Below, piece after piece: positions 1 to 64,000 of a stretch of DNA of 64,000 bases. The position numbers and the translations under genes were made by a program. Within the stretch, counting starts at the first letter, position 1, and the number at the start of each line of letters is the position of its first letter. Where the stretch lies: NCBI GenBank assembly GCA_964651655.1, contig CAZYVS010000001.1, positions 77,173 to 141,172 of the forward strand, written 5' to 3'. Under the pieces are notes generated by a model. The model was not told where the DNA came from. It worked only from the letters and a program-made list of their open reading frames with translations, and searched no databases. Origin of the DNA: an uncultured Candidatus Saccharibacteria bacterium. Lineage in GTDB: Bacteria > Patescibacteriota > Minisyncoccia > Phycocordibacterales > Zambryskibacteraceae.

Positions 1-1303
1 GGAGTAACTTGCGTGCCATATTGACCGATAGCGGTAATATAGGTATCGCCCAACCGCCATATTTCACCATTAAATTTTTCTTTCTTCCATTCCGGAGTAG
101 GAATAATTCCTTGGACTTCGCCAAGAAGTTCGATACCAGTTTTTTCTGTTAAACCAAAAAGTTGAAAATAATTGTCCAGAACGGTTATACCCAGTCCTTC
201 TTGATCGCCATAACCGCCGCCAATGGAATAAAAGTAGGTGTCGGAAGAAACAGCGATCGCCTCCCTCATATCGGTCCAACCGTGCGCTTTCCAATCTTTA
301 AAGACAGATGGTCTGGATGGATCATACGGATTTTTCACCGTAATAGCGCCCGTGCTTAAAATCTTCTTATCCGGAGAGATGATTCTTTCATTGAGAGCCG
401 CAAGGGCGATAATGGGTTTCAAAATAGATCCGGGAGCATAAAGTCCGCTGATGGCGCGATTGAGAAACGGTTTGGACGGGCCATTGATTAAACGATTGAT
501 GGCGGTTTGATTGGAACCTTCCGTTAGCATGTTTTGGTCATATTCTGGAAAACTCGTCAGCGCTAAAATTTCACCGGTTCTGACATTTATCACCACACCC
601 GTTCCGCCGATAAAATCTTTGTCGCCGGCCAGGGCCGTAATGGCTTTATAGAGAGCTTCTGTCAGATAAGCGTCAATGGACAAAGTGATAGAGTCCCCTT
701 TTGTCGGCTTAGTAAGAATAGATTCTGAAATAACGTGACCAAAAACATCTATCTCTTTCAACTTTAGACCGTTTTTGCCCTGTAGAATATCGTCGTAAAC
801 ACGCTCCACACCATCGCGGCCGCGATAAGATTCTTCGTAATATATACCCGATCGATCAGAGAGAGGATACTTGAGATAACCGACCACATGCGACAAGCCC
901 AAGATAGCTGGATAGAATCGGCCGGCGAAAGCGCTTTTTTCATCTTTGACAGCGTTGGTGGCAAGCTCTATCATATTTCGATCATAAATTAATCCTCTGT
1001 CCGCAAAGATGAGAGTACGCGCCAGACGATTGTTCTCTGAGATTCGCGCGTAGAAGGAACCGTTCCTGATGTCAAGATCCCAAAGTTTCAAAACCAAAGT
1101 AAGAATCACCAGAGCCCAAATAACTTTCATGACGGTAAAAGTTTTTTGCCCCATCGGCTTTTCGATTCTCCCTCTAAAGCGGTGTTCGTCAAATCCCGGC
1201 AAATTCGTGGAATCAATGAAAATATCTTCCGGATTAATGTCCTGATATTTTTTGACAACCTGTTGAGGTAAATTTAAACGTTGTCTAATTTTACGTAAAA
1301 ATG
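1..1303 (-). CDS. mrdA: penicillin-binding protein 2 (peptidoglycan D,D-transpeptidase MrdA), 3'-truncated by window edge
   Basis: My own translation of the minus strand from ATG at 1303 gives MFRTFLRKIRQ..., a TM segment, then transpeptidase-like sequence (…ALTSFPEYDQN…, SGLYAPGSILKPI…). It lies downstream of mreBCD in the canonical order. The ORF runs off the window start, so it is absent from the ORF track. Confidence 0.7.
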
Positions 1304-1305
1304 TT

Positions 1306-1569
1306 CTAAACATAAGATCTCATATTTTCTTTGACGGGTAGCATAATTATAAGCGCCGCCAGCACGGCAAACGTTAAAGGAGAAACGGGCGTAATCAAAG
1401 TTGCCGGTAAAACATTATGAACAGCGTCAATCAGAAACGCCAAGACAATACCTTCCCAGAAGAATCGAAAAAAGATAATACCCGTAAATAAGACGGGCAG
1501 ATAAACCCAGTAAGGCAGAAATAAAATTGAAACAAGTATCAAGATGTACCCGACAAGACGATATATCAT
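1306..1569 (-). CDS. mreD: rod shape-determining protein MreD (small polytopic membrane protein)
   Basis: 87-aa hydrophobic protein immediately downstream of mreC, start overlapping the mreC stop (1566-1569). Positional and hydropathy call only. Confidence 0.5.
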   Translation of the reverse strand: MIYRLVGYILILVSILFLPYWVYLPVLFTGIIFFRFFWEGIVLAFLIDAVHNVLPATLITPVSPLTFAVLAALIIMLPVKENMRSYV

Positions 1570-2348
1570 GGTGTGATAAAAACAAATCTAAGAGTAAAAA
1601 TATTAGCCGGACTCTTGGCCAATACTTCTTTGAACGAATCCGTTGGCTGAATTTGTATTTCCCCCACTGTGGCTAAATGGCGCGCTCTGATATCGGCGGA
1701 CAGAATTCTATCCCCTTTTTCTACGGCAATATCGCGCGGCACGCTGAATTCAAAATTTCCACCACCGGCGCCGACAAGATTGATTGGCGCGTTATTCCTT
1801 TCTAGTACGGCATTGGTTTTCTCTCCGTTGGCGGAAAAAAGTTTTACTTGAGCGCTCTTGGAAAAAACTTGAGAAACCATACCCAGAAGCGGTCCTTCCG
1901 GCAAAGATACTTCCGCCCCCACAGCAACAGATTCGCTCGAGCCGGCGTCAATCACGATAACATCATAGGGTGTCTGTGGCGGACGAGTCAGTACTGTCGC
2001 TATTATCCCCGGCGACGACCCTTTTCGACCTATTAGTTCGAGAAGCTCGCTTTCCCGGATTCGTCCGGCTGACAAAGCAAACATCTCTGATTCAAGAGAA
2101 CTCAATTGTTCTTTCAACCTAGCATTTTCTTCGACCAGAGATTTCTGCGAATTAAAAAATACCGCGCCGTCCCTAAAACTTCTAATGACCAGATTTTCAG
2201 TCTTCCAAATCGGAGAGGCCAATGGAACCGCAAATTTGTTGAGAAAGGAAAAAACTATCGCCGCCGATATGAATATGGCTATCAGAATCAGCGCGCGCCT
2301 AACGTGCGGACGCTTCGATTTATTTTTTTGGAGGTAAGTCACCCTCAT
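1566..2348 (-). CDS. mreC: rod shape-determining protein MreC
   Basis: N-terminal TM, coiled-coil (ARLKEQLSSLESEMFAL), then a beta-rich periplasmic domain. Sits between mreB and mreD. Confidence 0.7.
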   Translation of the reverse strand: MRVTYLQKNKSKRPHVRRALILIAIFISAAIVFSFLNKFAVPLASPIWKTENLVIRSFRDGAVFFNSQKSLVEENARLKEQLSSLESEMFALSAGRIRESELLELIGRKGSSPGIIATVLTRPPQTPYDVIVIDAGSSESVAVGAEVSLPEGPLLGMVSQVFSKSAQVKLFSANGEKTNAVLERNNAPINLVGAGGGNFEFSVPRDIAVEKGDRILSADIRARHLATVGEIQIQPTDSFKEVLAKSPANIFTLRFVFITP

Positions 2349-3384
2349 TTTCTATAAGCAGGTCTTTGAAACTTTCTAAATCCTCAAGAATAATGCCCGT
2401 GCCGCGAGCGACGGCTGTCAGCGGATCAGCGGCAATATGAACAGGCATATTAATCTCTCCTTCAATCAATTCAGCCAAACCCTTCACTAAAGAGCCTCCG
2501 CCGGACAGATAAACCCCTCTGGCCATAATGTCTCCCAAAATATCGGGCGGAGTGGCTTCAAGCACTTCTCTGATGGATTCAATCAGACTTTCAACCGATT
2601 GGGAAAGAGCGTCGCGAATATCCGTGTCGGTGAGAATAATCTCTTTGGGCAAACCTGAAACCAGATCACGCCCTCTAACAGACATTTCTAACGGAGCATG
2701 AGTGGGTAAGACCGAACCGATGGAAGTTTTGACAATCTCGGCTGTTTTCTCACCCAGCAGAATTTTGAATTGATTTCTGGCGTGGGCGATGATATCCGCA
2801 TTAAATCTTTCTCCGGCAATACGCAAATTCTTAGAACTAACCACCCCGCCTAATGAGATAATGGCGATATCGGCGGTGCCACCGCCGATATCAATAACCA
2901 TATTGCCTACCGGGTCATGGACCGGTAGACGCATACCGATAGCGGCGGCCATCGGCTCTTCGACAATGTAAACATCTCCGGCCCCGGCATTTTTTGTGGC
3001 ATCGCGGACAGCGCGGATTTCCACATCTGTAATTCCCGACGGCACTCCTACCACCACTCTGGGACTTAATATTTTATTAGAACCGGATGTGGCTTTTATC
3101 AACAAGTAACTAAGCATTTCTTCAGTAATTTCAAAATCTGAAATAACGCCGTCAACCAGAGGTTTAATGGCCAGAATATGGCTGGGAGTACGGCCGAGCA
3201 TGGCTCTGGCTTCCGCGCCGATAGCCACGATTTGTCCGGTTTTTTGATTCATTGCCACCACTGACGGCTCGTTTATTACAATTCCCTTGCCACCCAAATA
3301 GACGAGAGTATTGGCTGTGCCGAGATCAATGCCGATATCGTGAGAAAAGAGTCCGCGAATTTTTTTTAGACCTGAAAATTTCAT
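2320..3384 (-). CDS. mreB: rod shape-determining protein MreB (actin-like ATPase)
   Basis: DIGIDLGTANTLVY…, VVGVPSGITDVE…, DIGGGTADIA motifs of MreB/actin fold. Confidence 0.95.
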   Translation of the reverse strand: MKFSGLKKIRGLFSHDIGIDLGTANTLVYLGGKGIVINEPSVVAMNQKTGQIVAIGAEARAMLGRTPSHILAIKPLVDGVISDFEITEEMLSYLLIKATSGSNKILSPRVVVGVPSGITDVEIRAVRDATKNAGAGDVYIVEEPMAAAIGMRLPVHDPVGNMVIDIGGGTADIAIISLGGVVSSKNLRIAGERFNADIIAHARNQFKILLGEKTAEIVKTSIGSVLPTHAPLEMSVRGRDLVSGLPKEIILTDTDIRDALSQSVESLIESIREVLEATPPDILGDIMARGVYLSGGGSLVKGLAELIEGEINMPVHIAADPLTAVARGTGIILEDLESFKDLLIENEGDLPPKK

Positions 3385-4631
3385 TATTTCTTAAATTTTT
3401 TAACAAGATGGGCTAGAGTTAGCTTTTTTGTATCATCTGAACTGCGATCTTTTACTTCTAGCATACCGGATTCTGAAAATTTATCTCCCATAATTACATG
3501 TCTAGGAATACCAATAAGGTCAGCGTCTGCAAACTTCTCTCCCGCACGAATATCGCGATCATCATAAAGCACTTCCACTCCCTCCTTGGTGAGAGCTTCG
3601 TATATTTTATCTGCAGAATTTTTTGTTCTTTCTGATAGAGAAAGTAAATGAATATGAAAAGGCGCAATTTCCTCAGGCCAGACAATACCCTTTTTATCTG
3701 AAAGCACTTCGACAATCGTACCCATCAATCTGGTAATGCCAATGCCGTAAGAACTTAGAAATACCGCTTTCTTTTGGCCGTGTCTGTCTTTAATATATAA
3801 GCCGAGCTGTTCGCTTTTCTTCGTGCCAAAGTTGAAAATATTGCCGATTTCGGCGGTCTTTTTCATTTCAAAATCGGACTTTTCCGCGCCAAGCTTTTTT
3901 AAGGTTTTGTCATTAAAAATCTCTTCGTTTAAGGCGAGCTTGCCGTTTTTGTGCACATAAATATTGTCTTCGCCGGCGTCGCAAATAGTTTGAAATTCGT
4001 GACTGAATTCGTCGGTAAACACACCGCCGGAAGCCGAGGTGACAAAAGTCATCTCGCCCAGTCCCGCGCGTCTAAAGATATTAAGGTAAGCATCTATCAC
4101 TTTATTATAAAAAGCGGCATTGTTTTCTTCGGTTAAGGCAAAAGAATACATATCTTTCATGATAAATTCCCGGCATCTCATAATGCCGCTTTTGGCCCGC
4201 GCTTCATTTCTTAATTTATTTTGAAATTGATGCACCGTCACGGGCAAATCCTGATAACTGGATATGTGAGACTTCATCATTTCCACAATCGGTTCTTCGT
4301 GCGACCAACCAAGGCCGACCTCGCTACCGTTTTTAAATATAGATTTAAACCAGATATCGACTTTCTCATCATTCCATCTGTCTGTCTTTTCCCAAGTCTC
4401 CTTGTTTTGAAGAGTGGACATAATTATTTCTTGGGAATTGAGCTTCTCCATTTCTTCCGCTACTATTTTTTTTATATTTTTGATGACATTGAAACCCAGT
4501 GGAAGAAAAGAATATACACCGGCCATCTCTTTATTGATAAAACCACCCCGAATGAGAAGCTGAGCGTTTTTCGCCTCTTCATCCTTAGGCGCCTCCCGGC
4601 GCGTTTTGGTAAATAGATGACTCTGCCGCAT
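3384..4631 (-). CDS. proS: prolyl-tRNA synthetase, short form lacking the editing insertion
   Basis: N-terminus MRQSHLFTKTRREAPKDEEAKNAQLLIRGGFI matches the ProRS N-terminal consensus. Class II catalytic core and C-terminal anticodon-binding fold are present. 415 aa. Confidence 0.8.
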   Translation of the reverse strand: MRQSHLFTKTRREAPKDEEAKNAQLLIRGGFINKEMAGVYSFLPLGFNVIKNIKKIVAEEMEKLNSQEIIMSTLQNKETWEKTDRWNDEKVDIWFKSIFKNGSEVGLGWSHEEPIVEMMKSHISSYQDLPVTVHQFQNKLRNEARAKSGIMRCREFIMKDMYSFALTEENNAAFYNKVIDAYLNIFRRAGLGEMTFVTSASGGVFTDEFSHEFQTICDAGEDNIYVHKNGKLALNEEIFNDKTLKKLGAEKSDFEMKKTAEIGNIFNFGTKKSEQLGLYIKDRHGQKKAVFLSSYGIGITRLMGTIVEVLSDKKGIVWPEEIAPFHIHLLSLSERTKNSADKIYEALTKEGVEVLYDDRDIRAGEKFADADLIGIPRHVIMGDKFSESGMLEVKDRSSDDTKKLTLAHLVKKFKK

Positions 4632-4794
4632 CCCGTTATTCTACAGAAAGTTTTACCAAAAACAAAGTGAGGTATATTTAAGGAATTTTAATAAAACTTT
4701 AAAACCTTGGGTTGACAAGAGGTAAGAAGAGTCGGAGGATACACCCTACCTCATCGTGACTGTTTCCAGAATAACAGCGACACCGTGAGCGTGC

Positions 4795-4844
4795 AGACCT
4801 GAGACTCCAGAGAAGTTTCTCTGGAGTCTCAGGTCTTTCTTTTT
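4795..4844 (+). terminator. perfect 20-bp inverted repeat (AGACCTGAGACTCCAGAGAA / TTCTCTGGAGTCTCAGGTCT) followed by TTCTTTTT; intrinsic-terminator-like hairpin or subterminal hairpin of the adjacent RAYT element
   Basis: Read directly in the sequence. It sits in the divergent region between proS (-) and the RAYT gene (+), with no upstream plus-strand gene. Confidence 0.45.
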
Positions 4845-4845
4845 A

Positions 4846-5562
4846 CATAGCCCTCCCCTATGTACATAGCCCCCGCCTATGTATAATGTAATGATGACTA
4901 TAAGAAAACTTTCATTCTCCATGAACGAGTACTATCATCTTTATAGCCGTGGAGTAGATAAACGTTTAATTTTCTTAGATAACAATGATCGCCATAGGTT
5001 TATGCGACTTATGTTTTTATGTAATGGCGACAAGCCGGTTATATATCGTGATACACAAAACCTTTCATTACAGAAAATTGATATGGGAAAAAGATTGGTT
5101 GCTATAGGAGCATATTGTTTAATGCCCAATCACTTTCATATTTTAGTAAGAGAAATAACAGAGGGTGGAATAACAAGATTTATGAGCAAATTGTTAACTG
5201 CGTATTCAACTTACTTTAACAAAAGACGAGCCAGAACAGGAGCTTTATTTTCCAGTGAATTCAAAGCGCAACATTTAGATACCGATGAGTATTTAAAATA
5301 TATCTTCGCTTACATACATCTTAACCCCCTTAAATTAATTGAATCGAGTTGGAGAGAAAGAAAAATAAATAGACAAACAGCAAATGCTTATCTTTCTAAA
5401 TACTATTTTTCAAGCTATCAAGATTATGTTGATGTTGTGCGAGAGATTTCTCTAATATTATCCAGGGATATTTTTCCTCAGTATTTTGTTAAAAAAGGAA
5501 GCTTCGAGACAAATATTAATGACTGGATTAATTTTGACCCACTTACATAGCCCCCGCCTATG
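4846..5562 (+). mobile_element. RAYT unit 1: RAYT-like Y1 (HUH) transposase gene bracketed by REP hairpins CATAGCCCCCGCCTATG
   Basis: REP copies at 4846-4862 (degenerate), 4865-4881 (overlaps the start codon) and 5546-5562 (overlaps the TAG stop). Each copy is an imperfect palindrome CATAG-N7-CTATG. Confidence 0.6.
4879..5550 (+). CDS. REP-associated tyrosine transposase (RAYT) / IS200-IS605 TnpA-like Y1 HUH transposase
   Basis: YHLYSRG…, LMPNHFHILV (HuH), AYIHLNP motifs. The true start is probably the MMTIRK Met a few codons downstream. Confidence 0.8.
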   Translation: MYNVMMTIRKLSFSMNEYYHLYSRGVDKRLIFLDNNDRHRFMRLMFLCNGDKPVIYRDTQNLSLQKIDMGKRLVAIGAYCLMPNHFHILVREITEGGITRFMSKLLTAYSTYFNKRRARTGALFSSEFKAQHLDTDEYLKYIFAYIHLNPLKLIESSWRERKINRQTANAYLSKYYFSSYQDYVDVVREISLILSRDIFPQYFVKKGSFETNINDWINFDPLT

Positions 5563-5575
5563 TATTAGACACTTG

Positions 5576-6700
5576 TTAGAAAATGTTACGGATATCATTG
5601 ATGGTAATAAGAAGCATCAAGAGAAGGAGCAGAGCGAAACCGGCGGTATTGACGATATTGAAAACTCTCGCCGAGATTCGTCTGCGAGTGACCGCTTCAA
5701 TCAAAATAAAAAATAAACGGCCACCGTCAAGCGCGGGAAAAGGTAAAAGATTTATAACGGCAAGATTAATTGATATCAGCGCGGTAAATGTCAGCAAATA
5801 AATAAAACCGAGTTCTCTCGCATCACCGACCATGCTTACTATACCCACAGGACCGGTAATGCTGGAAATATCGGCGGCACCGCCAAGAGCCTTAATAATA
5901 AATGCCATGATGGATTGTCCGGTTAATAAAGTAAGTCCGGTGGTTGTTTTAAGCCCATACCACAGAGCCTTAAACGGTCCGAGTTTAGCTATTCCTATGA
6001 CATCCATAGAAATGCCGACGGCCGGTCGATCGGCAAGAATTCCTTCTTTGGGCATCACAATTTTTTCTGATATTTCACCGCCTCTTTCCACTTTAAAAAC
6101 GATGGATTCGACGGACAGGGCGATAAAATCAGTAGCTTCTTTCGGCGAGATGTTTTCTCCGGCCACTTCGGGTAAGAATTCTGTTCCTCTTGAAAGCGAG
6201 ACTAGCGCGTCTCCGGATTTGATACCTGCCTCTTCGGCGGGAGAAGTCGGTAAGACTAAAGTTATTACCGTGCGCGGATTCTTGACGGGTAGAGCTAACC
6301 CTTCCGGCGCCGGTAGGCCAACAACAAATCCGAGTGAAAATAAAAACCAAGCGAAAAGAAAATTACCGGCCACTCCCGCCACTAACACGGCCACCTGAAT
6401 GCTTCTATTTTTCGACTGGAAACTCTCACTTGGAAGCTCAACCTCCAAGTACTTGGAGGTTGAGCTTCCAAGTTGTTGTTCTACGGGGTTTTCTCCGAAT
6501 ATTTTTACAAATCCGCCAAATGGCAACCAATTGAGTGTAAATGGTGTTCCTTTCCAAGTAAAAAGTTTCTTGGCCAGAGGTGGAAAACCGAGACCGAATT
6601 CATCAACACGTATGCCAAGTCTTTTAGCCACTAAGAAATGCCCAAATTCGTGAACAATGATAAGCGCACTTAAAATTACAATAAAGATAATAATCGACAC
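5576..6700 (-). CDS. rseP: RIP site-2 metalloprotease RseP (M50 family, PDZ-containing)
   Basis: HEFGHFLVAKRLG (HExxH) in TM1, a PDZ-like middle, and C-terminal LPFPALDGG (LDG motif). Confidence 0.85.
   Translation of the reverse strand: MSIIIFIVILSALIIVHEFGHFLVAKRLGIRVDEFGLGFPPLAKKLFTWKGTPFTLNWLPFGGFVKIFGENPVEQQLGSSTSKYLEVELPSESFQSKNRSIQVAVLVAGVAGNFLFAWFLFSLGFVVGLPAPEGLALPVKNPRTVITLVLPTSPAEEAGIKSGDALVSLSRGTEFLPEVAGENISPKEATDFIALSVESIVFKVERGGEISEKIVMPKEGILADRPAVGISMDVIGIAKLGPFKALWYGLKTTTGLTLLTGQSIMAFIIKALGGAADISSITGPVGIVSMVGDARELGFIYLLTFTALISINLAVINLLPFPALDGGRLFFILIEAVTRRRISARVFNIVNTAGFALLLLLMLLITINDIRNIF
6429..6472. repeat. perfect 44-nt palindrome inside the rseP coding sequence (CTTGGAAGCTCAACCTCCAAG-TA-CTTGGAGGTTGAGCTTCCAAG)
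   Basis: Read directly. It encodes …SSTSKYLEVELPSES… in a loop between TM1 and TM2 of RseP. Confidence 0.8.
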
Positions 6701-6706
6701 GACAAT

Positions 6707-7258
6707 TTATGTTAGAATCTCTTTTTCTTTCTTTAGGGCCGATACTTCCAATTTCTGATTGGTATCGTCCACCAGTTTCTGCAATTCATTTTTTAGTCTA
6801 AACTTATCGTCCTTGCCCAAACTAACTTCTTTCTCTTTGTGATTGAGAATTTCAAGATTCTTTTCGCGTTCTGTGCGCACTTTAATGCGCGCTTCTTCTA
6901 ATTTCTCTTTCACCATTTTTATTAAAAGAGTTCTGCGTTCGCCGGTCAATTCCGGGAAAGAAACGCGTACTCCTTGAGCATCAAGCGAGACTGATAAACC
7001 TAGATTTGACTCTCTAATAGCTTTGTCGATATTGGGCGCGATACTATTATCCCATGGAGTGATGAGCAGAGACTTTGGACCCGCCCCGAGAATAGAGGCC
7101 ACTTGGTTAATGGGCAGGCTGGAGCCATAAACTTCGACAGTAACCGCATCCAAGATGCTGGGCGTGGCTTGGTTGGCACGAATGCTGGAATATTCTTTCT
7201 TAAGCCAATCAAGAATAACAGTGCTAGCGCGCTTAAATTCTGTAAAATCATACACCAT
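6707..7258 (-). CDS. frr: ribosome recycling factor
   Basis: 183 aa, RRF-like sequence along its whole length. Confidence 0.9.
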   Translation of the reverse strand: MVYDFTEFKRASTVILDWLKKEYSSIRANQATPSILDAVTVEVYGSSLPINQVASILGAGPKSLLITPWDNSIAPNIDKAIRESNLGLSVSLDAQGVRVSFPELTGERRTLLIKMVKEKLEEARIKVRTEREKNLEILNHKEKEVSLGKDDKFRLKNELQKLVDDTNQKLEVSALKKEKEILT

Positions 7259-7262
7259 GGAA

Positions 7263-7886
7263 TTATTTTAGCACCAATGACAGATGTTCGAGAATTAGAC
7301 GCGATGCCATGTTAGAATCTCCGATGAGACGCCTAATAGCATAAACTTTCTCCGCAAATTTACACATTTCACTTTTCTTTCTTAGCAAAAGCAGAAGAAG
7401 GTCAAGAAAGACCGAGAGATTTTTCTCTTCATCGGCAAACTCTTTGGCAAAGATGAGGCGATTTGTGAGAGAAGACGTTAGAAACGTCTCCGCATCGGTA
7501 GAATCGGATATTGGACTTTTAGGTACTCGAAAAACTTGCATGCGAGAACGCAAGGTTGGCGCAACAAGACCCTCTTCTCTCACAGAGAGAAAAAAGCGGG
7601 TGTTGGGAATCGGGTCTTCAAACGTCTTGAGGAGGGCGTTCTGCGCTTCAAGTGTCAATCGTTCCGGCGCAATGAGAAAAATTTTGCCAAGCGTGATGGT
7701 TTTACGCGAGGATAATAATTTCAACTCACGAGCTTCATCAATACCAAAAGTCTCCGTTCTGAAAACAAAGAAATCCGGATTATTGGAGAGTCGGATATTC
7801 AGACTGTGACAGAAAGATCGTAAATACGATTCCGCCTCCTCCGGCGTTCCAATCAGAAGATTAGCGTGACTCTGGCTTCTTAACAT
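7263..7886 (-). CDS. holB: DNA polymerase III delta' subunit-like protein (clamp-loader subunit, no P-loop)
   Basis: [40 protein letters not shown] matches the delta'/AAA+ sensor region (…NALLKTLEEPP…TI.SRC). The N-terminus lacks a Walker A motif. Confidence 0.55.
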
Positions 7887-8331
7887 CTAAGAGTTCCACT
7901 TCAAAGATTAAAGTCGAGTTGGGTGGAATAGCGCCCACTCCCTGTTCACCATAACCATAATCCGGAGCGACGATGAGAAGACGCTTGCCTCCAACCTGCA
8001 TGCCGGAGAACCCTTCATCCCAACCGCGAATAACCTGGCCAACTCCAAGGGTGAAGCTGAGTGGGGTGTTCCTATCGCGCGAACTGTCAAAAACTTTTCC
8101 ATCCAAGAGAGTGCCCACATAGTGCACAGTCAAAGTGTCCCCCGGCAGAGCCGCAGCGCCCTCTCCCACAACTATATCTTGCGTTTCCACGCCTGTTTGC
8201 GGCATAGCAGCGTTTGAATTGCCGTCAGACGGGTTAAAAAGATTTATAATCGGGCCTGTAAACAAAAGATACGTTAAGAATGCTAGACCGACAAACACGG
8301 CAATCCATTGATTTCTGTTCAAATTTTTCAT
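7861..8331 (-). CDS. FKBP-type peptidyl-prolyl cis-trans isomerase, membrane-anchored/secreted
   Basis: [39 protein letters not shown]…[11 protein letters not shown]-terminal TM segment. Confidence 0.8.
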
Positions 8332-8379
8332 ATTTTTTTTAATACTTTATAGGCGTACTCTATATGATATGATAGCGCT

Positions 8380-9084
8380 ATGAAAGAATCAACTGAAAAC
8401 ATTGCAACCTTAAGCCGGGTAGAAATGCAGAAACTCGCCTCAAGACGGGTCGAGGAAATTTCAAGAGAATTTGCGGAAGGGTTTGACTTTCTTGCGGATT
8501 ATCCGAAGTCAGTCACTTTTTTCGGCGCTAACCAATTTGGGGAAGATAATCCTTATTACGCAGATGCTCGCAAGCTGGCTTCGCGCATAGTGGAGAAACT
8601 TGGTTATTCAGTCATTTCCGGTGGCGGCCCGGGTATTATGGAAGCGGCTAACCGAGGAGCTTATGAGGCCGGCGGCAATTCTCTCGGTCTTTTAATCAGG
8701 CTCCCGGACGGACAAGTGACAAATAAATATATCACTCGATCATTTGACTCGTATTATTTCTTTGTGCGTAAGGTTTTGTTATCTTTCTCATCAGAGGCAT
8801 TTATATTTTTCCCGGGCGGTTTCGGCACCTTGGATGAATTTTTTGAAATATTGACCCTCGTTCAAACTAAAAAAATTATTAACATACCCATTATTTGCGT
8901 CGGTTCAGAATATTGGAACGAGCTCAAAAAATTTATGAAGAAAGAACAGCTCCGCCGGGGAGCCATTACAGACAAGGATCTTAAACTCTTTCACATCATT
9001 GATGATTATGACCAAATTATAGAAATAATAAAGAAAGTGCCAACGCGTAGTAGCGTACCCTTGGGCAAAGACATAGATTCTTAA
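8380..9084 (+). CDS. LOG family protein (TIGR00730, cytokinin riboside 5'-monophosphate phosphoribohydrolase-like)
   Basis: GGGPGIMEAANRGA… and PGGFGTLDEFFE motifs. Confidence 0.85.
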   Translation: MKESTENIATLSRVEMQKLASRRVEEISREFAEGFDFLADYPKSVTFFGANQFGEDNPYYADARKLASRIVEKLGYSVISGGGPGIMEAANRGAYEAGGNSLGLLIRLPDGQVTNKYITRSFDSYYFFVRKVLLSFSSEAFIFFPGGFGTLDEFFEILTLVQTKKIINIPIICVGSEYWNELKKFMKKEQLRRGAITDKDLKLFHIIDDYDQIIEIIKKVPTRSSVPLGKDIDS

Positions 9085-9107
9085 AGATAAAGAAATGAAT
9101 TAAAAAT

Positions 9108-9142
9108 GCCGACAGATACCCGATAAACGGGTGCCTGTCGGC
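9108..9142. terminator. bidirectional intrinsic terminator hairpin (GCCGACAG…CTGTCGGC) with T-runs on both strands
   Basis: Located between the LOG gene (+) and a convergent minus-strand transcript. T-runs follow the stem on either strand. Confidence 0.55.
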
Positions 9143-9168
9143 AGGATGGCGTAGAGAACGGTTGTGTT

Positions 9169-9693
9169 TTACTTACCGTTTCCGCGCCAAAAGAGATTGC
9201 GCCACTGATTCTGAGGCGCGCGCCACGCCCGTCGTCTCTTCTGTTGGAGACGAGACACTGGCAATGGGCCCCGACCCCATGGGAATTCCTCGCTACTGCT
9301 CTCGCCAGGAGAGAACATGCGAGCAATTTGACGAGCCGAACCCTCGATGATTGAAGGGAAGGCGACACATCGTTCTCCTATGGCAATGCATGAACCGGTT
9401 GACAACTCCCGGGCCCAGCCTGGCACTCCCGAAGCTGTCTTTAAGCACGGACTCCACCGGTTGAGACCGAATTTAAGATCAAACAGGGGTATTATCATAA
9501 CCCCCGCTAGTTTTACCACCGTCGCTTGACCCTCAGCAAGTGAGCTTACAACGACGGCGGTACATCCATACTTCTGGAGCGCCTCAATCAAGAGAACACT
9601 CCAGGGGTTTCCCTCACCATTCTCATTGTGAACAGTGAGAAACACCGGCCTTCCTTCATTCGTTCCATTCGACCCACCCGTCATATCGGTCAT
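9169..9693 (-). CDS. hypothetical protein in a GC-rich patch; only the N-terminal ~100 aa look protein-like, the rest may be 3'UTR or a decayed gene
   Basis: Strong RBS (AGGAGG) 8 nt before the ATG. The C-terminal half is R/W/G/P-rich and low-complexity. Local GC is clearly higher than the flanks. Confidence 0.3.
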   Translation of the reverse strand: MTDMTGGSNGTNEGRPVFLTVHNENGEGNPWSVLLIEALQKYGCTAVVVSSLAEGQATVVKLAGVMIIPLFDLKFGLNRWSPCLKTASGVPGWARELSTGSCIAIGERCVAFPSIIEGSARQIARMFSPGESSSEEFPWGRGPLPVSRLQQKRRRAWRAPQNQWRNLFWRGNGK

Positions 9694-9771
9694 CTGGCAC
9701 CTCCTAACTAAAATTTTTTTACCGTCCTTTAGTAGTCTAACCCCAGAACTTTTTAAAAGTCAAGGAAAATG

Positions 9772-10164
9772 TTAATAAGTCAACGACATCGGCCAAGGAG
9801 TTGGGATAGCCAGAAGCATCAGAATCGCTCCGAGAATTGCCAAGTTTTTCATAAACTGAACTTGTTCCATCATACGCGTCTGTCCTTCCTCTTTCCAAAA
9901 AGCGTGCATGGTAAAGGTAACCGGGACAAAGAAAAGCACCAGAGCGGCAATACCGGCCGCAACGCGCACTCCAGTGATGATAGTATAGCCGCCGAAAAGA
10001 AGTAGGAGACCAGAAACAATAACCGCCATTTTTGCCATAGGAACTTTCTTGGATTCCGCATAAGGGGTCAGCATTGAAACATTTACCAAATGATTGTATG
10101 CGTTATACAAAAAATAACTCCCAAACAAAAGCCGACCAATAAAAAATATTATTTCCGTGTTCAT
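9772..10164 (-). CDS. DoxX family membrane protein
   Basis: 130 aa with 4 TM segments. FGSYFLYNAYNHL…, typical of DoxX. Confidence 0.7.
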   Translation of the reverse strand: MNTEIIFFIGRLLFGSYFLYNAYNHLVNVSMLTPYAESKKVPMAKMAVIVSGLLLLFGGYTIITGVRVAAGIAALVLFFVPVTFTMHAFWKEEGQTRMMEQVQFMKNLAILGAILMLLAIPTPWPMSLTY

Positions 10165-10326
10165 ATAATCTTAATCATCTAATAAGTTTGTATATTTTAG
10201 CATTTGACAAGATTAAATACCTATACTTGTATTTTTCCAACACTTGTTGTATAACTTTGCTAGACAGTATAGAGGTTCTGCGAATTAACTTGACTTGAGG
10301 CACCTACGTGGTGCGAGGAGGTTTAG

Positions 10327-11322
10327 ATGATTGGTTTTATCTTGGCCGCTCTATTTATTTGGGGTCTCGCCTTGCTCCTTAGAGCAATAGCGAGTCGGGA
10401 AAACCCAACTATCGTCACTTTTGTCCCTGCTCAGATGCACGCGTTAGTGACGACAAAGAGTAATAAAGAAACGGATGTAACAAAGGGTGGAGGCAACATC
10501 GTCGATGCTATTCACGCTGTTCCCGGGAGAATACTAGACAAGTCTCCGATGGATCCCATGAATTGGTATTACAAGCTCGGCAGAGAATCCAGAGGAATTC
10601 TGTACTACCTGCTAGGAATTCAATTTATTGGAATCTTTCGGTATCTGCGCCTCAATGACGTGCGAACTTTCCGATTCGGTCGAAAAGATGAGGAAAGTGC
10701 ATATCGTCTACAGGCTAAGAGTGATCAGACTCGTTATGTTTTTTTCTCGGGTCAACATGATATACAAATTGAGGGTGTCGAAACAACTGGAATTCTCAAG
10801 ATTAATCTTCTTTTTAATCTGATCTATGAGGAGATCTTTCCAGTCAGGGTACGACTCCGAACAGCCGACCCTTATGCCGTTCTGACTATGATGGTGACTA
10901 GATTAGTCATCAGTAAGGTTGGCGGCACCGACCCAAAACTGCTTATCGCCGAGGAAACACGCCAGCGGGAATTGGCCGATGCTATACAGGAAATCGATCT
11001 TATAGTCGAAGAACAACTCGGTATTAGAATCATAAAGGTTACCCTGGCTGATGTGGCTTTCGACGCCGAGACTCAGAAGTTTCTCGAACTCGAGACCAGG
11101 ACACGTTTACAGAATGAAGCAGCTGTAGCGGTCGCCACTAAGGACAGGACAGTCCAGATTCTTGCCAATGATGCGGCTGCAGACCGAGTTGAGCGAGTGA
11201 TAAGACCTACAGCCGAGAACGATCGCACTGTAGCTGTACGAGTCGCCGAGGCGTATGAAAACAACAAGGTGGTAACAACATATGCGCCAGGAGCAAGTGC
11301 TATGTTGCCACTCGGGAAGTAG
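10327..11322 (+). CDS. SPFH/band-7 (prohibitin/HflK/C-like) domain membrane protein
   Basis: N-terminal TM, then a band-7-like region followed by a coiled-coil-rich tail. GGAGG RBS upstream. Confidence 0.6.
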   Translation: MIGFILAALFIWGLALLLRAIASRENPTIVTFVPAQMHALVTTKSNKETDVTKGGGNIVDAIHAVPGRILDKSPMDPMNWYYKLGRESRGILYYLLGIQFIGIFRYLRLNDVRTFRFGRKDEESAYRLQAKSDQTRYVFFSGQHDIQIEGVETTGILKINLLFNLIYEEIFPVRVRLRTADPYAVLTMMVTRLVISKVGGTDPKLLIAEETRQRELADAIQEIDLIVEEQLGIRIIKVTLADVAFDAETQKFLELETRTRLQNEAAVAVATKDRTVQILANDAAADRVERVIRPTAENDRTVAVRVAEAYENNKVVTTYAPGASAMLPLGK

Positions 11323-11337
11323 CTAAATAGGTGTGGT

Positions 11338-11375
11338 GGGGCCGGGCGGTATCGCCCGGCCCTCTTTGTATTTGC
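11338..11375 (+). terminator. intrinsic terminator (GGGCCGGGCG-GTAT-CGCCCGGCCC + T-rich)
   Basis: Read directly, downstream of the SPFH gene. Confidence 0.6.
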
Positions 11376-11435
11376 AAGTTGTATTAAATCATGATATAAT
11401 ACTGGCAGAATAGGACGAGCATTTGGAGGTAAATT

Positions 11436-12023
11436 ATGAAAAACTGGCGGAATACGACCGAAGTGGTCTTTTTGCTCATTTTTTTTATCGGTCTGGCCCG
11501 ATGGCTAGATAGAGCCACCAGCGACGCGATCGCCCAAATTAGATCTATTCCCCTTCACTATTTATGGTGGGGACTTGGAATAACAGTTGGCTTAGTTCTC
11601 CTCGTCTGGCTCTTTCGGAGCCTAGCGCAAAGGAACTACGCGGGTAAGACGTTAAGACGTCTAAGGCCTGGGTGGATAATTGCTATCACATTAATGGCAA
11701 TATACCTGACCTTCGCCTTCAGATACTACCCCTGGGAACCGGAATCGAAATTGCAGAGTTTCGATCCTGCCAAACCAAAGATTCCAGCCAAGGCGGACAA
11801 TACTTTCATGGTAGTTGTCCGTCCCGGACAGCCGGCGAGGGTCGAACTGGAACCGAATTGGATGGTGGTCTGGTGGGGAGACAAATCCAGATTCACTAGT
11901 CGCGCTGAATGGCGCGATAAGATCAAAATTCGAGTCTTTGAAGTTCGACCGGGAGTGGAATATGCGAATGTTAAAGTTCACATATACCACGATCCGGACC
12001 CGCTGTGGTACACGCGCCAATAA
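11436..12023 (+). CDS. membrane protein, possibly a short NfeD-like partner of the SPFH protein
   Basis: Two N-terminal TM helices plus a beta-rich C-terminal ~90 aa. Placement immediately downstream of the SPFH gene is typical of NfeD. No motif-level support. Confidence 0.35.
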   Translation: MKNWRNTTEVVFLLIFFIGLARWLDRATSDAIAQIRSIPLHYLWWGLGITVGLVLLVWLFRSLAQRNYAGKTLRRLRPGWIIAITLMAIYLTFAFRYYPWEPESKLQSFDPAKPKIPAKADNTFMVVVRPGQPARVELEPNWMVVWWGDKSRFTSRAEWRDKIKIRVFEVRPGVEYANVKVHIYHDPDPLWYTRQ

Positions 12024-12040
12024 AAGCGCGTGGCACTACA

Positions 12041-12076
12041 AGAGCGCCCCGAGTTTATCGAGGGGCGCTCTTTTTT
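12041..12076. terminator. bidirectional terminator hairpin (AGAGCGCCCC…GGGGCGCTCT + T6)
   Basis: Lies between convergent genes. Confidence 0.55.
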
Positions 12077-12077
12077 A

Positions 12078-12356
12078 TTAATAAGACGGATAGTTCAACG
12101 GATAGTTAGGGACAGGGATGCCGAAAGTGCCGAGAATTAAGCGTATCAATCCGTAAGCGGAAATCATGATAAACATACCGAAAATTCCCCAGAAGATTTT
12201 CCTTTTACCTTCTTCCCTGCCAGCATCCGCAGTTTCGGAAGAAATGAACTGAAATATACCCCAAAAAAACACCAGAAAGGCAACGGCAAAAACCAACAGA
12301 ATGAGAGGATTGAGTATGAACTGATTAATCTTGTTAAGTAGAGTGGTAATACTCAT
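12078..12356 (-). CDS. small two-TM pilin-like protein (CPR 'T4SS pilin'/VirB2-TrbC-like family), paralog 1 of 4
   Basis: Shared motif F(F/I)WG(I/L)xxFI…GGDE/ETAD…K(K/I)xxWG(L/I)(I/V)ALFVMIS(V/A)WG(L/I)IR(L/F). Confidence 0.5.
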   Translation of the reverse strand: MSITTLLNKINQFILNPLILLVFAVAFLVFFWGIFQFISSETADAGREEGKRKIFWGIFGMFIMISAYGLIRLILGTFGIPVPNYPLNYPSY

Positions 12357-12387
12357 CCCGTTAGAAGTTTACTAACCTCTCTAAGCC

Positions 12388-12732
12388 TTAAAGACCCGGC
12401 ACTGTCGGCACAATGATAGTATCACCTTGATTGACACCGAGAGCGGTACCAATGAAGCGGACTAGACCCCAGACAGAAATCATTACAAATAAGGCGATCA
12501 AACCCCAGAGCATGATTTTCTTGGCGTCCGCTTTAGCAGTTTCATCGCCTTGGGCGAAGATAAATTTGACCAATCCCCAGAAGAACGCCAGAAGCGCTAT
12601 ACCGACGACGATAGGAAGCGCCAGATTGACCAATCTGCCGATAGACTGCACCAGTGTTTGTATGTTACTAAGCGACTGGGCAAAGACCAGTGCCGGAGCA
12701 AGCGCCAACGCAATAGGAATAACTTTTTTCAT
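12388..12732 (-). CDS. small pilin-like protein paralog 2, with an N-terminal signal peptide
   Basis: MKKVIPIALALAPALVFAQS signal peptide, then the same FFWGLVKFIF…WGLIALFVMISVWGLVRFI motif. The ORF track extends to 12789, but the internal Met with the signal peptide is the likelier start. Confidence 0.5.
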   Translation of the reverse strand: MKKVIPIALALAPALVFAQSLSNIQTLVQSIGRLVNLALPIVVGIALLAFFWGLVKFIFAQGDETAKADAKKIMLWGLIALFVMISVWGLVRFIGTALGVNQGDTIIVPTVPGL

Positions 12733-12810
12733 TTTATTATTTTTATTATACCTAAACGGTATGGCTACATGATACGACGAGGCGGACAAACGCGCAACAT
12801 AGTTATCCCC

Positions 12811-13146
12811 TTATTCTAAAGTCCAGATGATTGAATTATCACTCGGGAATACGTAATTGGAATTTGTGCCGGAAGTCGGCAAAGAAGAGGAACCGCCGGC
12901 AGGAAGATTGAGTTCTATCTGAACGAGACGGATTATCCCCCAAACCGATATCATGACAAAAAGGGCGATCAGTCCCCAAATCATGAGCTGTTTACCGCCC
13001 TCTATTGCATTTTCATCTCCGCCGACGCGAAAGATGAACTTAATCAGGCCCCAAATAAATACCAGCAAAGCGACACCGACTAATATGACAATAAGCGGAT
13101 TAATCAAACTGCCGACAGCGGTAATAAGGTCTTTGATTCCGGTCAT
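12811..13146 (-). CDS. small pilin-like protein paralog 3
   Basis: FIWGLIKFIFRVGGDENAIEGGKQLMIWGLIALFVMISVWGIIRLV. Confidence 0.5.
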   Translation of the reverse strand: MTGIKDLITAVGSLINPLIVILVGVALLVFIWGLIKFIFRVGGDENAIEGGKQLMIWGLIALFVMISVWGIIRLVQIELNLPAGGSSSLPTSGTNSNYVFPSDNSIIWTLE

Positions 13147-13161
13147 TTTAAATTTTTTTAA

Positions 13162-13455
13162 TTAATTATAAGTGGGTAAAAGCGGCGGACCAAACGGCCG
13201 GCCAAAACCAAAGTCTCTGTACAGGAAAGCGAGTATTCCCATCAATGACAATAGGATGAAGAGCGCGACGAGCCCCCAAATCATAAGTTTCTTGCCCTCT
13301 CCAACGGCCTTTTCATCGCCGCCGATACGGAAGATAAATTTGGCCAAACCCCAAAAGAAAACCAGGAGAGCAAAACCTGCAACCACGGGCAGAGCCGTCC
13401 GTATCAAGTCTATAAATATATCCGCTAAGTCTTTGAAGTTGCTTGGAGTATTCAT
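13162..13455 (-). CDS. small pilin-like protein paralog 4
   Basis: FFWGLAKFIFRIGGDEKAVGEGKKLMIWGLVALFILLSLMGILAFL. Confidence 0.5.
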   Translation of the reverse strand: MNTPSNFKDLADIFIDLIRTALPVVAGFALLVFFWGLAKFIFRIGGDEKAVGEGKKLMIWGLVALFILLSLMGILAFLYRDFGFGRPFGPPLLPTYN

Positions 13456-13474
13456 TTATAGTGAGTTTATCGCA

Positions 13475-13852
13475 CTATCTTAATTGGTTAATGGTATTTT
13501 CTATCACCTGCGCGATCACCCAAGAACCGAGAAGCACCGCTGTGCCTACGGATGTGTAAAGAAGCGCTTTATGAGCCGTCGCAAGTTTAGTCTGGTTACC
13601 TTGCGCTGTGACATAAAGAAAACCGGAATAGATGAAGGCCAGCACCGCAAGCACTCCGCCGATAGGCAAAAGAATATCATTGATAACTTTACGTAGAAGA
13701 GTGAACAGCGTGCAATCGGCTCCGCCGCAATTGAAAGGATTCGGAAGATTCACTCTTACATCCAGATTGCCTTGCGCCAAAACCGAAAACGCTCCAATAG
13801 CAAAGAAAATCAAGAGTGACACGACAACGACTGATAGTTTTTTTATACTCAT
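13475..13852 (-). CDS. TrbC/VirB2-like conjugative-pilin-type protein (signal peptide, Cys pair, two hydrophobic segments)
   Basis: Signal peptide, NPFNCGGADC, then two hydrophobic segments. Confidence 0.45.
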   Translation of the reverse strand: MSIKKLSVVVVSLLIFFAIGAFSVLAQGNLDVRVNLPNPFNCGGADCTLFTLLRKVINDILLPIGGVLAVLAFIYSGFLYVTAQGNQTKLATAHKALLYTSVGTAVLLGSWVIAQVIENTINQLR

Positions 13853-13853
13853 G

Positions 13854-14183
13854 TTATGGCGCGCCCAAGATAGAAAATCCGGGATTAAGCAAGGCGCTGG
13901 TTATAGTGTAAACCACAAGCCAGGCACCCAGTATCCACAGGTAACCCTTGAGCACTTTTTTAAAGACATCTTTGGCCTTGTCTCTTTGACCCTCACTTCC
14001 ACCAGACGTCAGGAGGATAAAACCGGCGTAAGCGAAGGCGGCTGTGGCTAGAAAGGTGGAGAGGATAACCAAGGCATTTATCAGATTTTTAGCAAGCAGA
14101 ATAAGATGTCCGAAAGTGCAGGGGTCAGCCGTTGTACCTTGGCACACAATAAGATTCGGAATTTGAGCTAATAGTTCATTCAT
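13854..14183 (-). CDS. TrbC/VirB2-like pilin-type protein, paralog of the preceding gene
   Basis: CQGTTADPC, then two hydrophobic segments. Shares a 26-nt conserved start-region element with the gene at 13162-13455. Confidence 0.45.
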   Translation of the reverse strand: MNELLAQIPNLIVCQGTTADPCTFGHLILLAKNLINALVILSTFLATAAFAYAGFILLTSGGSEGQRDKAKDVFKKVLKGYLWILGAWLVVYTITSALLNPGFSILGAP

Positions 14184-14202
14184 TTATAGTGAGTTCATCG
14201 AA

Positions 14203-15483
14203 CTATTTGATTAACGCTTCAACTTCGCGATTCATTTTATTTACCGCCTCAAAAATTCGAGCCCGACCGCTGGTCACGGACTCAATCGCCTCGCGAAAAA
14301 TCGTTTCGGTCGCCGCGGTATCCGGATCAAGCCAACCTTTGGATTGCAAAGCCGCGTCGTAAAAAACGGGGAAAATCGCATCGGTCGGTTTTTGAGAAAG
14401 AAGGTCGCGCCGCGCCGGCGGTAATGAAAGAATTCCTGATAAAGCCAGCTCCACTTCCTTTGAAGCCAACTTAACCGCAAGGGCCAGCGCCGCGCCAGGA
14501 TTCGAAGAGCCGCGAGAGACGGCTATTCCTCGCAGACGGCCGAAAGTAACGGCTTTGCCGGAAACTCTGGACTGCGGCACGGCGGTAATGCCAAAATTCA
14601 GAACCGGATTTTTATTCCTTAACACGCGAAGTTCTGAAGCAAAACCCAGATAATATGCGGAATCGCCACTCGTAAAATTGGTCTGAGCGTCAATCAACGA
14701 GCGATTCCAGCTGTAGTAAACTTTCGCCGGATTGGAGAATTGCGTATAAAAATCAAGCGAACTTTCGCCGGGCGAAGCCAGAAGACCGAAATTATTGGCA
14801 ATTTGCGGACGCAATTCTTTATTGACAAAACTGGTGATGGGCGTACCGGCCTGTAACATGAGAAGCGACAAAATGTCCTTGGCGTGAGAAATATTTTGGG
14901 CCTCACCCAAAGCCATGACCGATAGAACCAAGTTTCCGGCCGCATCTCTCTTGGAAAGATTGGCGGCGGCGGCGTAAATTTCATCCCAATATCGTATGGC
15001 TTGTGCTTGTCCGGCGGCTGAAAGCAAATCTCTGTTGTGGTAGAGCACTAATGGATCAACGGAGAGCGGCAATGCATAGATCCCGCCTTCATCAAGGAAA
15101 AGTTCTCCCTCTTCTATAAATGTCGTTTTGAAATCACGTTCGCTGATATTTGAGTAAGGAATAAGATAAAGTTTGGCCTTATTTTTCCAAAGTTTGTCTT
15201 GAGTCAAAATGACAAGGTCGGGACCCGCCCCCCGCGCCAGCGCTTCGGTAAACTCCGCATCAATTGTTTCAAACGACTTCTCTACATAACTGATGTTAAA
15301 CATCCTGTCTTGAGTAATGACTGTCGTATTGAGCAAACGACTAAAATCTTCCGCGGAAATATCTCCCCAAATTATCATGGGAATATCCTCATTACTAGAA
15401 CCGCGATAGAGAGAAAAAACAATCACCCCGAGAACGATAAATACCGCAAAGACGGCAACTAGAATTATTTGAAACTTGGACAT
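14203..15483 (-). CDS. extracellular solute-binding protein (ABC transporter SBP family 1-like), membrane-anchored
   Basis: N-terminal TM anchor and SBP_bac_1-like periplasmic domain (…DPLVLYHNRDLL…). Confidence 0.55.
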   Translation of the reverse strand: MSKFQIILVAVFAVFIVLGVIVFSLYRGSSNEDIPMIIWGDISAEDFSRLLNTTVITQDRMFNISYVEKSFETIDAEFTEALARGAGPDLVILTQDKLWKNKAKLYLIPYSNISERDFKTTFIEEGELFLDEGGIYALPLSVDPLVLYHNRDLLSAAGQAQAIRYWDEIYAAAANLSKRDAAGNLVLSVMALGEAQNISHAKDILSLLMLQAGTPITSFVNKELRPQIANNFGLLASPGESSLDFYTQFSNPAKVYYSWNRSLIDAQTNFTSGDSAYYLGFASELRVLRNKNPVLNFGITAVPQSRVSGKAVTFGRLRGIAVSRGSSNPGAALALAVKLASKEVELALSGILSLPPARRDLLSQKPTDAIFPVFYDAALQSKGWLDPDTAATETIFREAIESVTSGRARIFEAVNKMNREVEALIK

Positions 15484-15562
15484 ATGTTAATTGTATAACA
15501 CAAAGTTCAATTTACAATCCTTCTTTCATCCACATTTAATATTTAATCTTTAATCTATATTG

Positions 15563-15582
15563 TACGATCGTGAATAATAGCA
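15563..15582. promoter_or_regulatory. 20-nt motif TACGATCGTGAATAATAGCA (contains 10-bp palindrome TACGATCGTG/CACGATCGTA) upstream of the SBP gene; second copy at 16222-16241
   Basis: Direct repeat found ~80 nt upstream of the SBP start and ~33 nt upstream of the PaaX-like gene start. Confidence 0.4.
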
Positions 15583-15598
15583 CGAAAGAAAAAATGGG

Positions 15599-16189
15599 TT
15601 AAACTTTGAACCCAAAAAACTTTTTGAGCCATGTATCATTTTCTATCTCATCTACCACTAGATACAACAGATTTCTGCCTAATTCAAAATTTGTCTTCAA
15701 GAGAATTACGAAATCTTCGCAATCATAAGGATAAACCCAGACACTCTTCTGTAATTTTACAAATCCAATCTTACTGAGAGTTATACGAAGCCGGTCTCTG
15801 GTCCTTCTTTGTTTCTCTCCAATATCGAAAATAATGACGCGCCACTTCCGATCCCAGTGTTTTGGTTTTTTCAAATTAAAATTACATGCTTCAAGAGTAT
15901 TCAATTGTCGTCTTCCCTTCTCCGTGATTGCGAGATATTTTTTACCATTTGGAGCATCCTGAAACTTTAATGATTGATTCTTGAGGAGTCTTTTCATTGA
16001 CCTACTTAAATTAGAATTACGGGTGTATTGACCACGTTCAACTAAACCCAATTGACCAAGTGCTTGTAGGGCATTGGGTGCTAAAACTGCGACACCTAAC
16101 ATACCCGCCACTGCCACGGAACTAAGAAGAATTTTTTGGAGATTTTCCTTTCTAACTCTTTTTTTTATTTCAGTTTCTATTTTTCCCAT
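15599..16189 (-). CDS. PaaX-like regulator-family protein (PaaX C-terminal-like domain)
   Basis: WDRKWRVIIFDIGEKQRRTRDRLRITLSKIGFVKLQKSVWVYP resembles the PaaX C-terminal consensus (W…W.lv.f.vpe..R..Rd.lr..L…GF..l..gvWi.P). The N-terminal part is hydrophobic. Confidence 0.4.
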   Translation of the reverse strand: MGKIETEIKKRVRKENLQKILLSSVAVAGMLGVAVLAPNALQALGQLGLVERGQYTRNSNLSRSMKRLLKNQSLKFQDAPNGKKYLAITEKGRRQLNTLEACNFNLKKPKHWDRKWRVIIFDIGEKQRRTRDRLRITLSKIGFVKLQKSVWVYPYDCEDFVILLKTNFELGRNLLYLVVDEIENDTWLKKFFGFKV

Positions 16190-16221
16190 AACTCATATAT
16201 CTCGGACTATCATCTATCATA

Positions 16222-16241
16222 TACGATCGTGAAAAATAGCA
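16222..16241. promoter_or_regulatory. second copy of the TACGATCGTGAAAAATAGCA motif, upstream of the PaaX-like gene
   Basis: See 15563-15582. Confidence 0.4.
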
Positions 16242-16293
16242 TAACAAACACAAAACCACTACGACCATAAATATAAAAATTGAGTAAATTATT

Positions 16294-18786
16294 TTATAGA
16301 CAAATTAGGGAGGCTATTGAGTCGCCTTCACGCAATTTCATAATCCTTACCCCTTGGGTTTGGCGACCCAAAAGAGGAATCTCTTTTAATCCCACTCTGA
16401 CAACTTGACTCTTTTTAGAAATGGCGATAACTTCGTCTTCTTCCCCGGTTACCACCTGCGAAGCGATTACTTGTCCGGTTTTGGGCGTAATCTTAGAAGT
16501 AAGAACTCCGGAACCTCCCCTACCTTGCACTTTATACTCGGAAAGATTGGTGCGTTTGCCATAACCATTGGCGGAAATAACCAAAAGATGGCCCAATTTC
16601 CACTCCGGTTTAATCACGTGGGCTCCCACTACCACATCACCCCTATCTTCACCTCGCCTTGGTGGGGCGAGTTTGATGCTCCGTACTCCTCCGGCATTGC
16701 GACCCATTTCGCGAATGGCCGATTCTTTGAATCGTATTGATTGGCCCTTCTTTGTCACGATTGAAATATCATCCCCCCTCTCAACAAGTTCGGCCGAAAT
16801 CAACTTGTCTCCGGCCGCCAGTTTAATGGCAATAATGCCGGAAGAGCGCACGTCTTTGAAACTCTTGGTGGACACCTTCTTGGCCGTTCCCCTTTCTGTT
16901 ACCATAAACAACGAACCTTCACGAGTTGAGGAAAGTTTGGGCATCTCCAATATTGAAGTGACCTTTTCATCATCGGAAAGAGCAATGAAGTTCATCACGG
17001 ACTTGCCGCGCGTGGCGCGTTTGCCTTCCGGTATATCATACATCTTGATTTGATACACCTTGCCCTTGTCGGTAAAGAAAAGCAGGTCGGCGTGCGTGCT
17101 CGCCGTCAGAAAGTTGGTGACAAAATCTTCTTCTTTGGTATCAAGATCCATCACTCCGACACCGCCGCGCTTTTGACGCCTGTATTCGTCCGGATTAATG
17201 CGTTTGATATACCCGCCCGATGTCAGAACCAGCGTGTTTTCCTCCTCCGGCACCAGATCTTCAACAGACAAAACTTTCACCCCCCCTTTGATTACTTTGG
17301 TGCGACGCTCGTCGCCATACTTCTGTTTGACATCTTCCAGTTCGTTCTTAACCACTTTCAAAATTTTGGCCGGCGATGCTAACAATTCTTTCATTTCCTT
17401 AATAAAGGCTTGCGCTTCCTTGAGCTCGTTTTCAACTTTCTGACGTTCCAAACCGGCAAGCTTCTGAAGCCTCATTTCTAAAATGGCATTGGCCTGCAGT
17501 TCGGAAAGTTTGAATTCTTTCATCAGGCCGGCGCGGGCATCATCCACCGTCTTGGAAGCGCGGATAAGTTTAATCACCTTGTCTATATTATCGAGCGCAA
17601 TGGTCAGACCAAGCAGGATATGCTCGCGCTCCTGGGCCCGAGCCAGGTCAAAGGCGGCGCGACGCTTGACCACCGTTTCCCGGTGCTTGAGAAATTCAAT
17701 AAGCATACTCTTGAGCGAAAGCGTCTGCGGCACGCCGTCCACAAGAGCTACCAGATTAAAGTGAAAAGTGTCTTCCAGTTGAGTATGTTTATACAAAGTA
17801 TTCAAAACTTTCTGCGGTTGGCTGCCGTTCTTGAGATCAATCACAATGCGAATATCTTTGGTGGATTCATCACGAAGACCTTTGATACCTTCAATCTTTT
17901 TGTCTCTCACCAGGTCGGCAATGCCGGCTATCAGAGATTCGGCTTTATTGACTCTATAGGGAATTTCCGTAATTATGATTTGGAAATTACCGGCCTTATT
18001 CTCAACGATATCAGCCACTCCCCTCGCCACTACACCGCCTCGGCCGGTGGTGTAAGCGTGATGAATATCCTTTTCGTTGAAAATAATACCGCCGGTTGGA
18101 AAATCCGGTCCTTTGATAAATTTTAACAAATCCTCTGTCGTTGCCTCGTGATGGTCGGCAAGATAAATAGTGGCATCGACCACTTCCGTCAGATTGTGAG
18201 GTGGAATACTCGTAGCCATGCCTACAGCAATACCCAAAGTGCCGTTGAGTAGAAGATTGGGTGCCACCGCCGGCAGAACGACGGGTTCCAGTTGAGTGCT
18301 ATCATAATTGGGGCGAAAATCCACAGTGTCCTTATCGATATCTTTAAGCATTTCTCCGGCTAGACGCGACATCTTCGCCTCGGTATAACGCATGGCCGCC
18401 GGACTATCGCCGTCTATGGAACCAAAGTTTCCTTGACCGATAACCAGGGGGTAACGCATTGAAAAATCTTGCGCCATTTTAACCATTGAGTCATAGACCG
18501 CCACATCGCCGTGCGGATGATATTTACCCAACACTTCGCCGACCACCGTTGCGGATTTTCGTGTCTTGGCTCCGGCATTAAGACCAATTTCATTCATGGC
18601 GTAAAGAATGCGGCGGTGAACCGGCTTGAGACCATCGCGCACATCAGGCAGGGCGCGATCGGTGATAACCGACATGGCATAATCAATAAACGACTCCTTC
18701 ATCTCGCTGGTGATCGCGCGAGTAATAACTCTGTTTTTATCTCCGGGACTGGGGGAAAATTCTTTTTCTTTCGGATTATTGGCCAT
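16294..18786 (-). CDS. gyrA: DNA gyrase subunit A
   Basis: 830 aa; …[10 protein letters not shown]…, active-site Tyr region, C-terminal beta-pinwheel repeats. Confidence 0.95.
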
Positions 18787-19120
18787 AAAATTTTAGCGCC
18801 CCCTCTTTCATTTCCTGATATTCTTTCTGGAAATCCACCTCCTGGAAAGCGCTCTGAAGTTCTTCAAAATTGCTTTTTATTGCCTCTAAACTTGACGCTA
18901 AATTTGAACGAAATGACTGAAGCGGGCTTATTTCATTTTCCGTTATTTTGGAAGCATCGTGGGCGCCAGCATCTTTAGCCATAATTCCGTTGCTTGTGCC
19001 AAAGGTCGCCAGAGACCAAATGCCAAAAATAAAGAGAGTGATGGTACCGGAAGCCAACAACGCAAATTGTTTCTTATGGCGATCCGGTTTTTTGTGAAGT
19101 TTGGCTAGATATTTATCCAT
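18776..19120 (-). CDS. hypothetical membrane-anchored protein
   Basis: One TM segment plus a helical C-terminus. Overlaps the gyrA start by 11 nt. Confidence 0.35.
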
Positions 19121-19135
19121 ATAAAGCGGTAATTT

Positions 19136-19747
19136 CTATTCTTCTTTCAATACTATAATTTCACTTTCCTTGTTATCCAGATCCTTCTTCTTTACCACAA
19201 ACTTGTCAAGCGAATCCACTTTTGTTTCCCCGCCTTCTTTTAGAAATTGTTCCAACGCAGTTTTCGTGTAATACATCGGGATGATAACGGACGGTTCCAA
19301 CGACACCGCGAGCTTGTAAGCGGAAACTGGATCAAGAGTCTCGCCGCCGATAGGCACAAATAAAATATCAATATCTTCCATGGCCTCAAGAATCTCGTCC
19401 GGCAGAGTGGCATTAGCCAGCACGCCAAGAAAACAAAGTTTCATTCCTTCAAAAGAAATAAGATAGATAGTGTTGATTTTCTTGGCTGGACCTTCGGAAA
19501 GAAAGCCCTTTATAAAAATATTTTTTACTTCATACTCGCCCGGACCATTTATGACGAAAGAGTCTTTGTTCCCTCTGGAAGTCTGTTCGCGTCCGTTAAA
19601 ATCAGGATGATCGGCGGTAATGAGAGTAATATCAGCGCCAAATCTTGTGGTCTTGAATTTGGAATCCTTGGATATCGGATTGAGCGCTAAAGTGATATCT
19701 CCGTGAGAGATTTTGAAACATTCCGCGCCGTGATAATTGATTATCAT
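19136..19747 (-). CDS. metallo-beta-lactamase-fold metal-dependent hydrolase (UPF0173-like)
   Basis: MIINYHGAECFKISHGDITLALNP…, typical of this family. Confidence 0.7.
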   Translation of the reverse strand: MIINYHGAECFKISHGDITLALNPISKDSKFKTTRFGADITLITADHPDFNGREQTSRGNKDSFVINGPGEYEVKNIFIKGFLSEGPAKKINTIYLISFEGMKLCFLGVLANATLPDEILEAMEDIDILFVPIGGETLDPVSAYKLAVSLEPSVIIPMYYTKTALEQFLKEGGETKVDSLDKFVVKKKDLDNKESEIIVLKEE

Positions 19748-19890
19748 CTTGTCATTTTAACATAAAACGCTTGCATTGGCCAGCGCTTTCTGATAACTTA
19801 GCGAGGTGAGTTATTAGTCCCCGTTTTTGTTATCCCTCTAGGTCTGGCAACCGCAGAAGAACCTCGAGGACCGAAAACGGCCAATCCAAC

Positions 19891-20967
19891 TTGACTGCTC
19901 AAACAACAGACGTTGACGCATTCTTAAAAAATATTCCCAATCCTCCATCCATAGATGAGCTGGTGGAAGGACCGGTTATCAGCGTTGATAAGGGCGCGGT
20001 TTATATTGACTTGCCGCCTTTCGGTACCGGTATTATCTACGGCCGCGAATTTATCAACGCCAGAGATATTATCAAAAAAATTAACGTCAATGACATTGTC
20101 GCCGGCAAAATCATCGGCATCGGCGGCAAAGAAGGTTACATTGAAATCTCTCTCAAAGAAGCGCGCCAAGCGCTTATCTGGAGCGAGGCGGAAGAAGCTA
20201 TTCGCGAGAAACGCATCTTTGAATTGTCGGTGACTGATGCCAATAAGGGCGGTCTTATCATTAATTGGCAGGGTCTTTCCGGATTCTTGCCCGCTTCCCA
20301 GCTTAAACCGGAACATTACCCGCGCATTGCCGACGGCGATAAAGACAAAATTCTGGACGAATTGAGAAAATTTGTCGGGGAAAAACTGTCGGTTACTATC
20401 ATCGGCGTCAATCCGAAAGAAGGCAAACTGATTTTTTCCGAGAAAAGTCCGGAAACCAAAGACAAAGAAAACATCGTGGCCCATTACGCGTTAGACGACG
20501 AACTTATTGGAGAAGTCACCGGTCTTGTTGATTTCGGCGTCTTTATAAAACTTGAAGAAGGCTTGGAAGGGTTGGTGCATATTTCGGAAATCGATTGGGG
20601 TCTTGTGGAAAATCCTAAAACGATGTTTAAGATCGGCGAGAAAGTCAGAGTCAAAGTGATTGAAATCAAGGACGATAAAATTTCTCTCTCCATTAAGGCG
20701 CTCAAAGAAAATCCCTGGAAGGAAGCGGAGAAAAAATATAAAAAAGATACTCTGGTCGACGGTGTCATTATCAAATTCAATAAATACGGAGCACTCGCCT
20801 CGATCGAAGAGGGCGTGGCCGGCCTAGTGCATGTTTCCGAATTCGGTTCGGAAGAAAAATTGCGCGAGAAACTTGAAATGGGTAAAGTTTACACCTTCAA
20901 AATAACCCTCTTTGACCCGAAGGAGCAAAAGATGGCCCTCTCTTTCGTCGATAAAAACAAGAACTAG
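19891..20967 (+). CDS. rpsA: 30S ribosomal protein S1, short four-S1-domain form; TTG start
   Basis: Repeated S1 domains (…GEVTGLVDFGVFIKLEEGLEGLVHISEI…). Confidence 0.75.
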   Translation: MTAQTTDVDAFLKNIPNPPSIDELVEGPVISVDKGAVYIDLPPFGTGIIYGREFINARDIIKKINVNDIVAGKIIGIGGKEGYIEISLKEARQALIWSEAEEAIREKRIFELSVTDANKGGLIINWQGLSGFLPASQLKPEHYPRIADGDKDKILDELRKFVGEKLSVTIIGVNPKEGKLIFSEKSPETKDKENIVAHYALDDELIGEVTGLVDFGVFIKLEEGLEGLVHISEIDWGLVENPKTMFKIGEKVRVKVIEIKDDKISLSIKALKENPWKEAEKKYKKDTLVDGVIIKFNKYGALASIEEGVAGLVHVSEFGSEEKLREKLEMGKVYTFKITLFDPKEQKMALSFVDKNKN

Positions 20968-21449
20968 GAATTAAACTTCGTCATGGCACGGGTAAGACCA
21001 CTTTCGACGATTGTTTCTATGGCCTCTTGGACCCGCTTAAAAACTTTTTTTAAAACTTCATACTCTGACTTTTTAAATTCGCTAAGAATATATTTTTCTA
21101 CTTCCACATTCCTGTCTATGCCAATGCGAATACGGATAAATTCCTTAGTCTTGAGAGCTTTAATGATAGATTCCACCCCCTTGTGCCCGCCAGAACCCCT
21201 GTTATAAGAAATTTTTATAGCGCCCAACGGCAGATCAAGATCGTCATAAATAACAATGAGTTTCTTGGCGCTCTTGCCCACCATAGCTTTAGCGACGGCG
21301 CTTCCGGAATTGTTCATGAAAGTGTCAGGTGTCACTACCCTTATCCCTTCAATTTTGCCGGCAATAAAATCCGCTGCCATACGCCCCGTGTTGTGCCGAG
21401 TGCGCGCGTATTCTTCTCCGGAATTGCCCAAACCCACGATGATATACAT
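20964..21449 (-). CDS. pth: peptidyl-tRNA hydrolase
   Basis: MYIIVGLGNSGEEYARTRHNTGRM… matches the Pth N-terminal consensus (GLGNPG.EY..TRHN.G). Confidence 0.85.
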   Translation of the reverse strand: MYIIVGLGNSGEEYARTRHNTGRMAADFIAGKIEGIRVVTPDTFMNNSGSAVAKAMVGKSAKKLIVIYDDLDLPLGAIKISYNRGSGGHKGVESIIKALKTKEFIRIRIGIDRNVEVEKYILSEFKKSEYEVLKKVFKRVQEAIETIVESGLTRAMTKFNS

Positions 21450-21496
21450 AATGCTATTGTGTCAAATCAAATTAGATAATACAATCTTAGTAAATT

Positions 21497-22027
21497 ATGA
21501 ATTCAAAATTTTGGAAAGAGCTGGTGAAATTAATTTTCCTTTCTCTTCTGATAGTCGTACCATTCCGCCTTTACATCGCCCAGCCTTTCATAGTGGAAGG
21601 GTCGTCAATGGACCCAACATTTGAAACGGGAGACTATCTCATTGTTGATGAATTTACCTATCACTTCAAAACTCCGGAACGCGGCTCTGTCCTAATCTTT
21701 AAATATCCCAGAGATCCAAAAAAATCTTTTATTAAACGCGTGATTGGTCTGCCGGGCGAAAAGGTATCAATCTCAAATGGACAAATTACCATTGTAAACA
21801 CCGAACACCCTGAAGGATTCAGCCTCGATGAACCATATGTGAAATTAGTCAAGAAAGACAGCGCGGATTATATTATTGGCGAAGATGAATATTTTGTTTT
21901 GGGAGATAATCGTCTTGCCAGCGCCGATTCGCGAATCTGGGGTCCCGTGCCCAAGGTTAATCTTGTGGGCCGACCGATTATCCGTTTTTTCCCTCCGACA
22001 CTTTTCCCGGGTGATAATTCTAAATGA
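21497..22027 (+). CDS. lepB: signal peptidase I
   Basis: GSSMDPTF (Ser nucleophile box) and GDNRLASADSRIWGPV. Confidence 0.85.
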   Translation: MNSKFWKELVKLIFLSLLIVVPFRLYIAQPFIVEGSSMDPTFETGDYLIVDEFTYHFKTPERGSVLIFKYPRDPKKSFIKRVIGLPGEKVSISNGQITIVNTEHPEGFSLDEPYVKLVKKDSADYIIGEDEYFVLGDNRLASADSRIWGPVPKVNLVGRPIIRFFPPTLFPGDNSK

Positions 22028-23181
22028 TATCAAAACAACGCCTACGATCGGAAAAGGAGTTGGATAAATTTGATAGAGCTCTTGTCGTTGCCGCCTATTT
22101 TGGGTTTCTTCCCATTGTAGCGCCTAAAATCATCAAACGTGATATTGAATTAACCAAACATTGCGGAAACCATCCATATTATGATGCGGCCGAGAAGGCC
22201 TCAATCATGCGCACATATCTGGAAGAAGATCTCGCTTCCAGACCTCATCCATTTGCTCTGGTCTATAAGAAACACGCTTCGAGGAAAAAATTTGGCAATT
22301 ACGCTCTTCACTTTATTGGCTCGCCTTCGGGAGTGGCGGAAGCGACTCTTATGCGCGCCACGCTCTCCATTCTATCGGAAGAAGGATATAAAAATGTAAG
22401 CGTAGAAATAAACTGCATCGGCGATCGGGAGTCTATCAACGCATACGAACGGGAGCTGATAAACCATGTACGCAAATTCGGAACAAACTTATCGGATGAG
22501 TGGAGACAAAATCTAAAAGAAGACATTTTTAATATTTTTAGACTCGAAACACCGGAAGCCCTGGAGCTTGTTAAATCAGCCCCTTCCTCAATTAATTTTC
22601 TTTCTTTGCCAAGCCGAGTCTATTTTAAAGAAGTGCTTGAATATATTGAAGCCCTTGGCATAGATTTCCGCCTCACACCGGCGCTTGTGGGAGAGAAAAA
22701 TCACGCTTCCCACACTATTTTTGCCATTAGAAACATCGAAAATAAAAATACCAATACTTTGGCTGTCGGCTATCGTTACTCGCGGCTGTCGCGTTTCTTT
22801 GGATTAAGGAAAGAAGTTCCGATGGCCGGAGTAAGCATCTTTTTGACCTCAGCCGGCAATGTTGTTCAAAAACGCTTCTATAAGAAACTGCCCCAACCGA
22901 AATTTTATCTGGTTCAATTGGGCAAAGAGGCGAAAATTAAGACTCTCTCGCTCGTAGAACTTTTACGCGTTCATCGGATTCCACTGCACCACTTTATCGG
23001 CAAAGACAAAATTACCGCCCAACTTTCAAACGCCGAAAATTTGCGCGTTCCCTATCTCATAATAATCGGCCAGAAAGAAGCTCTTGACAACACCGCCACA
23101 ATCAGAAATGTCAGCACGCGGGCTCAAGACACGGTCAAAATAGCCGACCTTCCGCGTTATCTAAAAAATATTACGCTCTAA
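22024..23181 (+). CDS. histidyl-tRNA synthetase-like protein (divergent HisS/HisZ family)
   Basis: HisRS-like FIGSPSGVAEATLMRATLSILSEEG and AVGYRYSRL (motif-3 region GGRYD-like). C-terminal class II anticodon-binding domain (VPYLIIIGQKEALDNTATIRNV). The motif 2 region is degenerate. Confidence 0.5.
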   Translation: MISKQRLRSEKELDKFDRALVVAAYFGFLPIVAPKIIKRDIELTKHCGNHPYYDAAEKASIMRTYLEEDLASRPHPFALVYKKHASRKKFGNYALHFIGSPSGVAEATLMRATLSILSEEGYKNVSVEINCIGDRESINAYERELINHVRKFGTNLSDEWRQNLKEDIFNIFRLETPEALELVKSAPSSINFLSLPSRVYFKEVLEYIEALGIDFRLTPALVGEKNHASHTIFAIRNIENKNTNTLAVGYRYSRLSRFFGLRKEVPMAGVSIFLTSAGNVVQKRFYKKLPQPKFYLVQLGKEAKIKTLSLVELLRVHRIPLHHFIGKDKITAQLSNAENLRVPYLIIIGQKEALDNTATIRNVSTRAQDTVKIADLPRYLKNITL

Positions 23182-23719
23182 CTTTCGTCTTAAGATACTT
23201 CAGCATTGTTTCGGCGTCGCTCACTGTAAACGGGTCGCCCGAACAGTTATCTACAAATCCCGGCTCTATGAACATTTTCTTGATTTTCCCGTCTTCCACA
23301 TACATACTGTAACGCCAAGAACGCTTGCCGAAACCGAGATTATCTTTCTTGACAAGCATGCCCATTTTTTCAGTAAACAAACCGGAACCGTCGGGCAGAA
23401 ATTTTACATTCTTGACTCCTTGTATTTTACCCCATTGAAACATGACAAAAGCGTCGTTGACGGAAAGACAGATAACTTCATCAATACCAAGTTTTTTGAA
23501 TTTGGCATAATTTTTTTCATAGCCCGGGAGATGGGTGGAGGAACAGATTGGCGTAAAGGCGCCAGGAAGCGAAAACAGGACAATCTTCTTACCGCCGAAG
23601 ATTGCGTCGCTTGTAACATTCTGCCAGCGAAAAGGATTTGGACCTTTAATCTTTGCATCTCTGACACGAGTTTTAAAAACTACTTGGGGTACCTGTTTGG
23701 GTGTTTTCATGTCTAGCAT
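23171..23719 (-). CDS. peroxiredoxin (Prx5/type II, AhpC/TSA fold)
   Basis: FSLPGAFTPICSSTHLPGY (peroxidatic Cys context). Confidence 0.85.
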   Translation of the reverse strand: MLDMKTPKQVPQVVFKTRVRDAKIKGPNPFRWQNVTSDAIFGGKKIVLFSLPGAFTPICSSTHLPGYEKNYAKFKKLGIDEVICLSVNDAFVMFQWGKIQGVKNVKFLPDGSGLFTEKMGMLVKKDNLGFGKRSWRYSMYVEDGKIKKMFIEPGFVDNCSGDPFTVSDAETMLKYLKTKVRA

Positions 23720-23740
23720 TATAAACTAAAACGTGTTAGA

Positions 23741-24013
23741 GTGGCAAACGCGATGCAAACAATGATAAACGTGGAGATTGTAAAAGGGGCGAATGAAAAT
23801 AATTTGAGCGCGCTTAGACGCTTTACTAAACGCGTGCAATCATCAGGGGTTTTGCCGAGGGTCCGCTCCAAACGCTACGCTCAACAAATCCCCTCTCGCA
23901 ACACCAGACATGCGAAACGTATCAATTTTCTTAAAAAGAAAGAGGTCATGGCCGAGCTTCTTAAACTTGGCAAATTAAGCGAAGTCAGTAAATTTACCCG
24001 CCGCCGCAGATAG
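23741..24013 (+). CDS. rpsU: 30S ribosomal protein S21 (GTG start or downstream Met)
   Basis: …NLSALRRFTKRVQSSGVLPRVRSKRYAQ…RHAKR… matches the S21 consensus. Confidence 0.75.
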   Translation: MANAMQTMINVEIVKGANENNLSALRRFTKRVQSSGVLPRVRSKRYAQQIPSRNTRHAKRINFLKKKEVMAELLKLGKLSEVSKFTRRRR

Positions 24014-24029
24014 TGTAGGAATTTACAAT

Positions 24030-24389
24030 TTGCAATTTTCAATTAAAAATACGACACGGAAAAAGATTCCCGGGGTTCCATTTAAAAAGATTAAAGAACA
24101 AGTGCTGGGCAAAAAATATGAGCTATCACTGGTCTTTTGCGACAACGCGCTCTCCCGCAAACTAAATTCAACCTACCGTCAAAAAGATAGGGCAACCAAC
24201 GTCCTCTCTTTTGAAATTTCGTCCAATTCCGGAGAAATTTTCATAAACCTCTCACAGACAAAAATTTTTTCCGCTGAAAAACTCTTTATCCACGGCCTCT
24301 TGCATTTGAAAGGAATGGAACACGGAGATACAATGGAGCAGACAGAAAAAAAATTATTACATGGCGCGTCAAATCGTAGTCGGCATTGA
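24030..24389 (+). CDS. ybeY: endoribonuclease YbeY
   Basis: HGLLHLKGMEHGD (H-x-x-x-H-x-x-x-x-x-H zinc motif). Confidence 0.8.
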   Translation: MQFSIKNTTRKKIPGVPFKKIKEQVLGKKYELSLVFCDNALSRKLNSTYRQKDRATNVLSFEISSNSGEIFINLSQTKIFSAEKLFIHGLLHLKGMEHGDTMEQTEKKLLHGASNRSRH

Positions 24390-25563
24390 TATAGGAACTT
24401 CTTGGACCAAGGTCATTATTGCCGAGGGGATAGTTGAGCATGAGCATTTGGCGCTAAAGATTGTCGGCACCGGCTCGAGCGAATCGAGGGGTGTTTGTCG
24501 AGGTTATATTGACAATCCGGACGAAACGGCCAGAAGCATCAAGTTAGCCGTTGAACGAGCTGAAAAGGTTGCCGGTATAAAGGTCAAGCGCGCCTATGTT
24601 TCTTTTGGCGGCGTTGGTCTTGGCAGCGCGATAGCCAATGGTTCGGTGGTTATATCCAAAGCGGATCTCGAGGTAACCGATAGAGATATCTCATCGGCGT
24701 TGGAGGCGGCCGAGGCCGCTATCCCGAAAGCCGTTTCTATTAATAGAAAAATTATCAACACGGTTCCGATTGAATATAAAATAGACGGACAAACTGTCTG
24801 GGGGCAAGCCGTAGGACTGAAGGCGGAAAAACTTGAAGTGAAAGCTCTTTTCATCACCTGTTTGGAACATCATCTTAATACCCTGATAAGCACTGTTGAA
24901 ATGATTGGCATAGAAGTGGCGGATGTGGTGGCGGCGCCGGTCGCTCTTAGTTTTGTCACTCTTTCTAAAAAACAAAAGCGGGTCGGCTGTCTTTTGATCG
25001 ATATCGGAGCCGAAACGTTATCCATGGTCGTTTTTGAAAACAATAATTTAATCTCATTGGAGGTCTTTCCCGTCGGCGGCGGCGATATCACTAATGACAT
25101 CGCCCTGGGATTGAAAGTTGCGCCCGAGGAAGCCGAGAATATTAAAGTCGGTTCGGACAGAAGACTGACGTATCCGAAAAAGAAGCTTGAGGATATTATC
25201 AAATCGCGATTGAATGATTATTTTGATCTCATTGAAACGCATCTGAAATCAATCGGCCGAAACGCCCTCTTGCCGGCGGGCATTATTATCGCCGGCGGCG
25301 TCGCGTCCACACCGGAGATAAAAAATCTGGCAGAAAATGCTCTCAAACTTCCATCTCAATTGGCAGAAGTATATTTTGGAAATACGACGGAGGGAAAAAT
25401 TAAGGATCGCACTTGGGCTGTGGCCTGCGGTCTTTTGGTAGTCGGATTCAACGGTGAGGGTGTCGGACACTCTTTAGGAATTCGAAACGGTTCTCTGATT
25501 AAAGAAGGCGGCCTGCGTTGGAGTAGAGCCGTGTCGCGTTGGATTTCCCAATTTTTGCCCTAA
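24361..25563 (+). CDS. ftsA: cell division protein FtsA
   Basis: VVGIDIGTSWTKVIIAEG…, actin-like ATPase. Immediately upstream of ftsZ. Confidence 0.9.
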   Translation: MARQIVVGIDIGTSWTKVIIAEGIVEHEHLALKIVGTGSSESRGVCRGYIDNPDETARSIKLAVERAEKVAGIKVKRAYVSFGGVGLGSAIANGSVVISKADLEVTDRDISSALEAAEAAIPKAVSINRKIINTVPIEYKIDGQTVWGQAVGLKAEKLEVKALFITCLEHHLNTLISTVEMIGIEVADVVAAPVALSFVTLSKKQKRVGCLLIDIGAETLSMVVFENNNLISLEVFPVGGGDITNDIALGLKVAPEEAENIKVGSDRRLTYPKKKLEDIIKSRLNDYFDLIETHLKSIGRNALLPAGIIIAGGVASTPEIKNLAENALKLPSQLAEVYFGNTTEGKIKDRTWAVACGLLVVGFNGEGVGHSLGIRNGSLIKEGGLRWSRAVSRWISQFLP

Positions 25564-25653
25564 AACGAGAAGACACAACTTAAATTAAGTCAACTACTTT
25601 CATTTTAATTCTCTTCTGGTAAGATGGACGCATCTAAAAATTAATTCAAGAGT

Positions 25654-26871
25654 ATGCCGCAAATCAAACCAGAAGTAGAGTCGTTTGCCCGAATTAAAGT
25701 CATTGGTATAGGCGGTTCCGGTAAAAACACCGTTAATCACATGATTAACTCCAAGGTCAGGGGCGTTGACTTCATAGCGGCCAACACGGATGTTCAGGAC
25801 CTGCATCACTCGCTAGCCAAAAAGAAAATTCATATCGGCAAGAACTTAACTCGTGGCCTCGGTACCGGCATGAATCCAGAACTTGGCAAACGCGCTGTTG
25901 AAGAAACAAAAGAAGAAATTCAGGAAGCAATCAAAGGGGCCGATATGGTTTTTATCGCCGGAGGTATGGGAGGAGGAACAGCTTCCGGCGCCGCGCCCGT
26001 TGTCGCTCGCACGGCCAAAGAGAATGGATGCTTGACGGTGGCGGTCGTGACTAAACCGTTCTTTTTCGAAGGCACGCAGAGAATGAAAATCGCGGAAACG
26101 GCTATTGAAGAACTGAAACAGGCGGTTGACGCTCTCATTATTATTCCAAATGACCGTTTGCTTCAAACTGTAGAAAAAGACATTACGGCTAAAAATGCTT
26201 TTGCTATTTGCGACAATATTTTAAGAGAAGCGGTCGAGGGTATTTCCGATCTTATCACCACTCCCGGCATTATTAATATTGATTTCGCGGATATTCGTTC
26301 GGTGATGGAGAATGCCGGGGCGGCGTTGATGGGCATCGGTTCCGCTTCGGGGGATAATCGGGCCGTGGATGCCGCCAGATTGGCTATTTCCTCCCCTCTT
26401 CTTGAAATATCAATCAACGGCGCCAAGGGCGTGCTCTTCTCAATAGCCGGCGGAGATGACGTCACTATGTTTGAAATTCAAGACGCCGCCAAGGTTATCA
26501 CCGAATCCGTAGACCATAATGCAAAAATTATTTTCGGTACGGTGCGGGACGATAAACTTAAAAAGGGCGAGTTGAAAATTACCGTTATTGCTTCAAACTT
26601 CTCCGATAATTATTCAAGAAAAGCGACCTCGCTCTTTCAAACTTTCGGTCGTAGCGACGAACCGGGCGGTAAAGAATCGCCAACCACGCCCGCGCACGGA
26701 CAGGTTGGCAAAATATTCAACACCGCCGTCCCTCCATCGCGCAAAGAAATTCATAAGCCGATAACGGAAGATAGAAAAACCGACAATAGGCCAACTCCAC
26801 CGCCGATAGAAAATAACGACGACGATTGGAGCGCCGTGCCGGCATTTCTCAGACGGTCAAAATTGAAGTAG
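25654..26871 (+). CDS. ftsZ: cell division GTPase FtsZ
   Basis: IKVIGIGGSGKNTVNHM… and GGMGGGTASGAAPV (tubulin signature). Confidence 0.95.
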   Translation: MPQIKPEVESFARIKVIGIGGSGKNTVNHMINSKVRGVDFIAANTDVQDLHHSLAKKKIHIGKNLTRGLGTGMNPELGKRAVEETKEEIQEAIKGADMVFIAGGMGGGTASGAAPVVARTAKENGCLTVAVVTKPFFFEGTQRMKIAETAIEELKQAVDALIIIPNDRLLQTVEKDITAKNAFAICDNILREAVEGISDLITTPGIINIDFADIRSVMENAGAALMGIGSASGDNRAVDAARLAISSPLLEISINGAKGVLFSIAGGDDVTMFEIQDAAKVITESVDHNAKIIFGTVRDDKLKKGELKITVIASNFSDNYSRKATSLFQTFGRSDEPGGKESPTTPAHGQVGKIFNTAVPPSRKEIHKPITEDRKTDNRPTPPPIENNDDDWSAVPAFLRRSKLK

Positions 26872-26880
26872 AATGGCAGA

Positions 26881-27819
26881 ATGTTTGATTTAATTATTAT
26901 CGGCGGCGGTCCCGCCGGCGCAGCCGCCGGTGTTTACGCGGCTCGCAAACGGCTCAAAACAATTTTAATCACCGAATCTTTCGGCGGACAGAGCACCGTA
27001 TCGGTCAATATTGAAAATTGGATTGGAACCAAAAGTATTTCCGGCGCCGATCTCGGCAGGGCGTTTGAAGAACACTTGCGTTCATCTGCCGGAGATTCGG
27101 TAGAAATAAAAACCGGAGACAAAGTAACTAACGTTGTCCAATCGGATGGCGCCCTTAAGGTAACCGCGGGAAACGACTCGTATACGGCAAGAACCGTGCT
27201 TATTACCACCGGCAGCGCGAGGAGAAAACTGGAAATTCCCGGCGCCAAAGAATTTGAAAATAAGGGTATTGTTTACTGCGCTTCTTGCGACGGACCCTTG
27301 TTTGCCGGCCAAGATGTGGCCGTGATCGGCGGCGGCAATGCCGCTTTTGAAACAGCCGCTCAACTTCTTGCTTATACCAAATCAGTGACTCTTCTTGTTC
27401 GTAGCGATAAGTTCAAAGCGGATGAAGTGACAGTGCAAAAAGTGCTTTCTCATCCAAATATGAAAGTTGTTAAAAATGCGGTACCTAAAGAAATTAAAGG
27501 TCGACCCCTCGACAAGCTCGGGGCAAGTAAATTTGTAAGCTCGCTTGTTTACGAGGCAGAAGGAGTGGAAAAAGAAATTCCCGTTACTGGGATATTCGTT
27601 GAAATCGGTTTGATTCCTACTACTGATTTTATCAAAGAGCTAATTTCTCTGAATAAATACGGGCAAATTCCGATTGACCCGAAAACTCAAAGAACAAAGA
27701 TAGACGGCATCTGGGCCGCCGGAGATTCTACAGACGGTTTGTATCATCAAAACAATATTGCCGCCGGCGATGCGGTCAAAGCGCTGGAAGATATTTACTT
27801 ATATTTGCACGCCAAGTAA
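26881..27819 (+). CDS. trxB: thioredoxin-disulfide reductase
   Basis: IIIGGGPAGAAAGVYAAR, CASCDGP (redox-active CxxC), GGGNAA. Confidence 0.9.
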   Translation: MFDLIIIGGGPAGAAAGVYAARKRLKTILITESFGGQSTVSVNIENWIGTKSISGADLGRAFEEHLRSSAGDSVEIKTGDKVTNVVQSDGALKVTAGNDSYTARTVLITTGSARRKLEIPGAKEFENKGIVYCASCDGPLFAGQDVAVIGGGNAAFETAAQLLAYTKSVTLLVRSDKFKADEVTVQKVLSHPNMKVVKNAVPKEIKGRPLDKLGASKFVSSLVYEAEGVEKEIPVTGIFVEIGLIPTTDFIKELISLNKYGQIPIDPKTQRTKIDGIWAAGDSTDGLYHQNNIAAGDAVKALEDIYLYLHAK

Positions 27820-27837
27820 ACCAGTTGGACATGACTT

Positions 27838-29763
27838 TTAGTATTTACACCGCTTAAGATACGCAAGCAAGTCCGCTAATTTGATGGTCGCCGCTCCCAC
27901 TACTTGATCGGCGCCTCCATAGTAGACAAAAATTTTGTCTCCGATGAGAACGGCCCCGCAAGGAAAAACGACGTTGGGAGTTTGTCCTTCTTTTTCATAC
28001 GGCATTTCAGGTTCCAGAAGCGGCTCATCTGAACGGCCGATAATTTTTATCGGGTCATTCAAATCAAGCAGAAGCGCGCCGACTCGATAAGAATTATCTT
28101 CTTCGGAAATTCCATGATAAAAAAGAATCCAGCCGTCTTCGGTTTTGATCGGCGGCGCGGCTATGCCGACTTTTTTACTATCCCACATTCCTTTTCTTGG
28201 AGTCACCCAGCGCTGTTCCTCAAGCCAAGCATTATTACTCGCAAAATCTAAAGTTGGAGAAAAGGCAAAATCAATATCATTCCCGACGCGGTGAACAATG
28301 AGATATTTTCCTTTAAACTTTTTAGGGAAGAGGCAGGCGTCTTTGTCGTCCAAATCAGGCGGCGAGATAAGAATAGGTTTTGACCAGTCCCATTTTTTCT
28401 TCAAAAATTTTTCAGCCGTAATCCAAGTCAAAGCCACTCGCGGAGGATTTTTACCGTCAAAAGCGGTGTAGAGCATATAAATTTTGTCGCCGATCTTGGT
28501 AAGCCTGGGATCTTCACAGCCGGAATTTCCGCCGGGCATCAATTTTTGTTCAAAGGGCTCGCGAGGAATATAAATTGGTTCCGGCAAACGTTCGTCAATG
28601 TGAAATCCGTCTTTGCTTGCGGCGTAACCGAAGACCGAAATATTGTCTTCGGACATCGCTCTATACACAATGTGAACCTTGCCGTCCAAACAAATGGCGC
28701 CGGGATTAAACGTCGTTTCAGCTTCCCACGGGCGGTTTTTCTTGGCGGTAATAATCGGATTTTCTTTCGCGCGAATGAGTTTAATGGAATTTCCGCCGCC
28801 CAAAAGTTTTTCCATTAAAATAGGAAGGTTAATAAAAGCAAGACAGCAAGTAGTATCAGCCGCGCCGTAATAAAGATGAATAATGTTTTCTTTTAAAATC
28901 GCGCCGGAAGGAAAAATAACATCGGGTACCAGGCCGATTCTTTCATAGTATTCTTCAGGAGTTAAAAGCGGCGCTTGGGCGCGGCCGATAATTTTAAGCG
29001 GGTCATGAAGGTCAAGAAGAACCGCCTCAATGGTAAAAAGCCGTTCTCTGGAGAAATAATTTCTAATATAAGAGTAGAGTAAAAGCCAACCGTGTTTAGT
29101 TTTTATGGGCGGCGCACCAACTTCAACATGATCTTGGGGCCGGCGCTGGAGCGGCAATGAATATTTTTCAAAATTTTTATACCACCTATTCCAATATGTT
29201 TCCGACCATAAATCATTTTCCTTTTCAAAAGAAGCGAGACAAATCTTTGCCGGTAGTTTATCGGTGTTGATTGTGAGCACCGCCCACATTTTCTTCCCGC
29301 CCATCTTTTCCGGAAAAAGCGCCATGGCTTTGGCGTTGAAAGGAGTAATAAGATGTTTTTCGTCAACTGTTTTTAAGTCCTTGCTTATGGCCAGGCCTAT
29401 TTTAATTCCTTCAGCTCTCGGCGGCCAAGCGGAAAGCGCCGTGTAGAAAATATAATATTTATTATTGAGTTTAGTAATCCTCGGATCTTCGCAGCCGAAT
29501 CTTTCCCATAATTCTTCGGACACGATAAAGTGTCGGCGATTTGAAAAATGAATTCCATCTTTGCTTTGGGCCATACCGATGTCCGAAACCATTAACTTTG
29601 TCTGGGCAAGAGCGTGATAATGCGGCAAAGAAAGAGCGCGGTAAAGAAGATAAATTTCTTCTCCTTTCTTGACTGGACAACCGTTAAAAACCGCCTGCGC
29701 TTCCCAGGATTGATCCTTGTTTGGTTTGAGTATCGGATTTTTATCAGAACGTTCAACAAACAT
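27838..29763 (-). CDS. GH130-family glycoside phosphorylase/hydrolase, tandem double-domain fusion
   Basis: Two consecutive GH130 (DUF377) units. The …FNPG/FNGC…YR(A/M)…S.DG.HF motif occurs twice (~aa 20-320 and ~330-640). Confidence 0.7.
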   Translation of the reverse strand: MFVERSDKNPILKPNKDQSWEAQAVFNGCPVKKGEEIYLLYRALSLPHYHALAQTKLMVSDIGMAQSKDGIHFSNRRHFIVSEELWERFGCEDPRITKLNNKYYIFYTALSAWPPRAEGIKIGLAISKDLKTVDEKHLITPFNAKAMALFPEKMGGKKMWAVLTINTDKLPAKICLASFEKENDLWSETYWNRWYKNFEKYSLPLQRRPQDHVEVGAPPIKTKHGWLLLYSYIRNYFSRERLFTIEAVLLDLHDPLKIIGRAQAPLLTPEEYYERIGLVPDVIFPSGAILKENIIHLYYGAADTTCCLAFINLPILMEKLLGGGNSIKLIRAKENPIITAKKNRPWEAETTFNPGAICLDGKVHIVYRAMSEDNISVFGYAASKDGFHIDERLPEPIYIPREPFEQKLMPGGNSGCEDPRLTKIGDKIYMLYTAFDGKNPPRVALTWITAEKFLKKKWDWSKPILISPPDLDDKDACLFPKKFKGKYLIVHRVGNDIDFAFSPTLDFASNNAWLEEQRWVTPRKGMWDSKKVGIAAPPIKTEDGWILFYHGISEEDNSYRVGALLLDLNDPIKIIGRSDEPLLEPEMPYEKEGQTPNVVFPCGAVLIGDKIFVYYGGADQVVGAATIKLADLLAYLKRCKY

Positions 29764-29764
29764 A

Positions 29765-30910
29765 TTATTTATTCTTTAAGGTTTTGATTTTGAGCTTCGG
29801 TTTAGCCCCCTTCATCAAGGCCTCTACAAATTCTTCAAAAGGGGCTGAAACAACGCACACATAGTTGTCCGCGCCTCCATAATACACGAGAAGTAAGCCG
29901 TCTTTTACCACCGCGCCGGTCGCGTAAACAATTCCCGATTTGAAACCAACATTTTCATATAATTCGCTCGGTTCCAAAACCGGCTCTTTCGAGCGGCTAA
30001 GTATCTTAGTCGGGTCATTAGGATCTAAAAGCATCGCCCCGACTTTGTATTTGCTGAAATCACATCCCTCCATGGCTTGATAGAATACCAACCAACCATA
30101 TTCGGTTTTTATGGGCGGAGCCCCCGCGCCCCTGACCCAACTATCCCAGCAGTTTTTTCTGATTTTGCCGTCATAGAAACTTTTTACATATGTTCTGCCA
30201 TCAAAATTTAAATCATCAAAATAATCTATTAAAATTTCTGGACTGATGCTGTGTAAAATAGCGTACTTACCGCCTATTTTTTCCGGAAAGATAACCCAAT
30301 TTTTATGAACTTCGCCGGGCGGCGAGATTAATACCGGCGGTTTCCAATTCCACCTCTTATTTAAAAAATCTTTCACCTTCATTGAGGTAAGGGCCACTCG
30401 CAAGCCTTCATCGCAAGCGGTGTAGGTCATATAGAGAGTATCTTCGTCGCCAATTCGAACAATGCGTGAATCTTCGCTTCCCCCAAAACTTCCGCCAGAA
30501 AAATAAGAAAAAATATTAAAAGAAGGGCGCTGTCCGACTTGGTGTTCATAAACCGGATAAGAAAGCCGCTCATCAACATGAAAACCGTCGCTTGAAGCCG
30601 CGTAGCCAAAACGGGAAAGACCGTCTTCGCCTATGGCTCGGTAGAGAAAATGCACTCTGTCATTGAGTAAAATTACGCCGGGATTGAAAGTTTGCCAAGC
30701 TTCCCAACCATTTTTTGTGTTTGGCGAGATTATCGGATTTTGTGAATGCCGAACTAGCGCAGCTGTTTTTACTGATTTTTTTTTCTTAGAGCCATTTTTT
30801 TTCTTGCGTACAACCACTCGTTTTGCGGAAGATTTTATTATTTTCTTTTTTGTTTTCATGGCATACGTAGTAAAACCGCGCCGTGCTTTAATGACATTAA
30901 CGATTTCCAC
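29765..30910 (-). CDS. GH130-family glycoside phosphorylase/hydrolase with a Lys-rich N-terminal extension
   Basis: WEAWQTFNPGVILLNDRVHFLYRAIGEDGLSRFGYAASSDGFHV. N-terminus KTKKKIIKSSAKRVVVRKKKNGSKKKKSVK. Confidence 0.7.
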   Translation of the reverse strand: MEIVNVIKARRGFTTYAMKTKKKIIKSSAKRVVVRKKKNGSKKKKSVKTAALVRHSQNPIISPNTKNGWEAWQTFNPGVILLNDRVHFLYRAIGEDGLSRFGYAASSDGFHVDERLSYPVYEHQVGQRPSFNIFSYFSGGSFGGSEDSRIVRIGDEDTLYMTYTACDEGLRVALTSMKVKDFLNKRWNWKPPVLISPPGEVHKNWVIFPEKIGGKYAILHSISPEILIDYFDDLNFDGRTYVKSFYDGKIRKNCWDSWVRGAGAPPIKTEYGWLVFYQAMEGCDFSKYKVGAMLLDPNDPTKILSRSKEPVLEPSELYENVGFKSGIVYATGAVVKDGLLLVYYGGADNYVCVVSAPFEEFVEALMKGAKPKLKIKTLKNK

Positions 30911-30965
30911 CCATTACTAATATATGCAACTTTGGGGATTTAATCAATCAAAAATCGATCGTTAG

Positions 30966-31038
30966 TGCGCGGTGCAAGACTTGAACTTGCAACATCCACA
31001 ACGTCAATGTGGCGCTCTACCAATTGAGCTAACCGCGC
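30966..31038 (-). tRNA. tRNA-Val (anticodon GAC)
   Basis: Hand-folded cloverleaf: acceptor GCGCGGT/ACCGCGC, anticodon loop TTGACGT, T-loop TTCAAGT. CCA is not encoded. Confidence 0.8.
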
Positions 31039-31069
31039 AAACAACAATACTCTATCTCAAAAAATACTT

Positions 31070-31159
31070 TGGCGGAAGAGGTGGGATTTGGACCCACGAT
31101 AGGCTTACGCCTATGCCGGTTTTCGAAACCGGTGCCTTCAACCACTCAGCCACTCTTCC
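31070..31159 (-). tRNA. tRNA-Ser (anticodon CGA), long variable arm, CCA encoded
   Basis: Hand-fold: acceptor GGAAGAG, anticodon stem-loop CCGGT-TTCGAAA-ACCGG, long variable arm, T-arm GTGGG-TCCAAAT-CCCAC, 3' GCCA. Confidence 0.8.
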
Positions 31160-31277
31160 TTTGGCTTGCCATAGCTTAAGCGAAGGCAGCCAGAATCTAC
31201 ACTATAACATTTTTTGTCTTTTCGGTAAAAAATGTTATTATTTTTGAGCCCAAGGTTTACCCTGAGCGTAGTCGAAG

Positions 31278-31349
31278 GGCCCTATCGTCTATCGGTTAGG
31301 ACACAAGCTTTTCAAGCTTGGAAGCCGGGTTCGACTCCCGGTAGGGTCA
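31278..31349 (+). tRNA. tRNA-Glu (anticodon TTC)
   Basis: Hand-fold: acceptor GGCCCTA/TAGGGTC (one G-U pair), anticodon loop TTTTCAA, T-arm CCGGG-TTCGACT-CCCGG. Confidence 0.8.
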
Positions 31350-31520
31350 TTGGTTCAAAAATGAGCTCGCTTATGCGGGCCATTTTTGTTCAATGACACT
31401 AAGTAGTGCCGGGGGCACTGCGTCCGGGAGTCGAAAAGCTTTTGAGCCTAAAATTGATTTTAAGAAAATTTTAGTCAAAAGGTGTACTGATCCTGTAAGG
31501 ATCGACAAGTGTACTCACAG

Positions 31521-31534
31521 TCCCGGTAGGGTCA
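31521..31534 (+). repeat. exact 14-nt duplicate of the tRNA-Glu 3' end (TCCCGGTAGGGTCA), att-like direct repeat
   Basis: Same 14-mer as 31336-31349, about 185 nt downstream of the tRNA. Confidence 0.6.
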
Positions 31535-31826
31535 AAAATCGTAGCGAAGCCAGGACGACAACTGCTTGTCGTCCGGGCGATTTTTGAAGACGGAAGTATG
31601 TCCCGCAAGCTTGCGAGACAACTGAGTCCGGGGCTGGAAAATTTGATTTCGACGGAAATCAAATTATTGTGGCTCATACTAAATTTGCATGCGAAGTATA
31701 CAATGCTTTTCCTTTCTTTGCCCGTCCGTAGCCTGGGCGAAGGAGGGGGCGGAAACGGGGCGAGGGCTGTTTACAGCATATAACAACTTGGAATATAACA
31801 CAACGGAATACTATTATATAAACACT

Positions 31827-32048
31827 ATGACAAAAGCGATATTTTCAAAAGACCACAAATATACAGTCGGGCAACTCAAAAAAGCTCGTCTTGAAGCGGG
31901 TTTAGATCAAGCCGAAGTGGCGAAACTACTCGGCAGAACTCAACCTCATGTCTCAAAAATTGAGGCGGGACAAAGACGACTTGATATTACGCAACTTAAG
32001 GAATTTGCGAAGATCTATAAAAAATCATTAGAATATTTTATTAAATAA
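31827..32048 (+). CDS. HTH_XRE family regulator, R-M controller (C-protein)-like
   Basis: 73 aa; TVGQLKKARLEAGLDQAEVAKLLGRTQPHVSKIEAGQR (XRE HTH). The stop lies 1 nt before the next ORF. The track ORF starting at 31689 reads through the promoter. Confidence 0.6.
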   Translation: MTKAIFSKDHKYTVGQLKKARLEAGLDQAEVAKLLGRTQPHVSKIEAGQRRLDITQLKEFAKIYKKSLEYFIK

Positions 32049-32049
32049 T

Positions 32050-32652
32050 ATGACAGAAGTTCAAAATCATGGATTTGTTTTTGAAAATTGGATTAAAAGT
32101 ATTCTTGGTGTAAAAGAGCTTGCTTATAATTATACTCAAAAATGGGACATACCAGGTGAAACGCCAATAAGTGTTAAATGCATGGGACTTACAAATGCCC
32201 TTGAATTTGGAAGCACTGTAAGAATTTGGGAAATAAACGAAACTTTTACTCTCGTCGTCGGAAGGTGGGAACAGGTTGGATTTAAAAAATTAATTAGAAG
32301 TATAGATGAAATAGATATTACTCCAAAAATTTTAATAAAAATGAGAGGCAGTATTACTCTTGAAGAATTAAAAGATTTTGATAAAAAAATAAAATCTTTT
32401 CCCGCGGGAAAAGAAGGACAAAGGAAGGGAATTGAATTCGCTAAAAAATGGAAAGCTGAAAGAAAAAATAGACTGGGATTACTAACTATTACACACAAAA
32501 TAGATAGCAAAGATCAACGCCGGATTCAATGCAACTTAAATTACAAAAACTATATTAAATTATTCGGTCAACCATCTGAAAGAGTTGAGTTCCGTGGTAA
32601 TATTTTTAATCAAGACATAGATCATGGACCAAGAAAGTTTAATAGTGAATAA
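32050..32652 (+). CDS. hypothetical protein (candidate restriction endonuclease component)
   Basis: No recognisable motifs. AT-rich. Immediately downstream of the C-like regulator and convergent with two MTase genes. Confidence 0.3.
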   Translation: MTEVQNHGFVFENWIKSILGVKELAYNYTQKWDIPGETPISVKCMGLTNALEFGSTVRIWEINETFTLVVGRWEQVGFKKLIRSIDEIDITPKILIKMRGSITLEELKDFDKKIKSFPAGKEGQRKGIEFAKKWKAERKNRLGLLTITHKIDSKDQRRIQCNLNYKNYIKLFGQPSERVEFRGNIFNQDIDHGPRKFNSE

Positions 32653-32653
32653 A

Positions 32654-33283
32654 ATGGCAACAGTTTATATAAACAATGGAATAATTGAATTGAGGCTAAC
32701 GTCAGCTCGTAGTAGGGTGAGAATTTGTGATATCAATGGCAATCATATTTCTAAACCATCTTCACAAAATATTAATTTTGATAACCACTATGTTGAATGG
32801 ATGATTACAAATAATGAGTTAATAAAAATAATAAGTCAGCAACTCACAAGAGAAGAGATAATCAATCTAAAAAATGAACTACGAGAAACAGCTATTTCCT
32901 TGAAAGATTCTAATTTTTACAGCAGGAAAGCTGAAAAAGAAGACATTGACCAAACTTTTGGAAATTTTTTAGTGTATAAATATGAAGAAATTTTTTATTC
33001 CTTTGAAAAAAATATTGATGTAAATTTACAGGTGAAAATTACATTTAAAATGGGTGATTATATCTTAGCAGCGCACATGTTTGTATTGATTGGTCTTACT
33101 AATCCAAACATAATACTAAACAATCGTGATAATAGTATTGCAAACAATAATGCTCTAGGACCAGGAGCAAAATGTGTTTGGAGTCCATCAAATCAGACAA
33201 TTAGCGAAATTGCTAAAGCACTAGCTTGTTCTTCTGAAGGTCATAAAAATGATCTGATTAACCTATTAGACAATATTACTTAA
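32654..33283 (+). CDS. hypothetical protein (candidate restriction endonuclease component)
   Basis: No recognisable motifs. Start taken at the internal Met (MATVYINNG) just after the upstream stop. Confidence 0.3.
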   Translation: MATVYINNGIIELRLTSARSRVRICDINGNHISKPSSQNINFDNHYVEWMITNNELIKIISQQLTREEIINLKNELRETAISLKDSNFYSRKAEKEDIDQTFGNFLVYKYEEIFYSFEKNIDVNLQVKITFKMGDYILAAHMFVLIGLTNPNIILNNRDNSIANNNALGPGAKCVWSPSNQTISEIAKALACSSEGHKNDLINLLDNIT

Positions 33284-34410
33284 ATACTAACTTTAAAATC
33301 ATAAATATTTTCTTTCTTAATGGATTTACTGCCTATACGACAGGTAATATTTCTAAAGTAATCTATTTTTGAATTTATATTTTGGCAAATTTTCTCTTTA
33401 ATTTCTTTGTTTTCATTGTATTCATCTTTAAAATCAAATATGAAGAACATATCATTGAGAATATCTTTTTTAATATTGATTAAACCACATTTTCCAACAC
33501 TAGAATTACCAACCCTGACAACAGCCATTTTATAATCAACAACATTACCACCTTTTGGAATGATGTTTTTTTCTAATATGTTCTTTGCCGATATATTATT
33601 ATCTTGAAATGATTTTTGTGCCTTAATGTTATTGGAACTAAAATAATCCCTTAATGGTGTCCCTTTTTCATTATTAATGAGACCATGATTTTTATTAAAA
33701 ATCACTTGGGGAATAAGCTCTTCATTTATGTTTGAAATATTAAAAATATCTTCATTTTTTTTACCATTTTCGTATATAACAATGATCTTATCTTTAAATT
33801 CAGTTGTGTTAGTAAATAAAGCAAAACAACAAGGTATATTTCGGTCAAACCACACTTTATCATTTTGATATATCACTATTGTTGAAAATATTTCTCGGAG
33901 CTTGTTTTTAACAAATATATTTCTGTTTTTTATAAAAAATGATATTGGTAGAACAAATCCAATAGAAGAATTATCATCTTTAAGTTGTTTAAGTGATTTT
34001 AAAATAAAAGCATTTTCTATCTTCTGCTTATCGTTTTTAATATCAGAAAAATCTAAATACAGTTCTGGTTTAATTTTTGATTGTTTATATTTTGAAGCAT
34101 AGTAATAACTATCCTTCAAGTTGTATTTTGTAAAAGGAGGATTACCAACAATAAGATCAAATTTTTCTTCTAGAGATGTTTGAAAAAAATCTGCTGGATT
34201 TGATGTTAATTCACTATCTATCTCATATCCTGTTACATTTTTATACCCCTTATTAGATAATTCACTTATAAAATTACCTGTTCCAAAAGATGGCTCAAGA
34301 ATAGATACGCCTTTTGAGTATTTTTTATAGAAAAAAAGTAAATCAAGTAATTTTGATACTATTTTGGTTTTTGTAAAATATTGACCTAAAATTTCTTTTT
34401 TATTTTTCAT
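33280..34410 (-). CDS. N6-adenine DNA methyltransferase, gamma class (TaqI/Eco57I-like), with C-terminal TRD
   Basis: GQYFTKTKIV (motif X), ILEPSFGTGNF (motif I), VGNPPF (motif IV). Confidence 0.8.
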   Translation of the reverse strand: MKNKKEILGQYFTKTKIVSKLLDLLFFYKKYSKGVSILEPSFGTGNFISELSNKGYKNVTGYEIDSELTSNPADFFQTSLEEKFDLIVGNPPFTKYNLKDSYYYASKYKQSKIKPELYLDFSDIKNDKQKIENAFILKSLKQLKDDNSSIGFVLPISFFIKNRNIFVKNKLREIFSTIVIYQNDKVWFDRNIPCCFALFTNTTEFKDKIIVIYENGKKNEDIFNISNINEELIPQVIFNKNHGLINNEKGTPLRDYFSSNNIKAQKSFQDNNISAKNILEKNIIPKGGNVVDYKMAVVRVGNSSVGKCGLINIKKDILNDMFFIFDFKDEYNENKEIKEKICQNINSKIDYFRNITCRIGSKSIKKENIYDFKVSI

Positions 34411-34412
34411 GT

Positions 34413-35051
34413 TTAAAATTTTCTAACTCTCTCATTGGCTATTTTACTATAATTAGCGTCAATTTCAAAACCTATATAATTCCTTTTTATCTGTTTACAT
34501 GTCACAGCAACGCTACCACTTCCTATAAATGGATCTAAAACAACATCATTTTCCCTAGAGAACATAGCTAATATTTCTTTTATAAATGTTTTGGGCTTAG
34601 GTGTTGGGTGATTAATAAAGCCCTCGTCTGGTTCAACCATAGAACCCGGTGTATCCATAAATATATCCTTCCCCTTTTTAACGATTTTTGCATTACCCTT
34701 TTTAAATACTATGCAAGACATATATTTGGTAAATCCAATTGAAGAAGAAACCCTACCGTTTGGACAATGTAAAATAAAATTCCAATAATAAGTAAAAGGA
34801 TTATTTTTAAATACATCAGGTAAAAATTTAGTACTAAAAAATGTAATATAAAAAGAATCATCTTTTAGAACTCTATGGCTTTCAGGCAGAGAAGCATAAA
34901 ATAAACTTAAGTCGTGATCGTTTCTTATTCCAGTTTTATTTAATCCATAAGGAGGGTCTGTAAAAATAAGATCAACGGATTTATCAGGAATCATTCTAAA
35001 TCCATCAAAACAATCAACATTTTGGATTGTGTTTAGTAAATTATTATGCAT
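34413..35051 (-). CDS. DNA methyltransferase, beta class (N4-C/N6-A, N6_N4_Mtase family)
   Basis: DLIFTDPPYGL (motif IV) precedes LDPFIGSGSVAV (motif I), the beta-class order. Confidence 0.8.
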   Translation of the reverse strand: MHNNLLNTIQNVDCFDGFRMIPDKSVDLIFTDPPYGLNKTGIRNDHDLSLFYASLPESHRVLKDDSFYITFFSTKFLPDVFKNNPFTYYWNFILHCPNGRVSSSIGFTKYMSCIVFKKGNAKIVKKGKDIFMDTPGSMVEPDEGFINHPTPKPKTFIKEILAMFSRENDVVLDPFIGSGSVAVTCKQIKRNYIGFEIDANYSKIANERVRKF

Positions 35052-35066
35052 AAAATTTGATAGAGT

Positions 35067-35411
35067 TTAAAATAAATATTTACCCAATTGTTTTGATAAA
35101 TTTTTTGTAACATCTTTGTCAGTTTTCAGTCTAATACTATAATTTATATTAGGATAACTCATGTATTTTGCATCTCTGAAACCCAACCCTTTCGGCTTTT
35201 CTTTAAAAGCAAAACCAACATTAAGTTTGCAATCTGACACAAATTTCCCACGAAAATAAACTACAGTAACAATATCATCTTTTAACATATATCTAACATA
35301 AACAGTGCTAAGACGAAAATTTATTTTAGGGTTGAGAGACATAATAAATTTATGTAATTGATTAAAAATTACTAACTTATCACCCAATTTTTTTTCTAAT
35401 TCATTATCCAT
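35067..35411 (-). CDS. hypothetical protein (between the LexA-like gene and the MTase genes)
   Basis: 114 aa, no recognisable motif. Confidence 0.35.
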   Translation of the reverse strand: MDNELEKKLGDKLVIFNQLHKFIMSLNPKINFRLSTVYVRYMLKDDIVTVVYFRGKFVSDCKLNVGFAFKEKPKGLGFRDAKYMSYPNINYSIRLKTDKDVTKNLSKQLGKYLF

Positions 35412-35434
35412 AATTTATTTATTATATCAAATAA

Positions 35435-36097
35435 TTAAATAGGTTCGTAACGATATTCATTTTCTTGAGGCTGTTTAATAACCTCGACAACTTTTCCGTT
35501 CACTAAATACTCGTCGAGATCATCCTCATGGATATGAATTGGCGGAAAAAATTGACTTGATTCTGACTGTAAAACAATCTGTTTATGAGCCTTATCTTCT
35601 AAAAAACGTTTAATATTGGCAAGTCCACCAATAACAGAAAGAACATAATCTCCAGTTTTTACGTTTTTATCCTCTCCGTCCACTATTACATAATCACCAT
35701 CATCAATAGATTTTCCGTTGACGCTCGCCCTGTTCATTGATAACCCAACAGCTTTTACAGCAAAAAGATTATCAAGATGACTAGTTGGAAGTAATTTTTT
35801 AGAAATGGGCAAAGTTCCCTCTATTCGAGCTTCTGCAAGCATAGTTGCGTCACCACAATTTGCTAAACCTAGAATAGGTATGGAGAGAAGACTTTTTGCT
35901 TTAGTGGTTAGTGGAGATTTGATAGAAATTGCCCTTTTTTTCTTTCCATTATCAAGAAGCCCTAATTTTTCCATATGAAATTTAACTTTTTGTGGATGCT
36001 CTATTCCAATGAGTCTACCTATCTGTCTCAGACCTATTTTCTTTAAATCATAACGTTGTGATAATTCTAAAAGTTTTTGTTGGGTTGGATGCATCAT
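35435..36097 (-). CDS. LexA-like repressor (N-terminal wHTH + S24 peptidase)
   Basis: N-terminal LexA-type DNA-binding region and C-terminal S24 with AVGLSMNRA (Ser nucleophile) and a downstream Lys. The start codon sits right after a -10 box, so the mRNA is leaderless. Confidence 0.75.
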   Translation of the reverse strand: MMHPTQQKLLELSQRYDLKKIGLRQIGRLIGIEHPQKVKFHMEKLGLLDNGKKKRAISIKSPLTTKAKSLLSIPILGLANCGDATMLAEARIEGTLPISKKLLPTSHLDNLFAVKAVGLSMNRASVNGKSIDDGDYVIVDGEDKNVKTGDYVLSVIGGLANIKRFLEDKAHKQIVLQSESSQFFPPIHIHEDDLDEYLVNGKVVEVIKQPQENEYRYEPI

Positions 36098-36120
36098 ACG
36101 TCAATTATAGCTGATAGGGG

Positions 36121-36143
36121 TGTCAACCGTCAACTGTTGACAA
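36121..36143. promoter_or_regulatory. putative operator: palindrome GTCAAC-T-GTTGAC within TGTCAACCGTCAACTGTTGACAA, overlapping the -35 of the lexA-like promoter
   Basis: On the gene strand the region reads TTGACG-N18-TATAAT-N7-ATG. The palindrome overlaps the -35 box. Confidence 0.45.
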
Positions 36144-36266
36144 CTTATTGAACAAAACTTGATTTTAGACTTGCATTATGGAAAAGAGCGGCGTAAAATA
36201 TAGCTGTTACGGTAGTTTCTAGAGACTACGGATTCGACGGAACAATTATTAACCAGTGACAAGACC

Positions 36267-36572
36267 ATGGCTCAGAACAAACAAGACATTATAGCTGACA
36301 TCAAGGCTTATATCGCAAAATTTTCAGGCACCAAATACAGTGATTGGTATGTCGGTATTGCTTCCGACCCAAAACAACGGCTGTTTGTTGACCATAGTGT
36401 TAACGAACAGAGCGGAGCATGGATTTATTGCGAGGCACTATCATCTGACGCGGCACGGGAAGTGGAACAATATTTCATTGACCAGCTAAAGACTGATGGT
36501 GGCCCAGGTGGAGGTGATCGCACTACGCGATTTGTCTACGCCTACCGCAAGACTTCTAGCACAGTAGAGTAA
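36267..36572 (+). CDS. small GIY-YIG nuclease-family protein (YhbQ/Cho-like stand-alone domain)
   Basis: …GTKYSDWYVGIASDPKQRLFVDH… compared with the GIY-YIG consensus (…YVGsAkd..kRl..H), plus the conserved acidic region WIYCEALSSDAAREVEQ. Divergent from the LexA-like gene. Confidence 0.45.
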   Translation: MAQNKQDIIADIKAYIAKFSGTKYSDWYVGIASDPKQRLFVDHSVNEQSGAWIYCEALSSDAAREVEQYFIDQLKTDGGPGGGDRTTRFVYAYRKTSSTVE

Positions 36573-37099
36573 AAGCGAGCCGTTAGGCTCGCTTCCCATA
36601 AACCAGGCCATGTGATCAGTGGCTTGGTTTTATTTTACCAAAATTTTCTACAAGGGAGTAGCTGTGTTCTCCACAGCTGTATGCGCGCGCACGAGAGGAT
36701 GGACTCCAAGAGGGTTGGACGAACCACTAGCGGTAACACTTAACTTTTTTAAAAAGAAATGTTATGTTGGTGGCAGACAAGAAATTTTCCATACGTATCG
36801 TAAGGAGGAAAAATGAACGCCATTATCGTGTTATGGACCGTTATTGGAATACCATTTCTTTGGTCAACCGTTCTTAGCATTTCACAGGGTAAGTGGGTGT
36901 TATCTGGCATAACATTGATTATCGCCTGTGGTTGCGTGTTATGCGGAATTTTGCACAACAGGATTTACCAACGAAGTGGAAAATTTTGGCCATAGAAAAA
37001 CACTTTTACATTCTAACCCCAGCGGACATGTCCGCTGGGGGTTCGCTTTTTCAAAAATTGAAAAATGACTATCATGTATTTCTCTGTTAGTATCTTTCT

Positions 37100-38197
37100 A
37101 TGAAAATTTTGGCTATTGAGACTTCCTGTGACGAAACCGCCATTGCCCTGCTTGATATAAAAGGCGCGTTGGAAAAGCCAAATATCAAGATATTGGGCAA
37201 TACTCTTTTGTCACAAGTGGCGCTCCACGAGCAATACGGTGGCGTTTATCCCAATCTCGCTAAAAGAGAGCATGAGAAGAATCTGCCACCGCTCCTAAAC
37301 CAAACACTCCGTGAGGCAAGAGAAAACCCTGAAAAACCCGATTTGGACTATATCGCCGTCACCAACGGTCCCGGCCTTGAACCGGCTCTTTGGGTTGGTA
37401 TCAATTTTGCAACAACACTCGGCAAGAGGTGGAATAAGCCCGTTATACCTGTAAACCATATGGAAGGACATCTCGTCTCGGTTCTATTCCGAGACGAGAA
37501 TGCAAAAATCAAAAATCAAAATGAAAAATTAGAATTACCGGCACTCGGACTCTTGGTTTCAGGGGGACATACCGAACTGGTGTATATCAAAGATTTTGGG
37601 AATTATGAAATCATCGGCCGAACACGAGATGACGCGGTAGGCGAAGCCTTTGATAAGGCGGCGCGCATGCTCGGACTCCCCTATCCCGGCGGACCAGAAA
37701 TATCTCGGCTAGCCGAGAAGGCAAGAAAAAGAACCACCAAAGACCGTATAAAATTGCCGAGACCGATGATTCATTCAGGAAATCTTGACTTCTCTTTCTC
37801 CGGACTCAAGACTGCCGTACTGTATAGACTTCAGAAAGAAGAAAAAATCACTGATATTTTTAAAGAAGATATGGCCAGAGCATTTGAAGATGCGGCGGTT
37901 GAAGTGCTTATAGACAAAACCGGCAAAGCTTTATTGGAACTGGAAGACAAAATTGTAACTCTTATTGTGGCCGGCGGTGTATCGGCCAATACTTATCTTT
38001 CTCAAGAACTTGAAAAACTTGTCAATCAATTTCCTAATCTTACCTTGAAAATGCCGTCTAAACTCTTAACCACCGACAACGCCATTATGATCGGTATTGC
38101 GGCTTTTATAAAGATAAGCAAAAAGCCGGAGATATTAAAAAATAAAAGTCCAATCATAGCTTTAGGCAACCTTTCACTTACTTCTTGGGTTCGGTAA
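37100..38197 (+). CDS. tsaD: tRNA N6-adenosine threonylcarbamoyltransferase TsaD (Kae1/YgjD)
   Basis: MKILAIETSCDETAIALLD and HMEGH metal-binding motifs. Confidence 0.9.
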   Translation: MKILAIETSCDETAIALLDIKGALEKPNIKILGNTLLSQVALHEQYGGVYPNLAKREHEKNLPPLLNQTLREARENPEKPDLDYIAVTNGPGLEPALWVGINFATTLGKRWNKPVIPVNHMEGHLVSVLFRDENAKIKNQNEKLELPALGLLVSGGHTELVYIKDFGNYEIIGRTRDDAVGEAFDKAARMLGLPYPGGPEISRLAEKARKRTTKDRIKLPRPMIHSGNLDFSFSGLKTAVLYRLQKEEKITDIFKEDMARAFEDAAVEVLIDKTGKALLELEDKIVTLIVAGGVSANTYLSQELEKLVNQFPNLTLKMPSKLLTTDNAIMIGIAAFIKISKKPEILKNKSPIIALGNLSLTSWVR

Positions 38198-40670
38198 CAA
38201 TAGCCTTAATATTTTCCTGCTCTTTGTCTTTGGGAATCAACTTGGGCAGGATTAAAACCGGTTCTGGTTCTTTAGGCTCTTTCTTTTCGCTATCTTCCTT
38301 GATATTGATATTCTTCAAAACAGATTTGGCCCGAGCGGTACCGACTAGATACCATGACTTAACAGAAGCTCTAATAGAATTATGTCTGAAGTAAGTGAAT
38401 GTCCAAATTAATGAAAGGATAAGAGTTAAAATTAACGGTAAGATAACGCACCACCATCCTATTATGTATGCCACCACGATAACAAGACCCGTGCCCACAT
38501 CAATAGTCAGCCATTTAGTAAAGAATCGTTTTCTAGCATTTTCAGAAACATTTTTATAAAGGACATCTTTAAGGACATTTCCTAGAATATACAGGATGAT
38601 TAGCACTAGCAGAAATTCATACGAACATTTCATTATGTCCAATAGATTATCCGGTAAGGCAAATATTGCGGCCGCTAGATTGCGAAGATTTTGTCCTTGA
38701 GAAGGCTCTGCTTCACCAACGATCGGTATGATTGGCGGAGTAGTAGTGGCAGTACCTGCCTCTCCTTCTCCACTACCCGACTCGGATGGTGGAAGTTCTA
38801 CATCAATCCCTTGTGCTCTTAAACTTTCAAGAAGTGCTCTGAAGGCAGCAATTTCGTTGAGTTGTGCCTGATTTAGAGGGAATATCCGTTGACAGTATAT
38901 CTCATTTATTTTCTTAAGAGTCAGAATATAAACATACCCAGTCGGACCGGTATGCCCCCACGGTTCAAGAATGTCGCTGAAGTACTTCATTTGAAATGCT
39001 GATACGGCATCAAAGGTCGCCTGATCAAAGACACCGGTAAGAGAAACCTCTTTATGTCCTTCAAAATTTATTAAAAAGCTTTGGAGTTTCAGAACCTCTA
39101 TCGGGTCATTGTCAAAATCTCTTCGCATGTAATCACGCAAGTAGAAACATACAGCTTCGGTCACTGTGCTAGACGTGGAGGGCCTGGAAGAACCACCGCT
39201 CGAAGATCCCGAGCTTGTCGAGGGGCCGCCACCTCCACTCCCTCCGCCACCGCCGCCATCACCGCCGCAATTTTCGGTGCAAACTTGAGCTCCATCATCA
39301 ACCGTGATATTTACACTGGAAGTGTTATCGTCCAGGTTTGAATCACTTTGAGTACTTGAGGCAACGGCGGTGTTGGTGATTGTTTTTCCTTCATTACCAA
39401 CTTTTACTGCGCTTACCAAAGTCAAAGTGGTAGAGGAGCTATTCCCCAGATCGCCAACTGTCCATATTCCTGTGGTTGTGGAATAACTACCGAGAGTGGA
39501 TGTCGCGGAAACAAAATCCAGTTCATTGGGTAAAACATCTGTTAAAGACACCCCCGTAGAATTATCGGGGCCGTTATTTATTATGGTGATTGTATAAGTA
39601 ACCGTATCGCCAACTTTAACCGTAGATTTGTCAACTATCTTTGTGGCAGTAAGATTGGCACTGGGAGATCCGCCGCCGACAGAATTCACGGTAAGAACAA
39701 AAGTTTTGGTATCAATCCCACAATCATTAGCCACAGATATAGTTATGTTAAAGTCCCCTGTCTCCGTCGGAATTCCGGAGATGATCCCCGTTGTGGTAGA
39801 GAAAGATAGTCCTTGAGGAAGACTGGATGTGGCCACGGAGAACGAGGTCGTAGTAGCAACCACACCCGTTGTAGTGGCAGTGATCGTGTATGAAAAAGAT
39901 TGACTAACGGTGGTCGTTGATAATAGTCCGCTGGTAATCGTCGGTAATGGACATACGGGCGGAGGCGGAGGGGGTGGTGGAGTTACCACTTCGTCAAACG
40001 CCACACAAAGGGGCGTTATACTGTTTGGATTGGTATCGCTAAAGGCTGCGTGAATAGCGGTTACTGAAACTGTGTTACTAGCCAATACCAAATTAGTTTC
40101 AACTTTTTCTTCCTTGTACTCCTCGTCACTTTCTAAATCGCTTATGGCACTAGTAGTGGCCATAGTCACACCAAGATTATCTTTCAATACTAAAAACCAG
40201 CTTTCATTCGGTTGAACTTGTGTTAGCTTAGCTAAGTGGTTGTCATAGGAAACCAGACTTATATCATAAGTACCGGCTAAAATAGATACTGAAATAGGAC
40301 CTTTGGTAGCGGCACTTAAAGTGCCACTAGATACGATAGAACCGCTACCGAGATTTACAATAGTTCTCCCATCTTTTGAAGTAAGTGGACAGGTTGGCGC
40401 ACTTGGAGGTGGAGGGGGTGGTGGGGGTGGGGGGCCGTCATCATCACAATCACAGCCATCGCCATCTCCACCATCTCCGCCCCCATCGCCGCCCCCATCG
40501 CCTCCATCCCCGCCACCGTCGCCGCCACCATCGCCGCCATCATCCGCATATACAACATGCGAAATATCAAGGGGCGAACCTATACTTATATGATAATACG
40601 AAGTAAAGCCGCGTACAGAAATAAGCAGAGCAAGACATGATATTAGTATGATTGTATAAATTTTTTGCAT
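38178..40670 (-). CDS. large secreted/membrane-anchored surface protein (PG-binding domain, DUF11 repeat, Ig-like domain, poly-Pro and (G/D)n linkers, C-terminal TM anchors)
   Basis: Signal peptide from MQKIYTIILISCLALL (the track ORF's extra 34 N-terminal aa translate a terminator hairpin). PPPPPPPPPP and DGGGDGGGDGG tracts, DUF11-like GDTVTYTITIINNGPDNSTGVSLTDVLP, PG_binding_1-like LQSFLINFEGHKEVSLTGVFDQATFDAVSAFQ. Confidence 0.7.
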   Translation of the reverse strand: MQKIYTIILISCLALLISVRGFTSYYHISIGSPLDISHVVYADDGGDGGGDGGGDGGDGGGDGGGDGGDGDGCDCDDDGPPPPPPPPPPSAPTCPLTSKDGRTIVNLGSGSIVSSGTLSAATKGPISVSILAGTYDISLVSYDNHLAKLTQVQPNESWFLVLKDNLGVTMATTSAISDLESDEEYKEEKVETNLVLASNTVSVTAIHAAFSDTNPNSITPLCVAFDEVVTPPPPPPPPVCPLPTITSGLLSTTTVSQSFSYTITATTTGVVATTTSFSVATSSLPQGLSFSTTTGIISGIPTETGDFNITISVANDCGIDTKTFVLTVNSVGGGSPSANLTATKIVDKSTVKVGDTVTYTITIINNGPDNSTGVSLTDVLPNELDFVSATSTLGSYSTTTGIWTVGDLGNSSSTTLTLVSAVKVGNEGKTITNTAVASSTQSDSNLDDNTSSVNITVDDGAQVCTENCGGDGGGGGGSGGGGPSTSSGSSSGGSSRPSTSSTVTEAVCFYLRDYMRRDFDNDPIEVLKLQSFLINFEGHKEVSLTGVFDQATFDAVSAFQMKYFSDILEPWGHTGPTGYVYILTLKKINEIYCQRIFPLNQAQLNEIAAFRALLESLRAQGIDVELPPSESGSGEGEAGTATTTPPIIPIVGEAEPSQGQNLRNLAAAIFALPDNLLDIMKCSYEFLLVLIILYILGNVLKDVLYKNVSENARKRFFTKWLTIDVGTGLVIVVAYIIGWWCVILPLILTLILSLIWTFTYFRHNSIRASVKSWYLVGTARAKSVLKNINIKEDSEKKEPKEPEPVLILPKLIPKDKEQENIKAIVTEPKK

Positions 40671-40727
40671 GAATTTGCAGTTCCTATTTCCGAAACACCT
40701 CTTGAAGAGACGTACCGGAAAAGAGAA

Positions 40728-40758
40728 CCATCGGGAGCGTGCAAAGCACGCTCCCGAT
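40728..40758 (-). terminator. intrinsic terminator hairpin (ATCGGGAGCGTGC-AAA-GCACGCTCCCGAT) downstream of the lipoprotein gene
   Basis: Perfect 13-bp stem, read directly. Confidence 0.55.
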
Positions 40759-40772
40759 GACCCAAAGAACAT

Positions 40773-41327
40773 TTACGGTACAAGACCATGCACGTTCATT
40801 GTGCAGTAGAACTTCCATTCGTCTCCGAATAACCAGAGACGAGGTTCACCGCCAGATTTAATCGGGGAGAAGACACTGTCTGGCCAAATCGTCTCTACGA
40901 TCCACTCGCGTGGATCGTCTGGCAACGGTATACTACCGACACCATCAGTGATACGCAGAAAGCCAAGGTGCCGCACAACATGGGTCGTTTCTGGGTCAAG
41001 GTAGTAAACCCGCAAAACCATATTCACACGGGCTCTGTCCTTGACATCATTCCGTAAAATAAACCCTAATGTGCGAGATACAGCATCTCCCTTATAGCCA
41101 GCGGGGTCAGTTCCGCTACGGGTATTACGTTCCTTAGCGATTTGCATTAATTCCAAGGCTTTTTCCTGTATAGCATAGGGAAGAAGATGATACGACCATG
41201 CATGCGCTACCAGTTTCCATTCAGAACATCGGGGGCCGAGAACCTTTTGTTGCAGTTGCAGTGGTGGCGTCACCGTACTACAACTACTTACAATAACCCC
41301 CACGAAAAGAGCTATGATTATCCTCAT
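40773..41327 (-). CDS. hypothetical lipoprotein
   Basis: MRIIIALFVGVIVSSC lipobox-like signal. GC-richer than its surroundings. Confidence 0.4.
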   Translation of the reverse strand: MRIIIALFVGVIVSSCSTVTPPLQLQQKVLGPRCSEWKLVAHAWSYHLLPYAIQEKALELMQIAKERNTRSGTDPAGYKGDAVSRTLGFILRNDVKDRARVNMVLRVYYLDPETTHVVRHLGFLRITDGVGSIPLPDDPREWIVETIWPDSVFSPIKSGGEPRLWLFGDEWKFYCTMNVHGLVP

Positions 41328-41645
41328 ATAGCACCTCTTTCTTTCGTTTAGCTTCAGAAACACAATCTGTGATACAGACTACGCATTTATGAAAAAAAAA
41401 TCAATAATTTAATGAAACATCATATTGTAGAAAAATGGCTTATTTACTATGTTTTATCACTATTTGTCTTTTATACTAAAAACGTCTTATATTAGGACAA
41501 ATTATTTTAAAATAAAACCAATACATAAGCGACATAATTAAAGTTATCAGTCACTATCTTAAATATTCAAATAGTTAATGTAAATTTTGTCCTTTTGATA
41601 CGCTAAATACCATATTCCCATAACATGTTATTATTAATAAAACAC

Positions 41646-43790
41646 ATGAACGAGAAATTTCTTCAGCCCTATAATCCACGAGCCACAGAAGATAAAATCT
41701 ATCAGCTTTGGGAAAAGAGCGGTTTTTTAAATCCGGATAATTTGCCCAAAAGACACCAGAAACCTTTTTCAATTGTCTTACCTCCGCCAAATGCCACTGG
41801 AATGCTGCATGTCGGCGGAGCTCTCATGGTAGTGATAGAAGATATTATTGTTCGCTATAAACGCATGAGAGGATTTAAAACTCTCTGGTTACCAGGCACC
41901 GATCACGCCGCCATAGCCACAAACACAAAAGTGGAGAAAATTCTTTTCAAAGAAGAGAAAAAAACCAGATATGATATCGGCAGAGAAGCTTTCATAACAA
42001 AGGCGGAGAAATTCGTGATTGAGAACAGGGGAACTCTGAAACATCAAATTAGCAAAATGGGAGCTTCTCTGGACTGGGACAGAGAAGCTTTTACTCTGGA
42101 TCAAAAAAGAAGTCTGGCTGTGAAAACCGCTTTCAAAATGATGTATGACGCCGATCTGATTTATCGCGATACACGGATAATTAATTGGGACCCAAAAGGA
42201 CAAACCACAATTTCAGACGATGAAATTGTTTACGAAGAAAGACCGGCAAAACTTTTCACTTTCAAATATTCAAAAGACTTTCCCATTGCTATTTCCACTA
42301 CTCGCCCCGAAACAAAACTGGGCGATACGGCCGTGGCCGTCCATCCGAACGATGAAAGATACGAAAAATACATCGGTCAGATACATAAAGTTGAATTCGC
42401 CGGAGCAAATCTCGAGATTAAAATAGTAGCCGATGAAATTGTTGATATGAAATTTGGCACCGGAGCATTGGGTGTCACTCCTGCTCATAGTCAAATGGAC
42501 GCGGAAATAGCCATACGTCATAACCTACCATCAGTTCAAGTTATAAATGAATACGCAAAAATAAAATTACCAATTCCCGGATTAGAGGGAGAAAAAACTA
42601 CCGCAGCACGGGAAAAAATAGTAAGATGGTTGAGAGAAAAAAACTTATTAATCAAAGAGGAAGAAATTATTCAAAATATTTCTACGGCAGAACGCACCGG
42701 TGGCATCATTGAACCGCTTCCCAAATTGCAATGGTTCATAAATGTAAACAAACCTATTAAAAATCGAGAGGGGAAATCGCTTAAACAATTGATGCATGAG
42801 GCCGTGGCAAACGGACACATCAAAATACTGCCGGAAAGGTTCAAGAAAGAATATTTTAATTGGATAAATAATCTTCATGACTGGAACATTTCGCGTCAGA
42901 TATGGTACGGTCATCGCATTCCGGTATGGTACAGGGATAACGAAATATATGTTGGTATCAATAAACCAAAGGACCCAAACTGGGAACAGGATCCCGACAC
43001 GCTGGATACATGGTTTTCGTCGGGTCTTTGGACATTTTCTGCATTGGGTTGGCCGGAGAAAACAAAAGATCTTGAGACTTATCACCCCATAGATATCCTT
43101 GAAACCGGCTATGACATCCTCTTTTTCTGGGTGGCGCGCATGATCTTGATGTCAGAATTTTTGCTCGGGGAAATTCCCTTCAAGACCGTATATCTGCATG
43201 GATTGGTAAGAAATGAAAAAGGAAAAAAACTAAGCAAATCATTGGGAGATAATATCGACCCTCTCTCCATTACTGACAAATATGGAACCGATGCGCTTAG
43301 AATGGCGCTCATAGCAGGTGTCGGCCCCGGCTCTGACAGCAGACTTTCGCATGATAAACTCAAGGCCTATAAAAACTTTGCCAATAAACTGTGGAATATC
43401 GCGCGTTTCATACTCTCTCAAGAAAATACATTGAGCGACAAAGACAAACTTGACGATGAATTGGTGAATGAATTTAACACGCTGGCAGCAGATATCACCA
43501 ATGATATGGAAAATTATCGATTCTATATTGCCGCTGAAAAAATCTACGCTTACGTTTGGCACCGTTTCGCCGATGAAATTATTGAGAAGAGTAAAAAATT
43601 TCCAGAATTCCACACAACTCTGTATTATATTTTAGAAAACTCACTCAAACTTCTCCACCCGTTTATGCCTTTCATCACCGAAGAAATTTGGTCCGAATTA
43701 AAAGCTAGCACCAAGCCCCTAGAACCTAGAAGCTTGTTAATGATAGAACCTTGGTTTACCCCGAGCAATGTCGAGGGACCATCTATATGA
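41646..43790 (+). CDS. valS: valyl-tRNA synthetase, short form lacking the C-terminal coiled-coil; HIGH motif reads HVGG
   Basis: PPPNATGMLHVGGAL, TLWLPGTDHAAIAT, DTWFSSGLWTFSALGWPE, TGYDILFFWVARMI, KLSKSLGDNIDP (KMSKS). The track start at 41625 adds 7 aa; the Met at 41646 is likelier. Confidence 0.85.
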   Translation: MNEKFLQPYNPRATEDKIYQLWEKSGFLNPDNLPKRHQKPFSIVLPPPNATGMLHVGGALMVVIEDIIVRYKRMRGFKTLWLPGTDHAAIATNTKVEKILFKEEKKTRYDIGREAFITKAEKFVIENRGTLKHQISKMGASLDWDREAFTLDQKRSLAVKTAFKMMYDADLIYRDTRIINWDPKGQTTISDDEIVYEERPAKLFTFKYSKDFPIAISTTRPETKLGDTAVAVHPNDERYEKYIGQIHKVEFAGANLEIKIVADEIVDMKFGTGALGVTPAHSQMDAEIAIRHNLPSVQVINEYAKIKLPIPGLEGEKTTAAREKIVRWLREKNLLIKEEEIIQNISTAERTGGIIEPLPKLQWFINVNKPIKNREGKSLKQLMHEAVANGHIKILPERFKKEYFNWINNLHDWNISRQIWYGHRIPVWYRDNEIYVGINKPKDPNWEQDPDTLDTWFSSGLWTFSALGWPEKTKDLETYHPIDILETGYDILFFWVARMILMSEFLLGEIPFKTVYLHGLVRNEKGKKLSKSLGDNIDPLSITDKYGTDALRMALIAGVGPGSDSRLSHDKLKAYKNFANKLWNIARFILSQENTLSDKDKLDDELVNEFNTLAADITNDMENYRFYIAAEKIYAYVWHRFADEIIEKSKKFPEFHTTLYYILENSLKLLHPFMPFITEEIWSELKASTKPLEPRSLLMIEPWFTPSNVEGPSI

Positions 43791-44473
43791 TAAATATTGA
43801 TACCATGCTTTATGCTTTATTGGGCGGTGTTTTACCCGCGCTGATCTGGCTTATCTTCTGGCTTCGCGAGGATTATAAGCATCCGGAACCCAAGAGACTT
43901 ATCTTGCGCACATTCCTTTTCGGCATGGGAGCGGTTCTGATCGTCCTCCTTTTTCAAAAATGGGTGGATATTTTATTGCCCGGCGCAACCTTGCTGACAA
44001 TTATTTTATGGGTCGTCTTGGAAGAAGTCTTTAAGTTTATGGCGGCGTTACTGGGCGGACTTAAGTCGGCGGAGGATAATGAACCGATAGATCCGATTAT
44101 CTATATGATTACGGCGGCTCTCGGCTTCGTGGCGCTGGAAAATACCCTCTTCATCGTAGGACCGCTCGTGGGGAAAGATATCGTGACAAGTATTATCACT
44201 GGCAATCTACGCTTTATCGGGGCCAGTCTCCTCCATGTAGTCTCATCAGGCATCATTGGAGTATCGCTCGCGCTGTCATTCCTTAAACCTAAAAGACAAC
44301 GAATTATTCTGGGGGGGTTGGCTTTAATATTGGCTATCGCCTTCCACAGCAGTTTTAATCTAGCCATTATTTATTGGGACAATTCCGGCGCTATGTTTGC
44401 TTTCGGACTAGTTTGGATTGGCGTTATCCTTTTGCTTCTGGCCTTCGAGAAGGCCAAGACTATTGCGCGGTAG
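43786..44473 (+). CDS. PrsW-family intramembrane protease
   Basis: Multi-TM protein with EEVFKF and …FVALENTLF motifs. ATGA overlap with the valS stop. Confidence 0.65.
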
Positions 44474-44493
44474 AAAGGATAGGATATAATTAA

Positions 44494-44967
44494 ATGATCA
44501 TGCAACATAAAAGATCTTTTTTTGAAAGACTGACGGGCGCAGTGCGACTTGATGAAGATTTGGAACATGTGGGAGAAACACCAGCTAACTCTAAGTTGCC
44601 GACGACAAGACCTAATATTTTTGAGGAAAGCGAGGAAGAGGCGCAACTGACAGTGGATGTCTATCAAACACCATCAGAAATCATCATCAAAGCCATGGTC
44701 GCCGGAGTCAAACCGGACGATCTGGATGTATCAATTACCAGAGATTCTGTTACTATCCGCGGCAAACGAAGCGAGGATAGAACTGTGTCAAGCGATGAAT
44801 ATTTCCACCGGGAACTATATTGGGGTTCATTTGTCCGTACCATCAATCTGCCGGAAGAGATTGAAGTGGATGGAGCGGAGGCGGTAGAGAAACACGGCAT
44901 GCTTGTCCTTCATTTGCCCAAACTTGATAAAAACCGCCAAGCCAAACTAAGAGTTAAGGGAAACTAA
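44494..44967 (+). CDS. Hsp20/alpha-crystallin small heat-shock protein
   Basis: Alpha-crystallin domain …VDVYQTPSEIIIKAMVAGVKPDDLDVSITRDSVTIRGKR…LVLHLPK. Confidence 0.85.
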   Translation: MIMQHKRSFFERLTGAVRLDEDLEHVGETPANSKLPTTRPNIFEESEEEAQLTVDVYQTPSEIIIKAMVAGVKPDDLDVSITRDSVTIRGKRSEDRTVSSDEYFHRELYWGSFVRTINLPEEIEVDGAEAVEKHGMLVLHLPKLDKNRQAKLRVKGN

Positions 44968-44969
44968 GA

Positions 44970-45041
44970 TGCCACCGGCGGGAATTGAACCTGCATCAAC
45001 GCCTTAGGACGGCGCCGTTCTATCCGTTGAACTACGGCGGC
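44970..45041 (-). tRNA. tRNA-Arg (anticodon CCT)
   Basis: Hand-fold: acceptor GCCGCCG/CGGTGGC (one G-U), D-arm GTTC/GAAC, anticodon loop GTCCTAA, T-loop TTCAATT. One A-C mismatch in the T-stem. Confidence 0.65.
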
Positions 45042-45096
45042 ATTAAAATCTGATTTGATTAAATCTATCATAAACATAGTCAGTTTAAAATAAGCT

Positions 45097-45139
45097 ATCA
45101 GACAAGGTTAGCCATCAGACAAGGTCGAACCTTGTCGGG
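45097..45139. repeat. REP family 2 copy (…ACAAGGTTAGCC-ATCAG-ACAAGGTCGAACCTTGTC) upstream of RAYT2
   Basis: Palindrome GACAAGGTCGAACCTTGTC, read directly. Two more copies lie in-frame inside RAYT2 (45313-45333, 45821-45841). Confidence 0.7.
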
Positions 45140-45158
45140 CATGGGTTATAATTAATAA

Positions 45159-45839
45159 ATGACCAGAAACGTAACATTTGCTCCAGGAGAGTTTTATCAT
45201 CTATATAATCGCGGTACTGAAAAAAGGAAAATTTTTCTTAATCGCCAGGACTATGAGAGATTCCTATCACTTCTCTACTTAGCCAACGGAATGGCGCGCG
45301 TAGATATTAAGCGACAAGGTTCGACCTTGTCGGAATTACTAACTCAAGATAGAGATGAGAAACTTGTAGATATTTGTGCTTATTGTCTCATGCCAAACCA
45401 TTTTCATCTGATTGTAAGGGAAACTAAAGATTATGGAATAAGTAAGTTTATGCAAAAACTTATTACTGGATACACAATGTACTTTAATAAAGCGCATGAG
45501 AGAAATGGTGCCCTTTTACAAGGAAAATTCAAATCTGAACATGCCAACAGTGATCGTTATCTAAATTATCTTATTGCCTATTTACATCTAAATCCTATAA
45601 AACTTTTCGATCCCACATGGAAAGAACATGGGATTAAAGATCAAGAAAGGGCAGAAAAATTCTTAGATGATTATGTGTACTCAAGTTTCTTAGATTATAG
45701 TGGTTACGATCGATTAGAAAAAAGTATTCTTTCTTTGGACGCCCTCCCTGCTTATACTTCAATCCCAAAAGACTTTCGATCGAGCATCACTGAATGGTTT
45801 GACGGACAAGGTTCGACCTTGTCGATGCAACAATCATAG
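45159..45839 (+). CDS. REP-associated tyrosine transposase (RAYT) / IS200-IS605 TnpA-like Y1 HUH transposase, second copy
   Basis: FYHLYNRG, LMPNHFHLIV, AYLHLNP. Two REP palindromes are embedded in-frame, encoding …KRQGSTLSELL… and the C-terminal …DGQGSTLSMQQS. Confidence 0.8.
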   Translation: MTRNVTFAPGEFYHLYNRGTEKRKIFLNRQDYERFLSLLYLANGMARVDIKRQGSTLSELLTQDRDEKLVDICAYCLMPNHFHLIVRETKDYGISKFMQKLITGYTMYFNKAHERNGALLQGKFKSEHANSDRYLNYLIAYLHLNPIKLFDPTWKEHGIKDQERAEKFLDDYVYSSFLDYSGYDRLEKSILSLDALPAYTSIPKDFRSSITEWFDGQGSTLSMQQS

Positions 45840-46164
45840 CTGTAACGAATAGGTAAAAAATTACCTTTTGAGCGGGAGCCAATCCATCAAGAAGGAGATT
45901 CATAAGAACTTACTATCTATTTTGACGCCAAATCAACCATGTTCCTCCAATATAAAGAACAGCAGTCAGAGCATCATACCATCGTGTATCAGGAGGGTCG
46001 CCAAAGGAAGTATAAGCGAGGGTTCCTATAACTAAGATGGCGCCCAAAATTGATTGCGTAATTTTATTCATGCTTCTATTCTATCACATTTTTTAATGTA
46101 TAGGAGTCGCACCTAGTCAACATAATCCTTGAAAAGGAAAGATACTGGGTTATAATGCTTACTC

Positions 46165-46398
46165 ATGAACCCCGAAGAAAAGGCGCTTTTGGAGCGCACC
46201 TTGAAACTCTCTGAAGAGAACAATCGGATTTTGCAAAAAATGCAAAGAACGGCCCGCTGGGCCGTTCTTTGGGGATTCATAAAAATCACGATTATAATTG
46301 TTCCATTAGTGGCCGGTTATTTTTATCTTCAGCCCTTTTTAGAACAAGCAATGGAAAATTATAATACTTTCAGAGACCTGCTCAACGTTACAAATTAA
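46165..46398 (+). CDS. hypothetical small membrane protein
   Basis: 77 aa with one TM segment. No homology signal. Confidence 0.3.
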   Translation: MNPEEKALLERTLKLSEENNRILQKMQRTARWAVLWGFIKITIIIVPLVAGYFYLQPFLEQAMENYNTFRDLLNVTN

Positions 46399-46405
46399 AA
46401 AATAG

Positions 46406-46480
46406 GCCGCGGTAGCTCAGTGGCAGAGCGCTACCCTGAAGAGGTAGGCGTCGGGTGTTCGATTCACCCCCGCGGCACCA
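46406..46480 (+). tRNA. tRNA-Phe (anticodon GAA), CCA encoded
   Basis: Hand-fold: acceptor GCCGCGG/CCGCGGC, D-arm GCTC/GAGC, anticodon loop CTGAAGA, T-arm GGGTG-TTCGATT-CACCC, then ACCA. Confidence 0.85.
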
Positions 46481-46484
46481 CTAC

Positions 46485-46739
46485 TTATTTAGAAACATCA
46501 AGCAAGCTTGAAAGTTTGCTTTTGTCAAAGCCGATAACGATATCTTTGTCATCAATCACGATTACCGGCACGCCCAGTTGTCCGCTCTTTTCAACCATTT
46601 CTGTCCTTTTGGCGGTATTGATGCCGACGTTGTAATCGGTAAAGGGAATATTGTTGTCAGTAAAAAATTTTTTAGCCATCTGACAGAAATGACAGCTTTC
46701 AGTTGAATAAATTTCAATTTTTTTCCCATTATTATTCAT
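46485..46739 (-). CDS. glutaredoxin/NrdH-like thioredoxin-fold protein
   Basis: IEIYSTESCHFCQMAKKFF (CxxC) and GVPVIVID. Confidence 0.7.
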   Translation of the reverse strand: MNNNGKKIEIYSTESCHFCQMAKKFFTDNNIPFTDYNVGINTAKRTEMVEKSGQLGVPVIVIDDKDIVIGFDKSKLSSLLDVSK

Positions 46740-47118
46740 AGAACGACATTATAGCATCCAAAAATTTTTTATACCACGGCAAATTTGAGCTATCGGTTGA
46801 AGTGGACGCTCTGCGATCATCAACAATAATCGCCACAAATTCGCCTTCTTGCGTCACGTTAAACTTTTTCCTAATTTCATCTTTGATGCCTTCTTCGGTC
46901 TCCAGACGACGAATATTTTCCCGAATTTCTGATTCTCGAATGACCATGGCTTTCGCTTTCCTCTCCAGGTTTTTTGAATCATTTCTGCTTTCTATTTCTT
47001 TACCCATTATCCCCAGAGTTCCTCTGACAAGTAAAATAGTGATAATCAACAAAACAATGAGTAAGGGGGTGGAGTAAAGAGCGCGTCTGATTCTTTGTTT
47101 TTTCTCAAATATTTTCAT
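46732..47118 (-). CDS. hypothetical bitopic membrane protein with coiled-coil (FtsB/DivIC-like architecture)
   Basis: N-terminal TM then a charged helical region. Architecture only. Confidence 0.35.
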   Translation of the reverse strand: MKIFEKKQRIRRALYSTPLLIVLLIITILLVRGTLGIMGKEIESRNDSKNLERKAKAMVIRESEIRENIRRLETEEGIKDEIRKKFNVTQEGEFVAIIVDDRRASTSTDSSNLPWYKKFLDAIMSFYE

Positions 47119-47291
47119 ACAACAGATGGAAAAGAGTTACTCCTATGGTAACATAATCAATATGTTGTTCGACAGAAGGCATAAAAAGAAAGTAAAAACG
47201 GCATGGATGATACTCTCTATTCTAATTATTTTAAGTATGATTTTGCTCTACGCGCCATTTTTCTAAGACTAATCCGGATTTTATCGGCTTC

Positions 47292-49166
47292 TTAACGAGA
47301 CGAGCGAATCATCTTAAGAAAAACGTCTTGAGGAACATTGACCTTCCCTCGTTCTTTCATTTTTTTCTTGCCTTTCTTTTGTTTCTCACGAAGCTTCATT
47401 TTGCGAGTGACATCTCCACCATACATATGTTGAGTAACGTCTTTTTTCATACCGCTTAAAGTACGAGAAGCGACGATTCTACCCATAACTCTTGCTTGGA
47501 TTTTCAAAGTAAACATCTGTCTGGGCAATATAGTGGCCAGTTTCTCCACATCCGATTCGCATTCCGTTTCTATTTGTCGGCGCGAGATTACTTTGGCAAA
47601 TGCCGGAACCACCTCATCGGCTATCAAAATATCTAAACGAGTGACATTGGCTCGTCTTTCGCCAGAAATTGTGTAAGAGATGGAACCGAAACCCGACGTG
47701 ACACTTTTAAGTTTATCAAAAAATCCCCTCATCAATTCGCGCAGAGGCATTTCAAATGTCATAGATGTCCGATTCTCACCGAAGTCTTTTGTTTCCTTCA
47801 ATTCGGCCTCAAACTCATAGAGAAGCTGAATAACGGGACTGATAAATTCTGGAGGAATAATTATCGCGGCTCTCACCCATGGTTCCCAAACCGAATCTAT
47901 TAGATACTCTTCCGGAAAAAAGGAAGGGGTATAGATGTAACCTTCACGGCCGTTCTTGTATATGATTCTGTAAGTGATGCTGGGCAAGGTTATAACCAGA
48001 GATAAATTAAATTCGCGTCTCAATCTTTCGGTAATAATTTCCAAATGAAGCATGCCGAGAAAACCGGTGCGGAAACCTCGACCCAGTACTTTGGAAGATT
48101 CTTCTTCAAACGAAAAGGCGGAATCCGATAATCGTAATTTTGAAAGAGCCTGACGCAGAAGAAAGAAATCAGCCCCGCCTCGCGTCGATGAGCGACCGCG
48201 AGTCGAGGCGGGCTGACTTTCCGGATAGATAGAGGCCCAGACCACCGGCCGAGACTTTTCATAACCGGAGAGAGCTTCAGACGTATCGAGCAAAGAAGCC
48301 ACCGTATCTCCCACGGAAGCAATACCGGGTTCTTTGATACCGGTTACAATGTATCCGATTTCTCCGGAAGATATTTGGTCGGCTTCCGTCTCGTTCGGAG
48401 TCAGAAATCCCACTTCAAGCGCCTGAAACGATCGGCCGGCCGCTTTAAACTTTAATTTGTCGCCCCGATTTACGGAACCATTAAAAACACGGACAAAAAC
48501 AATCACCCCCCGATGGTTAGAGTATTTGAAATCAAAAACCAGAGATTTAAAGGTTAGACCTTGAGAATGGGTATTTAAGGTCTGACCTTGGTGCGGGGCT
48601 GGAATTCGTTTTACTATTTCCTCAAGAAGTTTCTCAACACCTTCGCCCGTTTTCCCGGACACCGGCAGGACGTCTTCCTGTTTAATCTTCAGTAGTCTGG
48701 ATATCTCATCCCGCGTCTCTTCTACGCGGGCTAAAGGAGAATCTATTTTAGAAACGACGGGAATAATTTTGAGCCCGGCGGATTGGGCCATTTCCAAAGT
48801 AGTTAGAGTTTGAGCTTGTACTCCTTGAGTAGCATCCACTAGAAGTATTGAACCCTCTACCGCACGAAGGGCTCTTGAGACTTCATAGGAGAAATCTATG
48901 TGACCGGGAGTATCAATCAAATTTAATATAAAGGTCGAACCTTGGGAATCAGTATTTAAGGTTCGACCTTGGGGAATGTACACCATCCTCACCGGTTGCA
49001 TTTTTATGGTAATGCCGCGTTCGCGTTCCAGTTCCATGGAATCAAGCACCTGTTCGCGCATTTCTCGCTTTTCAATCGTCCCGGTCAGTTCAAGCATTCG
49101 GTCTGCTAAAGTGGATTTGCCGTGATCAATATGGGCGATAATAGAAAAATTACGAATATTATCCAT
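47292..49166 (-). CDS. lepA: translation elongation factor 4 (LepA) carrying two 14-aa in-frame REP-encoded insertions
   Basis: AHIDHGKSTLADR, DTPGHIDF, NKID-equivalent SKID, plus the C-terminal LepA domain. 624 aa equals a typical ~596 aa plus 2x14. Insertions QGRTLNTDSQGSTF (G domain) and QGQTLNTHSQGLTF. Confidence 0.9.
   Translation of the reverse strand: MDNIRNFSIIAHIDHGKSTLADRMLELTGTIEKREMREQVLDSMELERERGITIKMQPVRMVYIPQGRTLNTDSQGSTFILNLIDTPGHIDFSYEVSRALRAVEGSILLVDATQGVQAQTLTTLEMAQSAGLKIIPVVSKIDSPLARVEETRDEISRLLKIKQEDVLPVSGKTGEGVEKLLEEIVKRIPAPHQGQTLNTHSQGLTFKSLVFDFKYSNHRGVIVFVRVFNGSVNRGDKLKFKAAGRSFQALEVGFLTPNETEADQISSGEIGYIVTGIKEPGIASVGDTVASLLDTSEALSGYEKSRPVVWASIYPESQPASTRGRSSTRGGADFFLLRQALSKLRLSDSAFSFEEESSKVLGRGFRTGFLGMLHLEIITERLRREFNLSLVITLPSITYRIIYKNGREGYIYTPSFFPEEYLIDSVWEPWVRAAIIIPPEFISPVIQLLYEFEAELKETKDFGENRTSMTFEMPLRELMRGFFDKLKSVTSGFGSISYTISGERRANVTRLDILIADEVVPAFAKVISRRQIETECESDVEKLATILPRQMFTLKIQARVMGRIVASRTLSGMKKDVTQHMYGGDVTRKMKLREKQKKGKKKMKERGKVNVPQDVFLKMIRSSR
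48550..48591. repeat. REP family 2 composite element (AAGGTTAGACCTT-GAGAATGGGTATTT-AAGGTCTGACCTT-GG), 42 nt, in-frame in lepA
   Basis: Read directly. Confidence 0.8.
48931..48972. repeat. REP family 2 composite element (AAGGTCGAACCTT-GGGAATCAGTATTT-AAGGTTCGACCTT-GG), 42 nt, in-frame in lepA
   Basis: Read directly. Same architecture and spacer length as the 48550 copy. Confidence 0.8.
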
Positions 49167-49193
49167 ACAAACTTATAGATGATAAGGGCAACT

Positions 49194-50870
49194 TTACACG
49201 ATTTCCGGGTCGGCGGCAATTACTTTTGTTTTCCAGAACTTGCCATGAACGACATCCCAAATTTCGGAAAATTCTTTGTTTTTCAGACTGATAAAGATTA
49301 CCATGCCCGCGCCAATCGCCAGAAAACCGGCCAGAAGACCTTGCAGGAAAATCCCCAAAAGCGAAGTGGTATCTAAAAAAACCGCAAAGATATTGAGTCC
49401 AACGTAAGCAACCGCGCCCATGATAATTGAAGTTCCTAGACATTCAAAAACAGTTCTGACGATACCGCGCGAAAAACCGGCAAATAATCTTTCAAACGCC
49501 AGCCAGTGAATCAAACCGTTTAGAATCGTGGCGATTGAGAAACCGAACGGCAGCATGAGAACAACCGTATCAGGCAGATCTTCCACCCTAAGAAGCGCGC
49601 CAATAAAAAAACGAAACTCTTCCGAAAAATAAAACACCTGGATCAAACCCCAGGCGCCCGCAAACAAAATCAGCGTTGACACAAGATTAATAAAAAACGG
49701 CGTTTTGGTAAAACCGGCGGAGTAGAACCCTCTGATGAACAAAAGCAATAAACATTGAAACATGGACGAGAAGGCAAAAAGCGCCAAACCGGCCGCGGTC
49801 AATCGGGTATCATCCCAGCCGAAGAGTCCGGAACCAAGGACCACTCTCACAATTTGCGCGCGCAAGACGATAAACAAGGCCGAGAGCGGCAACGACCAAA
49901 AAATAATAAACCGGGCGGTAACCATCATTTGTTTTTTGAAAGCCTCCAGATTATTCTCTTTAAAACGTCTGGAAAGAGTCGGAAAAACCGCCAGAGAATA
50001 TGAGACGCCGATAATAGAAAGCGGCACGGATTGAAGATTGAAAGAAAGAGAAAGAACCGAGATTGAACCGGCAGACATCAGAGACGCCAAGGAAACCAAA
50101 AAAATCATAGAGAGGGCGCTCATTGATAAGGTGAGCGTCCGAGGCATAGAAATTTTTACCACTCTGGCGATAAGGGCCAAGTTAAATCTGAAAGAAAATC
50201 TGGGAAAGAGACCTCGCTTGATTATAAACGGCGTCTGGATCAGAACATGCAAACTGGCTCCTATAATAACGCCGATAGCCACACCCATAACGCCCAGGCG
50301 CGTGGAAATAAAGATGATGCCGATAATAATGCCGGCATTGTATAAAAGCGGAGCAAGGGCATAGATAATAAATCGATTGTACGCTTGAACTAAAGAGCCG
50401 AGCAGATTTGAGAAACCTAAGATGATCGGCGAAAGAAGCAGAATCCGAGAGATGAAAACGACTTCGATCAGAGCCGTATCAGAAAAACCTTTGAATAATA
50501 TCTTAGAAACGGCGGGCATAAGAAAAAATGCCAAACCTGAAATCGCCACGATAATAATTGAAAAGAAAGAGAAGACACTATTGATAAAATTCCGCAACGC
50601 TTCCGGCCCGCGGCTCTCTTCTTCTATAATGAAAGGTATGAGAACCGAAAGAGAAACCACCGAGGCCACAGTTACAAAAATAAAATCCGGAATGCGAAAG
50701 GCGGCATAATAAATATCAAGCGCCGCTCCGGCGCCGAAGATGTGCGCTAAAAGTCTGTCTCGCAAGAAAGCCAAGACTTGAGACAAGAAGGCAAACAATC
50801 CCAGCAAAAGAGCGGCTTGATTTATGGTATTTGTCTCTCGATAGAGAAAACCTAAAATCTTCCGAACCAT
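49194..50870 (-). CDS. murJ: lipid II flippase MurJ (MviN)
   Basis: 558 aa with ~14 TM segments. N-terminus …LLLGLFAFLSQVLAFLRDRLLAHIFGAGAALDIYYAAFRIPDFIF, typical of MurJ. Confidence 0.8.
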   Translation of the reverse strand: MVRKILGFLYRETNTINQAALLLGLFAFLSQVLAFLRDRLLAHIFGAGAALDIYYAAFRIPDFIFVTVASVVSLSVLIPFIIEEESRGPEALRNFINSVFSFFSIIIVAISGLAFFLMPAVSKILFKGFSDTALIEVVFISRILLLSPIILGFSNLLGSLVQAYNRFIIYALAPLLYNAGIIIGIIFISTRLGVMGVAIGVIIGASLHVLIQTPFIIKRGLFPRFSFRFNLALIARVVKISMPRTLTLSMSALSMIFLVSLASLMSAGSISVLSLSFNLQSVPLSIIGVSYSLAVFPTLSRRFKENNLEAFKKQMMVTARFIIFWSLPLSALFIVLRAQIVRVVLGSGLFGWDDTRLTAAGLALFAFSSMFQCLLLLFIRGFYSAGFTKTPFFINLVSTLILFAGAWGLIQVFYFSEEFRFFIGALLRVEDLPDTVVLMLPFGFSIATILNGLIHWLAFERLFAGFSRGIVRTVFECLGTSIIMGAVAYVGLNIFAVFLDTTSLLGIFLQGLLAGFLAIGAGMVIFISLKNKEFSEIWDVVHGKFWKTKVIAADPEIV

Positions 50871-50876
50871 TTCAGA

Positions 50877-53195
50877 TTAAAGCGAATTTAATTGTTTACC
50901 TAACGCTTCCAACGCGGCGCGAACTTCTCCGCTATCCGGATTAGTCAACAAAAGCGCCTCAAATTGTGTTTGCGCTTCGTCTAATCGTCCGAGTTGAACA
51001 AGAGTCAAGCCCAAATAATATTTGGCATTGGCGTAATCGGGAGCGGAAGCTAGCGCGAGATTAAGGGCTTCCACGGCGCCGTGATAATCTTTGTTTGAGT
51101 GCTTCAGCAAACCCAATTCAAAATAGAGACCGGGATTATTGGGCATCAAAACGGCCAGTCTTTCGACAGAAGCAATGGCCCCGGCCGTGTTCCCCGCCTG
51201 GACCTCAAGTTGAGCCAGCAGAAAATAAGCGTTGGCATAATCTTCTTTAAGAACAATAGACTTTCTAATAAACGAGCGCGCCGTTTCTTTATCGCCACGG
51301 TTGAGTTCAAGCATGGCAAGTAAAAGCGGCAATTCCGGGTTGGCAGGGTTTCTCAAACGCGCTTCCGAATAAGCAAATTGGGCATTTTCATAAGCCCCTT
51401 CAACCGATAACGGCGGCGACACAAGCGCGCTGTAAATAACACCCAAAGCCACCCAGTTGTTATAACCAGCGGGATTGAGACTGACGGCCAGCTTGGCGGC
51501 GCTGATGCTGTTTCTTAAGGCCTTTTCAAAAATTGCCTTATTTTCCTCCCGGACGCCGGTGGTGGCGGAAGCGGCGGCTTGAGCTTGAGCAAAGTTGACG
51601 CGCGAAAGAGCGGCATAATATTTATCTACCGGAGAAAACTTAATGGCGCTGTCAAGTTTACTTTCTATTTCCGTAAGAGAAACATCGGCAGTATTGGAAA
51701 GATCAACCGCCTTTTTGAAATAGAAGGCCGAAACGGTTCTATTAAAACCTGCCCAACCAAGAAAAAGGGCGCCCAGCGTCACGACCACTATTAGGGTGGT
51801 TGAGACAAAACGAATTTGCGGAGTCTGATTAAGATTGATGACGCGAACGGAGACAATGCCGGTCTTTACGCCGATAGCCACAAAAATTCCAGTAAATAAA
51901 AAAGTAAGTATCAGTAAGGTTATGGATGGAGTATATAGAAAACTTGAGAACCATAACAGAACAGTTAGAAGAAGAGTGGCAATCAGGACAAAACGCTCAT
52001 CTCTGGATTCCGGCATATGACTTATTGACTTCACCGCCAAAAAGACCAGAAGAATGAGAAGCACTATCCACAACACCGAGCCAAGAAGACCGGTGGCGGC
52101 TATTTGCGTCGGTATAAATCCGATACCAAAAGGAAAGGCCGTAGCCCAAAAAGGAGTGGTGTTCACATCAACCGACTTATAAATCAACCAATCCCTCCCG
52201 AAAGTATTCGGGCCGGATCCCAGAAGTCCGTCTTGAGATAATACCGCTTTCGAAACGCCAAGAGTGGCGGATAAGGAGGGACGGACATCAATGTTTTGAA
52301 CCTTAAAAACGCCGGAGATGATGTCGCTCAACGTGCCTGGTTGAGTCAAGAAGGGAATAGTCGGGTTAATCAGATAAACAAGAGAAATAATACCGAGAAC
52401 AATCGGCAGAAAAGTCGGCTTAAGGAAAAAAGACGTTGGTGTCGACGAAGAAGTAACGACCGGGTTGAAGAAATGTATCTCTACCTTTGAAAAATAGAAA
52501 AACAGAAAAATAGAAACGATCAAAGTCAAAACGAAGGCGGTAAAAAAATTAACAATGACAAGAAGAACCGCTCCAAACACGAAAGCAACATAGCCAAGAA
52601 TCCTAAAGGAAAGTTTCATTGGAATCATTCCGAGCGCCAACATCACAATAGCGGACATTAACCCGAGCGAAACGGCTAAATCGGTCCAATTGCCTATCGG
52701 ATTGCCAGTTTTACCAAAGAAATTTCCCCAAACCAATAGGTCGGCGCTTAAAAGAATTTTGACGGTTACAAATAAGGTGATGATGGCCATAGAGATAAAA
52801 AGGACACCCAAGGCTTGGAGAATACGGGAAGTGTCTGAAAATATTATCGCCGTCAAAATTAAGATAATAAAACCGAGAAGCATAAAACCAAAAGTTCCCA
52901 CCTCAAAGTTATAACCCAATAACGCCAGCGAGGAAGGGGTACTCAAGACGGCAGATAACGCATAAACCAAAGGCAAAAGAACTACCGCAAAGATAAACGG
53001 GTGCCAGGGAATTTCCAATTTTCTCTCTTGCCACAGTTCATAGAGAAAGACCAAAACTGCCGCGATGGTCCCAAACACAAAGAGAGCCGATTTGGCCACC
53101 TCTAGAGCCAGGGCCCCTCCGGGAATAAAAAATATCGGCAGTAGAAATAGAAGCGTGAGGATGATAAGGAAACTGATTTTGTGAGTTTGTGACAT
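50877..53195 (-). CDS. O-antigen ligase (Wzy_C)-like polytopic membrane protein with C-terminal TPR repeats
   Basis: Many TM segments in the N-terminal 450 aa. C-terminal TPR-like repeats (…AYFLLAQLEVQAGNTAGAI…YFELGLLKHSNKDYHGAVEAL…AKYYLGLTLVQLGRLDEA). Confidence 0.6.
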   Translation of the reverse strand: MSQTHKISFLIILTLLFLLPIFFIPGGALALEVAKSALFVFGTIAAVLVFLYELWQERKLEIPWHPFIFAVVLLPLVYALSAVLSTPSSLALLGYNFEVGTFGFMLLGFIILILTAIIFSDTSRILQALGVLFISMAIITLFVTVKILLSADLLVWGNFFGKTGNPIGNWTDLAVSLGLMSAIVMLALGMIPMKLSFRILGYVAFVFGAVLLVIVNFFTAFVLTLIVSIFLFFYFSKVEIHFFNPVVTSSSTPTSFFLKPTFLPIVLGIISLVYLINPTIPFLTQPGTLSDIISGVFKVQNIDVRPSLSATLGVSKAVLSQDGLLGSGPNTFGRDWLIYKSVDVNTTPFWATAFPFGIGFIPTQIAATGLLGSVLWIVLLILLVFLAVKSISHMPESRDERFVLIATLLLTVLLWFSSFLYTPSITLLILTFLFTGIFVAIGVKTGIVSVRVINLNQTPQIRFVSTTLIVVVTLGALFLGWAGFNRTVSAFYFKKAVDLSNTADVSLTEIESKLDSAIKFSPVDKYYAALSRVNFAQAQAAASATTGVREENKAIFEKALRNSISAAKLAVSLNPAGYNNWVALGVIYSALVSPPLSVEGAYENAQFAYSEARLRNPANPELPLLLAMLELNRGDKETARSFIRKSIVLKEDYANAYFLLAQLEVQAGNTAGAIASVERLAVLMPNNPGLYFELGLLKHSNKDYHGAVEALNLALASAPDYANAKYYLGLTLVQLGRLDEAQTQFEALLLTNPDSGEVRAALEALGKQLNSL

Positions 53196-53253
53196 GGCAG
53201 ATACTTTTAAATCAACCCTTGTTAATATTTATATATTAACATATAATGAAGAA

Positions 53254-53572
53254 GGTGTCGGATAGTTGCCCCGATATTATGTCGGGGAGGAAAGTCCGAA
53301 CATTCGTTGTGAGATGTCGCACATGTGCAATTTCACAAAAGGGTAGCAGGTAACACCTGTCGGGAGTAATCCTAGAGATGCGAACAGTGACGAAGCCGGC
53401 TTGCCTCGCCTTGGCGGGGTGAATCCGGAGTGAAACGGCAAAATTCTTACCTGAATGCAAGGCCGTGTCCCGATTCACCATGTGTGAATCGTGGAAGTGC
53501 CGCTATAGGTTCTAAGCGATTAGAATCACAGATAAATAACTATCGACAACAGAATTCGGCTTATAGACACCC
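53254..53572 (+). ncRNA. rnpB: RNase P RNA (bacterial type, compact)
   Basis: GAGGAAAGTCCGAAC (P4 5' strand), GGGTAGCAGGTAACACCTG, GAGTGAAACGGC, ACAGAATTCGGCTTA (P4 3' strand). P1 pairing GGTGTC/GACACC. Own promoter TTGTTA-N17-TATAAT at ~53217-53246. Ends are approximate (+/-5 nt). Confidence 0.8.
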
Positions 53573-53573
53573 A

Positions 53574-53608
53574 ACCCCGCCCCGACATATGTCGGGGCGG
53601 GGTTGTTT
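53574..53608 (+). terminator. intrinsic terminator (CCCCGCCCCGACAT/ATGTCGGGGCGGGG + TTGTTTTT) of rnpB
   Basis: Perfect palindrome followed by a T-run, read directly. Confidence 0.7.
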
Positions 53609-53628
53609 TTACGCAAAATTTGCATTAT

Positions 53629-56600
53629 CTACCTTGCTAGCTCCAAATATTTATCCCTCGATAAAGACCCGAAATATCCAACCGAGGGAACGACATTATT
53701 AGATCGTTGCCACCTTGAGAGAGCGTTTCTAGTCGCCGGGCCAAAATAATTACTCTCGTTACCAAAAGAACCCGGACCAGAAAGAGAGACGGTAAAACCA
53801 CCGGCGTTCAAATATTTTTGTAAGCACCTGACGTCTTCTCCCACAGAACCAAGCGTCAAGTTTCTATTAAATGAACATGTGGACAACAATATTGGGGGTT
53901 GTCCTTGGCTGATTAGCGCGTTATTTATTAGGATTCGCAATTCAGCAATTTTGGCCGAGAGTATAACAATCTTTTGGTCTGTAGTTAAAGAATTGAAATT
54001 AGATGGCAGAAGTCCGACGGAAGTTGTAACAGAACTGGCGGATGAAGAACCACTACTACTACGACTACCACCCCCGCCCCCTCCACCACCACCTGAAGAT
54101 TGAGCTTGGGATATCGGCGTGGGAGTAGAAGTGGGTGCGGAAGTTGAAGATGAAGCCGGGGCGGTAAAGCTGACCGTTGCCGGGTCAGAGTAATTATTCT
54201 GATCATCTACAACGAACAAGGAATAGTAGTAGACAGTGCCAGGAGTAACATCCTTGTCTGTGTAAGTGTTACCAGTCGTAGTGGCTATTTGTGATAGAGA
54301 GTCATAGGAAGTAATAAAACCTGTAATGGAGCGCAGAATGGCGACACCGACATAACCGGGGAAACTTACTTGGGGCCAGGTTAAGATAATAGAACCGGGA
54401 GTAACAGTGATGGATGAGATGGCGGGAGGTTTGGGTCTGACTTCAAAGATTAGGTTGGCTGAAGTGCCAGTTACGCTAGAAGCAGCCGATGCCGCTCTTA
54501 GATTATATGGACCTGGAGTAAGTCCTGATAAGGTGACGCTATGAACAGTAGTTAAGGTGGAATTCGTCGGTGATGATCGACCATAAGCAGACGTGGCGCC
54601 ATAATCAACCCAGGTAGTGGCTGGTACATTGGTGGACCAGGTGACAGTAGCCGTGCCTTGACTGATAGAGACTTTGGGACCAGAAATTATCGGAGCAGAT
54701 GGAGAAGAAGTAGGAGTTGCTTGCGGTGAGCTTGTCGAATCCGGAGTTGGAGTTGGAGTCGGCGTGGGGGTAGGAATTGAGGTAACTGATCCCAAAGGAA
54801 CAAGCTCAATTTTATCAGCAATAAGCGTGCCTGTGTTTTGGTAGTTGCTATTGATATTGACAATGGAATAAGCTCCGGCAGAAGAAGAGGTGAATGTGAA
54901 GTTGGTTGTTGCCGAGCCGAAAGCCGGAATAGTGACGGATGACATCGGATACCATGTTCCTGCCGCTCCGGAGGAAATTCTGTCCGGGTCGGTAAAGCTG
55001 ATATTGGGGGTGAAAGTGATGGAAGAGGAAGTATTGTTGTACCAGGTTGCCATTATCTTTTCTCCCGAAGAAAATGTTCTTGTTGAACCGGTTACTCCCT
55101 GATAGTTGTAAGTCCAGTTGTCGCCTACTACTATAGCTGTCCCTCCGGGACCGATAGCTCGGTAATCAGTGTAGATGTCTTTGATAGGCGTTGACCAGCC
55201 GCTTAAGCCAAAAATATTTTGCGCGCTAGTCGAGCCGAAGTTAATAAGAGTAATTATCCCGCCAGAAACTGGAGTTGGCGTAGGCGTTGGGGTTGGTGTT
55301 GGAATTGGCGTAGGAATCGGTGTTGGGGTAGGAGTTGGTCCGCCAGCTGGCGGAGGAGTTGGAGCAGAAGATAGCGCAGTTCCGCTTGGGTCCGCAATCG
55401 GATTTCTTGAAATAATCAAATCATCGTACCAAGTGTAAGCGGTCGGGTGGACTTGGGAGCTGTCTTTGCCGGTATGATATGGAAGCAACCATATTTTCCC
55501 ATAGCGCATATCTTCAGCGGCAGACCCCGCAGAAAGAGCATACGGCCCCCAGTTAAACACTTGCACCGGGGGCTGTCCTTCGCGCGACACCCATAAATCC
55601 ACATGACTATCCCTCCATTCATCATTGACTCTAGGCCCGGTATGAATATGGGCCTGAAAAGTCATCCACTCACCGGCAAAATATTTAAAACAATTGCCCG
55701 GAGGATTGGTTTGGGCCGCGCCTAACTTCCAATTTTGGGAGTACAGGCAATATGGCGACGGCATGGCATTTTGCAACTTGAAATCGTAACTGCCAAAAAG
55801 CTCCTGAAAAGGATCGTATGCTCCATGCGAAGCTGAACCGGTGCAGGAGTTATACATGGCCGGGAAACCGCGCAAATTAATATTCTGCACTACGGTTTCT
55901 AAGGCCGTACATGAAGAATAGAGCGCACCGGGCTTATCGCCGGCGCTAATAATTAGCTGTTTCCAGCCAGCGGCAGGCAAATAGTTTGTAGAAATAAATT
56001 CCGGCGAGAATTTCTGCCTCCATTGCACATAAAAATCCGAGTTTTCTCCAAACCGAATGGAAAGATCGGGTGAAAAATTCGCAAACCACTGGCCGGAAGC
56101 ACCCGAACCTGATTGCGATGGAATGATAAATTTCATTGAGCCTCCGCCGTCCGCAGAAGTTGTCAAATCAATCGTCGGGGTAAGTCCGCCTGAAGTGTTA
56201 TTAAACGCGCCGACGTTTGCTCCGTAAGCATTGGATCCAACAACTCCGAGATCAGCGCTTGAGTCAAAACTAAAACATCTGATAACGCCGGCGGCACTAC
56301 AGCGGGCTTGGAAATCAGAAGATCCTAAAATTGGAGTAGGTGTTGGAGTGGGGGATGGCGTGGGCGTTGGTGTTGGTGTTGGAGAAGGAGTTGGTGTAGG
56401 TGTAGGAGTTGGCGTAATAACTGTTCCCGAACTCGCTGAATGTTTGTATAGATAGACTCTCCCTCCGGATGAACTACCCGCCTGGACAAACATGATAACG
56501 CCGTAATTTGAAATTGGAACAGCTATGGTTTCGGTCACGCCTCCCTCCGGTCCCGGAAAAATAGGACTTGTTCTGTTAATGGTAGACCAAACGTTTGTAG

Positions 56601-59600
56601 CCGGGTCGTACTGATACATAGTTGTCCATGCGTTGGAATAATCCCAAACGAGGATTAATCCCGTAACCGGATCTACGGTAAATATCGTCCCAGCCCCACC
56701 CTGTGGAATATTAATGGCCACGGGCGCGTCAGCGGTAGCCGTAAACGTCCCATTCGAATTGTACCGATACAACTTTCTGCTGTTATTGCCTCCTCCCAGA
56801 ACTACACAATTGCATTTCGAGCTATACCTCGCCTGGTTGTGGTAAGAATATAAGCCCGTCAATTGAGGCGAGAAGCCGCCGCCGTTAGTGCTTGCGCGCT
56901 GAACCCATGCTCCGTTGCAATTTCCGGACGCCAAAGACAATTCCCACACTCCCCAATCGCCGTCCAAGAAAACAAGACTGTTGCGATCTGGAAAATATTC
57001 AAGGGCGCCACCGACTTGGAACGCGCCATTGCCCCAGTTTGTGCAGGCAGACCATGTTTGTGTGGCATGACTATATTTTCTAATTTCGGCGGAGTAATAC
57101 CTGCGATGATAGAAGTTCCCTGCCGAATCTATCGCCGAGTGTTCGTACTCATGGGACACGCTTGCGGTGTCCGCGGGAGTCAAATTGCTCCAGGTGTTAT
57201 TTGATTCCGTGTATTTAACAAAACAGTTAATGCTACCACCCGGACCGCCGTTAGGATGAGAGGAACCGGAAATCATTGCGGTGTTATTGAGCGGATTCCA
57301 ATAACCCTCGTCTGCGTATTCCGCACAGCTTCCGGTCGCAGGCGGCCGCAAAATCGCGCCGTCGTTAAAATTATTGGTCGTGAGCGCCGCCCATGTGCCC
57401 GGCTGCATGGAAGCCGCCAAACCTGAAAGCGATGTGCCAGTTATTGTCGTTGTAGGTGTTGGAGTAGGTGTCGGTGTTGGCGCCACATACTTCACCAAAT
57501 AATCTTCCGCAGACCAGCCGTCTACTCCTGAGTCAAAATTAATATTCCACCAATTGTATCCTCCGGCATTGGTCGGACCTCCGACTACGGTACCCAAAGC
57601 TCCTGTGGCTTGGGTGCCAAGAAGAGTTCCGTTGGCGGTGGAGCGGACGTTGAGAGGTCCTGAAGAAACCTGGACTCGGTCATTGATGGAGAATTTGGTG
57701 GAAGGGGTTACCGCAGATACCGCGAAATTCTGGCTTAGGGCAAGGCGTGTACCATAACCATTTTGGGCAAAATATCTGAAGTTGTAATTTCCTGAGACAG
57801 TGGGAACTATGAATGTCAAAGTGGCCGCACTCAAGCCTACGGAGGGTTGAGTTTGTGTTCCATTTAAGTATTGCCAGTTGCCGTTGGGGTGAGCGGTGTC
57901 TGAGACGGACCAAGCTGAATCTGGATCTGAGGAATTGTAGAGAGCCACCCATTCCTGAACTCCACTTACTCCCCCGCTGACTGTGGCTGTGATCGTTCCT
58001 CCCGAAGCTACGGAGGTTTTGTTGATGGAAATGGAAGCGGTTGTTATCGTCGGCGCATTAACCGTCAAAATAAATGTTGAAATTTTAGTAACTAATCCTG
58101 CGGTGGCAGTTACGGTTATCGTAGAGTTTCCAGTCGGCGTTGATGAGAGAGTGTTAATGGTAAGGGTGGGTGAACAGGTCGGAGAGCAGGAAGTTGGAGA
58201 GAATGAAGCGGTAGCTCCTGTGGGAAGACCGGAAACGGTAAATCCTGTTGATTGAGTAGTTCCGGAAGAAAGGGTGGCGGTTACGCTGTTTGAAACTGAC
58301 GATCCCCTTGTGACTGATTTCGATCCTCCGTTGGAGAGAGTGAAGTTGAAAGCTGCGGGTGTTGGAGTTGGCGTGGGAATCGGGGTCGGCGCAACATACT
58401 TCACCAAATAATCCTCCGCAGACCAGCCATCAACTCCTGAATCAAAATTGATGTTCCACCAATTGAATCCTCCGGCATTAGTCGGGCCGCCGATGACTGT
58501 ACCGAGAGCGTTTGTTGTTTGCGTTCCGAGAAGTGTTCCGTTGGCGATGCTTCGGACATTGAGAGGTCCGCTGGTAACTTGGACTCTATCGTTGATTGAG
58601 AATTTGGTTGAAACTGGCGGTGAAGTTGGAGTGGGAGTGGGGGTGGGGGTGGGCGTGGGAGTTGGTGTTGGTGTTGGTGTTGGTGTTGTAACTACTCCCC
58701 CATATTCATACGCGCCGATGTCGTAGGCAGAGCCGACGGGGCGTGTTACCCCATCAAAATCTTTGTCGTACGGAGAGCCTAAAGTTGCTCCAGCGTTAAT
58801 GGCTGGGCTGCCTGACTGCAACCGGAAGTTGCTAAGACCAGGATCGATAAAGAGTGGATTTGAGACGACAGAACATCCTGTAGCTGACGTATCACAGAGA
58901 TTATTTGATTTGATCGAGCCTGACCCATCATCATTTATATCCCTCGTATAACCACACCCGGCGGTGCAGTTGTTCCAAGAGATGTTATTTTTGATTACAG
59001 CGTTCGATGTGCCAGCCTGAGGCCTGACGGAAGTTTCTCTGTTGCCTGTCATCGTATTGTTGTAGACTTTGGTGCCACTGGCCCCATTGCCAATCGAGAT
59101 CGCTGCTCCGCAAGTCTGGCCCATGTTGCCATGTAGGTTGGTAATGAGGTTGCCATAGACCTCGATGTTGTTGCCATCGTAGGTGATAATCCCTTGACCG
59201 CACAGAGTGTTATCCCATTGCGTGCCGGCGCCGCCGCTTGTATCGTGGAACCAATTATATCTGACGATGTTCCCGTGAGTCTTGTTAGCATCGCCGGTGT
59301 AGATTTGTATTCCGGCGCCGGCCCAACCATAAACTTCATTTCGCTCGAACAAGTTATACGGAGTCAATAAGTATACCGCGTTGTTGTAGTTAACCGTATG
59401 TTGCGCATCGAAAGGGACAGTTCCGCCATCATGTATTTTGTTGTTTATGAACTCATTGTAACCGGTTCCGCCAGTCGTCACGGAAGACACAATACCGTGC
59501 TGGGGGCCGTTTTTTATCTCGTTGTTGATAATCCGGATGTGATGGGAACCACTTCCGATCCACACCACCGCATCATCACTTGGGTTACCAGTAATAATAA

Positions 59601-62600
59601 AGCCATCGATAACAAGATAGGATCTGGTGCTGATTCCCAACGCATTGCTAATCGTAACAACGTCGGCGCCGTATCGTTGAATCGTCGTCGGACTACTCCA
59701 TGACGTGCCGGACGGTGGCATCGTGGTTGGAGAAGCATACGTCCCGGCTTTAATCTGAACCGTATCGCCGCTCGACATACAGGAGAAAGCGGAATCAAGC
59801 GTTAATTTCGGCGTTGCCTGATTTTTTGCGGCCGTACAGGAGTTTGAATCGCTTCCAGTTGTTGCAACATAATAAACATTTCCTGTAGTTGAAGTTGTAG
59901 GTGTTGGCGTGGGGATTGGAGTCGGAGTCGGCGCAACATACTTCACCAAATAATCCTCTCCGCTCCAGCCATCAGGCGCATTGTCAAAATTAATCTGCCA
60001 CCAGTTGACCGTGTTTCCGCTAAGCAAGGCCGCGGTTGGACCTCCGATGACCGTGCCAAGAGCGTTTGTTGCTTGAGTGCCAAGAATCGTTCCTGCCGGA
60101 GTTTGGCGGACATTGACCGGACCTAAAGAAACTTGAACACGGTCGTTGATTGAGAATTTAGTGGAGACTGGCGGTGAAGTTGGAGTGGGAGTGGGGGTGG
60201 GGGTGGGCGTGGGAGTTGGTGTTGGTGTTGGTGTTGGTGTTGTAACTACTCCCCCATATTCATACGCGCCGATGTCGTAGGCAGAGCCGACGGGGCGTGT
60301 TACCCCATCAAAGTCTTTGTCATAAGGAGCGCCAAGATTTGCTCCGGCGTTGATGGCGGGAGAGGAGGATTGGAGATGGAAGTCGTTTGCGGTTGGGTTT
60401 ACAAATAACGGGTCTTGTTGTGAGCCGCTGCATACGTTCACATTTGTGGAAACCTGATGGCAGAGATTATTTGCCATGGTTGCCGCAGCGCCATTGTAAT
60501 AAATAATTCCTGAATTGGCATTTTTTATGATGTTGTTCTTGATCAAAGTGCCGATCGCTCCGCCGGAGTAGCCGACTTCAATAGCTGAAGCTGCGCCATA
60601 AATTGTATTACTATAGACAAGTGTATTGCTTGCACCGCGGGAGACACCAATTCCATGAGCCTGCGGATGGTTATAGATTAAGTTATTGTAGATCTGTTTA
60701 TTGTTCCCCTGCGACACAACAACACCGCCATAGGCAATATTGTCGTGGATAAAATTGTTGCGAATGATAGAGTTTGATATCGTGCCGCCGTACCACTGAA
60801 TACCATAACCATAATTGTTATAAATCTCATTGCCTTCAATAAGTAAGCCGTCGCCGACCTGGTAAAAACCATGGTCTGCCGGAGTGTCGCCATTGTGGTG
60901 AATCTTTGAACGCAGTACTTCTACTCCGTTACAATCGCTGAACACTCCTTGTCCGCCAAAGTTCCTTATTTCACCATTTTGAAATCTAATATTGCTTGCA
61001 CCAGAATAACAAACTATACCATCTCCCGTTCTCCCAAAACTTGCATCCTCGGAATTAATTGCGGTAATACCGCTGCCATCCAAAACCAGCCTGTCAAATA
61101 TTATATATCTTGCCGCCGCACCAATGATGGTAATGCCTTCTGGCGCACTATTTGTAGGCTTGATGATTACCACCTCGCCAGGGTATGAGGCTATCAACGG
61201 GGCATTGGAAAATGATGTTCCAGCAGGCCATAAAAAGCTGTTGCCGCCGAGCCGCTCGGCGTAAGCACCGGCGCGAATGTAAAGAGTATCCCCGGCGGCA
61301 AGACAGAGTATGCCAGCATTTATCGTCCTCTTCGGCGTATTAATATTCTTCGCCTGCGCGCAAGTATTTGCATCGTTGCCGGTGGTGGCTACATAATAAA
61401 CATTTCCCGTGGTAGTAATTGTGGGCGTAGGGGTGGGAGTTGGCGCAACATACTTCACCAAATAATCCTCCGCAGACCAGCCATCAACTCCTGAATCAAA
61501 ATTGATGTTCCACCAATTGAATCCTCCGGCATTAGTCGGGCCGCCGATGACTGTACCGAGAGCGTTTGTTGTTTGCGTTCCGAGAAGTGTTCCGTTGGCG
61601 ATGCTTCGGACATTGAGAGGTCCGCTGGTAACTTGGACTCTATCGTTGATTGAGAATTTGGTTGAAACTGGCGGTGAAGTTGGAGTGGGAGTGGGGGTGG
61701 GGGTGGGCGTGGGAGTTGGTGTTGGTGTTGGTGTTGGTGTTGGTGTTGGTGTTGGTGTTGTAACTACTCCCCCATATTCATACGCTCCGATGTCGTAGGC
61801 AGAGCCAACTGGCCTTTGAACTCCGTCAAAGTCTTTGTCATAAGGAGCGCCTAAAATTGCTCCGGCGTTGATGGCGGGAGAAGTGGACTGGAGATGGAAA
61901 TCTTTTCCTGCCGCGTTTACAAAAAGAGGGTTGGCGACGATAGCGCATCCGGTCTTGCTAACGTCGCAAAGATTTGTGCCAAAAGTTGGTGGTGAACCGC
62001 TATTAACAACAACCATGCCGTAGCTGTTCGATCCTGGAATGATGATGTTGTTCTTTACCACGCTCGTGCTGTTGGTGGTTATAAAAGGAAAACAATTCGA
62101 GTTAGTATTGTGAATCGTATTATTGTAAATATTAATCGGTCCTGTTGTGTTATTAAGGGCGATAATCGGTCCTCCTTCTGTATTGGTATTACGGCAGGCA
62201 TAAATCAGGTTATTGTGAAGGCTAATATTTTGAGCGTAAGATGAGAACTGAATTCCCGGAGCGCCCCAATGCGGCGAGCCCGTATCCTGGATCGCAAAAT
62301 CACGAATAACGTTATAGCGAATTTCACCTCCATCTGTGCGCCTATCGCTTGTTGCTTCGCCGTATTTAATAGCCGCGGAGCCTGTATTGTAAAAATTGCA
62401 GCGCTCTACAATCGCTCGCTTCCCTTCGTTATATATCGGGAATGAGCCAGCGGTATCGACTTCCCCGCCTATGTCGTGCATTACACAATTTTGAATAAGA
62501 ATGTCGGCGGTATTACGCTGAATGATGAATCCGTTTCCCATAGTGACTCCTGCTCCCGCGCCATAAAGTTCAAAATTTTTGAATGTGAGATGATGTGAAC

Positions 62601-63855
62601 CTTGCCCGTCTGAACCGGCGCAATTATTTTCAGGGTCTCCTCCAACCCAAATCGCCTCAGCTGCCCAATCGACATACGATGCGTCAAATGTTAAGCCGTC
62701 AATAGTAATATATGATTTCGCACAGAATCCAAGAACTCCGCGATTTGAAGGCGAAGTTGCCAAAACAACTTTTTCAGATTGATAACGGCTGATGGTTGTA
62801 TATTTGGCACTGGTGCCACTTGGAATAGCGTCAACCGACTCGGTATATGTTCCGCCACGGATTAAAAGAGTGTCTCCGGACGCAAGACAGGAAACTCCGG
62901 CGTTTATTGTTTTCTTTGGCGTGCCTATATTATTCTTCGCCTGCGCGCAGGAGTTTGAATCGCTTCCAGTCGTCGCCACATAATAAACATTTCCTGTAGT
63001 TGAAGTTGTAGGTATTGGAGAAGGAGTTGGAGTGGGGGTGGGAGTTGGGGTCGGTGTCGGCGTTGGAGTTGGCGTGGGGGTTGGGGTCGAGGAAACATTT
63101 GCCGAATTATAAATATCCAAAACTTCTTGCGCCGAAAGCGCGCGGTTGTATATGCGGACATCATCGGTTTGGCCATTGAAAAAATACCCCGCATCTCCTC
63201 TTTGCCCGATTCTTAACGGAAGGTTGGCTTGTGTGCGAGTGCGCCCTATTGCCTGATTGTTGACTTCTAATCCGTTTACATAAAGACGAAGCGAGGAGTT
63301 TTCATAAGTCATTGCGAGATGATACCAAGCTCCAGTTGAAAGAGCGCTTGGAGAATAAAGGTAAAATGCATTAGTCGATCCGCCGCCGATATTAAGCAGT
63401 GCCATCACAAAACCGCTTGTATCTACGGCCACTCCGTAATATCCGTCCGACCATTCATGAAGACCTTGATTTCCGATAGCTGAATTCCAATCCGTATTTG
63501 CAAAAGAATTTGCTTTAACCCAAACACTAAAAGTAAGTTGCTGTGGCGCAATACTTGCCTGATATGGAACTTCGACATAGTCATTTATTCCGTCAAAACT
63601 CAACGCCTGGCCGATTTTGCCAGTTGTGAATGTTGGGCCGTTTACGAGTGTCCCGGTATTAGTTCCTACAGAATCATTGGCATTTCCGTCAAACTTCCAA
63701 TGAGCAACAAGGCCGGAGGTTGGGGCAACCTGCGCCAGTTGTGTTTCGAGCCTGATCTGGGTAAAGAGGGTAGGAATGATTATTTTCTGGGAGAAGAGAA
63801 AAGCTCCGATGAAGAAGATCGCGGAGAGTATTAACTTTGAGGTGTTAGTTTGCAT
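53629..63855 (-). CDS. giant (3408 aa) secreted surface protein: LamG + repeated right-handed beta-helix (pectate-lyase-like) units + SH3-like modules + Fn3-like domain + C-terminal peptidoglycan-binding domain, joined by (TP)n linkers
   Basis: Signal peptide MQTNTSKLILSAIFFIGAFLF. Laminin_G_3-like (…LSFDGINDYVEV…YHLAMTYENSSLRLYVNGL…DDVRIYNRALS). Four blocks ending DFHLQSxSPAINAG…YDKDFDGVxRPVGSAYDIGAYEYGG (beta-helix C-terminal motif). Four KFSINDRVQV…NVR…GT.LGTQ…WWNINFD…GWSAEDYLVKY modules. TPTPTPTP… linkers. C-terminal PG_binding_1-like …VRCLQKYLNAGGF…PATRNALSRWQ. Confidence 0.8.
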   Translation of the reverse strand: MQTNTSKLILSAIFFIGAFLFSQKIIIPTLFTQIRLETQLAQVAPTSGLVAHWKFDGNANDSVGTNTGTLVNGPTFTTGKIGQALSFDGINDYVEVPYQASIAPQQLTFSVWVKANSFANTDWNSAIGNQGLHEWSDGYYGVAVDTSGFVMALLNIGGGSTNAFYLYSPSALSTGAWYHLAMTYENSSLRLYVNGLEVNNQAIGRTRTQANLPLRIGQRGDAGYFFNGQTDDVRIYNRALSAQEVLDIYNSANVSSTPTPTPTPTPTPTPTPTPTPTPSPIPTTSTTGNVYYVATTGSDSNSCAQAKNNIGTPKKTINAGVSCLASGDTLLIRGGTYTESVDAIPSGTSAKYTTISRYQSEKVVLATSPSNRGVLGFCAKSYITIDGLTFDASYVDWAAEAIWVGGDPENNCAGSDGQGSHHLTFKNFELYGAGAGVTMGNGFIIQRNTADILIQNCVMHDIGGEVDTAGSFPIYNEGKRAIVERCNFYNTGSAAIKYGEATSDRRTDGGEIRYNVIRDFAIQDTGSPHWGAPGIQFSSYAQNISLHNNLIYACRNTNTEGGPIIALNNTTGPINIYNNTIHNTNSNCFPFITTNSTSVVKNNIIIPGSNSYGMVVVNSGSPPTFGTNLCDVSKTGCAIVANPLFVNAAGKDFHLQSTSPAINAGAILGAPYDKDFDGVQRPVGSAYDIGAYEYGGVVTTPTPTPTPTPTPTPTPTPTPTPTPTPTSPPVSTKFSINDRVQVTSGPLNVRSIANGTLLGTQTTNALGTVIGGPTNAGGFNWWNINFDSGVDGWSAEDYLVKYVAPTPTPTPTITTTGNVYYVATTGNDANTCAQAKNINTPKRTINAGILCLAAGDTLYIRAGAYAERLGGNSFLWPAGTSFSNAPLIASYPGEVVIIKPTNSAPEGITIIGAAARYIIFDRLVLDGSGITAINSEDASFGRTGDGIVCYSGASNIRFQNGEIRNFGGQGVFSDCNGVEVLRSKIHHNGDTPADHGFYQVGDGLLIEGNEIYNNYGYGIQWYGGTISNSIIRNNFIHDNIAYGGVVVSQGNNKQIYNNLIYNHPQAHGIGVSRGASNTLVYSNTIYGAASAIEVGYSGGAIGTLIKNNIIKNANSGIIYYNGAAATMANNLCHQVSTNVNVCSGSQQDPLFVNPTANDFHLQSSSPAINAGANLGAPYDKDFDGVTRPVGSAYDIGAYEYGGVVTTPTPTPTPTPTPTPTPTPTPTSPPVSTKFSINDRVQVSLGPVNVRQTPAGTILGTQATNALGTVIGGPTAALLSGNTVNWWQINFDNAPDGWSGEDYLVKYVAPTPTPIPTPTPTTSTTGNVYYVATTGSDSNSCTAAKNQATPKLTLDSAFSCMSSGDTVQIKAGTYASPTTMPPSGTSWSSPTTIQRYGADVVTISNALGISTRSYLVIDGFIITGNPSDDAVVWIGSGSHHIRIINNEIKNGPQHGIVSSVTTGGTGYNEFINNKIHDGGTVPFDAQHTVNYNNAVYLLTPYNLFERNEVYGWAGAGIQIYTGDANKTHGNIVRYNWFHDTSGGAGTQWDNTLCGQGIITYDGNNIEVYGNLITNLHGNMGQTCGAAISIGNGASGTKVYNNTMTGNRETSVRPQAGTSNAVIKNNISWNNCTAGCGYTRDINDDGSGSIKSNNLCDTSATGCSVVSNPLFIDPGLSNFRLQSGSPAINAGATLGSPYDKDFDGVTRPVGSAYDIGAYEYGGVVTTPTPTPTPTPTPTPTPTPTPTSPPVSTKFSINDRVQVTSGPLNVRSIANGTLLGTQTTNALGTVIGGPTNAGGFNWWNINFDSGVDGWSAEDYLVKYVAPTPIPTPTPTPAAFNFTLSNGGSKSVTRGSSVSNSVTATLSSGTTQSTGFTVSGLPTGATASFSPTSCSPTCSPTLTINTLSSTPTGNSTITVTATAGLVTKISTFILTVNAPTITTASISINKTSVASGGTITATVSGGVSGVQEWVALYNSSDPDSAWSVSDTAHPNGNWQYLNGTQTQPSVGLSAATLTFIVPTVSGNYNFRYFAQNGYGTRLALSQNFAVSAVTPSTKFSINDRVQVSSGPLNVRSTANGTLLGTQATGALGTVVGGPTNAGGYNWWNINFDSGVDGWSAEDYLVKYVAPTPTPTPTPTTTITGTSLSGLAASMQPGTWAALTTNNFNDGAILRPPATGSCAEYADEGYWNPLNNTAMISGSSHPNGGPGGSINCFVKYTESNNTWSNLTPADTASVSHEYEHSAIDSAGNFYHRRYYSAEIRKYSHATQTWSACTNWGNGAFQVGGALEYFPDRNSLVFLDGDWGVWELSLASGNCNGAWVQRASTNGGGFSPQLTGLYSYHNQARYSSKCNCVVLGGGNNSRKLYRYNSNGTFTATADAPVAINIPQGGAGTIFTVDPVTGLILVWDYSNAWTTMYQYDPATNVWSTINRTSPIFPGPEGGVTETIAVPISNYGVIMFVQAGSSSGGRVYLYKHSASSGTVITPTPTPTPTPSPTPTPTPTPSPTPTPTPILGSSDFQARCSAAGVIRCFSFDSSADLGVVGSNAYGANVGAFNNTSGGLTPTIDLTTSADGGGSMKFIIPSQSGSGASGQWFANFSPDLSIRFGENSDFYVQWRQKFSPEFISTNYLPAAGWKQLIISAGDKPGALYSSCTALETVVQNINLRGFPAMYNSCTGSASHGAYDPFQELFGSYDFKLQNAMPSPYCLYSQNWKLGAAQTNPPGNCFKYFAGEWMTFQAHIHTGPRVNDEWRDSHVDLWVSREGQPPVQVFNWGPYALSAGSAAEDMRYGKIWLLPYHTGKDSSQVHPTAYTWYDDLIISRNPIADPSGTALSSAPTPPPAGGPTPTPTPIPTPIPTPTPTPTPTPVSGGIITLINFGSTSAQNIFGLSGWSTPIKDIYTDYRAIGPGGTAIVVGDNWTYNYQGVTGSTRTFSSGEKIMATWYNNTSSSITFTPNISFTDPDRISSGAAGTWYPMSSVTIPAFGSATTNFTFTSSSAGAYSIVNINSNYQNTGTLIADKIELVPLGSVTSIPTPTPTPTPTPDSTSSPQATPTSSPSAPIISGPKVSISQGTATVTWSTNVPATTWVDYGATSAYGRSSPTNSTLTTVHSVTLSGLTPGPYNLRAASAASSVTGTSANLIFEVRPKPPAISSITVTPGSIILTWPQVSFPGYVGVAILRSITGFITSYDSLSQIATTTGNTYTDKDVTPGTVYYYSLFVVDDQNNYSDPATVSFTAPASSSTSAPTSTPTPISQAQSSGGGGGGGGGSRSSSGSSSASSVTTSVGLLPSNFNSLTTDQKIVILSAKIAELRILINNALISQGQPPILLSTCSFNRNLTLGSVGEDVRCLQKYLNAGGFTVSLSGPGSFGNESNYFGPATRNALSRWQRSNNVVPSVGYFGSLSRDKYLELAR
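58388..58790. repeat. intragenic near-identical repeat unit (SH3-like module + (TP)n linker + start of next block). ~300 nt are identical to 61443-61745, and ~180 nt (58610-58790) are identical to 60150-60330
   Basis: Direct comparison of the three stretches. The copy at 61.7 kb carries two extra GTTGGT units. Confidence 0.75.
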
Positions 63856-64000
63856 GAACAGAAAGACTGGAAGTTTTTTGAGTTTTCTACAAAGTTAATT
63901 ATAGTGTATACTTGTTGTTAGTACTATGTGTATAACTTCCTTCATCAAGTAGTCTTAAAAATTAGATTTTAAATATCTTCACACTCGATATTTCTGATTA

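What the first reader, a model, noticed from the sequence alone, without database searches (positions are those of the whole stretch)
6429..6472. Perfect 44-nt palindrome inside the rseP coding region
CTTGGAAGCTCAACCTCCAAG-TA-CTTGGAGGTTGAGCTTCCAAG is a flawless inverted repeat with 21-bp arms inside an essential protease gene. It encodes …SSTSKYLEVELPSES… in an inter-TM loop. Perfect long palindromes are strongly counter-selected in CDS. This looks like a third in-frame palindromic insertion of a different family, or a structured mRNA element.
Basis: seen in the sequence. Interest (0 to 1): 0.6.

Follow-up and report, generated by a model that had tools for sequence, protein, structure and literature searches.

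The report
In-frame REP-like palindrome inside rseP
The perfect palindrome in this candidate-phyla-radiation bacterium's rseP gene is one copy of a widespread family of tiny hairpin-forming repeats that sit in-frame inside many essential genes and that flank, in related genomes, the genes of a hairpin-cutting transposase of the type known to mobilise such repeats.

Summary
It lies in-frame in rseP (5576-6700, minus strand) of a Candidatus Zambryskibacteria MAG and encodes L77-S91, in a loop that AlphaFold2 models as unstructured.

It is not a one-off. A metagenome scan for its end motifs, with the interior left free, returned at least 120 loci. That is 117 elements in 58 unrelated host ORFs, including gatB, fmt, miaA, leuS, gltX, topA, ftsK, smc, uvrC and pheT, in all three reading phases. 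In 71 of 87 distinct sequences the free 9-nt interior is perfectly complementary between the arms, with almost no G-U pairs.

RseP orthologs carry it patchily: as a doublet, as a single unit, in another phase, or not at all. The interiors co-vary.

In three metagenome loci a Y1/HUH transposase gene is flanked by these units and also contains them. The window holds two homologous Y1 genes, each flanked by a different hairpin repeat. One of those repeats also sits in-frame in lepA. The modelled Y1 fold matches E. coli RAYT bound to a REP hairpin best.

Verdict: a REPIN-like, probably RAYT-mobilised element tolerated inside coding sequence. This is a new variant of a known kind.

The parts
6428..6473 (.). 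The element: a perfect 46-nt palindrome, a doublet of two inverted 23-nt units. Each unit reads ACTTGGA-N9-TCCAAGT.
   Evidence: (repeat I2), and (covariance model R1, 72.8 bits, E 6e-19; the only family member in the window).
6428..6450 (.). Unit 1 (plus-strand reading ACTTGGA AGCTCAACC TCCAAGT): conserved 7-nt ends and a lineage-specific 9-nt interior.
   Evidence: the ends are invariant across 76 family members and the interior co-varies with unit 2.
6451..6473 (.). Unit 2 (ACTTGGA GGTTGAGCT TCCAAGT), the exact reverse complement of unit 1.
5576..6700 (-). Host gene rseP (M50 site-2 protease, 374 aa). The element encodes residues L77-S91, between the GGFVKIFGE motif and the second long helix.
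   Evidence: In the AF2 model, residues 67-88 have pLDDT below 50 and show no secondary structure.
4879..5550 (+). Y1/HUH transposase gene #1 (RAYT-like), inserted between rseP and proS. It is a homolog of the transposases that are flanked by ACTTGGA-type units elsewhere, but here it is flanked by a different hairpin. It is therefore a parallel system, not the cognate one.
   Evidence: Pfam Y1_Tnp 33.2 bits (cut-off 23). NCBIfam RAYT 39 bits (cut-off 80). AF2 model (pLDDT 89) gives PDB 4ER8 as top hit. The gene is absent between rseP and proS in L082 and L084.
4844..4883 (+). Two tandem copies of the hairpin TACATAGCCC(T/C)C(C/G)CCTATGTA, immediately upstream of Y1 gene #1.
5544..5564 (+). A third copy of the same hairpin, TACATAGCCCCCGCCTATGTA, at the 3' end of Y1 gene #1.
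45159..45836 (+). Y1/HUH transposase gene #2 (45% identical to #1). Its own hairpin GACAAGGT(CGA/TCG)ACCTTGTC lies at 45118-45136 (upstream), 45312-45332 (inside the CDS) and 45805-45823 (3' end).
   Evidence: (tblastn), (Pfam Y1_Tnp 35.1 bits).
48931..48970 (.). In-frame doublet of the second family's core (AAGGTCGAACCTT ... AAGGTTCGACCTT) inside lepA (ORF 47295-49172, minus strand). This is the same phenomenon with a cognate Y1 gene only 3 kb away.

Best explanation
The palindrome is a REPIN-like element: two inverted copies of a 23-nt REP-like unit (ACTTGGA-N9-TCCAAGT). It belongs to a dispersed repeat family of Parcubacteria (candidate phyla radiation).

Shown here:
- The family is dispersed across many genes.
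- Its two arms stay strictly complementary.
- It is present or absent among close orthologs.
- Its units flank RAYT-like Y1/HUH transposase genes.
- The rseP copy lies in a loop predicted to be disordered.

Inferred:
- Units are recognised as single-strand DNA hairpins by a cognate RAYT-like transposase and are copied or moved at replication forks without target-site duplication, as in REP/RAYT and IS200/IS605 systems.
- One copy landed in codons about 77-91 of rseP in an ancestor within Zambryskibacteria. It survived because it was in-frame and stop-free, and because the loop between the membrane-reentrant beta-loop and TM2 tolerates extra residues.
- Since then the arms have evolved in concert. 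This happened either by hairpin-templated correction (template switching) or because only intact hairpins are propagated.

The 15 residues it adds are probably a passenger, not an adaptation.
For: 1. Family. The scan CTTGGA-N9-TCCAA-N0-6-TTGGA-N9-TCCAAG has 22 specified bases, so about one chance hit or fewer is expected. Hosts include GatB, Fmt, MiaA, LeuRS, GluRS, RNase HII, TopA, FtsK, SMC, UvrD, PheT, UvrC, MurD-like and GDH.

2. Palindromy. The unconstrained interior is 9/9 complementary in 71 of 87 distinct sequences. On alignment A3, 99.6% of cells pair, all 9 interior pairs show 28-45 double changes, 0 of 500 shuffles reach the observed values, and slid registers pair at most 51%.

3. 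Insertion polymorphism in rseP. The closest relative L206 has an empty site. L207 has a single unit identical to one arm of L081. L186, P0028 and P0115 carry a doublet in another phase. The distribution on a tree is patchy.

4. Copies with the same interior occur at several sites of a single contig (L124, L132, L177, L119).

5. Three Y1 transposase genes (L177 430-1143, L132 5394-6026, L119 656-1309) are flanked on both sides by these units and also contain them.

6. The window's homologous Y1 genes are each flanked by their own hairpin family, and one of those families also lies in-frame in lepA.

7. The HUH motif and a conserved Tyr are invariant. The AF2 model's best PDB match is 4ER8, RAYT bound to a REP hairpin (E 2.5e-6), ahead of the IS608, ISDra2 and IS200 TnpA structures.

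8. There is no target-site duplication, and the flanks are random beyond [C][A/C]A.

9. The encoded peptide lies in a loop with pLDDT below 50.

10. Literature precedents. REPINs are REP doublets that form hairpins, with common compensatory changes, and are linked to flanking RAYTs (PMC3116915). Intragenic REPs have been described (PMC3733652).
Against: - No cognate Y1 gene flanked by ACTTGGA-type units lies in this 64-kb window. The adjacent Y1 gene has a different hairpin.
- The window and about 60 kb of related Zambryskibacteria contigs hold only the rseP copy. In this lineage the element may be an immobile relic.
- Mobilisation by the Y1 protein is inferred from gene-repeat association only.
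- The Y1 proteins score below NCBIfam's RAYT threshold (39 and 26 bits against 80). They also have no sequence-level PDB match.
- The units lack the GTAG or CGTC tag of classical REPs.
- A selfish copy that only sits at one locus would be expected to decay. The perfect arms at an old orthologous site therefore need an extra process (hairpin correction) or host-level selection, and neither was tested.
Confidence: 0.72

Rival explanations
1. A functional RNA hairpin inside the rseP mRNA, kept by selection on RNA structure. It could act as an RNase III or stability determinant, or as a translational pause that helps membrane insertion.
For: The predicted RNA hairpin is very stable (-40.7 kcal/mol, z -9.0). 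The same site in several orthologs keeps pairing through double changes. One ortholog (L083) has a T.G opposition on the sense strand.
Against: The same element sits in at least 58 unrelated genes, in all three phases and at arbitrary relative positions. Pairing is strictly Watson-Crick: 3 G-U cells of 1596, and mismatches are GT 1, CA 3, AC 2. That is not what RNA-level selection gives. Close orthologs lack the element. The units also flank transposase genes. A 0-2 nt loop cannot form as RNA.
Confidence: 0.08
2. A host-domesticated DNA element. The paired CTTGGA/TCCAAG half-sites would bind a dimeric protein, or extrude as a cruciform, and serve chromosome organisation, replication or defence. 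Classical REPs are known to bind gyrase, IHF and Pol I.
For: The 6-7-nt ends are invariant while the interiors are free. The arms stay perfect even at an apparently old orthologous site. The density is about one copy per 60 kb.
Against: A protein site with a non-specific spacer would not need the two interiors to be complementary. Presence is patchy among close relatives. None was found in 634 kb from other named Patescibacteria. The association with Y1 genes points to mobility.
Confidence: 0.1
3. Local origin without transposition. A short quasi-palindrome in a hypervariable loop was expanded into a perfect palindrome by template switching or slippage, and similar sequences arose independently elsewhere.
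For: Single units, doublets, centre indels (40, 41, 44 and 46-nt forms) and flanking partial duplications such as CAACTTGGACAACTTGGA show active slippage at these sites.
Against: This cannot explain identical 7-nt ends in 58 unrelated genes. It also cannot explain identical interiors at several sites of one contig, or the clustering around Y1 genes.
Confidence: 0.04
4. An assembly or amplification artefact: a fold-back chimera.
For: Perfect palindromes can be produced by MDA or by assembly errors.
Against: The ORF stays intact. The same site carries the element in independent assemblies from ENA, JGI and Logan, with diverged but still complementary arms.
Confidence: 0.01

Closest known systems
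REP / REPIN elements with their RAYT (REP-associated tyrosine transposase) genes, also called 'REPtrons' (Nunvar 2010; Bertels & Rainey 2011, PMC3116915; Ton-Hoang 2012; Di Nocera 2013, PMC3733652)
   Same: - A short palindromic unit of about 21-23 nt.
- Units paired in inverted orientation to form one long hairpin.
- Compensatory changes between the arms.
- No target-site duplication.
- Each Y1/HUH transposase gene is flanked by its own repeat type.
- The transposase fold is closest to E. coli RAYT (4ER8).
- Some classical REPs are also reported inside genes (PMC3733652).
   Different: - Here the elements lie mostly inside coding sequence and are read through in-frame, in essential genes.
- There is no GTAG or CGTC tag.
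- The doublet spacer is only 0-6 nt, against tens of nt in Pseudomonas REPINs.
- The ends are conserved across lineages while the 9-nt core is lineage-specific.
- The transposases fall below the curated RAYT model threshold.
- The hosts are ultra-small CPR genomes, where I found no report of REP/RAYT systems.
Rickettsia palindromic elements (RPE; Ogata et al. 2000, from my own knowledge)
   Same: Selfish-looking palindromic repeats inserted in-frame into many unrelated, often essential genes. They add a peptide segment that the host protein tolerates, and orthologs show presence or absence.
   Different: RPEs are 100-150 bp, are restricted to Rickettsia, have unrelated sequences, and no mobilising enzyme has been identified. 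The present elements are 40-46 bp and are associated with a candidate transposase.
IS200/IS605 insertion sequences and their gene-less derivatives (PATEs)
   Same: The same Y1/HUH transposase superfamily (Pfam PF01797). Hairpin ends are recognised as single-stranded DNA, and there is no target-site duplication.
   Different: IS200/IS605 ends are two different imperfect hairpins in direct orientation, with defined tetra- or pentanucleotide cleavage sites. Here the two units are exact inverted copies and symmetric.
Coding palindromes in Nematomorpha mitochondrial genes (PMC6649704) and PARCELs (PMC2996958)
   Same: Perfect or near-perfect inverted repeats that are translated as part of proteins.
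   Different: They differ in size (up to 284 bp, or tandem amphipathic repeats), in hosts and in sequences. Neither has conserved-end, variable-core units or a link to a Y1 transposase.

Membership tests
REP/REPIN-RAYT system | A short (about 20-40 bp) palindromic unit repeated at many loci | tested here: met
   117 elements in 58 unrelated host ORFs. Several copies with the same interior occur on single contigs. In this window, however, there is only one copy.
REP/REPIN-RAYT system | Units paired in inverted orientation, forming one hairpin (REPIN) | tested here: met
   The window's arms are 23/23 complementary. 71 of 87 family sequences are perfect in the unconstrained interior. Covariation is shown. 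A minority are direct pairs or single units.
REP/REPIN-RAYT system | A cognate Y1 transposase gene flanked by the same units | tested here: met
   Met in L177, L132 and L119, with units on both flanks and inside the gene. Not met within the window for this family: the two window Y1 genes carry other hairpins.
REP/REPIN-RAYT system | The transposase is a RAYT (HUH plus Tyr, with RAYT-specific motifs) | tested here: inconclusive
   Pfam Y1_Tnp passes (33-35 bits against 23). HUH and Tyr are invariant. The best fold match is RAYT 4ER8, and one JGI homolog is named RayT. But NCBIfam REP_Tyr_transpos gives 39 and 26 bits against a cut-off of 80.
REP/REPIN-RAYT system | Extragenic location | tested here: not met
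   The window copy and most family members lie inside long ORFs with recognisable Pfam domains, and are read in-frame.
REP/REPIN-RAYT system | A conserved GTAG or CGTC tetranucleotide at one end of the unit (PMC3733652) | tested here: not met
   The ends are [C][A/C]ACTTGGA ... TCCAAGT[G/T][G]. No GTAG or CGTC is present.
REP/REPIN-RAYT system | The transposase binds and cleaves the single-stranded hairpin | not testable with these tools
   This needs biochemistry with an L177-type protein and ACTTGGA-N9-TCCAAGT oligonucleotides.
Rickettsia palindromic elements (RPE) | A palindromic repeat inserted in-frame in many unrelated ORFs, with presence or absence among orthologs | tested here: met
Rickettsia palindromic elements (RPE) | Length of 100-150 bp, with RPE consensus sequences, in Rickettsia | tested here: not met
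   The elements are 40-46 nt, have an unrelated sequence, and their hosts are Zambryskibacteria and relatives of Giovannonibacteria.
Classical MITE (terminal inverted repeats plus target-site duplication, DDE transposase) | A target-site duplication flanking the element | tested here: not met
   The flanks of 81 distinct insertions show no direct repeat and are random beyond 2-3 nt.
IS200/IS605-derived PATE | Distinct left and right imperfect hairpins in direct orientation | tested here: not met
   The two units are exact reverse complements in most copies.

The most novel reading that the evidence does not exclude
Parcubacteria (CPR) carry several co-resident RAYT-like transposase paralogs, each with its own hairpin repeat. 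Their ultra-compact REPIN-like doublets routinely live inside essential genes and are translated. A transposase-hairpin system would then be a main generator of the hypervariable loops seen in CPR core proteins such as RseP, GatB and LepA. The strictly perfect arms at old orthologous sites would be kept by hairpin-templated self-correction, or by a host function of the hairpin. In that case the elements are more than decaying passengers.
Probability: 0.3. Interest if true: 0.75.

Novelty: new variant of a known kind. Interest (0 to 1): 0.55.

Why it matters
REP/RAYT systems are defined as extragenic and are known mainly from proteobacteria. In-frame 'coding' palindromic repeats are known from Rickettsia, but without a known mobilising enzyme. 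This case joins the two: tiny hairpin doublets sit in-frame in dozens of essential genes of streamlined CPR bacteria, and there is a candidate cognate Y1 transposase.

If that link holds, three things follow:
- It gives a testable mechanism for how such elements enter coding sequence.
- It explains part of the loop-length hypervariability of CPR core proteins, which matters for annotation, alignment and structure prediction.
- It shows that genomes with almost no intergenic space can still host repeat-transposase partnerships, by parking the repeats in permissive protein loops.

Tried and rejected
- **Chance:** rejected.
- **Link to the adjacent Y1 gene (4879-5550):** its flanking hairpins are TACATAGCCCCCGCCTATGTA, not ACTTGGA-type. 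It is therefore not the cognate enzyme. Orthologous loci carry the rseP element without this gene.
- **More family copies in the window:** relaxed motif searches and a filter-free covariance-model search found none. The weaker hits are unrelated perfect palindromes scored only for being hairpins.
- **Genome-collection scan for RseP relatives:** That was useful only to show that their loops are short and lack the element.
- **RNA-level selection via excess G-U:** none was seen.
- **'Designed' stop-codon avoidance:** the number of open frames is no better than with random palindromic interiors (4.8 against 4.7 of 6).
- **Long loops of other RseP orthologs (L208, L209):** no long palindromes.
- **Viral contigs:** 0 matches.
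- **Sequence searches of the Y1 protein against PDB:** nothing found. Only the fold search did.
- **Literature searches for CPR plus palindromic or in-frame elements:** nothing relevant.
- **My own errors:** a wrong L081 coordinate spoiled alignment A2, which I redid as A3. One search failed because more than 100 sources were given.

Full report
**1. Observation**

The reported sequence is present. It is a perfect palindrome of 46 nt rather than 44: arms 6428-6450 and 6451-6473, 100% complementary, with no spacer. The 21-mer occurs nowhere else in the window, even with three mismatches allowed, and none is expected in shuffled sequence. The predicted hairpin has a free energy of -25.2 kcal/mol as DNA and -40.7 kcal/mol as RNA, about 9 standard deviations beyond shuffles.

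It lies in the 374-aa ORF at 5576-6700 on the minus strand. That ORF is an M50 site-2 protease, 100% identical to an NCBI 'RIP metalloprotease RseP [Candidatus Zambryskibacteria bacterium]'. The palindrome is read in-frame as residues L77-S91 (LGSSTSKYLEVELPS).

**2. The orthologous site**

In an alignment of 39 RseP orthologs at 64-80% identity, the stretch between GGFVKIFGEN and SFQSK is hypervariable in length. The closest relatives P0002 and P0012, and many others, lack the segment. A subset carries a similar peptide.

I fetched the DNA of these orthologs. Wherever the peptide is present, so is the palindrome.
- The ends ACTTGGA...TCCAAGT are conserved.
- The 9-nt interior differs, and it changes on both arms together. 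The window has AGCTCAACC/GGTTGAGCT. L081 has AGTCGGACT/AGTCCGACT, with five pair positions changed and the palindrome still perfect. L082 has AGTCCAACT/AGTTGGACT, with 3 nt deleted at the centre and the palindrome still perfect. L086 and L093 differ from L084 by concerted changes.
- L083 has one T.G opposition and L084 has one C.C.
- L207 has a single 23-nt unit identical to one arm of L081.
- L206 is an empty site (ENPEPLDLSAPDSFQSK) with no palindrome.
- L186, and by their peptides P0028 and P0115, carry a doublet a few codons upstream in a different reading phase. At least two independent insertions therefore hit this loop.

On a neighbour-joining tree built without the loop, presence is patchy, and sister sequences differ in state. 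That is not what is seen.

**3. A family, not a singleton**

I scanned the metagenome collection for CTTGGA-N9-TCCAA-N0-6-TTGGA-N9-TCCAAG. This pattern has 22 specified bases, so about one chance match or fewer is expected.

After excluding three loci with tandem 22-nt arrays, there are 117 elements and 87 distinct sequences. They lie in 58 BLAST-unrelated host ORF clusters. Only 10 elements are in rseP, and most are inside ORFs of 200-860 aa, in all three phases.

Pfam identifies the hosts as core genes: GatB, Fmt, MiaA, LeuRS, GluRS, RNase HII, topoisomerase I, FtsK, SMC, UvrD-type helicase, PheT, a Mur ligase, UvrC, glutamate dehydrogenase and glycosyltransferases. GatB relatives are named Giovannonibacteria, Azambacteria or Parcubacteria. 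No element was found in 634 kb from other named Patescibacteria or in viral contigs.

The pattern left the interiors free. Even so, 71 of 87 sequences are 9/9 complementary and 5 more are 8/9. On an alignment of 76 members (A3), which I pre-filtered for at least 8/9 complementarity:
- 99.6% of cells pair;
- every interior pair shows 28-45 double changes;
- no shuffle of 500 reaches the observed values;
- slid registers pair at most 51%;
- G-U occurs in only 3 of 1596 cells.

Mismatch types show no sense-strand G-U bias. The complementarity is therefore Watson-Crick, as expected for a DNA hairpin or for copying, rather than for RNA-level selection.

The flanks are unrelated beyond [C][A/C]A, and there is no target-site duplication. 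The junction between units varies, giving elements of 40, 41, 44 or 46 nt. Partial flank duplications such as CAACTTGGACAACTTGGA occur.

GatB orthologs repeat the rseP picture. They carry a doublet, a single unit, other interiors, other positions, or nothing.

**4. Link to a transposase**

Some contigs carry several copies with the same interior (L124, L132, L119, L177). In L177 the copies surround a 237-aa ORF homologous to the window's Y1 gene. A doublet lies just upstream (365-413), two units lie inside the CDS, and one unit lies just after the stop (1146-1170). L132 and L119 show the same arrangement. This is the diagnostic layout of RAYT genes with their cognate REPs (PMC3116915, PMC3733652).

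The window itself has two homologs.
- Gene #1 (4879-5550) is inserted between rseP and proS, which are adjacent in L082 and L084. It is flanked by TACATAGCCCCCGCCTATGTA, twice upstream and once downstream.
- Gene #2 (45159-45836) has GACAAGGT(CGA/TCG)ACCTTGTC upstream, inside and at its 3' end. The core of this second repeat also forms an in-frame doublet inside lepA at 48931-48970.

Each paralog therefore has its own hairpin family, as in REP-RAYT co-evolution.

The proteins pass Pfam Y1_Tnp, and their HUH motif and a Tyr are invariant. They have more than 6000 homologs, annotated 'transposase' or 'RayT', in Parcubacteria MAGs. They score below NCBIfam's RAYT threshold. An AF2 model of gene #1 (pLDDT 89) matches PDB 4ER8 best, which is E. 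coli RAYT bound to a REP hairpin. IS608, ISDra2 and IS200 TnpA follow.

**5. Why rseP tolerates it**

In the AF2 model of the window's RseP (pLDDT 80), residues 67-88 have pLDDT below 50 and no secondary structure. They lie directly before the long helix 99-127. This is the region that varies in length across orthologs.

The conserved ends contain no stop codon in any frame. About half of the elements are open in all six frames, but that is no better than with random interiors. Survival therefore reflects filtering rather than design.

**6. Mechanism and its limits**

Shown here: membership of a dispersed palindromic family, strict arm complementarity with covariation, insertion polymorphism, association of the family with RAYT-like genes, and location in a disordered loop.

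Inferred: the units act as single-strand hairpin substrates of a cognate Y1 transposase, and that enzyme placed a copy in rseP. The arms then stay perfect either through hairpin-templated correction or because only intact hairpins propagate.

Weak points:
- No cognate gene lies in this window.
- Only one copy was seen in the window plus about 60 kb of related Zambryskibacteria contigs.
- There is no biochemical evidence.

**7. Comparison and novelty**

The element works like a REPIN and behaves like a Rickettsia palindromic element. It fails two defining REP features: it is not extragenic, and it has no GTAG or CGTC tag. Its transposase is below the curated RAYT cut-off. I therefore do not file it as a canonical REP.

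Intragenic REPs have been noted before (PMC3733652), and compensatory changes in REPINs are documented (PMC3116915). I found no paper that connects such elements with CPR or Patescibacteria.

I rate it a new variant of a known kind, with moderate interest.

Noticed in passing
window 4844-5564: A compact 'REPtron': Y1 transposase gene #1 with two tandem TACATAGCCC.C.CCTATGTA hairpins upstream and one downstream. It is inserted between rseP and proS, which are adjacent in L082 and L084. An 86-89% identical copy sits next to rseP in L086, L149 and L189.
   Followed up: partly
window 4795-4836: A perfect 42-nt palindrome (AGACCTGAGACTCCAGAGAA GT TTCTCTGGAGTCTCAGGTCT) followed by a T-run. It is intergenic, just upstream of the TACATAG hairpins. 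It could be a terminator or yet another repeat family; which one is unresolved.
   Followed up: no
window 45118-45836; L177 603-631 and 921-955; L132 5561-5583; L119 1093-1128; L143 216-234: Several Y1 transposase genes carry a copy of their own cognate hairpin inside their coding sequence, at the same hypervariable alignment position (columns about 55-100 of A4). This could be self-insertion into a permissive loop or an autoregulatory site.
   Followed up: partly
window 48931-48970 (lepA, ORF 47295-49172, minus strand): An in-frame doublet of the second hairpin family, inside the GTPase domain of LepA (…IPQGRTLNTDSQGSTF…). It lies 3 kb from its cognate Y1 gene.
   Followed up: partly
window 53572-53605, 40729-40759, 31547-31580: Further perfect or near-perfect GC-rich palindromes. 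The first has 34 nt (CAACCCCGCCCCGACAT|ATGTCGGGGCGGGGTTG). The second has 14-nt arms at the 5' end of an 864-aa DUF11/He_PIG ORF. The third is an imperfect one. Neither their families nor their contexts were examined.
   Followed up: no
window 32001-36000: GC content drops to 0.28-0.29, against about 0.44 elsewhere. This could be a foreign island or an unusual locus.
   Followed up: no
L098, L140, L102: Tandem arrays of a 22-nt unit with the same ends (CTTGGAGGATAGATTTCCAAGG repeated), inside ORFs of about 300 aa. The context appears different from the doublets, and any relation to the family is unknown.
   Followed up: no
GatB orthologs P0121-P0240; L114 about 8100-8180: GatB of relatives of Giovannonibacteria has other recurrent insert peptides at hypervariable sites. 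LTSLRTDEEGNPTEAKFP has DNA that is an imperfect inverted repeat, GGGAAATTGACCTCT…AGAGGCCAAATTTCCC. LAVKPPSGGLT is palindromic only by codon inference. Further coding-palindrome families are likely.
   Followed up: partly
L035 (rseP of MAG nzgw457), within the GG..N region: A GC-rich palindrome with 14-nt arms, CGGCGCGCGTTTTCGAAGAAAACGCGCGCCG. It lies in the conserved RRAFSKKTRA stretch of RseP and adds no length, so it is not an insertion.
   Followed up: no
L087, L090, L104, L153: Adjacent units with different, non-complementary interiors (GGCAAGACC next to AACCCGACG), in apparently non-coding DNA. These are hetero-doublets of two subfamilies.
   Followed up: no

What the first reader, a model, noticed from the sequence alone, without database searches (positions are those of the whole stretch)
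31827..35051. AT-rich island: C-protein-like regulator + two unrecognisable ORFs convergent with a gamma-class and a beta-class DNA methyltransferase (putative Type IIS-like R-M, or a novel defence module)
Composition is visibly more AT-rich than the flanks. A 73-aa XRE HTH gene ends 1 nt before ORF 32050, the classic controller-protein layout. Tandem direct repeats ATATAACAAC / ATATAACACAAC (31778-31804) lie within a TTTACA-N17-ATATAA promoter, as candidate C-boxes. Two MTases of different classes (NPPF gamma at 33280-34410, DPPY-then-FxGxG beta at 34413-35051) are typical of asymmetric-site Type IIS systems. The 200-aa and ~210-aa ORFs have no recognisable nuclease motif. They could be a novel or split REase, or something else entirely.
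Basis: partly seen in the sequence, partly recalled or inferred. Interest (0 to 1): 0.6.

Follow-up and report, generated by a model that had tools for sequence, protein, structure and literature searches.

The report
Restriction island with base-excision enzyme
This AT-rich island in a Candidatus Zambryskibacteria genome is a mobile restriction-modification cassette whose two "unrecognisable" genes are a remote, unannotated relative of the PabI base-excising restriction enzyme and a second restriction-nuclease-like protein, both sharing two adenine methyltransferases.

Summary

ORF 32654-33283 is a remote member of the PabI/HALFPIPE restriction DNA glycosylase family. Its family profile matches R.PabI over the full length (E 1.8e-5). 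Its AlphaFold model (pLDDT 92.8) matches only R.PabI and R.CcoLI (Foldseek E 5.6e-12). PabI residues R32, E63, H211 and D214 are conserved, but catalytic Y68 is replaced by an invariant Asn.

ORF 32050-32652 matches a PADLOC Type II restriction-enzyme model (E 1.8e-12). Its relatives sit beside, or are fused to, gamma-class NPPF methyltransferases.

Across about 60 related loci from Patescibacteria and DPANN archaea, the gamma and beta methyltransferases travel with ORF2 alone, ORF3 alone, or both. The two ORFs are therefore interchangeable restriction modules, not a split enzyme and not Type IIS.

The HTH gene has a conserved upstream operator, which supports a controller-protein role.

Two further island genes head the methyltransferase operon: a 114-aa unknown and a LexA-like self-cleaving repressor with its own conserved palindromic operator.

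The recognition sequence, possibly GTAC, is unresolved.

Verdict: a new variant of a known kind.

The parts
31750..36250 (.). Whole AT-rich mobile island (approximate limits), inserted downstream of a tRNA-Val/Ser/Glu cluster.
   Evidence: GC profile. tRNAs at 30965-31349. Sequence shared with locus L023 extends from upstream of the HTH gene to about 36,250, past the LexA-like gene. A 10-bp direct repeat, TTCGACGGAA, lies at 31651-31660 and 36233-36242 (read).
31780..31811 (+). Candidate C-box operator ATAACAACTTGGAATATAACACAACGGAATAC. It overlaps the promoter-like hexamers upstream of the HTH gene.
Evidence: Alignment A3 of 12 upstream regions: invariant TTGG..TAT and G..T columns; family consensus ATAACCTATTTTGGGTTAT-N5-CAATAGGTTAT, 15-35 nt before the ATG. 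Promoter-like TTGGAA-18-TATTAT at 31788-31817.
31827..32048 (+). Controller-type HTH_3 (XRE) regulator, 73 aa.
   Evidence: Pfam HTH_3 E 1.3e-13. Weak PADLOC Control_protein hits, E 0.005-0.014. It sits first in the R operon in 15 or more loci, including ORF2-only and ORF3-only variants.
32050..32652 (+). ORF2, 200 aa: putative Type II restriction endonuclease of a structurally uncharacterised family. Conserved D33...S41-x-K43 and K150-x-D-S-K-x-Q-R-R-x-Q-C.
   Evidence: PADLOC REase_II PDLC03460 E 1.8e-12. phrog_6892 E 1.5e-22. AlphaFold pLDDT 87.6. BFVD hit A7RBT9, 298 aa, E 7.2e-10, TM 0.79. 774 representative relatives. Conserved residues from alignment A4. Fusions to gamma NPPF methyltransferases in P0218 and P0224. 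Adjacent small gamma methyltransferases in viral contigs.
32654..33283 (+). ORF3, 209 aa (alternative ATG at 32624 gives 219 aa): remote PabI/HALFPIPE-family restriction DNA glycosylase.
   Evidence: phmmer against R.PabI, E 0.009-0.014, full length. Family profile against R.PabI, E 1.8e-5. PADLOC PDLC03538 E 4.3e-4; that model is R.PabI itself. AlphaFold pLDDT 92.8. Foldseek finds only R.PabI (E 5.6e-12, TM 0.69-0.71) and R.CcoLI (E 2.5e-8); the next hit has E 0.27. Conserved R23, E48, I51, H197 and D200 correspond to PabI R32, E63, I66, H211 and D214.
33280..34410 (-). Gamma-class N6-adenine DNA methyltransferase (NPPF), 376 aa, convergent with ORF3 and overlapping it by 4 bp.
   Evidence: Pfam N6_Mtase E 6.6e-6. 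PADLOC MTase_II E 5.3e-23. M.TaqI E 9e-5. Its homolog in L001 hits Pfam Eco57I and N6_Mtase. 23% identity to M.PabI over the catalytic domain only. Homologs at 52-92% identity are present in most related loci.
34413..35051 (-). Beta-class DNA methyltransferase (DPPY then FIGSG, probably N6-adenine), 212 aa.
   Evidence: Pfam N6_N4_Mtase E 6e-28. PDB matches: M.MboIIA, CcrM and a chain deposited as DpnA, E 1e-14 to 1e-17. Homologs at 53-93% identity in related loci.
35067..35411 (-). p114: 114-aa protein of unknown function, between the LexA-like gene and the methyltransferases.
   Evidence: No significant family hit. Homologs at 63-82% identity occupy the same position in L021, L022 and L023.
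35435..36097 (-). LexA-like self-cleaving repressor (N-terminal DNA-binding region plus S24 peptidase), first gene of the minus-strand methyltransferase operon.
   Evidence: Peptidase_S24 E 1.9e-14. TIGR00498 lexA E 1.8e-19, below the curated cut-off. Alignment to the LexA part of the L004 fusion retains a Cys-Gly at the cleavage site, Ser in GLSM and Lys in IKRF. The gene's GC is island-like, about 0.30-0.36. A 78%-identical homolog holds the same position in L023.
36104..36141 (-). Strong promoter-like site TTGACG-18-TATAAT, overlapped by the perfect palindrome GTCAACTGTTGAC (36129-36141): candidate operator of the LexA-like repressor.
   Evidence: Promoter scan, 11 of 12 matches. Palindrome located. 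The same palindrome and flanking sequence occur upstream of the L023 homolog.

Best explanation
The island is a horizontally mobile Type II restriction-modification cassette with two restriction effectors of different chemistry, two adenine methyltransferases and two regulators.

Minus-strand operon. A LexA-like repressor, a 114-aa unknown protein, the beta methyltransferase and the gamma methyltransferase are transcribed together. The two methyltransferases methylate adenines in the target site or sites.

Plus-strand operon. A controller HTH protein binds a conserved operator over its own promoter. Inferred from what is known of C proteins, this delays and limits expression of the two downstream restriction genes.

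ORF3 is a PabI-family HALFPIPE enzyme. Inferred from the family, a dimer flips out the unmethylated adenine of its site and cuts the N-glycosidic bond, leaving abasic sites. ORF3 lacks the beta-sheet insertion and lysine that give the mesophilic enzymes CcoLI and HpyAXII their AP-lyase activity. It is therefore probably a monofunctional glycosylase, and strand breaks would come from other activities.

ORF2 is a separate restriction endonuclease, probably metal-dependent, from an unstudied family that normally partners gamma-class NPPF methyltransferases.

Either R gene can be present alone with the same methyltransferases, and a gamma methyltransferase alone accompanies either one. I therefore infer that both R enzymes are held in check by the same methylation, most simply at the same site. 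GTAC is the leading candidate but is unproven.

The LexA-like repressor probably autoregulates the methyltransferase operon through the palindrome at 36129-36141. It could de-repress methylation after DNA damage. That last step is speculative.
For: ORF3 belongs to the PabI family:
- Sequence matches; PDLC03538 is R.PabI itself.
- Exclusive fold match on a model with pLDDT 92.8.
- R32, E63, H211 and D214 equivalents are conserved. Their roles come from PMC10273834 and PMC7806768.
- A canonical Pfam RE_R_Pab1 gene lies in tandem with ORF3 homologs in L052 and L054.
- ORF3 is tail-to-tail with a gamma methyltransferase, the layout of archaeal PabI systems (PMC4615327; P. abyssi locus L100).

ORF2 is a restriction enzyme:
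- PADLOC REase_II E 1.8e-12.
- Fusions to gamma NPPF methyltransferases in both orders.
- Viral homologs are followed directly by a small gamma methyltransferase.
- ORF2 stands alone with the gamma and beta methyltransferases in 6 non-redundant loci.

Modularity: architectures are tabulated.
- ORF3 with the gamma methyltransferase only: L004 and L057. ORF2 with the gamma methyltransferase only: L020.
- In the loci inspected gene by gene, the beta methyltransferase is never the sole methyltransferase in a locus with complete flanks. L036, L046 and L061 carry a different gamma methyltransferase.

Controller: conserved operator.

LexA-like regulator.

GTAC: it is the most under-represented 4-bp palindrome in 60 cassettes (O/E 0.43) and in the gamma methyltransferase genes (0.23).
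Against: - No biochemical or methylome data exist; the recognition site or sites are unknown.
- PabI catalytic Tyr68 is not conserved (invariant Asn53 instead), so the chemistry could differ or activity could be altered.
- Several PabI base-recognition positions differ (Q65 to M, Q161 to H, M163 to F, Y165 to L, by sequence alignment only). GTAC specificity is therefore not assured.
- ORF3 misses Pfam PF09522.
- ORF2's fold class is unresolved: there are only weak local Foldseek hits to HincII (probability 0.44 or less) and no PDB sequence hit.
- Why two methyltransferases are retained so consistently for a presumably palindromic site is unexplained.
- GATC is depleted about as much as GTAC, and the cassettes are phylogenetically related, so the k-mer statistics are weak.
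- The loci were retrieved using the R genes as queries, so R-less methyltransferase pairs could not be counted.
Confidence: 0.72

Rival explanations
1. Two independent R-M systems with different specificities have become fused or nested. One is ORF3 with the gamma methyltransferase (PabI-like, tail-to-tail). The other is ORF2 with the beta methyltransferase. Loci lacking one R gene simply retain an orphan methyltransferase.
For: The archaeal layout (beta methyltransferase, ORF2, ORF3, then the convergent gamma methyltransferase) parses neatly into an M-R pair plus an R-M pair (L008-L012, L015, L051). PabI-family enzymes are known to pair with gamma methyltransferases (PMC4615327). ORF3 with the gamma methyltransferase alone exists (L004, L057). 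Both GATC and GTAC are depleted in the cassettes.
Against: ORF2 occurs with the gamma methyltransferase and no beta methyltransferase (L020, 4.8 kb of flank), and never with the beta methyltransferase alone. ORF2's relatives pair with, or are fused to, gamma-type rather than beta-type methyltransferases. Both methyltransferases remain intact in all 11 ORF3-only and all 6 ORF2-only cassettes that have both flanks, which is unexpected for orphans.
Confidence: 0.25
2. ORF2 and ORF3 are subunits of a single heteromeric or split restriction enzyme, for example one of Type IIS/IIT style acting on an asymmetric site with one methyltransferase per strand.
For: The two genes are adjacent and probably translationally coupled: stop at 32652 and ATG at 32654. 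There are two methyltransferases of different classes. The genes are co-conserved in 15 or more loci.
Against: Each gene occurs without the other next to the same methyltransferases in many loci, with no remnant of the missing gene. The gene order is reversed in L048. ORF3's family acts as a homodimer on a palindrome (PMC7806768). ORF2 relatives are stand-alone partners of single methyltransferases in viruses.
Confidence: 0.05
3. ORF2 is not a sequence-specific restriction enzyme. It is an accessory nuclease that converts the abasic sites made by the lyase-deficient ORF3 glycosylase into strand breaks.
For: ORF3 lacks the insertion and lysine responsible for AP-lyase activity in the mesophilic enzyme R.CcoLI (alignment; PMC7806768). 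ORF2 is co-transcribed directly upstream of ORF3.
Against: ORF2 occurs with the methyltransferases and no glycosylase in 6 or more loci. It occurs with its own methyltransferase in viral contigs and fused to methyltransferases. It also matches a PADLOC Type II restriction-enzyme model.
Confidence: 0.08
4. ORF3 is a catalytically inactive HALFPIPE derivative, for example a DNA-binding or regulatory protein, because catalytic Tyr68 is missing.
For: PabI Tyr68 aligns with an invariant Asn or falls in a gap. There is no Pfam PF09522 hit.
Against: The His and Asp of the triad, and the essential Arg and Glu, are conserved across 46 sequences with only 38-89% identity. The gene is always next to methyltransferases. 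ORF3 is the only R candidate in 11 or more cassettes that keep a controller gene and two methyltransferases. An invariant Asn at the position suggests a functional replacement rather than decay.
Confidence: 0.08

Closest known systems
PabI family of restriction DNA glycosylases (HALFPIPE superfamily: R.PabI, R.HpyAXII, R.CcoLI)
   Same: ORF3 shows full-length homology and the same fold. R32, E63, I66, H211 and D214 equivalents are conserved. ORF3 is about 210 aa. It is convergent with a gamma-class adenine methyltransferase, as in archaeal PabI systems (PMC4615327). It sits in a low-GC mobile island, as described for P. abyssi (PMC10273834).
   Different: - Identity to PabI is only about 21%, and ORF3 is not detected by Pfam PF09522.
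- A PabI-seeded search does not retrieve it.
- Tyr68 is replaced by an invariant Asn.
- There is no insertion or lysine for AP-lyase activity.
- Several base-contact positions are changed.
- The partner gamma methyltransferase is not an M.PabI orthologue: 23% identity in the catalytic domain only, with a different target-recognition domain.
- The cassette adds a second (beta) methyltransferase, a C protein, a second R gene and a LexA-like regulator.
- The hosts are Patescibacteria and DPANN archaea, not Campylobacterales or hyperthermophiles.
C-protein-controlled Type II R-M systems (for example PvuII, AhdI, Esp1396I; named from general knowledge)
   Same: A small HTH gene sits immediately upstream of, and co-oriented with, the R gene(s). 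The methyltransferases are on a separate transcription unit. A conserved repeated operator overlaps the C-gene promoter.
   Different: The operator sequence (ATAACC...GGGTTAT...AGGTTAT) is not, from my memory, the classical GACT/AGTC C-box. Similarity to PADLOC Control_protein models is only marginal (E 0.005-0.014). One C protein controls two unrelated R genes.
Two-methyltransferase Type IIP systems such as DpnII, MboI and LlaDCHI (from general knowledge)
   Same: One restriction specificity is served by two adenine methyltransferases of different classes, one of them a small beta-class enzyme. The cassette's beta methyltransferase matches a PDB chain deposited as DpnA at E 1e-14.
   Different: Here the primary methyltransferase is gamma class rather than alpha class. 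That the two share a specificity is inferred, not shown. ORF2 and ORF3 have no DpnII-family signal in Pfam.
A7RBT9, a 298-aa viral protein, and PADLOC REase_II model PDLC03460 (probably a chlorovirus Type II restriction endonuclease; the chlorovirus origin is from memory of the accession series)
   Same: ORF2's model superposes at TM 0.79, E 7.2e-10, 25% identity. The HMM match has E 1.8e-12. The viral protein's length equals the model's length.
   Different: The viral protein has an extra N-terminal region of about 85 residues. Its name and specificity could not be retrieved with the tools available.

Membership tests
PabI / HALFPIPE restriction DNA glycosylases (ORF3) | HALFPIPE fold | tested here: met
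   AlphaFold model with pLDDT 92.8. Foldseek against the PDB gives 15 hits with E<=1e-3, all of them R.PabI or R.CcoLI (best 5.6e-12, TM 0.69-0.71). The next hit has E 0.27.
PabI / HALFPIPE restriction DNA glycosylases (ORF3) | Full-length sequence homology to R.PabI | tested here: met
   Family profile A1 against 3waz, 6l2n and 2dvy: E 1.8e-5 to 2.5e-5 over residues 5-207. PADLOC PDLC03538 (which is R.PabI): E 4.3e-4 over the full length.
PabI / HALFPIPE restriction DNA glycosylases (ORF3) | Match to Pfam RE_R_Pab1 (PF09522) at the gathering threshold | tested here: not met
   No Pfam hit at E<=0.1. None of the 71 homologs carries a precomputed PF09522 hit. By contrast, nearly all homologs retrieved with PabI as query carry it, and so do the tandem neighbours in L052 and L054.
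PabI / HALFPIPE restriction DNA glycosylases (ORF3) | Catalytic His211 and Asp214 | tested here: met
   H197 is invariant and D200 nearly invariant in the motif SS-E-x-H-K-N-D, aligned to PabI SETHKND. The roles of these residues come from PMC7806768.
PabI / HALFPIPE restriction DNA glycosylases (ORF3) | Catalytic Tyr68 | tested here: not met
   PabI EWQISY corresponds to EWMITN in ORF3. An invariant Asn53 aligns with Tyr68 or Tyr68 falls in a gap. This rests on sequence alignment only; no structural superposition of side chains was possible.
PabI / HALFPIPE restriction DNA glycosylases (ORF3) | Essential DNA-binding and cleavage residues Arg32 and Glu63 | tested here: met
   R23 and E48 are invariant across the ORF3 family, PabI and the canonical paralogs. 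Their roles come from PMC10273834, section 2.4.
PabI / HALFPIPE restriction DNA glycosylases (ORF3) | Adjacent adenine methyltransferase (gamma type) | tested here: met
   A convergent gamma NPPF methyltransferase overlaps ORF3 by 4 bp, the same layout as P. abyssi (PMC4615327). It is not an M.PabI orthologue.
PabI / HALFPIPE restriction DNA glycosylases (ORF3) | Methyl-sensitive adenine excision at GTAC | not testable with these tools
   Only indirect evidence: GTAC O/E is 0.43 in cassettes and 0.23 in gamma methyltransferase genes. Several base-contact residues differ.
PabI / HALFPIPE restriction DNA glycosylases (ORF3) | AP-lyase insertion with lysine (the mesophilic subgroup CcoLI/HpyAXII) | tested here: not met
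   There is no insertion after EWMITN; a helix starts at residue 53. The feature is described in PMC7806768.
Controller (C) protein-regulated R-M | Small HTH gene directly upstream of, and co-oriented with, the R gene | tested here: met
   The same position is held in ORF2-only, ORF3-only and dual cassettes.
Controller (C) protein-regulated R-M | Conserved repeated operator (C-box) at the C-gene promoter | tested here: met
   Alignment A3 of 12 loci shows invariant TTGG..TAT and G..T columns 15-35 nt upstream of the ATG. Binding was not tested.
Controller (C) protein-regulated R-M | Sequence membership in known C-protein families | tested here: inconclusive
   PADLOC Control_protein models match only at E 0.005-0.014. 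Generic HTH families score better.
   Both R candidates are 200-209 aa with single compact predicted folds. ORF3's family uses a homodimeric half-pipe on a palindrome (PMC7806768).
   Two methyltransferases are present. However, loci with a gamma methyltransferase alone exist for both R genes (L004, L057, L020). Specificities are unknown.
PD-(D/E)xK restriction endonucleases (ORF2) | PD-(D/E)xK core fold | tested here: inconclusive
PD-(D/E)xK restriction endonucleases (ORF2) | Catalytic D...(D/E)xK motif | tested here: inconclusive
   Across the superfamily, D33 and S41 are nearly invariant and K43 is invariant. This gives a D...SxK pattern resembling the Cfr10I-type variant (from memory). No structural confirmation was possible.
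Type II restriction enzymes as catalogued (ORF2) | Match to a PADLOC Type II REase model, and linkage to DNA methyltransferases | tested here: met
   PADLOC PDLC03460 E 1.8e-12. Methyltransferase adjacency or fusion in cellular and viral relatives.
LexA / S24 self-cleaving repressors (35435-36097) | S24 peptidase domain with a Ser-Lys dyad and a cleavage-site Gly | tested here: met
   Peptidase_S24 E 1.9e-14. Alignment to the LexA part of L004 keeps Cys-Gly at the Ala-Gly position, Ser in GLSM and Lys in IKRF.
LexA / S24 self-cleaving repressors (35435-36097) | Equivalog-level match to LexA (TIGR00498) | tested here: not met
   70.1 bits against a cut-off of 110.95. Pfam LexA_DNA_bind was not detected. 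The protein is therefore LexA-like, not demonstrably the host LexA.

The most novel reading that the evidence does not exclude
The cassette is a dual-chemistry restriction system. A monofunctional base-excision enzyme (a new Asn-for-Tyr clade of the HALFPIPE family) and an unrelated phosphodiesterase attack the same unmethylated site under one controller protein. The protective methyltransferase operon is wired to the SOS signal through a cassette-borne LexA-like repressor, which in one lineage is fused to the gamma methyltransferase. Self-inflicted damage would then raise methylation, giving a built-in brake on autoimmunity.
Probability: 0.2. Interest if true: 0.8.

Novelty: new variant of a known kind. 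Interest (0 to 1): 0.66.

Why it matters
A 2023 review describes base-excision restriction enzymes as confined to Helicobacteraceae/Campylobacteraceae and a few hyperthermophilic archaea (PMC10273834).

Here a remote clade appears in at least 71 protein clusters from Patescibacteria and DPANN archaea. All those that carry a name are annotated 'hypothetical', and Pfam does not detect any of them. The clade has an altered catalytic triad and no AP-lyase module.

- It extends the family to mesophilic, ultra-small, host-dependent microbes.
- It offers natural variants for dissecting the glycosylase mechanism (Asn in place of Tyr68).
- It shows that a glycosylase and a conventional-looking nuclease can be swapped or stacked on the same methyltransferase chassis.

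ORF2's family has 774 representative clusters, including cyanophage and probably chlorovirus members, and has neither a structure nor a Pfam model.

The recurrent link between a LexA-like repressor and the methyltransferase operon, including a LexA::methyltransferase fusion, suggests damage-responsive control of modification. I am not aware of a described precedent and did not search the literature for one.

Tried and rejected
- Pfam and NCBIfam gave nothing for ORF2 or ORF3.
- PDB sequence searches for ORF2 found nothing, whether with the single sequence, the 41-sequence profile or the 101-sequence superfamily profile.
- Foldseek against the PDB gave only sub-threshold HincII hits for ORF2.
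- Pfam scans of 10 longer ORF2-superfamily members found no informative domains, and cluster names were uninformative apart from one 'predicted RNA methylase'.
- I tried to name A7RBT9 and the 298-position REase model from the literature (CviQI and CviAI papers). None gave gene lengths or accessions, so I do not claim a specificity for ORF2.
- Site-avoidance statistics in the 64-kb window are not discriminating: GTAC O/E 0.70 and GATC 0.60. Pooled cassettes point to GTAC, but GATC is similar.
- I tested whether the gamma methyltransferase is an M.PabI orthologue. It is not: they share only the catalytic domain.
- Plasmid database: no ORF2 homolog. Viral contigs: no ORF3 homolog.
- The 14-bp repeat of the tRNA-Glu 3' end has no third copy at the far end of the island, so it does not delimit this island.

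Full report
OBSERVATION

The island is real. GC falls from about 0.45 to 0.25-0.31 between about 31,800 and 36,100.

- A 73-aa HTH_3 protein at 31827-32048 (Pfam E 1.3e-13). Its stop codon lies 1 nt before ORF2.
- ORF2 at 32050-32652.
- ORF3 at 32654-33283, with an alternative ATG at 32624.
- A convergent gamma-class NPPF methyltransferase at 33280-34410 (N6_Mtase; M.TaqI-like).
- A beta-class DPPY...FIGSG methyltransferase at 34413-35051 (N6_N4_Mtase E 6e-28; related to M.MboIIA, CcrM and a chain deposited as DpnA).

ORF2 and ORF3 have no Pfam or NCBIfam hit.

The source is a Candidatus Zambryskibacteria (Patescibacteria) genome assembled from a metagenome. There, ORF3 is the 'hypothetical protein' HYX23_00495.

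ORF3 IS A REMOTE PabI-FAMILY RESTRICTION DNA GLYCOSYLASE

Sequence evidence:
- PADLOC's REase_II model PDLC03538 matches ORF3 end to end (E 4.3e-4). That model is R.PabI itself: the P. abyssi protein scores E 5.8e-158 against it.
- phmmer against PDB sequences finds only R.PabI chains, over the full length (E 0.009-0.014).
- A profile of 46 family members improves this to E 1.8e-5.

Structural evidence:
- The AlphaFold model is confident (pLDDT 92.8).
- Foldseek against the PDB returns only R.PabI (E 5.6e-12, TM about 0.7) and R.CcoLI (E 2.5e-8). Nothing else scores below E 0.27.

Residue mapping, from alignments with PabI and with canonical PabI-like genes:
- Conserved: PabI R32 = R23, E63 = E48, I66 = I51, H211 = H197 (all invariant) and D214 = D200 (nearly invariant).
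- Not conserved: the third catalytic residue, Tyr68 (triad from PMC7806768). It is replaced by an invariant Asn53 (EWQISY becomes EWMITN).
- The family also lacks the beta-sheet insertion and Lys71 that give the mesophilic enzyme R.CcoLI its AP-lyase activity (PMC7806768).
- Several base-contact positions differ: Q65 to M, Q161 to H, M163 to F and Y165 to L.

How far the clade lies from the known family:
- A database search seeded with PabI finds 108 canonical homologs, nearly all carrying PF09522. None is an ORF3-family member.
- The ORF3 family comprises 71 clusters at 38-89% identity from Patescibacteria and Micrarchaeota. None has PF09522.
- ORF3 is therefore a distinct, unannotated clade.
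- A 2023 review places the family in Helicobacteraceae/Campylobacteraceae and a few hyperthermophilic archaea (PMC10273834).
- A full-text search for 'restriction glycosylase' together with 'Patescibacteria' found nothing.
- As independent support, in loci L052 and L054 a canonical RE_R_Pab1 gene (E about 1e-13) lies immediately upstream of an ORF3 homolog.

ORF2 IS A RESTRICTION-ENDONUCLEASE-LIKE PROTEIN OF AN UNSTUDIED FAMILY

Direct matches:
- It matches PADLOC REase_II PDLC03460 (E 1.8e-12, residues 4-164 against profile positions 87-255 of 298).
- It matches phrog_6892 over its full length (E 1.5e-22).
- The AlphaFold model (pLDDT 87.6) has no significant PDB neighbour, only weak local HincII matches.
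- It does match a 298-aa viral protein, A7RBT9, at E 7.2e-10 and TM 0.79. That protein has the same length as the PADLOC model. From memory of the accession series, it is a chlorovirus protein.

Superfamily features:
- There are 774 representative clusters.
- K43, K150, R157, R158 and Q160 are invariant. Q5, H7, G8, D33, S41, D152, S153, Q156 and C161 are nearly invariant.
- The D33...S41-x-K43 pattern resembles a PD-(D/E)xK variant. This remains unproven.

Context supports a restriction role:
- Relatives are fused to gamma NPPF methyltransferases in both orders (P0218 and P0224).
- Viral-contig homologs are followed directly by small gamma methyltransferases.
- T4-like cyanophages carry solitary homologs annotated 'hypothetical protein'.

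THE CASSETTE IS MODULAR

I fetched 76 cellular loci using ORF2 or ORF3 as queries and annotated them by BLASTP. The non-redundant architectures are:
- HTH, ORF2, ORF3, then convergent gamma and beta methyltransferases: the window plus 7 loci.
- Beta methyltransferase, ORF2, ORF3, then convergent gamma methyltransferase: 7 loci. Those with an organism label are named as archaeal genome bins.
- ORF2 with the gamma and beta methyltransferases and no ORF3: 6 loci.
- ORF3, with or without HTH, with the gamma and beta methyltransferases and no ORF2: 11 loci.
- ORF3 before ORF2: L048.
- ORF3 with the methyltransferase order reversed: L002.
- ORF3 with the gamma methyltransferase only: L004 and L057.
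- ORF2 with the gamma methyltransferase only: L020.
- ORF3 with the beta methyltransferase and a different gamma-type methyltransferase: L036, L046 and L061.

Three conclusions follow.
- Neither R gene needs the other, which rules out a split enzyme.
- Among the loci inspected gene by gene, a gamma methyltransferase is the constant partner of both R genes.
- The beta methyltransferase is never the sole methyltransferase in a locus with complete flanks.

The simplest reading is that both R proteins are restrained by the same methylation. The beta enzyme would then be a second methyltransferase, as in DpnII-type systems (general knowledge).

The alternative is two fused systems with different specificities. 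It remains possible, and I give it about 0.25.

The gamma methyltransferase is not an M.PabI orthologue. The two share 23% identity in the catalytic domain only, and M.PabI has a Type I S-like target-recognition domain. Specificity therefore cannot be transferred from M.PabI.

K-mer statistics are suggestive only:
- GTAC is the most under-represented 4-bp palindrome in 60 cassettes (70 observed against 163 expected, O/E 0.43).
- Its O/E is 0.23 in the gamma methyltransferase genes.
- Its O/E is 0.35-0.39 in ORF3-bearing cassettes against 0.92 in ORF2-only cassettes.
- GATC behaves similarly, and the cassettes are phylogenetically related to each other.

REGULATION

Upstream of the HTH gene, 12 cassettes share a conserved element, ATAACCTATTTTGGGTTAT-N5-CAATAGGTTAT. 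The window's version is at 31780-31811. The columns TTGG..TAT and G..T are invariant, and the element lies 15-35 nt before the ATG. This supports a controller-protein circuit, although similarity to catalogued C proteins is marginal.

On the other strand, tight spacing suggests an operon:
- LexA-like gene, 36097 to 35435.
- p114, 35411 to 35067.
- Beta methyltransferase, 35051 to 34413.
- Gamma methyltransferase, 34410 to 33280.

The LexA-like protein has an S24 domain (E 1.9e-14). It keeps a Cys-Gly cleavage site and the Ser/Lys dyad. Its GC content is island-like.

A perfect palindrome, GTCAACTGTTGAC (36129-36141), overlaps the -35 hexamer of a near-consensus promoter, TTGACG-18-TATAAT. The palindrome is conserved upstream of the 78%-identical homolog in L023.

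LexA-like genes also abut the cassette in other loci:
- L048, where the gene lies directly upstream of the beta methyltransferase.
- L029 and L031, where it lies 2.6 kb away.
- L004 and L005, where a complete LexA is fused in frame to the gamma methyltransferase. The junction reads ...QKDFSFENNKKEILGQYFTK.

I infer that the repressor belongs to the cassette and controls modification. A damage-responsive role is speculative.

VERDICT

This is a C-protein-controlled Type II R-M island. Its restriction genes are a new clade of the PabI/HALFPIPE base-excision family plus a second, independently sufficient restriction-nuclease-like gene. Both share a gamma and beta adenine methyltransferase pair, and a LexA-like regulator is attached.

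It is not Type IIS and not a split enzyme. The recognition sequence and the enzymatic activities remain to be shown experimentally.

Noticed in passing
window 31336-31349 and 31521-31534: The last 14 nt of tRNA-Glu (TCCCGGTAGGGTCA) are repeated exactly 185 bp downstream, in a GC-rich non-coding stretch of about 430 bp between the tRNA cluster and the island. It looks like an att-type scar from an earlier integration. There is no third copy in the window.
   Followed up: partly
window 31651-31660 and 36233-36242: A 10-bp direct repeat, TTCGACGGAA, brackets the AT-rich island. The left copy sits inside a small inverted repeat (AAATTTGATTTCGACGGAAATCAAATT). These may be the island's ends or a target duplication. 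Significance was not assessed statistically.
   Followed up: no
L004:1312-3036(-) and L005:3485-4981(-): A complete LexA (LexA_DNA_bind plus Peptidase_S24) is fused in frame to the gamma methyltransferase, giving 574 aa with no internal Met at the junction. The gene is convergent with an ORF3 homolog. The two assemblies may derive from the same sample.
   Followed up: partly
L052:1251-2168(+) and L054:2804-3679(+): Canonical PabI-family genes (Pfam RE_R_Pab1, E about 1e-13) carry an insertion of about 80 residues right after the Tyr68 position. Each lies in tandem immediately upstream of an ORF3-clade gene. This may be a heterodimer or two stacked glycosylases. The contigs end before any downstream methyltransferase.
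   Followed up: partly
L098 (Synechococcus phage S-SM1, 41593-42192) and 27 other cyanophage records: T4-like cyanomyoviruses carry solitary ORF2-superfamily genes (25-32% identity) annotated as hypothetical proteins, with no adjacent methyltransferase. Their function is unknown.
   Followed up: partly
window 35067-35411 (-): A 114-aa protein with no family assignment is conserved (63-82% identity) between the LexA-like gene or the contig edge and the beta methyltransferase in L021, L022 and L023. It is part of the closest cassette variants only.
   Followed up: partly
window 36267-36572 (+): A 101-aa ORF divergent from the LexA-like gene has a weak GIY-YIG hit (E 0.0044) and host-like GC. An 86-aa GIY-YIG gene also lies upstream of the ORF3 homolog in L004 and L005. 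This may be coincidence.
   Followed up: no
window 31757-31768; also L022 and, less exactly, L028 upstream regions: A G-rich element, GGGGCGAGGGCT, lies just upstream of the C-box region and is shared with L022 (L028 has a looser version). Its role is unknown.
   Followed up: no
whole window outside the island: GATC is the most under-represented tetranucleotide in the host sequence (143 observed against 239 expected, O/E 0.60). The same holds in the flanks of related loci (O/E 0.64). This suggests pressure from GATC-specific restriction in these lineages.
   Followed up: partly
window about 41,250-41,750: A second sharp AT-rich dip (GC about 0.31 against about 0.48 in the flanks) lies about 5 kb downstream of the island. 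It was not examined.
   Followed up: no
window 53250-53577 (+): Bacterial RNase P RNA (class A) scores 100.5 bits, just above the Rfam gathering threshold of 100. The match spans the full 367-position model in 328 nt, so the RNA is somewhat reduced.
   Followed up: no

Follow-up and report, generated by a model that had tools for sequence, protein, structure and literature searches.

In the REPIN/RAYT system, two inverted REPs reportedly make up a long hairpin that acts as the replicating unit (Bertels and Rainey 2011; Nunvar et al. 2010). RAYT genes are flanked by their cognate REPs or REP doublets, with different RAYTs of one genome having different cognate REPs, and REPINs, which are extragenic by definition, number tens to hundreds per genome. 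Elements of the IS200/IS605 type move by a single-strand mechanism without target duplication, and their gene-less derivatives consist of the two ends. CPR bacteria (Patescibacteria) have tiny genomes and are usually regarded as poor in mobile DNA. REPs inside genes have been described for the GTAG/CGTC class as stem-loops, often inverted dimers, that lie wholly within ORFs and are read through (Di Nocera, De Gregorio and Rocco 2013, BMC Genomics 14:522, PMC3733652). Their hosts include DNA ligase, tRNA synthetases and replication and repair genes, at times with two elements per gene; related species at times carry them at the identical site, and GTAG-class REPs linked with RAYT genes form 'REPtrons' (PMC3733652). 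In Rickettsia, the RPEs are palindromic repeats of ~100–150 bp (Ogata et al. 2000; review PMC10969869).

The window analysed here, a stretch of 64 kb of Patescibacteria DNA taken as a whole, contains two inverted hairpin pairs (doublets) of 42 nt within lepA, at a distance of 1.5 kb from a RAYT-like HUH/Y1 transposase gene, RAYT2. We regard the lepA segments as probable miniature non-autonomous mobile elements, REP dimers resembling REPINs, of a RAYT-associated family. As in the REPIN/RAYT system, the Y1 gene is flanked by its own hairpins, the window holding two such gene/hairpin pairs, and the lepA doublets are two inverted REPs able to fold as one long hairpin. They differ from extragenic REPINs in location, since about half of the doublets listed in our metagenome scan are intragenic and both window doublets lie inside lepA, in copy number (2 doublets in the 64-kb window, against tens to hundreds of REPINs per genome) and in size, being smaller (28–54 nt) than Pseudomonas REPINs. 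Like the intragenic GTAG/CGTC REPs, they are inverted hairpin dimers inside ORFs, including ligase and aminoacyl-tRNA synthetase genes (PMC3733652), although they code for 9–18 aa where the GTAG/CGTC REP dimers code for 20–30 aa (PMC3733652). Unlike those REPs, they are hosted by Patescibacteria and have the core AAGGT-NNN-ACCTT, the GTAG/CGTC tag being absent, and, unlike the Y1 genes of REPtrons, those found here are distantly RAYT-like and often have their hairpin a third time, inside the gene. With RPEs they share a reduced-genome host in which palindromic repeats lie in frame within many housekeeping genes that are unrelated to one another, the host proteins apparently being still functional; the present elements are 3–4 times shorter, have another core sequence, occur in another phylum and have a hairpin in common with a Y1 transposase family, whereas RPEs are not known to be linked to a transposase. 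IS200/IS605 is resembled in the position of an HUH/Y1 transposase gene between subterminal hairpins and in the gene-less two-end derivatives, but the RAYT-like protein exceeds TnpA by ~70 aa, the CDS extends into the hairpin ends, a third copy lies inside the gene, and no identical multi-copy units were seen in the loci examined.

Intragenic RAYT-associated REPs and REP dimers were already described in other phyla in 2013 (PMC3733652). An earlier, sequence-only reading of the window was aware of no description of in-frame insertion either for RAYT-associated REPs or for CPR-like genomes. The former had been published by then; for CPR bacteria, literature searches for intragenic REP-type elements found no report. 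The new part appears to be the CPR setting and the AAGGT element family.

Three in-frame palindromic inserts in lepA

The lepA product contains the Pfam domains GTP_EFTU, GTP_EFTU_D2, EFG_C and LepA_C, and aligned with T. thermophilus EF4 (5imq) with an E-value of 9e-159, the reference being gapped at three places. The gene, its inserts and the matches to the hairpin core are as follows.

47292..49166, minus strand: lepA (EF4), 624 aa, with three palindromic inserts, all in frame
48931..48972, minus strand: REP doublet 1 (site 1), AAGGTCGAACCTT + 14 nt + AAGGTTCGACCTT, coding for QGRTLNTDSQGSTF (aa 66–79)
48550..48591, minus strand: REP doublet 2 (site 2), AAGGTTAGACCTT + 14 nt + AAGGTCTGACCTT, coding for QGQTLNTHSQGLTF (aa 193–206)
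48170..48215, minus strand: third insert (site 3), GC-rich palindrome CAGCCCCGCCTCG...CGAGGCGGGCTG, coding for PASTRGRSSTRGG
45121, 45316, 45808, 48550, 48577, 48931, 48958: exact matches to the core AAGGTYNRACCTT in the 64-kb window

Site 1 is the beta-hairpin loop of the G domain, site 2 the linker between the G domain and domain II, and site 3 the linker between domains II and III. The inserts were placed by sequence alignment to solved EF4, with secondary structure alone taken from an AlphaFold2 model of LepA whose mean pLDDT of 45.7 (27-sequence alignment) was too poor for 3D placement of the inserts.

Each of the 42-nt elements consists of two 13-nt hairpin motifs, inverted, with a 14-nt spacer between them, the arrangement of a REP doublet and similar to a REPIN. 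The arms are mutually reverse complementary, exactly (100%) at site 1 and with one mismatch at site 2, and pair into a stem of 13 bp that is closed by a loop of 14 nt; the predicted folds have energies of −18.6 kcal/mol (z −6.35) for doublet 1 and −13.1 kcal/mol (z −5.4) for doublet 2. The loops of doublet 2 are CAG/CTA, unlike the CGA/TCG of RAYT2. The insert at site 3 (−32 kcal/mol, z −3.1) is of another palindrome family than doublets 1 and 2, and solved EF4 sequences have a 13-aa gap opposite it. In sequence and position the palindromic elements in lepA are as the sequence-only reading had described them. The core has 7 exact matches in the window against 0.01 expected from shuffled sequences, none of 100 shuffles reaching 7. 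All cores fall within 45121–48970 (<4 kb), exclusively in the RAYT2 unit and lepA, so that genome-wide repeat status of the core is not demonstrable from the window. A cluster of seven cores in 64 kb is unlike the high-copy dispersal typical of REPs.

Compared with insert-free LepA orthologs, this LepA has gained a net +13 aa at site 1, +7 aa at site 2 and +13 aa at site 3. The two 14-aa indels that had been proposed do exist as indels, though not at that size, and the third insert had been overlooked. A protein length equal to 'canonical LepA + 28 aa' turned out to be a coincidence, since insert-free relatives, many close orthologs among them, have 589–592 aa and three inserts are present. 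To call the host an 'essential' translation GTPase was too strong, lepA being highly conserved yet dispensable in E. coli. An assembly artefact was rejected as the source of the inserts because identical inserts recur across independent ENA, JGI and NCBI assemblies. A palindrome in MreB (2866–2892) was considered as a further insert and rejected, as it codes for the conserved DIGGGTADI motif.

RAYT2 and its cognate hairpins

The RAYT-like gene and the copies of its hairpin are located as follows.

45159..45839, plus strand: RAYT2, RAYT-like HUH/Y1 transposase gene, 226 aa, Pfam Y1_Tnp
45118..45137, plus strand: 5' cognate hairpin, GACAAGGT-CGA-ACCTTGTC, 21 nt ahead of the RAYT2 ATG and 76 nt from tRNA-Arg
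45100–45108: half-copy of the RAYT2 hairpin, AGACAAGGT
45313..45332, plus strand: internal cognate hairpin, (C)GACAAGGT-TCG-ACCTTGTC(G), in the RAYT2 CDS (RQGSTLSE)
45805..45824, plus strand: 3' cognate hairpin, GACAAGGT-TCG-ACCTTGTC, overlapping the last RAYT2 codons (GQGSTLSM)

RAYT2 scored 35.1 bits against Pfam Y1_Tnp (cut-off 23), and the residues H81-F-H83 (HUH) and Y141-x-H143-x-N145-P146 are shared without exception by 36 homologs. In GTDB species genomes the RAYT-like family is matched by at least 600 stretches; a profile of the 36 homologs gave no match to PDB sequences. The loops of the 5' and 3' hairpins are reverse complements of each other. The position of the core upstream of RAYT2 and near tRNA-Arg, as given by the sequence-only reading, was borne out. 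In the comparison of the REP hairpin with the RAYT2 flanks that it had proposed, the same hairpin stands at the 5' end, internally and at the 3' end, and 61 of 80 RAYT-like homologs have an identical hairpin 5' and 3', with an internal copy matching the gene's own flanks in 16 of 80. The internal hairpin lies 24 codons ahead of the HUH motif, and its peptide QG[RS]TL is conserved in the RAYT2 subfamily, Q53 and L57 being invariant in the 36 homologs. The core does occur twice within RAYT2 (QGSTLS), but the view that it had inserted into the gene does not hold, as the internal copy is conserved in the subfamily and changes in step with the hairpins that flank the respective gene, and the CDS merely ends within the 3' flank hairpin, which makes up the C-terminal copy. 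No conserved GTAG is found at the foot of the AAGGT hairpin, the flanks of which are variable (GACAAGGT, TCCAAGGT, TACAAGGT, AGTAAGGT). TAGG lies in the stem of some other cognate hairpins.

Relative to five related genomes, the RAYT2 unit is an insertion of ~1.06 kb, with tRNA-Arg on one side and a 77-aa gene on the other, and its absence from the syntenic tRNA-Arg site of these relatives argues for mobility. It would also fit a different account, which we consider unlikely, in which hairpin-gene-hairpin units are small autonomous IS200/IS605-like ISs and the doublets are MITE-type ('PATE'-like) end+end deletion derivatives, with no domesticated RAYT/REPIN partnership. Such an account is favoured by Y1_Tnp genes at differing positions in syntenic loci, by the CGA...TCG order that doublet 1 shares with the ends of the RAYT2 unit, and by scores far under the cut-off of the RAYT equivalog in NCBIfam (REP_Tyr_transpos, NF047646; 44.5 bits for RAYT2 and 39 bits for the second Y1 gene of the window, cut-off 80). 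However, two identical copies of a unit occur in none of the loci examined, and the window's two RAYT-like Y1 genes carry unrelated hairpins. The proteins are, moreover, ~220 aa long with the RAYT-type Y-x-H-x-NP motif, and NF047646, though below threshold, is the sole NCBIfam match of both.

Variation of the inserts among LepA orthologs

The insertion of the elements in frame into lepA, as claimed from the window, is supported by close orthologs, some of which have the inserts while others lack them, and by the persistence of the palindromes in the DNA. Doublet 1 is missing in L006, L007 and L009 (empty site Y-KE-Y) and found in L002 and L004 with compensated arms; doublet 2 is found in L002 and L006, replaced in L007 and missing in L004 and L009 (short loop). 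The site 3 insert is missing in L002, L004 and L009, takes a longer nested form in L006 and L007 and is a variant in L008. Across 120 LepA orthologs the baseline loops at sites 1–3 are 8, 13 and 8 aa long, with many insert types besides, and the close orthologs have several unrelated in-frame inserts at shared loops, the DNA-readable ones being palindromes apart from the site-2 allele of L007. In two strains with 99.4% identical lepA, 57 nt at site 2 are cleanly replaced. This L007 allele, AHGQRGKFATAGTAF, was considered as another palindromic element and rejected for its lack of structure (z 0.09).

Between LepA orthologs the doublets are 88–98% identical, whereas third codon positions of the gene are just 42–59% identical. 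Amino acids shared between orthologs have the identical codon in 82–100% of cases in the doublets versus 43–59% in the remaining lepA, and 12–14 of the 14 third positions of a doublet are identical, compared with 42–59% in the rest of the gene. Changes in the arms are compensated (CGA/TCG to CGG/CCG), and among the 120 orthologs the peptide arm pairs QGQTL/QGLTF, QGPTL/QGRTF and QGRTL/QGSTF all occur. A functional QGxTL peptide motif was rejected as an explanation because codons agree far more often in the doublets than in the gene at large, and because in other places each of the three phases of this DNA is used. A single ancient neutral insertion is no explanation for near-identical, same-codon doublets in synonymously saturated genes; near-identity of this kind would need sequence constraint, re-insertion or conversion.

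The hairpins might be retained in lepA for a function, with mobility serving for delivery only; structure in the mRNA or DNA at domain boundaries could, for instance, slow translation to the benefit of co-translational folding, or could influence mRNA stability. The conservation of the doublet DNA, spacer included, far beyond the gene's synonymous sites, together with the compensated arm changes, speaks for such a function, and the sites themselves, a beta-hairpin loop and two interdomain linkers, hold unrelated hairpin families in different lineages. We nevertheless judge it improbable: many close LepA orthologs are insert-free, doublets are also present between genes and, read in all three phases, within dozens of genes unrelated to lepA, L007 has an unstructured allele at site 2, and tolerance of the loops to insertion accounts for the reuse of sites without function.

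A dispersed family of doublets in groundwater metagenomes

A scan of groundwater metagenomes identified at least 133 doublets in at least 120 loci. Among the matches listed, the doublets are 28–54 nt long with spacers of 2–28 nt and code for 9–18 aa; 59 of the 133 lie in ORFs of at least 250 aa, in all three phases, and intergenic copies occur too. Arm pairs are exactly reverse complementary in 117 of the 133 doublets listed (chance 1/8). Just two of those listed (L199, L203) have lepA as host, so that the elements are a repeat family and not, as the sequence-only reading had allowed, unique to lepA. Pfam-verified hosts are SecA, PurL, LigA, a ClpB-like protein, PriA, PheT, TopA, DnaG, TypA, ArgRS, IF-2 and LepA, the last with a different doublet at site 2. 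In LigA the two doublets correspond to clean 12-aa gaps against E. coli LigA. The in-frame insertion of palindromes into ORFs of conserved proteins, for which RPEs had been invoked as precedent, is seen in lepA, LigA and the other verified hosts.

Similar spacers with GAAT[TC]C and shared arms of 13–14 nt recur in unrelated genes, contigs and RAYT flanks. Formation of the palindromes in place by replication template switching (quasi-palindrome formation and correction), with no transposition, could produce exact and co-varying arm complementarity by correction without selection, and lepA has several further inserts that are palindromes of unique appearance. What is copied in local template switching is adjacent sequence, however, and the recurrence of arms and spacers in unrelated places, as well as the 81% identity of the two lepA doublets despite their separation by 381 nt, makes this origin highly improbable. 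Template switching may help to keep arm symmetry after insertion.

RAYT-like genes with AAGGT doublets directly flanking them were found at L098, L164, L177, L010, L015, L019 and L024. The 1.17 Mb around RAYT-like homologs contained 80 single cores and 13 doublets, and of the 56 listed combinations of hairpin core and locus, 16 had further copies of the cognate hairpin within 10 kb, mostly in intergenic positions. With so few extra copies, the RAYT flanks offer no strong support for local dispersal. In L002 and L006 the lepA doublets are kept while nearby RAYT-like genes have other hairpins, and the doublets of L067 mismatch the hairpin of the local RAYT; both observations, like the deviating loops of doublet 2, count against the origin that we favour.

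Proposed origin and maintenance of the lepA inserts

On the reading that we favour, the lepA segments are mobile REP dimers. Each is an inverted pair of the 13-nt REP-type hairpin (AAGGT-NNN-ACCTT) flanking a short spacer, and belongs to a large family in the DNA of Patescibacteria (Paceibacteria/Parcubacteria). Its hairpin is the one found at either end, and often also in the interior, of RAYT-like HUH/Y1 tyrosine transposase genes. We infer the RAYT-like protein to be the mobilising enzyme; it would recognise the hairpin on single-stranded DNA and cut and rejoin at the foot, as do IS200/IS605 TnpA and the E. coli RAYT, and would then move or copy hairpin pairs. Doublet 1 repeats the CGA...TCG order of the ends of the RAYT2 unit, as though the intervening gene had been deleted. 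Insertion sites would be unrestricted, with selection retaining those insertions that preserve the frame, are free of stops and lie where a surface loop or interdomain linker tolerates them. Given such selection, and since the core with the YSR loop has zero stop codons across all six frames, the lepA inserts are most likely translated as extra loops of 13–14 aa, and they are presumably neutral.

Hairpin doublets of 30–50 nt, tied to an abundant RAYT-like family, lie in frame in EF4, IF-2, LigA, TopA, PriA, DnaG, SecA and aminoacyl-tRNA synthetases. They are a concrete source of the unexplained length variation and 'low-complexity' loops of CPR proteins, and should be masked in CPR marker-gene alignments, phylogenies and structure predictions. 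The inserts are usable as strain-level markers and constitute a natural replicated experiment on insertion-tolerant protein loops, while the short hairpin and the 226-aa enzyme offer a tractable system for testing how Y1 transposases, RAYTs included, move REP-type elements.

A further and more doubtful suggestion is that a lodged doublet serves as a landing pad, where RAYT-like enzymes could cut the hairpins and swap family members (site-specific cassette exchange or conversion), the internal RAYT hairpin being a cis site of self-control. Exchange of this kind would explain the near-identity of the doublets (88–98%) despite synonymous saturation of the host gene, the joint change of both arms and the 57-nt replacement between the two nearly identical strains. 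If the inserts are translated, the LepA peptides predicted from them include MVYIPQGR and TLNTDSQGSTFILNLIDTPGH. Under the exchange model, the enzyme would sense or control its own gene in cis by way of the third, co-varying hairpin in the RAYT reading frame, and hairpin and transposase would form a self-maintaining system that, in CPR bacteria, keeps rewriting the loops at the surface of core proteins.

Palindromic inserts in lepA

The window comes from a metagenome-assembled Candidatus Zambryskibacteria genome, and a LepA identical to its own is present on GCA_016185455.1. Solved EF4 sequences match the window LepA at E-values of 1e-142 to 1e-159, and their alignment revealed three extra segments in it (sites 1 to 3).

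47292-49166, minus strand: lepA (EF4), 624 amino acids, complete EF4 domain set
48931-48972: doublet 1, 42 nt, at site 1
48550-48591: doublet 2, 42 nt, at site 2
48170-48215, minus strand: insert at site 3, a GC-rich palindrome of another family than the doublets, encoding PASTRGRSSTRGG

Seven copies of the 13-nt core AAGGTYNRACCTT are found in the 64 kb, against 0.01 in shuffled sequences, and all of them are confined to 45121-48970, four in lepA and three at the Y1-transposase gene RAYT2. The two cores of either lepA element are spaced 27 nt apart. Those of doublet 1 (48931/48958) are exact reverse complements and those of doublet 2 (48550/48577) are reverse complements save for one mismatch, so that both elements can fold as a stem-loop, predicted to have a 13-bp stem and a 14-nt loop, with folding energies of -18.6 kcal/mol (z -6.4) and -13.1 kcal/mol (z -5.4), respectively. 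The doublets share 81% identity, spacer counted. Both have the layout of a REP dimer, or REPIN. The original observation of in-frame palindromic elements in lepA is confirmed in the sequence. The sequence-only reading had counted two inserts, adding up to canonical LepA plus 28 amino acids. The number of inserts is three, including that at 48170-48215, and the agreement in length was accidental: insert-free relatives of the window LepA have 589-592 amino acids, and net gains at sites 1, 2 and 3 are +13, +7 and +13 amino acids with close orthologs lacking inserts as reference. Based on the solved-EF4 alignment and model secondary structure, site 1 is a G-domain beta-hairpin loop, site 2 the G-II linker and site 3 the II-III linker; the AlphaFold model (pLDDT 45.7) was too poor for use beyond secondary structure. 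The inserts are presumably translated, as judged only from preservation of the frame.

Insert variation among LepA orthologs

The 120 closest LepA proteins (identity about 70-88%) have baseline loops of 8, 13 and 8 residues at sites 1, 2 and 3, and many longer versions occur at all three sites. At site 1, the AAGGT doublet (two inverted AAGGT-NNN-ACCTT hairpin cores around a short spacer) is present in 12 proteins, other types being an 18-residue HPNGPERSEGREY type and AT-rich elements of 34-49 residues. At site 2, about 30 proteins carry the AAGGT doublet and 15 a 14-amino-acid AHGQRGKFATAGTAF allele, with a QFPEERPRGTPLGLSSG type and others also present, and site 3 holds several GC-rich insert types. 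A codon alignment of seven orthologous genes showed that nearly all length differences are in-frame hairpin-forming palindromes, including a perfect palindrome with a 20-bp stem at site 2 of locus L008 and further inserts at three additional lepA sites, the site-2 allele of L007 being the exception. EF4 of this clade is thus a hot spot at which unrelated palindromic elements share the same loops.

An AT-rich insert of 30-41 amino acids at site 1 (RPKFPISNSQFPINESISNEN...KLKIENSNSE) was seen in many orthologs (L008, 10001-11956; P0004, P0017, P0020, P0036, P0038, P0041 and P0082). Its halves are imperfect inverted repeats, the mismatches of which would pair G:T on the antisense strand, and it may represent a separate element family widespread in Parcubacteria.

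Conservation of the doublets at the DNA level

When the window lepA was compared with its orthologs at loci L002, L004 and L006, nucleotide identity was 71-80% over the gene (42-59% at third codon positions) and 88-98% in the doublets, where 12-14 of 14 third positions were the same. Codons for the same amino acid were identical in 82-100% of cases in the doublets vs 43-59% in the rest of lepA. Arm differences between orthologs are two-sided, CGA/TCG in the window and L004 becoming CGG/CCG in L002, and the arm pairs found at site 2 are QGQTL/QGLTF, QGPTL/QGRTF and QGRTL/QGSTF. The signal of the inserts resides in the DNA, not in the peptide.

Loci L006 and L007 show 45 differences over 7,100 positions around lepA, 29 of them inside one 57-nt tract at site 2 (10570-10626 in both). 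One of the two strains has an AAGGT doublet in this tract; the other has the AHGQRGKFATAGTAF allele of equal length, 14 amino acids and without structure, which is also found in more distant lineages. One ancient neutral insertion does not explain the conservation of the doublets, the paired arm changes and the 57-nt replacement; to account for them, either constraint on the nucleotide sequence, repeated insertion, or exchange or conversion at the site is required.

A dispersed doublet family in metagenomes

A scan of JGI metagenomes with the pattern AAGGTYSRACCTT, 0-30 nt, AAGGTYSRACCTT yielded at least 133 doublets in at least 120 loci. Exact reverse-complement arm pairs were found in 117 of the 133 doublets listed; complementarity of the arms was no part of the pattern, and chance would give 1 in 8. 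Among the matches listed, spacers are 2-28 nt long, their length distribution peaks at 10-11 and at 14 nt, and many include GAAT[TC]C. ORFs of at least 250 amino acids hold 59 of the 133 listed, in all three phases and with the peptide readings QGxTL, KVxPL or xRSDL, and 56 of the 133 fall outside any ORF of at least 90 amino acids; given a coding density of these genomes that we take to be about 90%, the doublets listed are depleted in genes yet far from excluded.

Clear domains were identified in 19 of 20 host ORFs scanned against Pfam. Hosts comprised SecA, PurL, a class-I aminoacyl-tRNA synthetase, LigA (two doublets), a ClpB-like ATPase, PriA, PheT, TopA, DnaG, TypA, ArgRS, IF-2, a glycosyltransferase, TPR proteins (up to three doublets) and LepA, with a different doublet (7-nt spacer) at site 2. 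E. coli LigA shows clean 12-amino-acid gaps at both LigA doublets. With lepA genes holding 2 of the 133 doublets listed (metagenome loci L199 and L203), the element is not unique to lepA and the proposal of a repeat family stands.

RAYT2 and the RAYT-like family

Two RAYT-like genes are present in the window.

45159-45839, plus strand: RAYT2, with HUH and Y-x-H-x-NP motifs, above the Pfam Y1_Tnp cut-off
4879-5550, plus strand: second RAYT-like Y1 gene, 223 amino acids, its own hairpin unrelated to that of RAYT2
4844-4884 (two copies, upstream) and 5544-5565 (over the C-terminus): cognate hairpin of the second gene, TACATAGCCC[CT]C[GC]CCTATGTA
4795-4836: perfect hairpin with a 20-bp stem near the second gene

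The sole NCBIfam match of RAYT2 is the REP-associated tyrosine transposase model, at 44.5 bits far under the 80-bit cut-off. Its family is abundant, with matches to 3,818 proteins at E 1e-20 or better and to at least 600 stretches in GTDB species genomes; every named record among the 80 loci kept is a Patescibacteria/Paceibacteria assembly. Of the homologous genes at these 80 loci, 61 have matching perfect hairpins at their two ends, one immediately before the start codon and one at or shortly after the stop codon, the hairpin sequence varying by locus, and in 16 of the 80 (L010-L089) a third copy lies in the reading frame about 24 codons ahead of the HUH motif. This internal hairpin co-varies with the gene's own flank hairpins (CGGAGGACGGTCCTCCG in L074, TCCAAGGGCTCCCCTTGGA in L040, a 13-bp stem in L025); therefore, the DNA palindrome dictates the local protein sequence, and conservation of the palindrome alone accounts for the conserved QG[RS]TL peptide of the RAYT2 subfamily. 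The internal hairpin may be a cis-regulatory site or an alternative transposon end. The two copies inside RAYT2, previously taken as colonisation, are this conserved internal site and the 3' end hairpin.

Comparison with five syntenic genomes identifies the RAYT2 unit as an insert of about 1.06 kb, flanked by tRNA-Arg(CCT) and a conserved 77-amino-acid gene. The inserted segment (45043-46164) includes the unit and about 340 nt with a possible 52-amino-acid ORF; the corresponding gap in the five relatives is about 60-150 nt.

AAGGT doublets directly flank the RAYT-like genes at L098, L164, L177, L010, L015, L019 and L024, and the CGA...TCG order is common to doublet 1 and the two ends of the RAYT2 unit. 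From this shared sequence and adjacency we infer a link in which Y1 enzymes of the RAYT-like family would act on hairpins in single-stranded DNA, an action that would spread hairpin pairs, and selection would then retain frame-preserving insertions in tolerant loops. The link is weakened by several findings: no AAGGTYNRACCTT copy occurs in the 64-kb window outside the 4-kb cluster, cognate hairpins rarely recur near RAYT loci, orthologs retain lepA doublets while nearby Y1 genes bear other hairpins, and the loops of doublet 2 are unlike those of RAYT2. The interpretation in the sequence-only reading is partly supported: it holds as to a dispersed repeat family sharing its hairpin with RAYT-like genes, and not as to colonisation of RAYT2 or the number and sizes of the inserts.

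Relation to known systems

In-frame palindromic inserts, as in the window lepA, are classic for Rickettsia RPEs (PMC10969869). The concept of intragenic REPs and REP dimers is already established, because Di Nocera et al. (2013) catalogued such elements wholly inside ORFs of Opitutus, Thauera, Xanthomonas, Stenotrophomonas and Rickettsia, among them ORFs for DNA ligase, tRNA synthetases and proteins of replication and repair, and tied the GTAG class of these elements to RAYTs (PMC3733652). As far as the literature was searched, the following appear new: the CPR/Patescibacteria lineage, the untagged AAGGT-NNN-ACCTT hairpin family with doublets of 28-54 nt, the distant RAYT-like family whose internal hairpin co-varies, the fact that many element families reuse the same EF4 loops, and the inserts' excess conservation and cassette-like replacement.

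Other palindromes and repeats in the window

A perfect 46-nt palindrome at 6428-6473 (ACTTGGAAGCTCAACCTCCAAGT and its reverse complement), with a folding energy of -40 kcal/mol (z -9.5), is placed in frame within a gene for an RseP-like site-2 protease (ORF 5576-6700, minus strand), encodes QLGSSTSKYLEVELPS and faces a 10-amino-acid gap in E. coli RseP; it is another hairpin doublet, of a different family. The perfect 13-bp inverted repeat at 2866-2892 (GATATCGGCGGTG G CACCGCCGATATC) in the MreB gene (2320-3384, minus strand) was ruled out as an insertion, as it encodes the conserved MreB motif DIGGGTADI, a peptide symmetric under reverse complementation by chance, with codon choice making the symmetry exact. 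Within the conserved 77-amino-acid ORF (46165-46398, plus strand), a perfect hairpin with a 13-bp stem at 46243-46271 (CAAAGAACGGCCC GCT GGGCCGTTCTTTG) encodes QRTARWAVLW and is not obviously an insert, because orthologs are equal in length.

Between a TPR gene and a 3408-amino-acid ORF, a perfect 34-nt GC-rich palindrome (53572-53605; CAACCCCGCCCCGACAT and its reverse complement) resembles the GC-rich family at lepA site 3 and could also be a terminator. The 3408-amino-acid ORF itself (53629-63855, minus strand) contains a module of a few hundred nt repeated several times about 1.5 kb apart, and long periodic DNA runs of the GTTGG(A/C/T) type with a period of 6-12 nt; these features point to a giant, repetitive protein of the cell surface. 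Another ORF, of 864 amino acids (38178-40772), has poly-Pro and Gly/Asp-rich runs.
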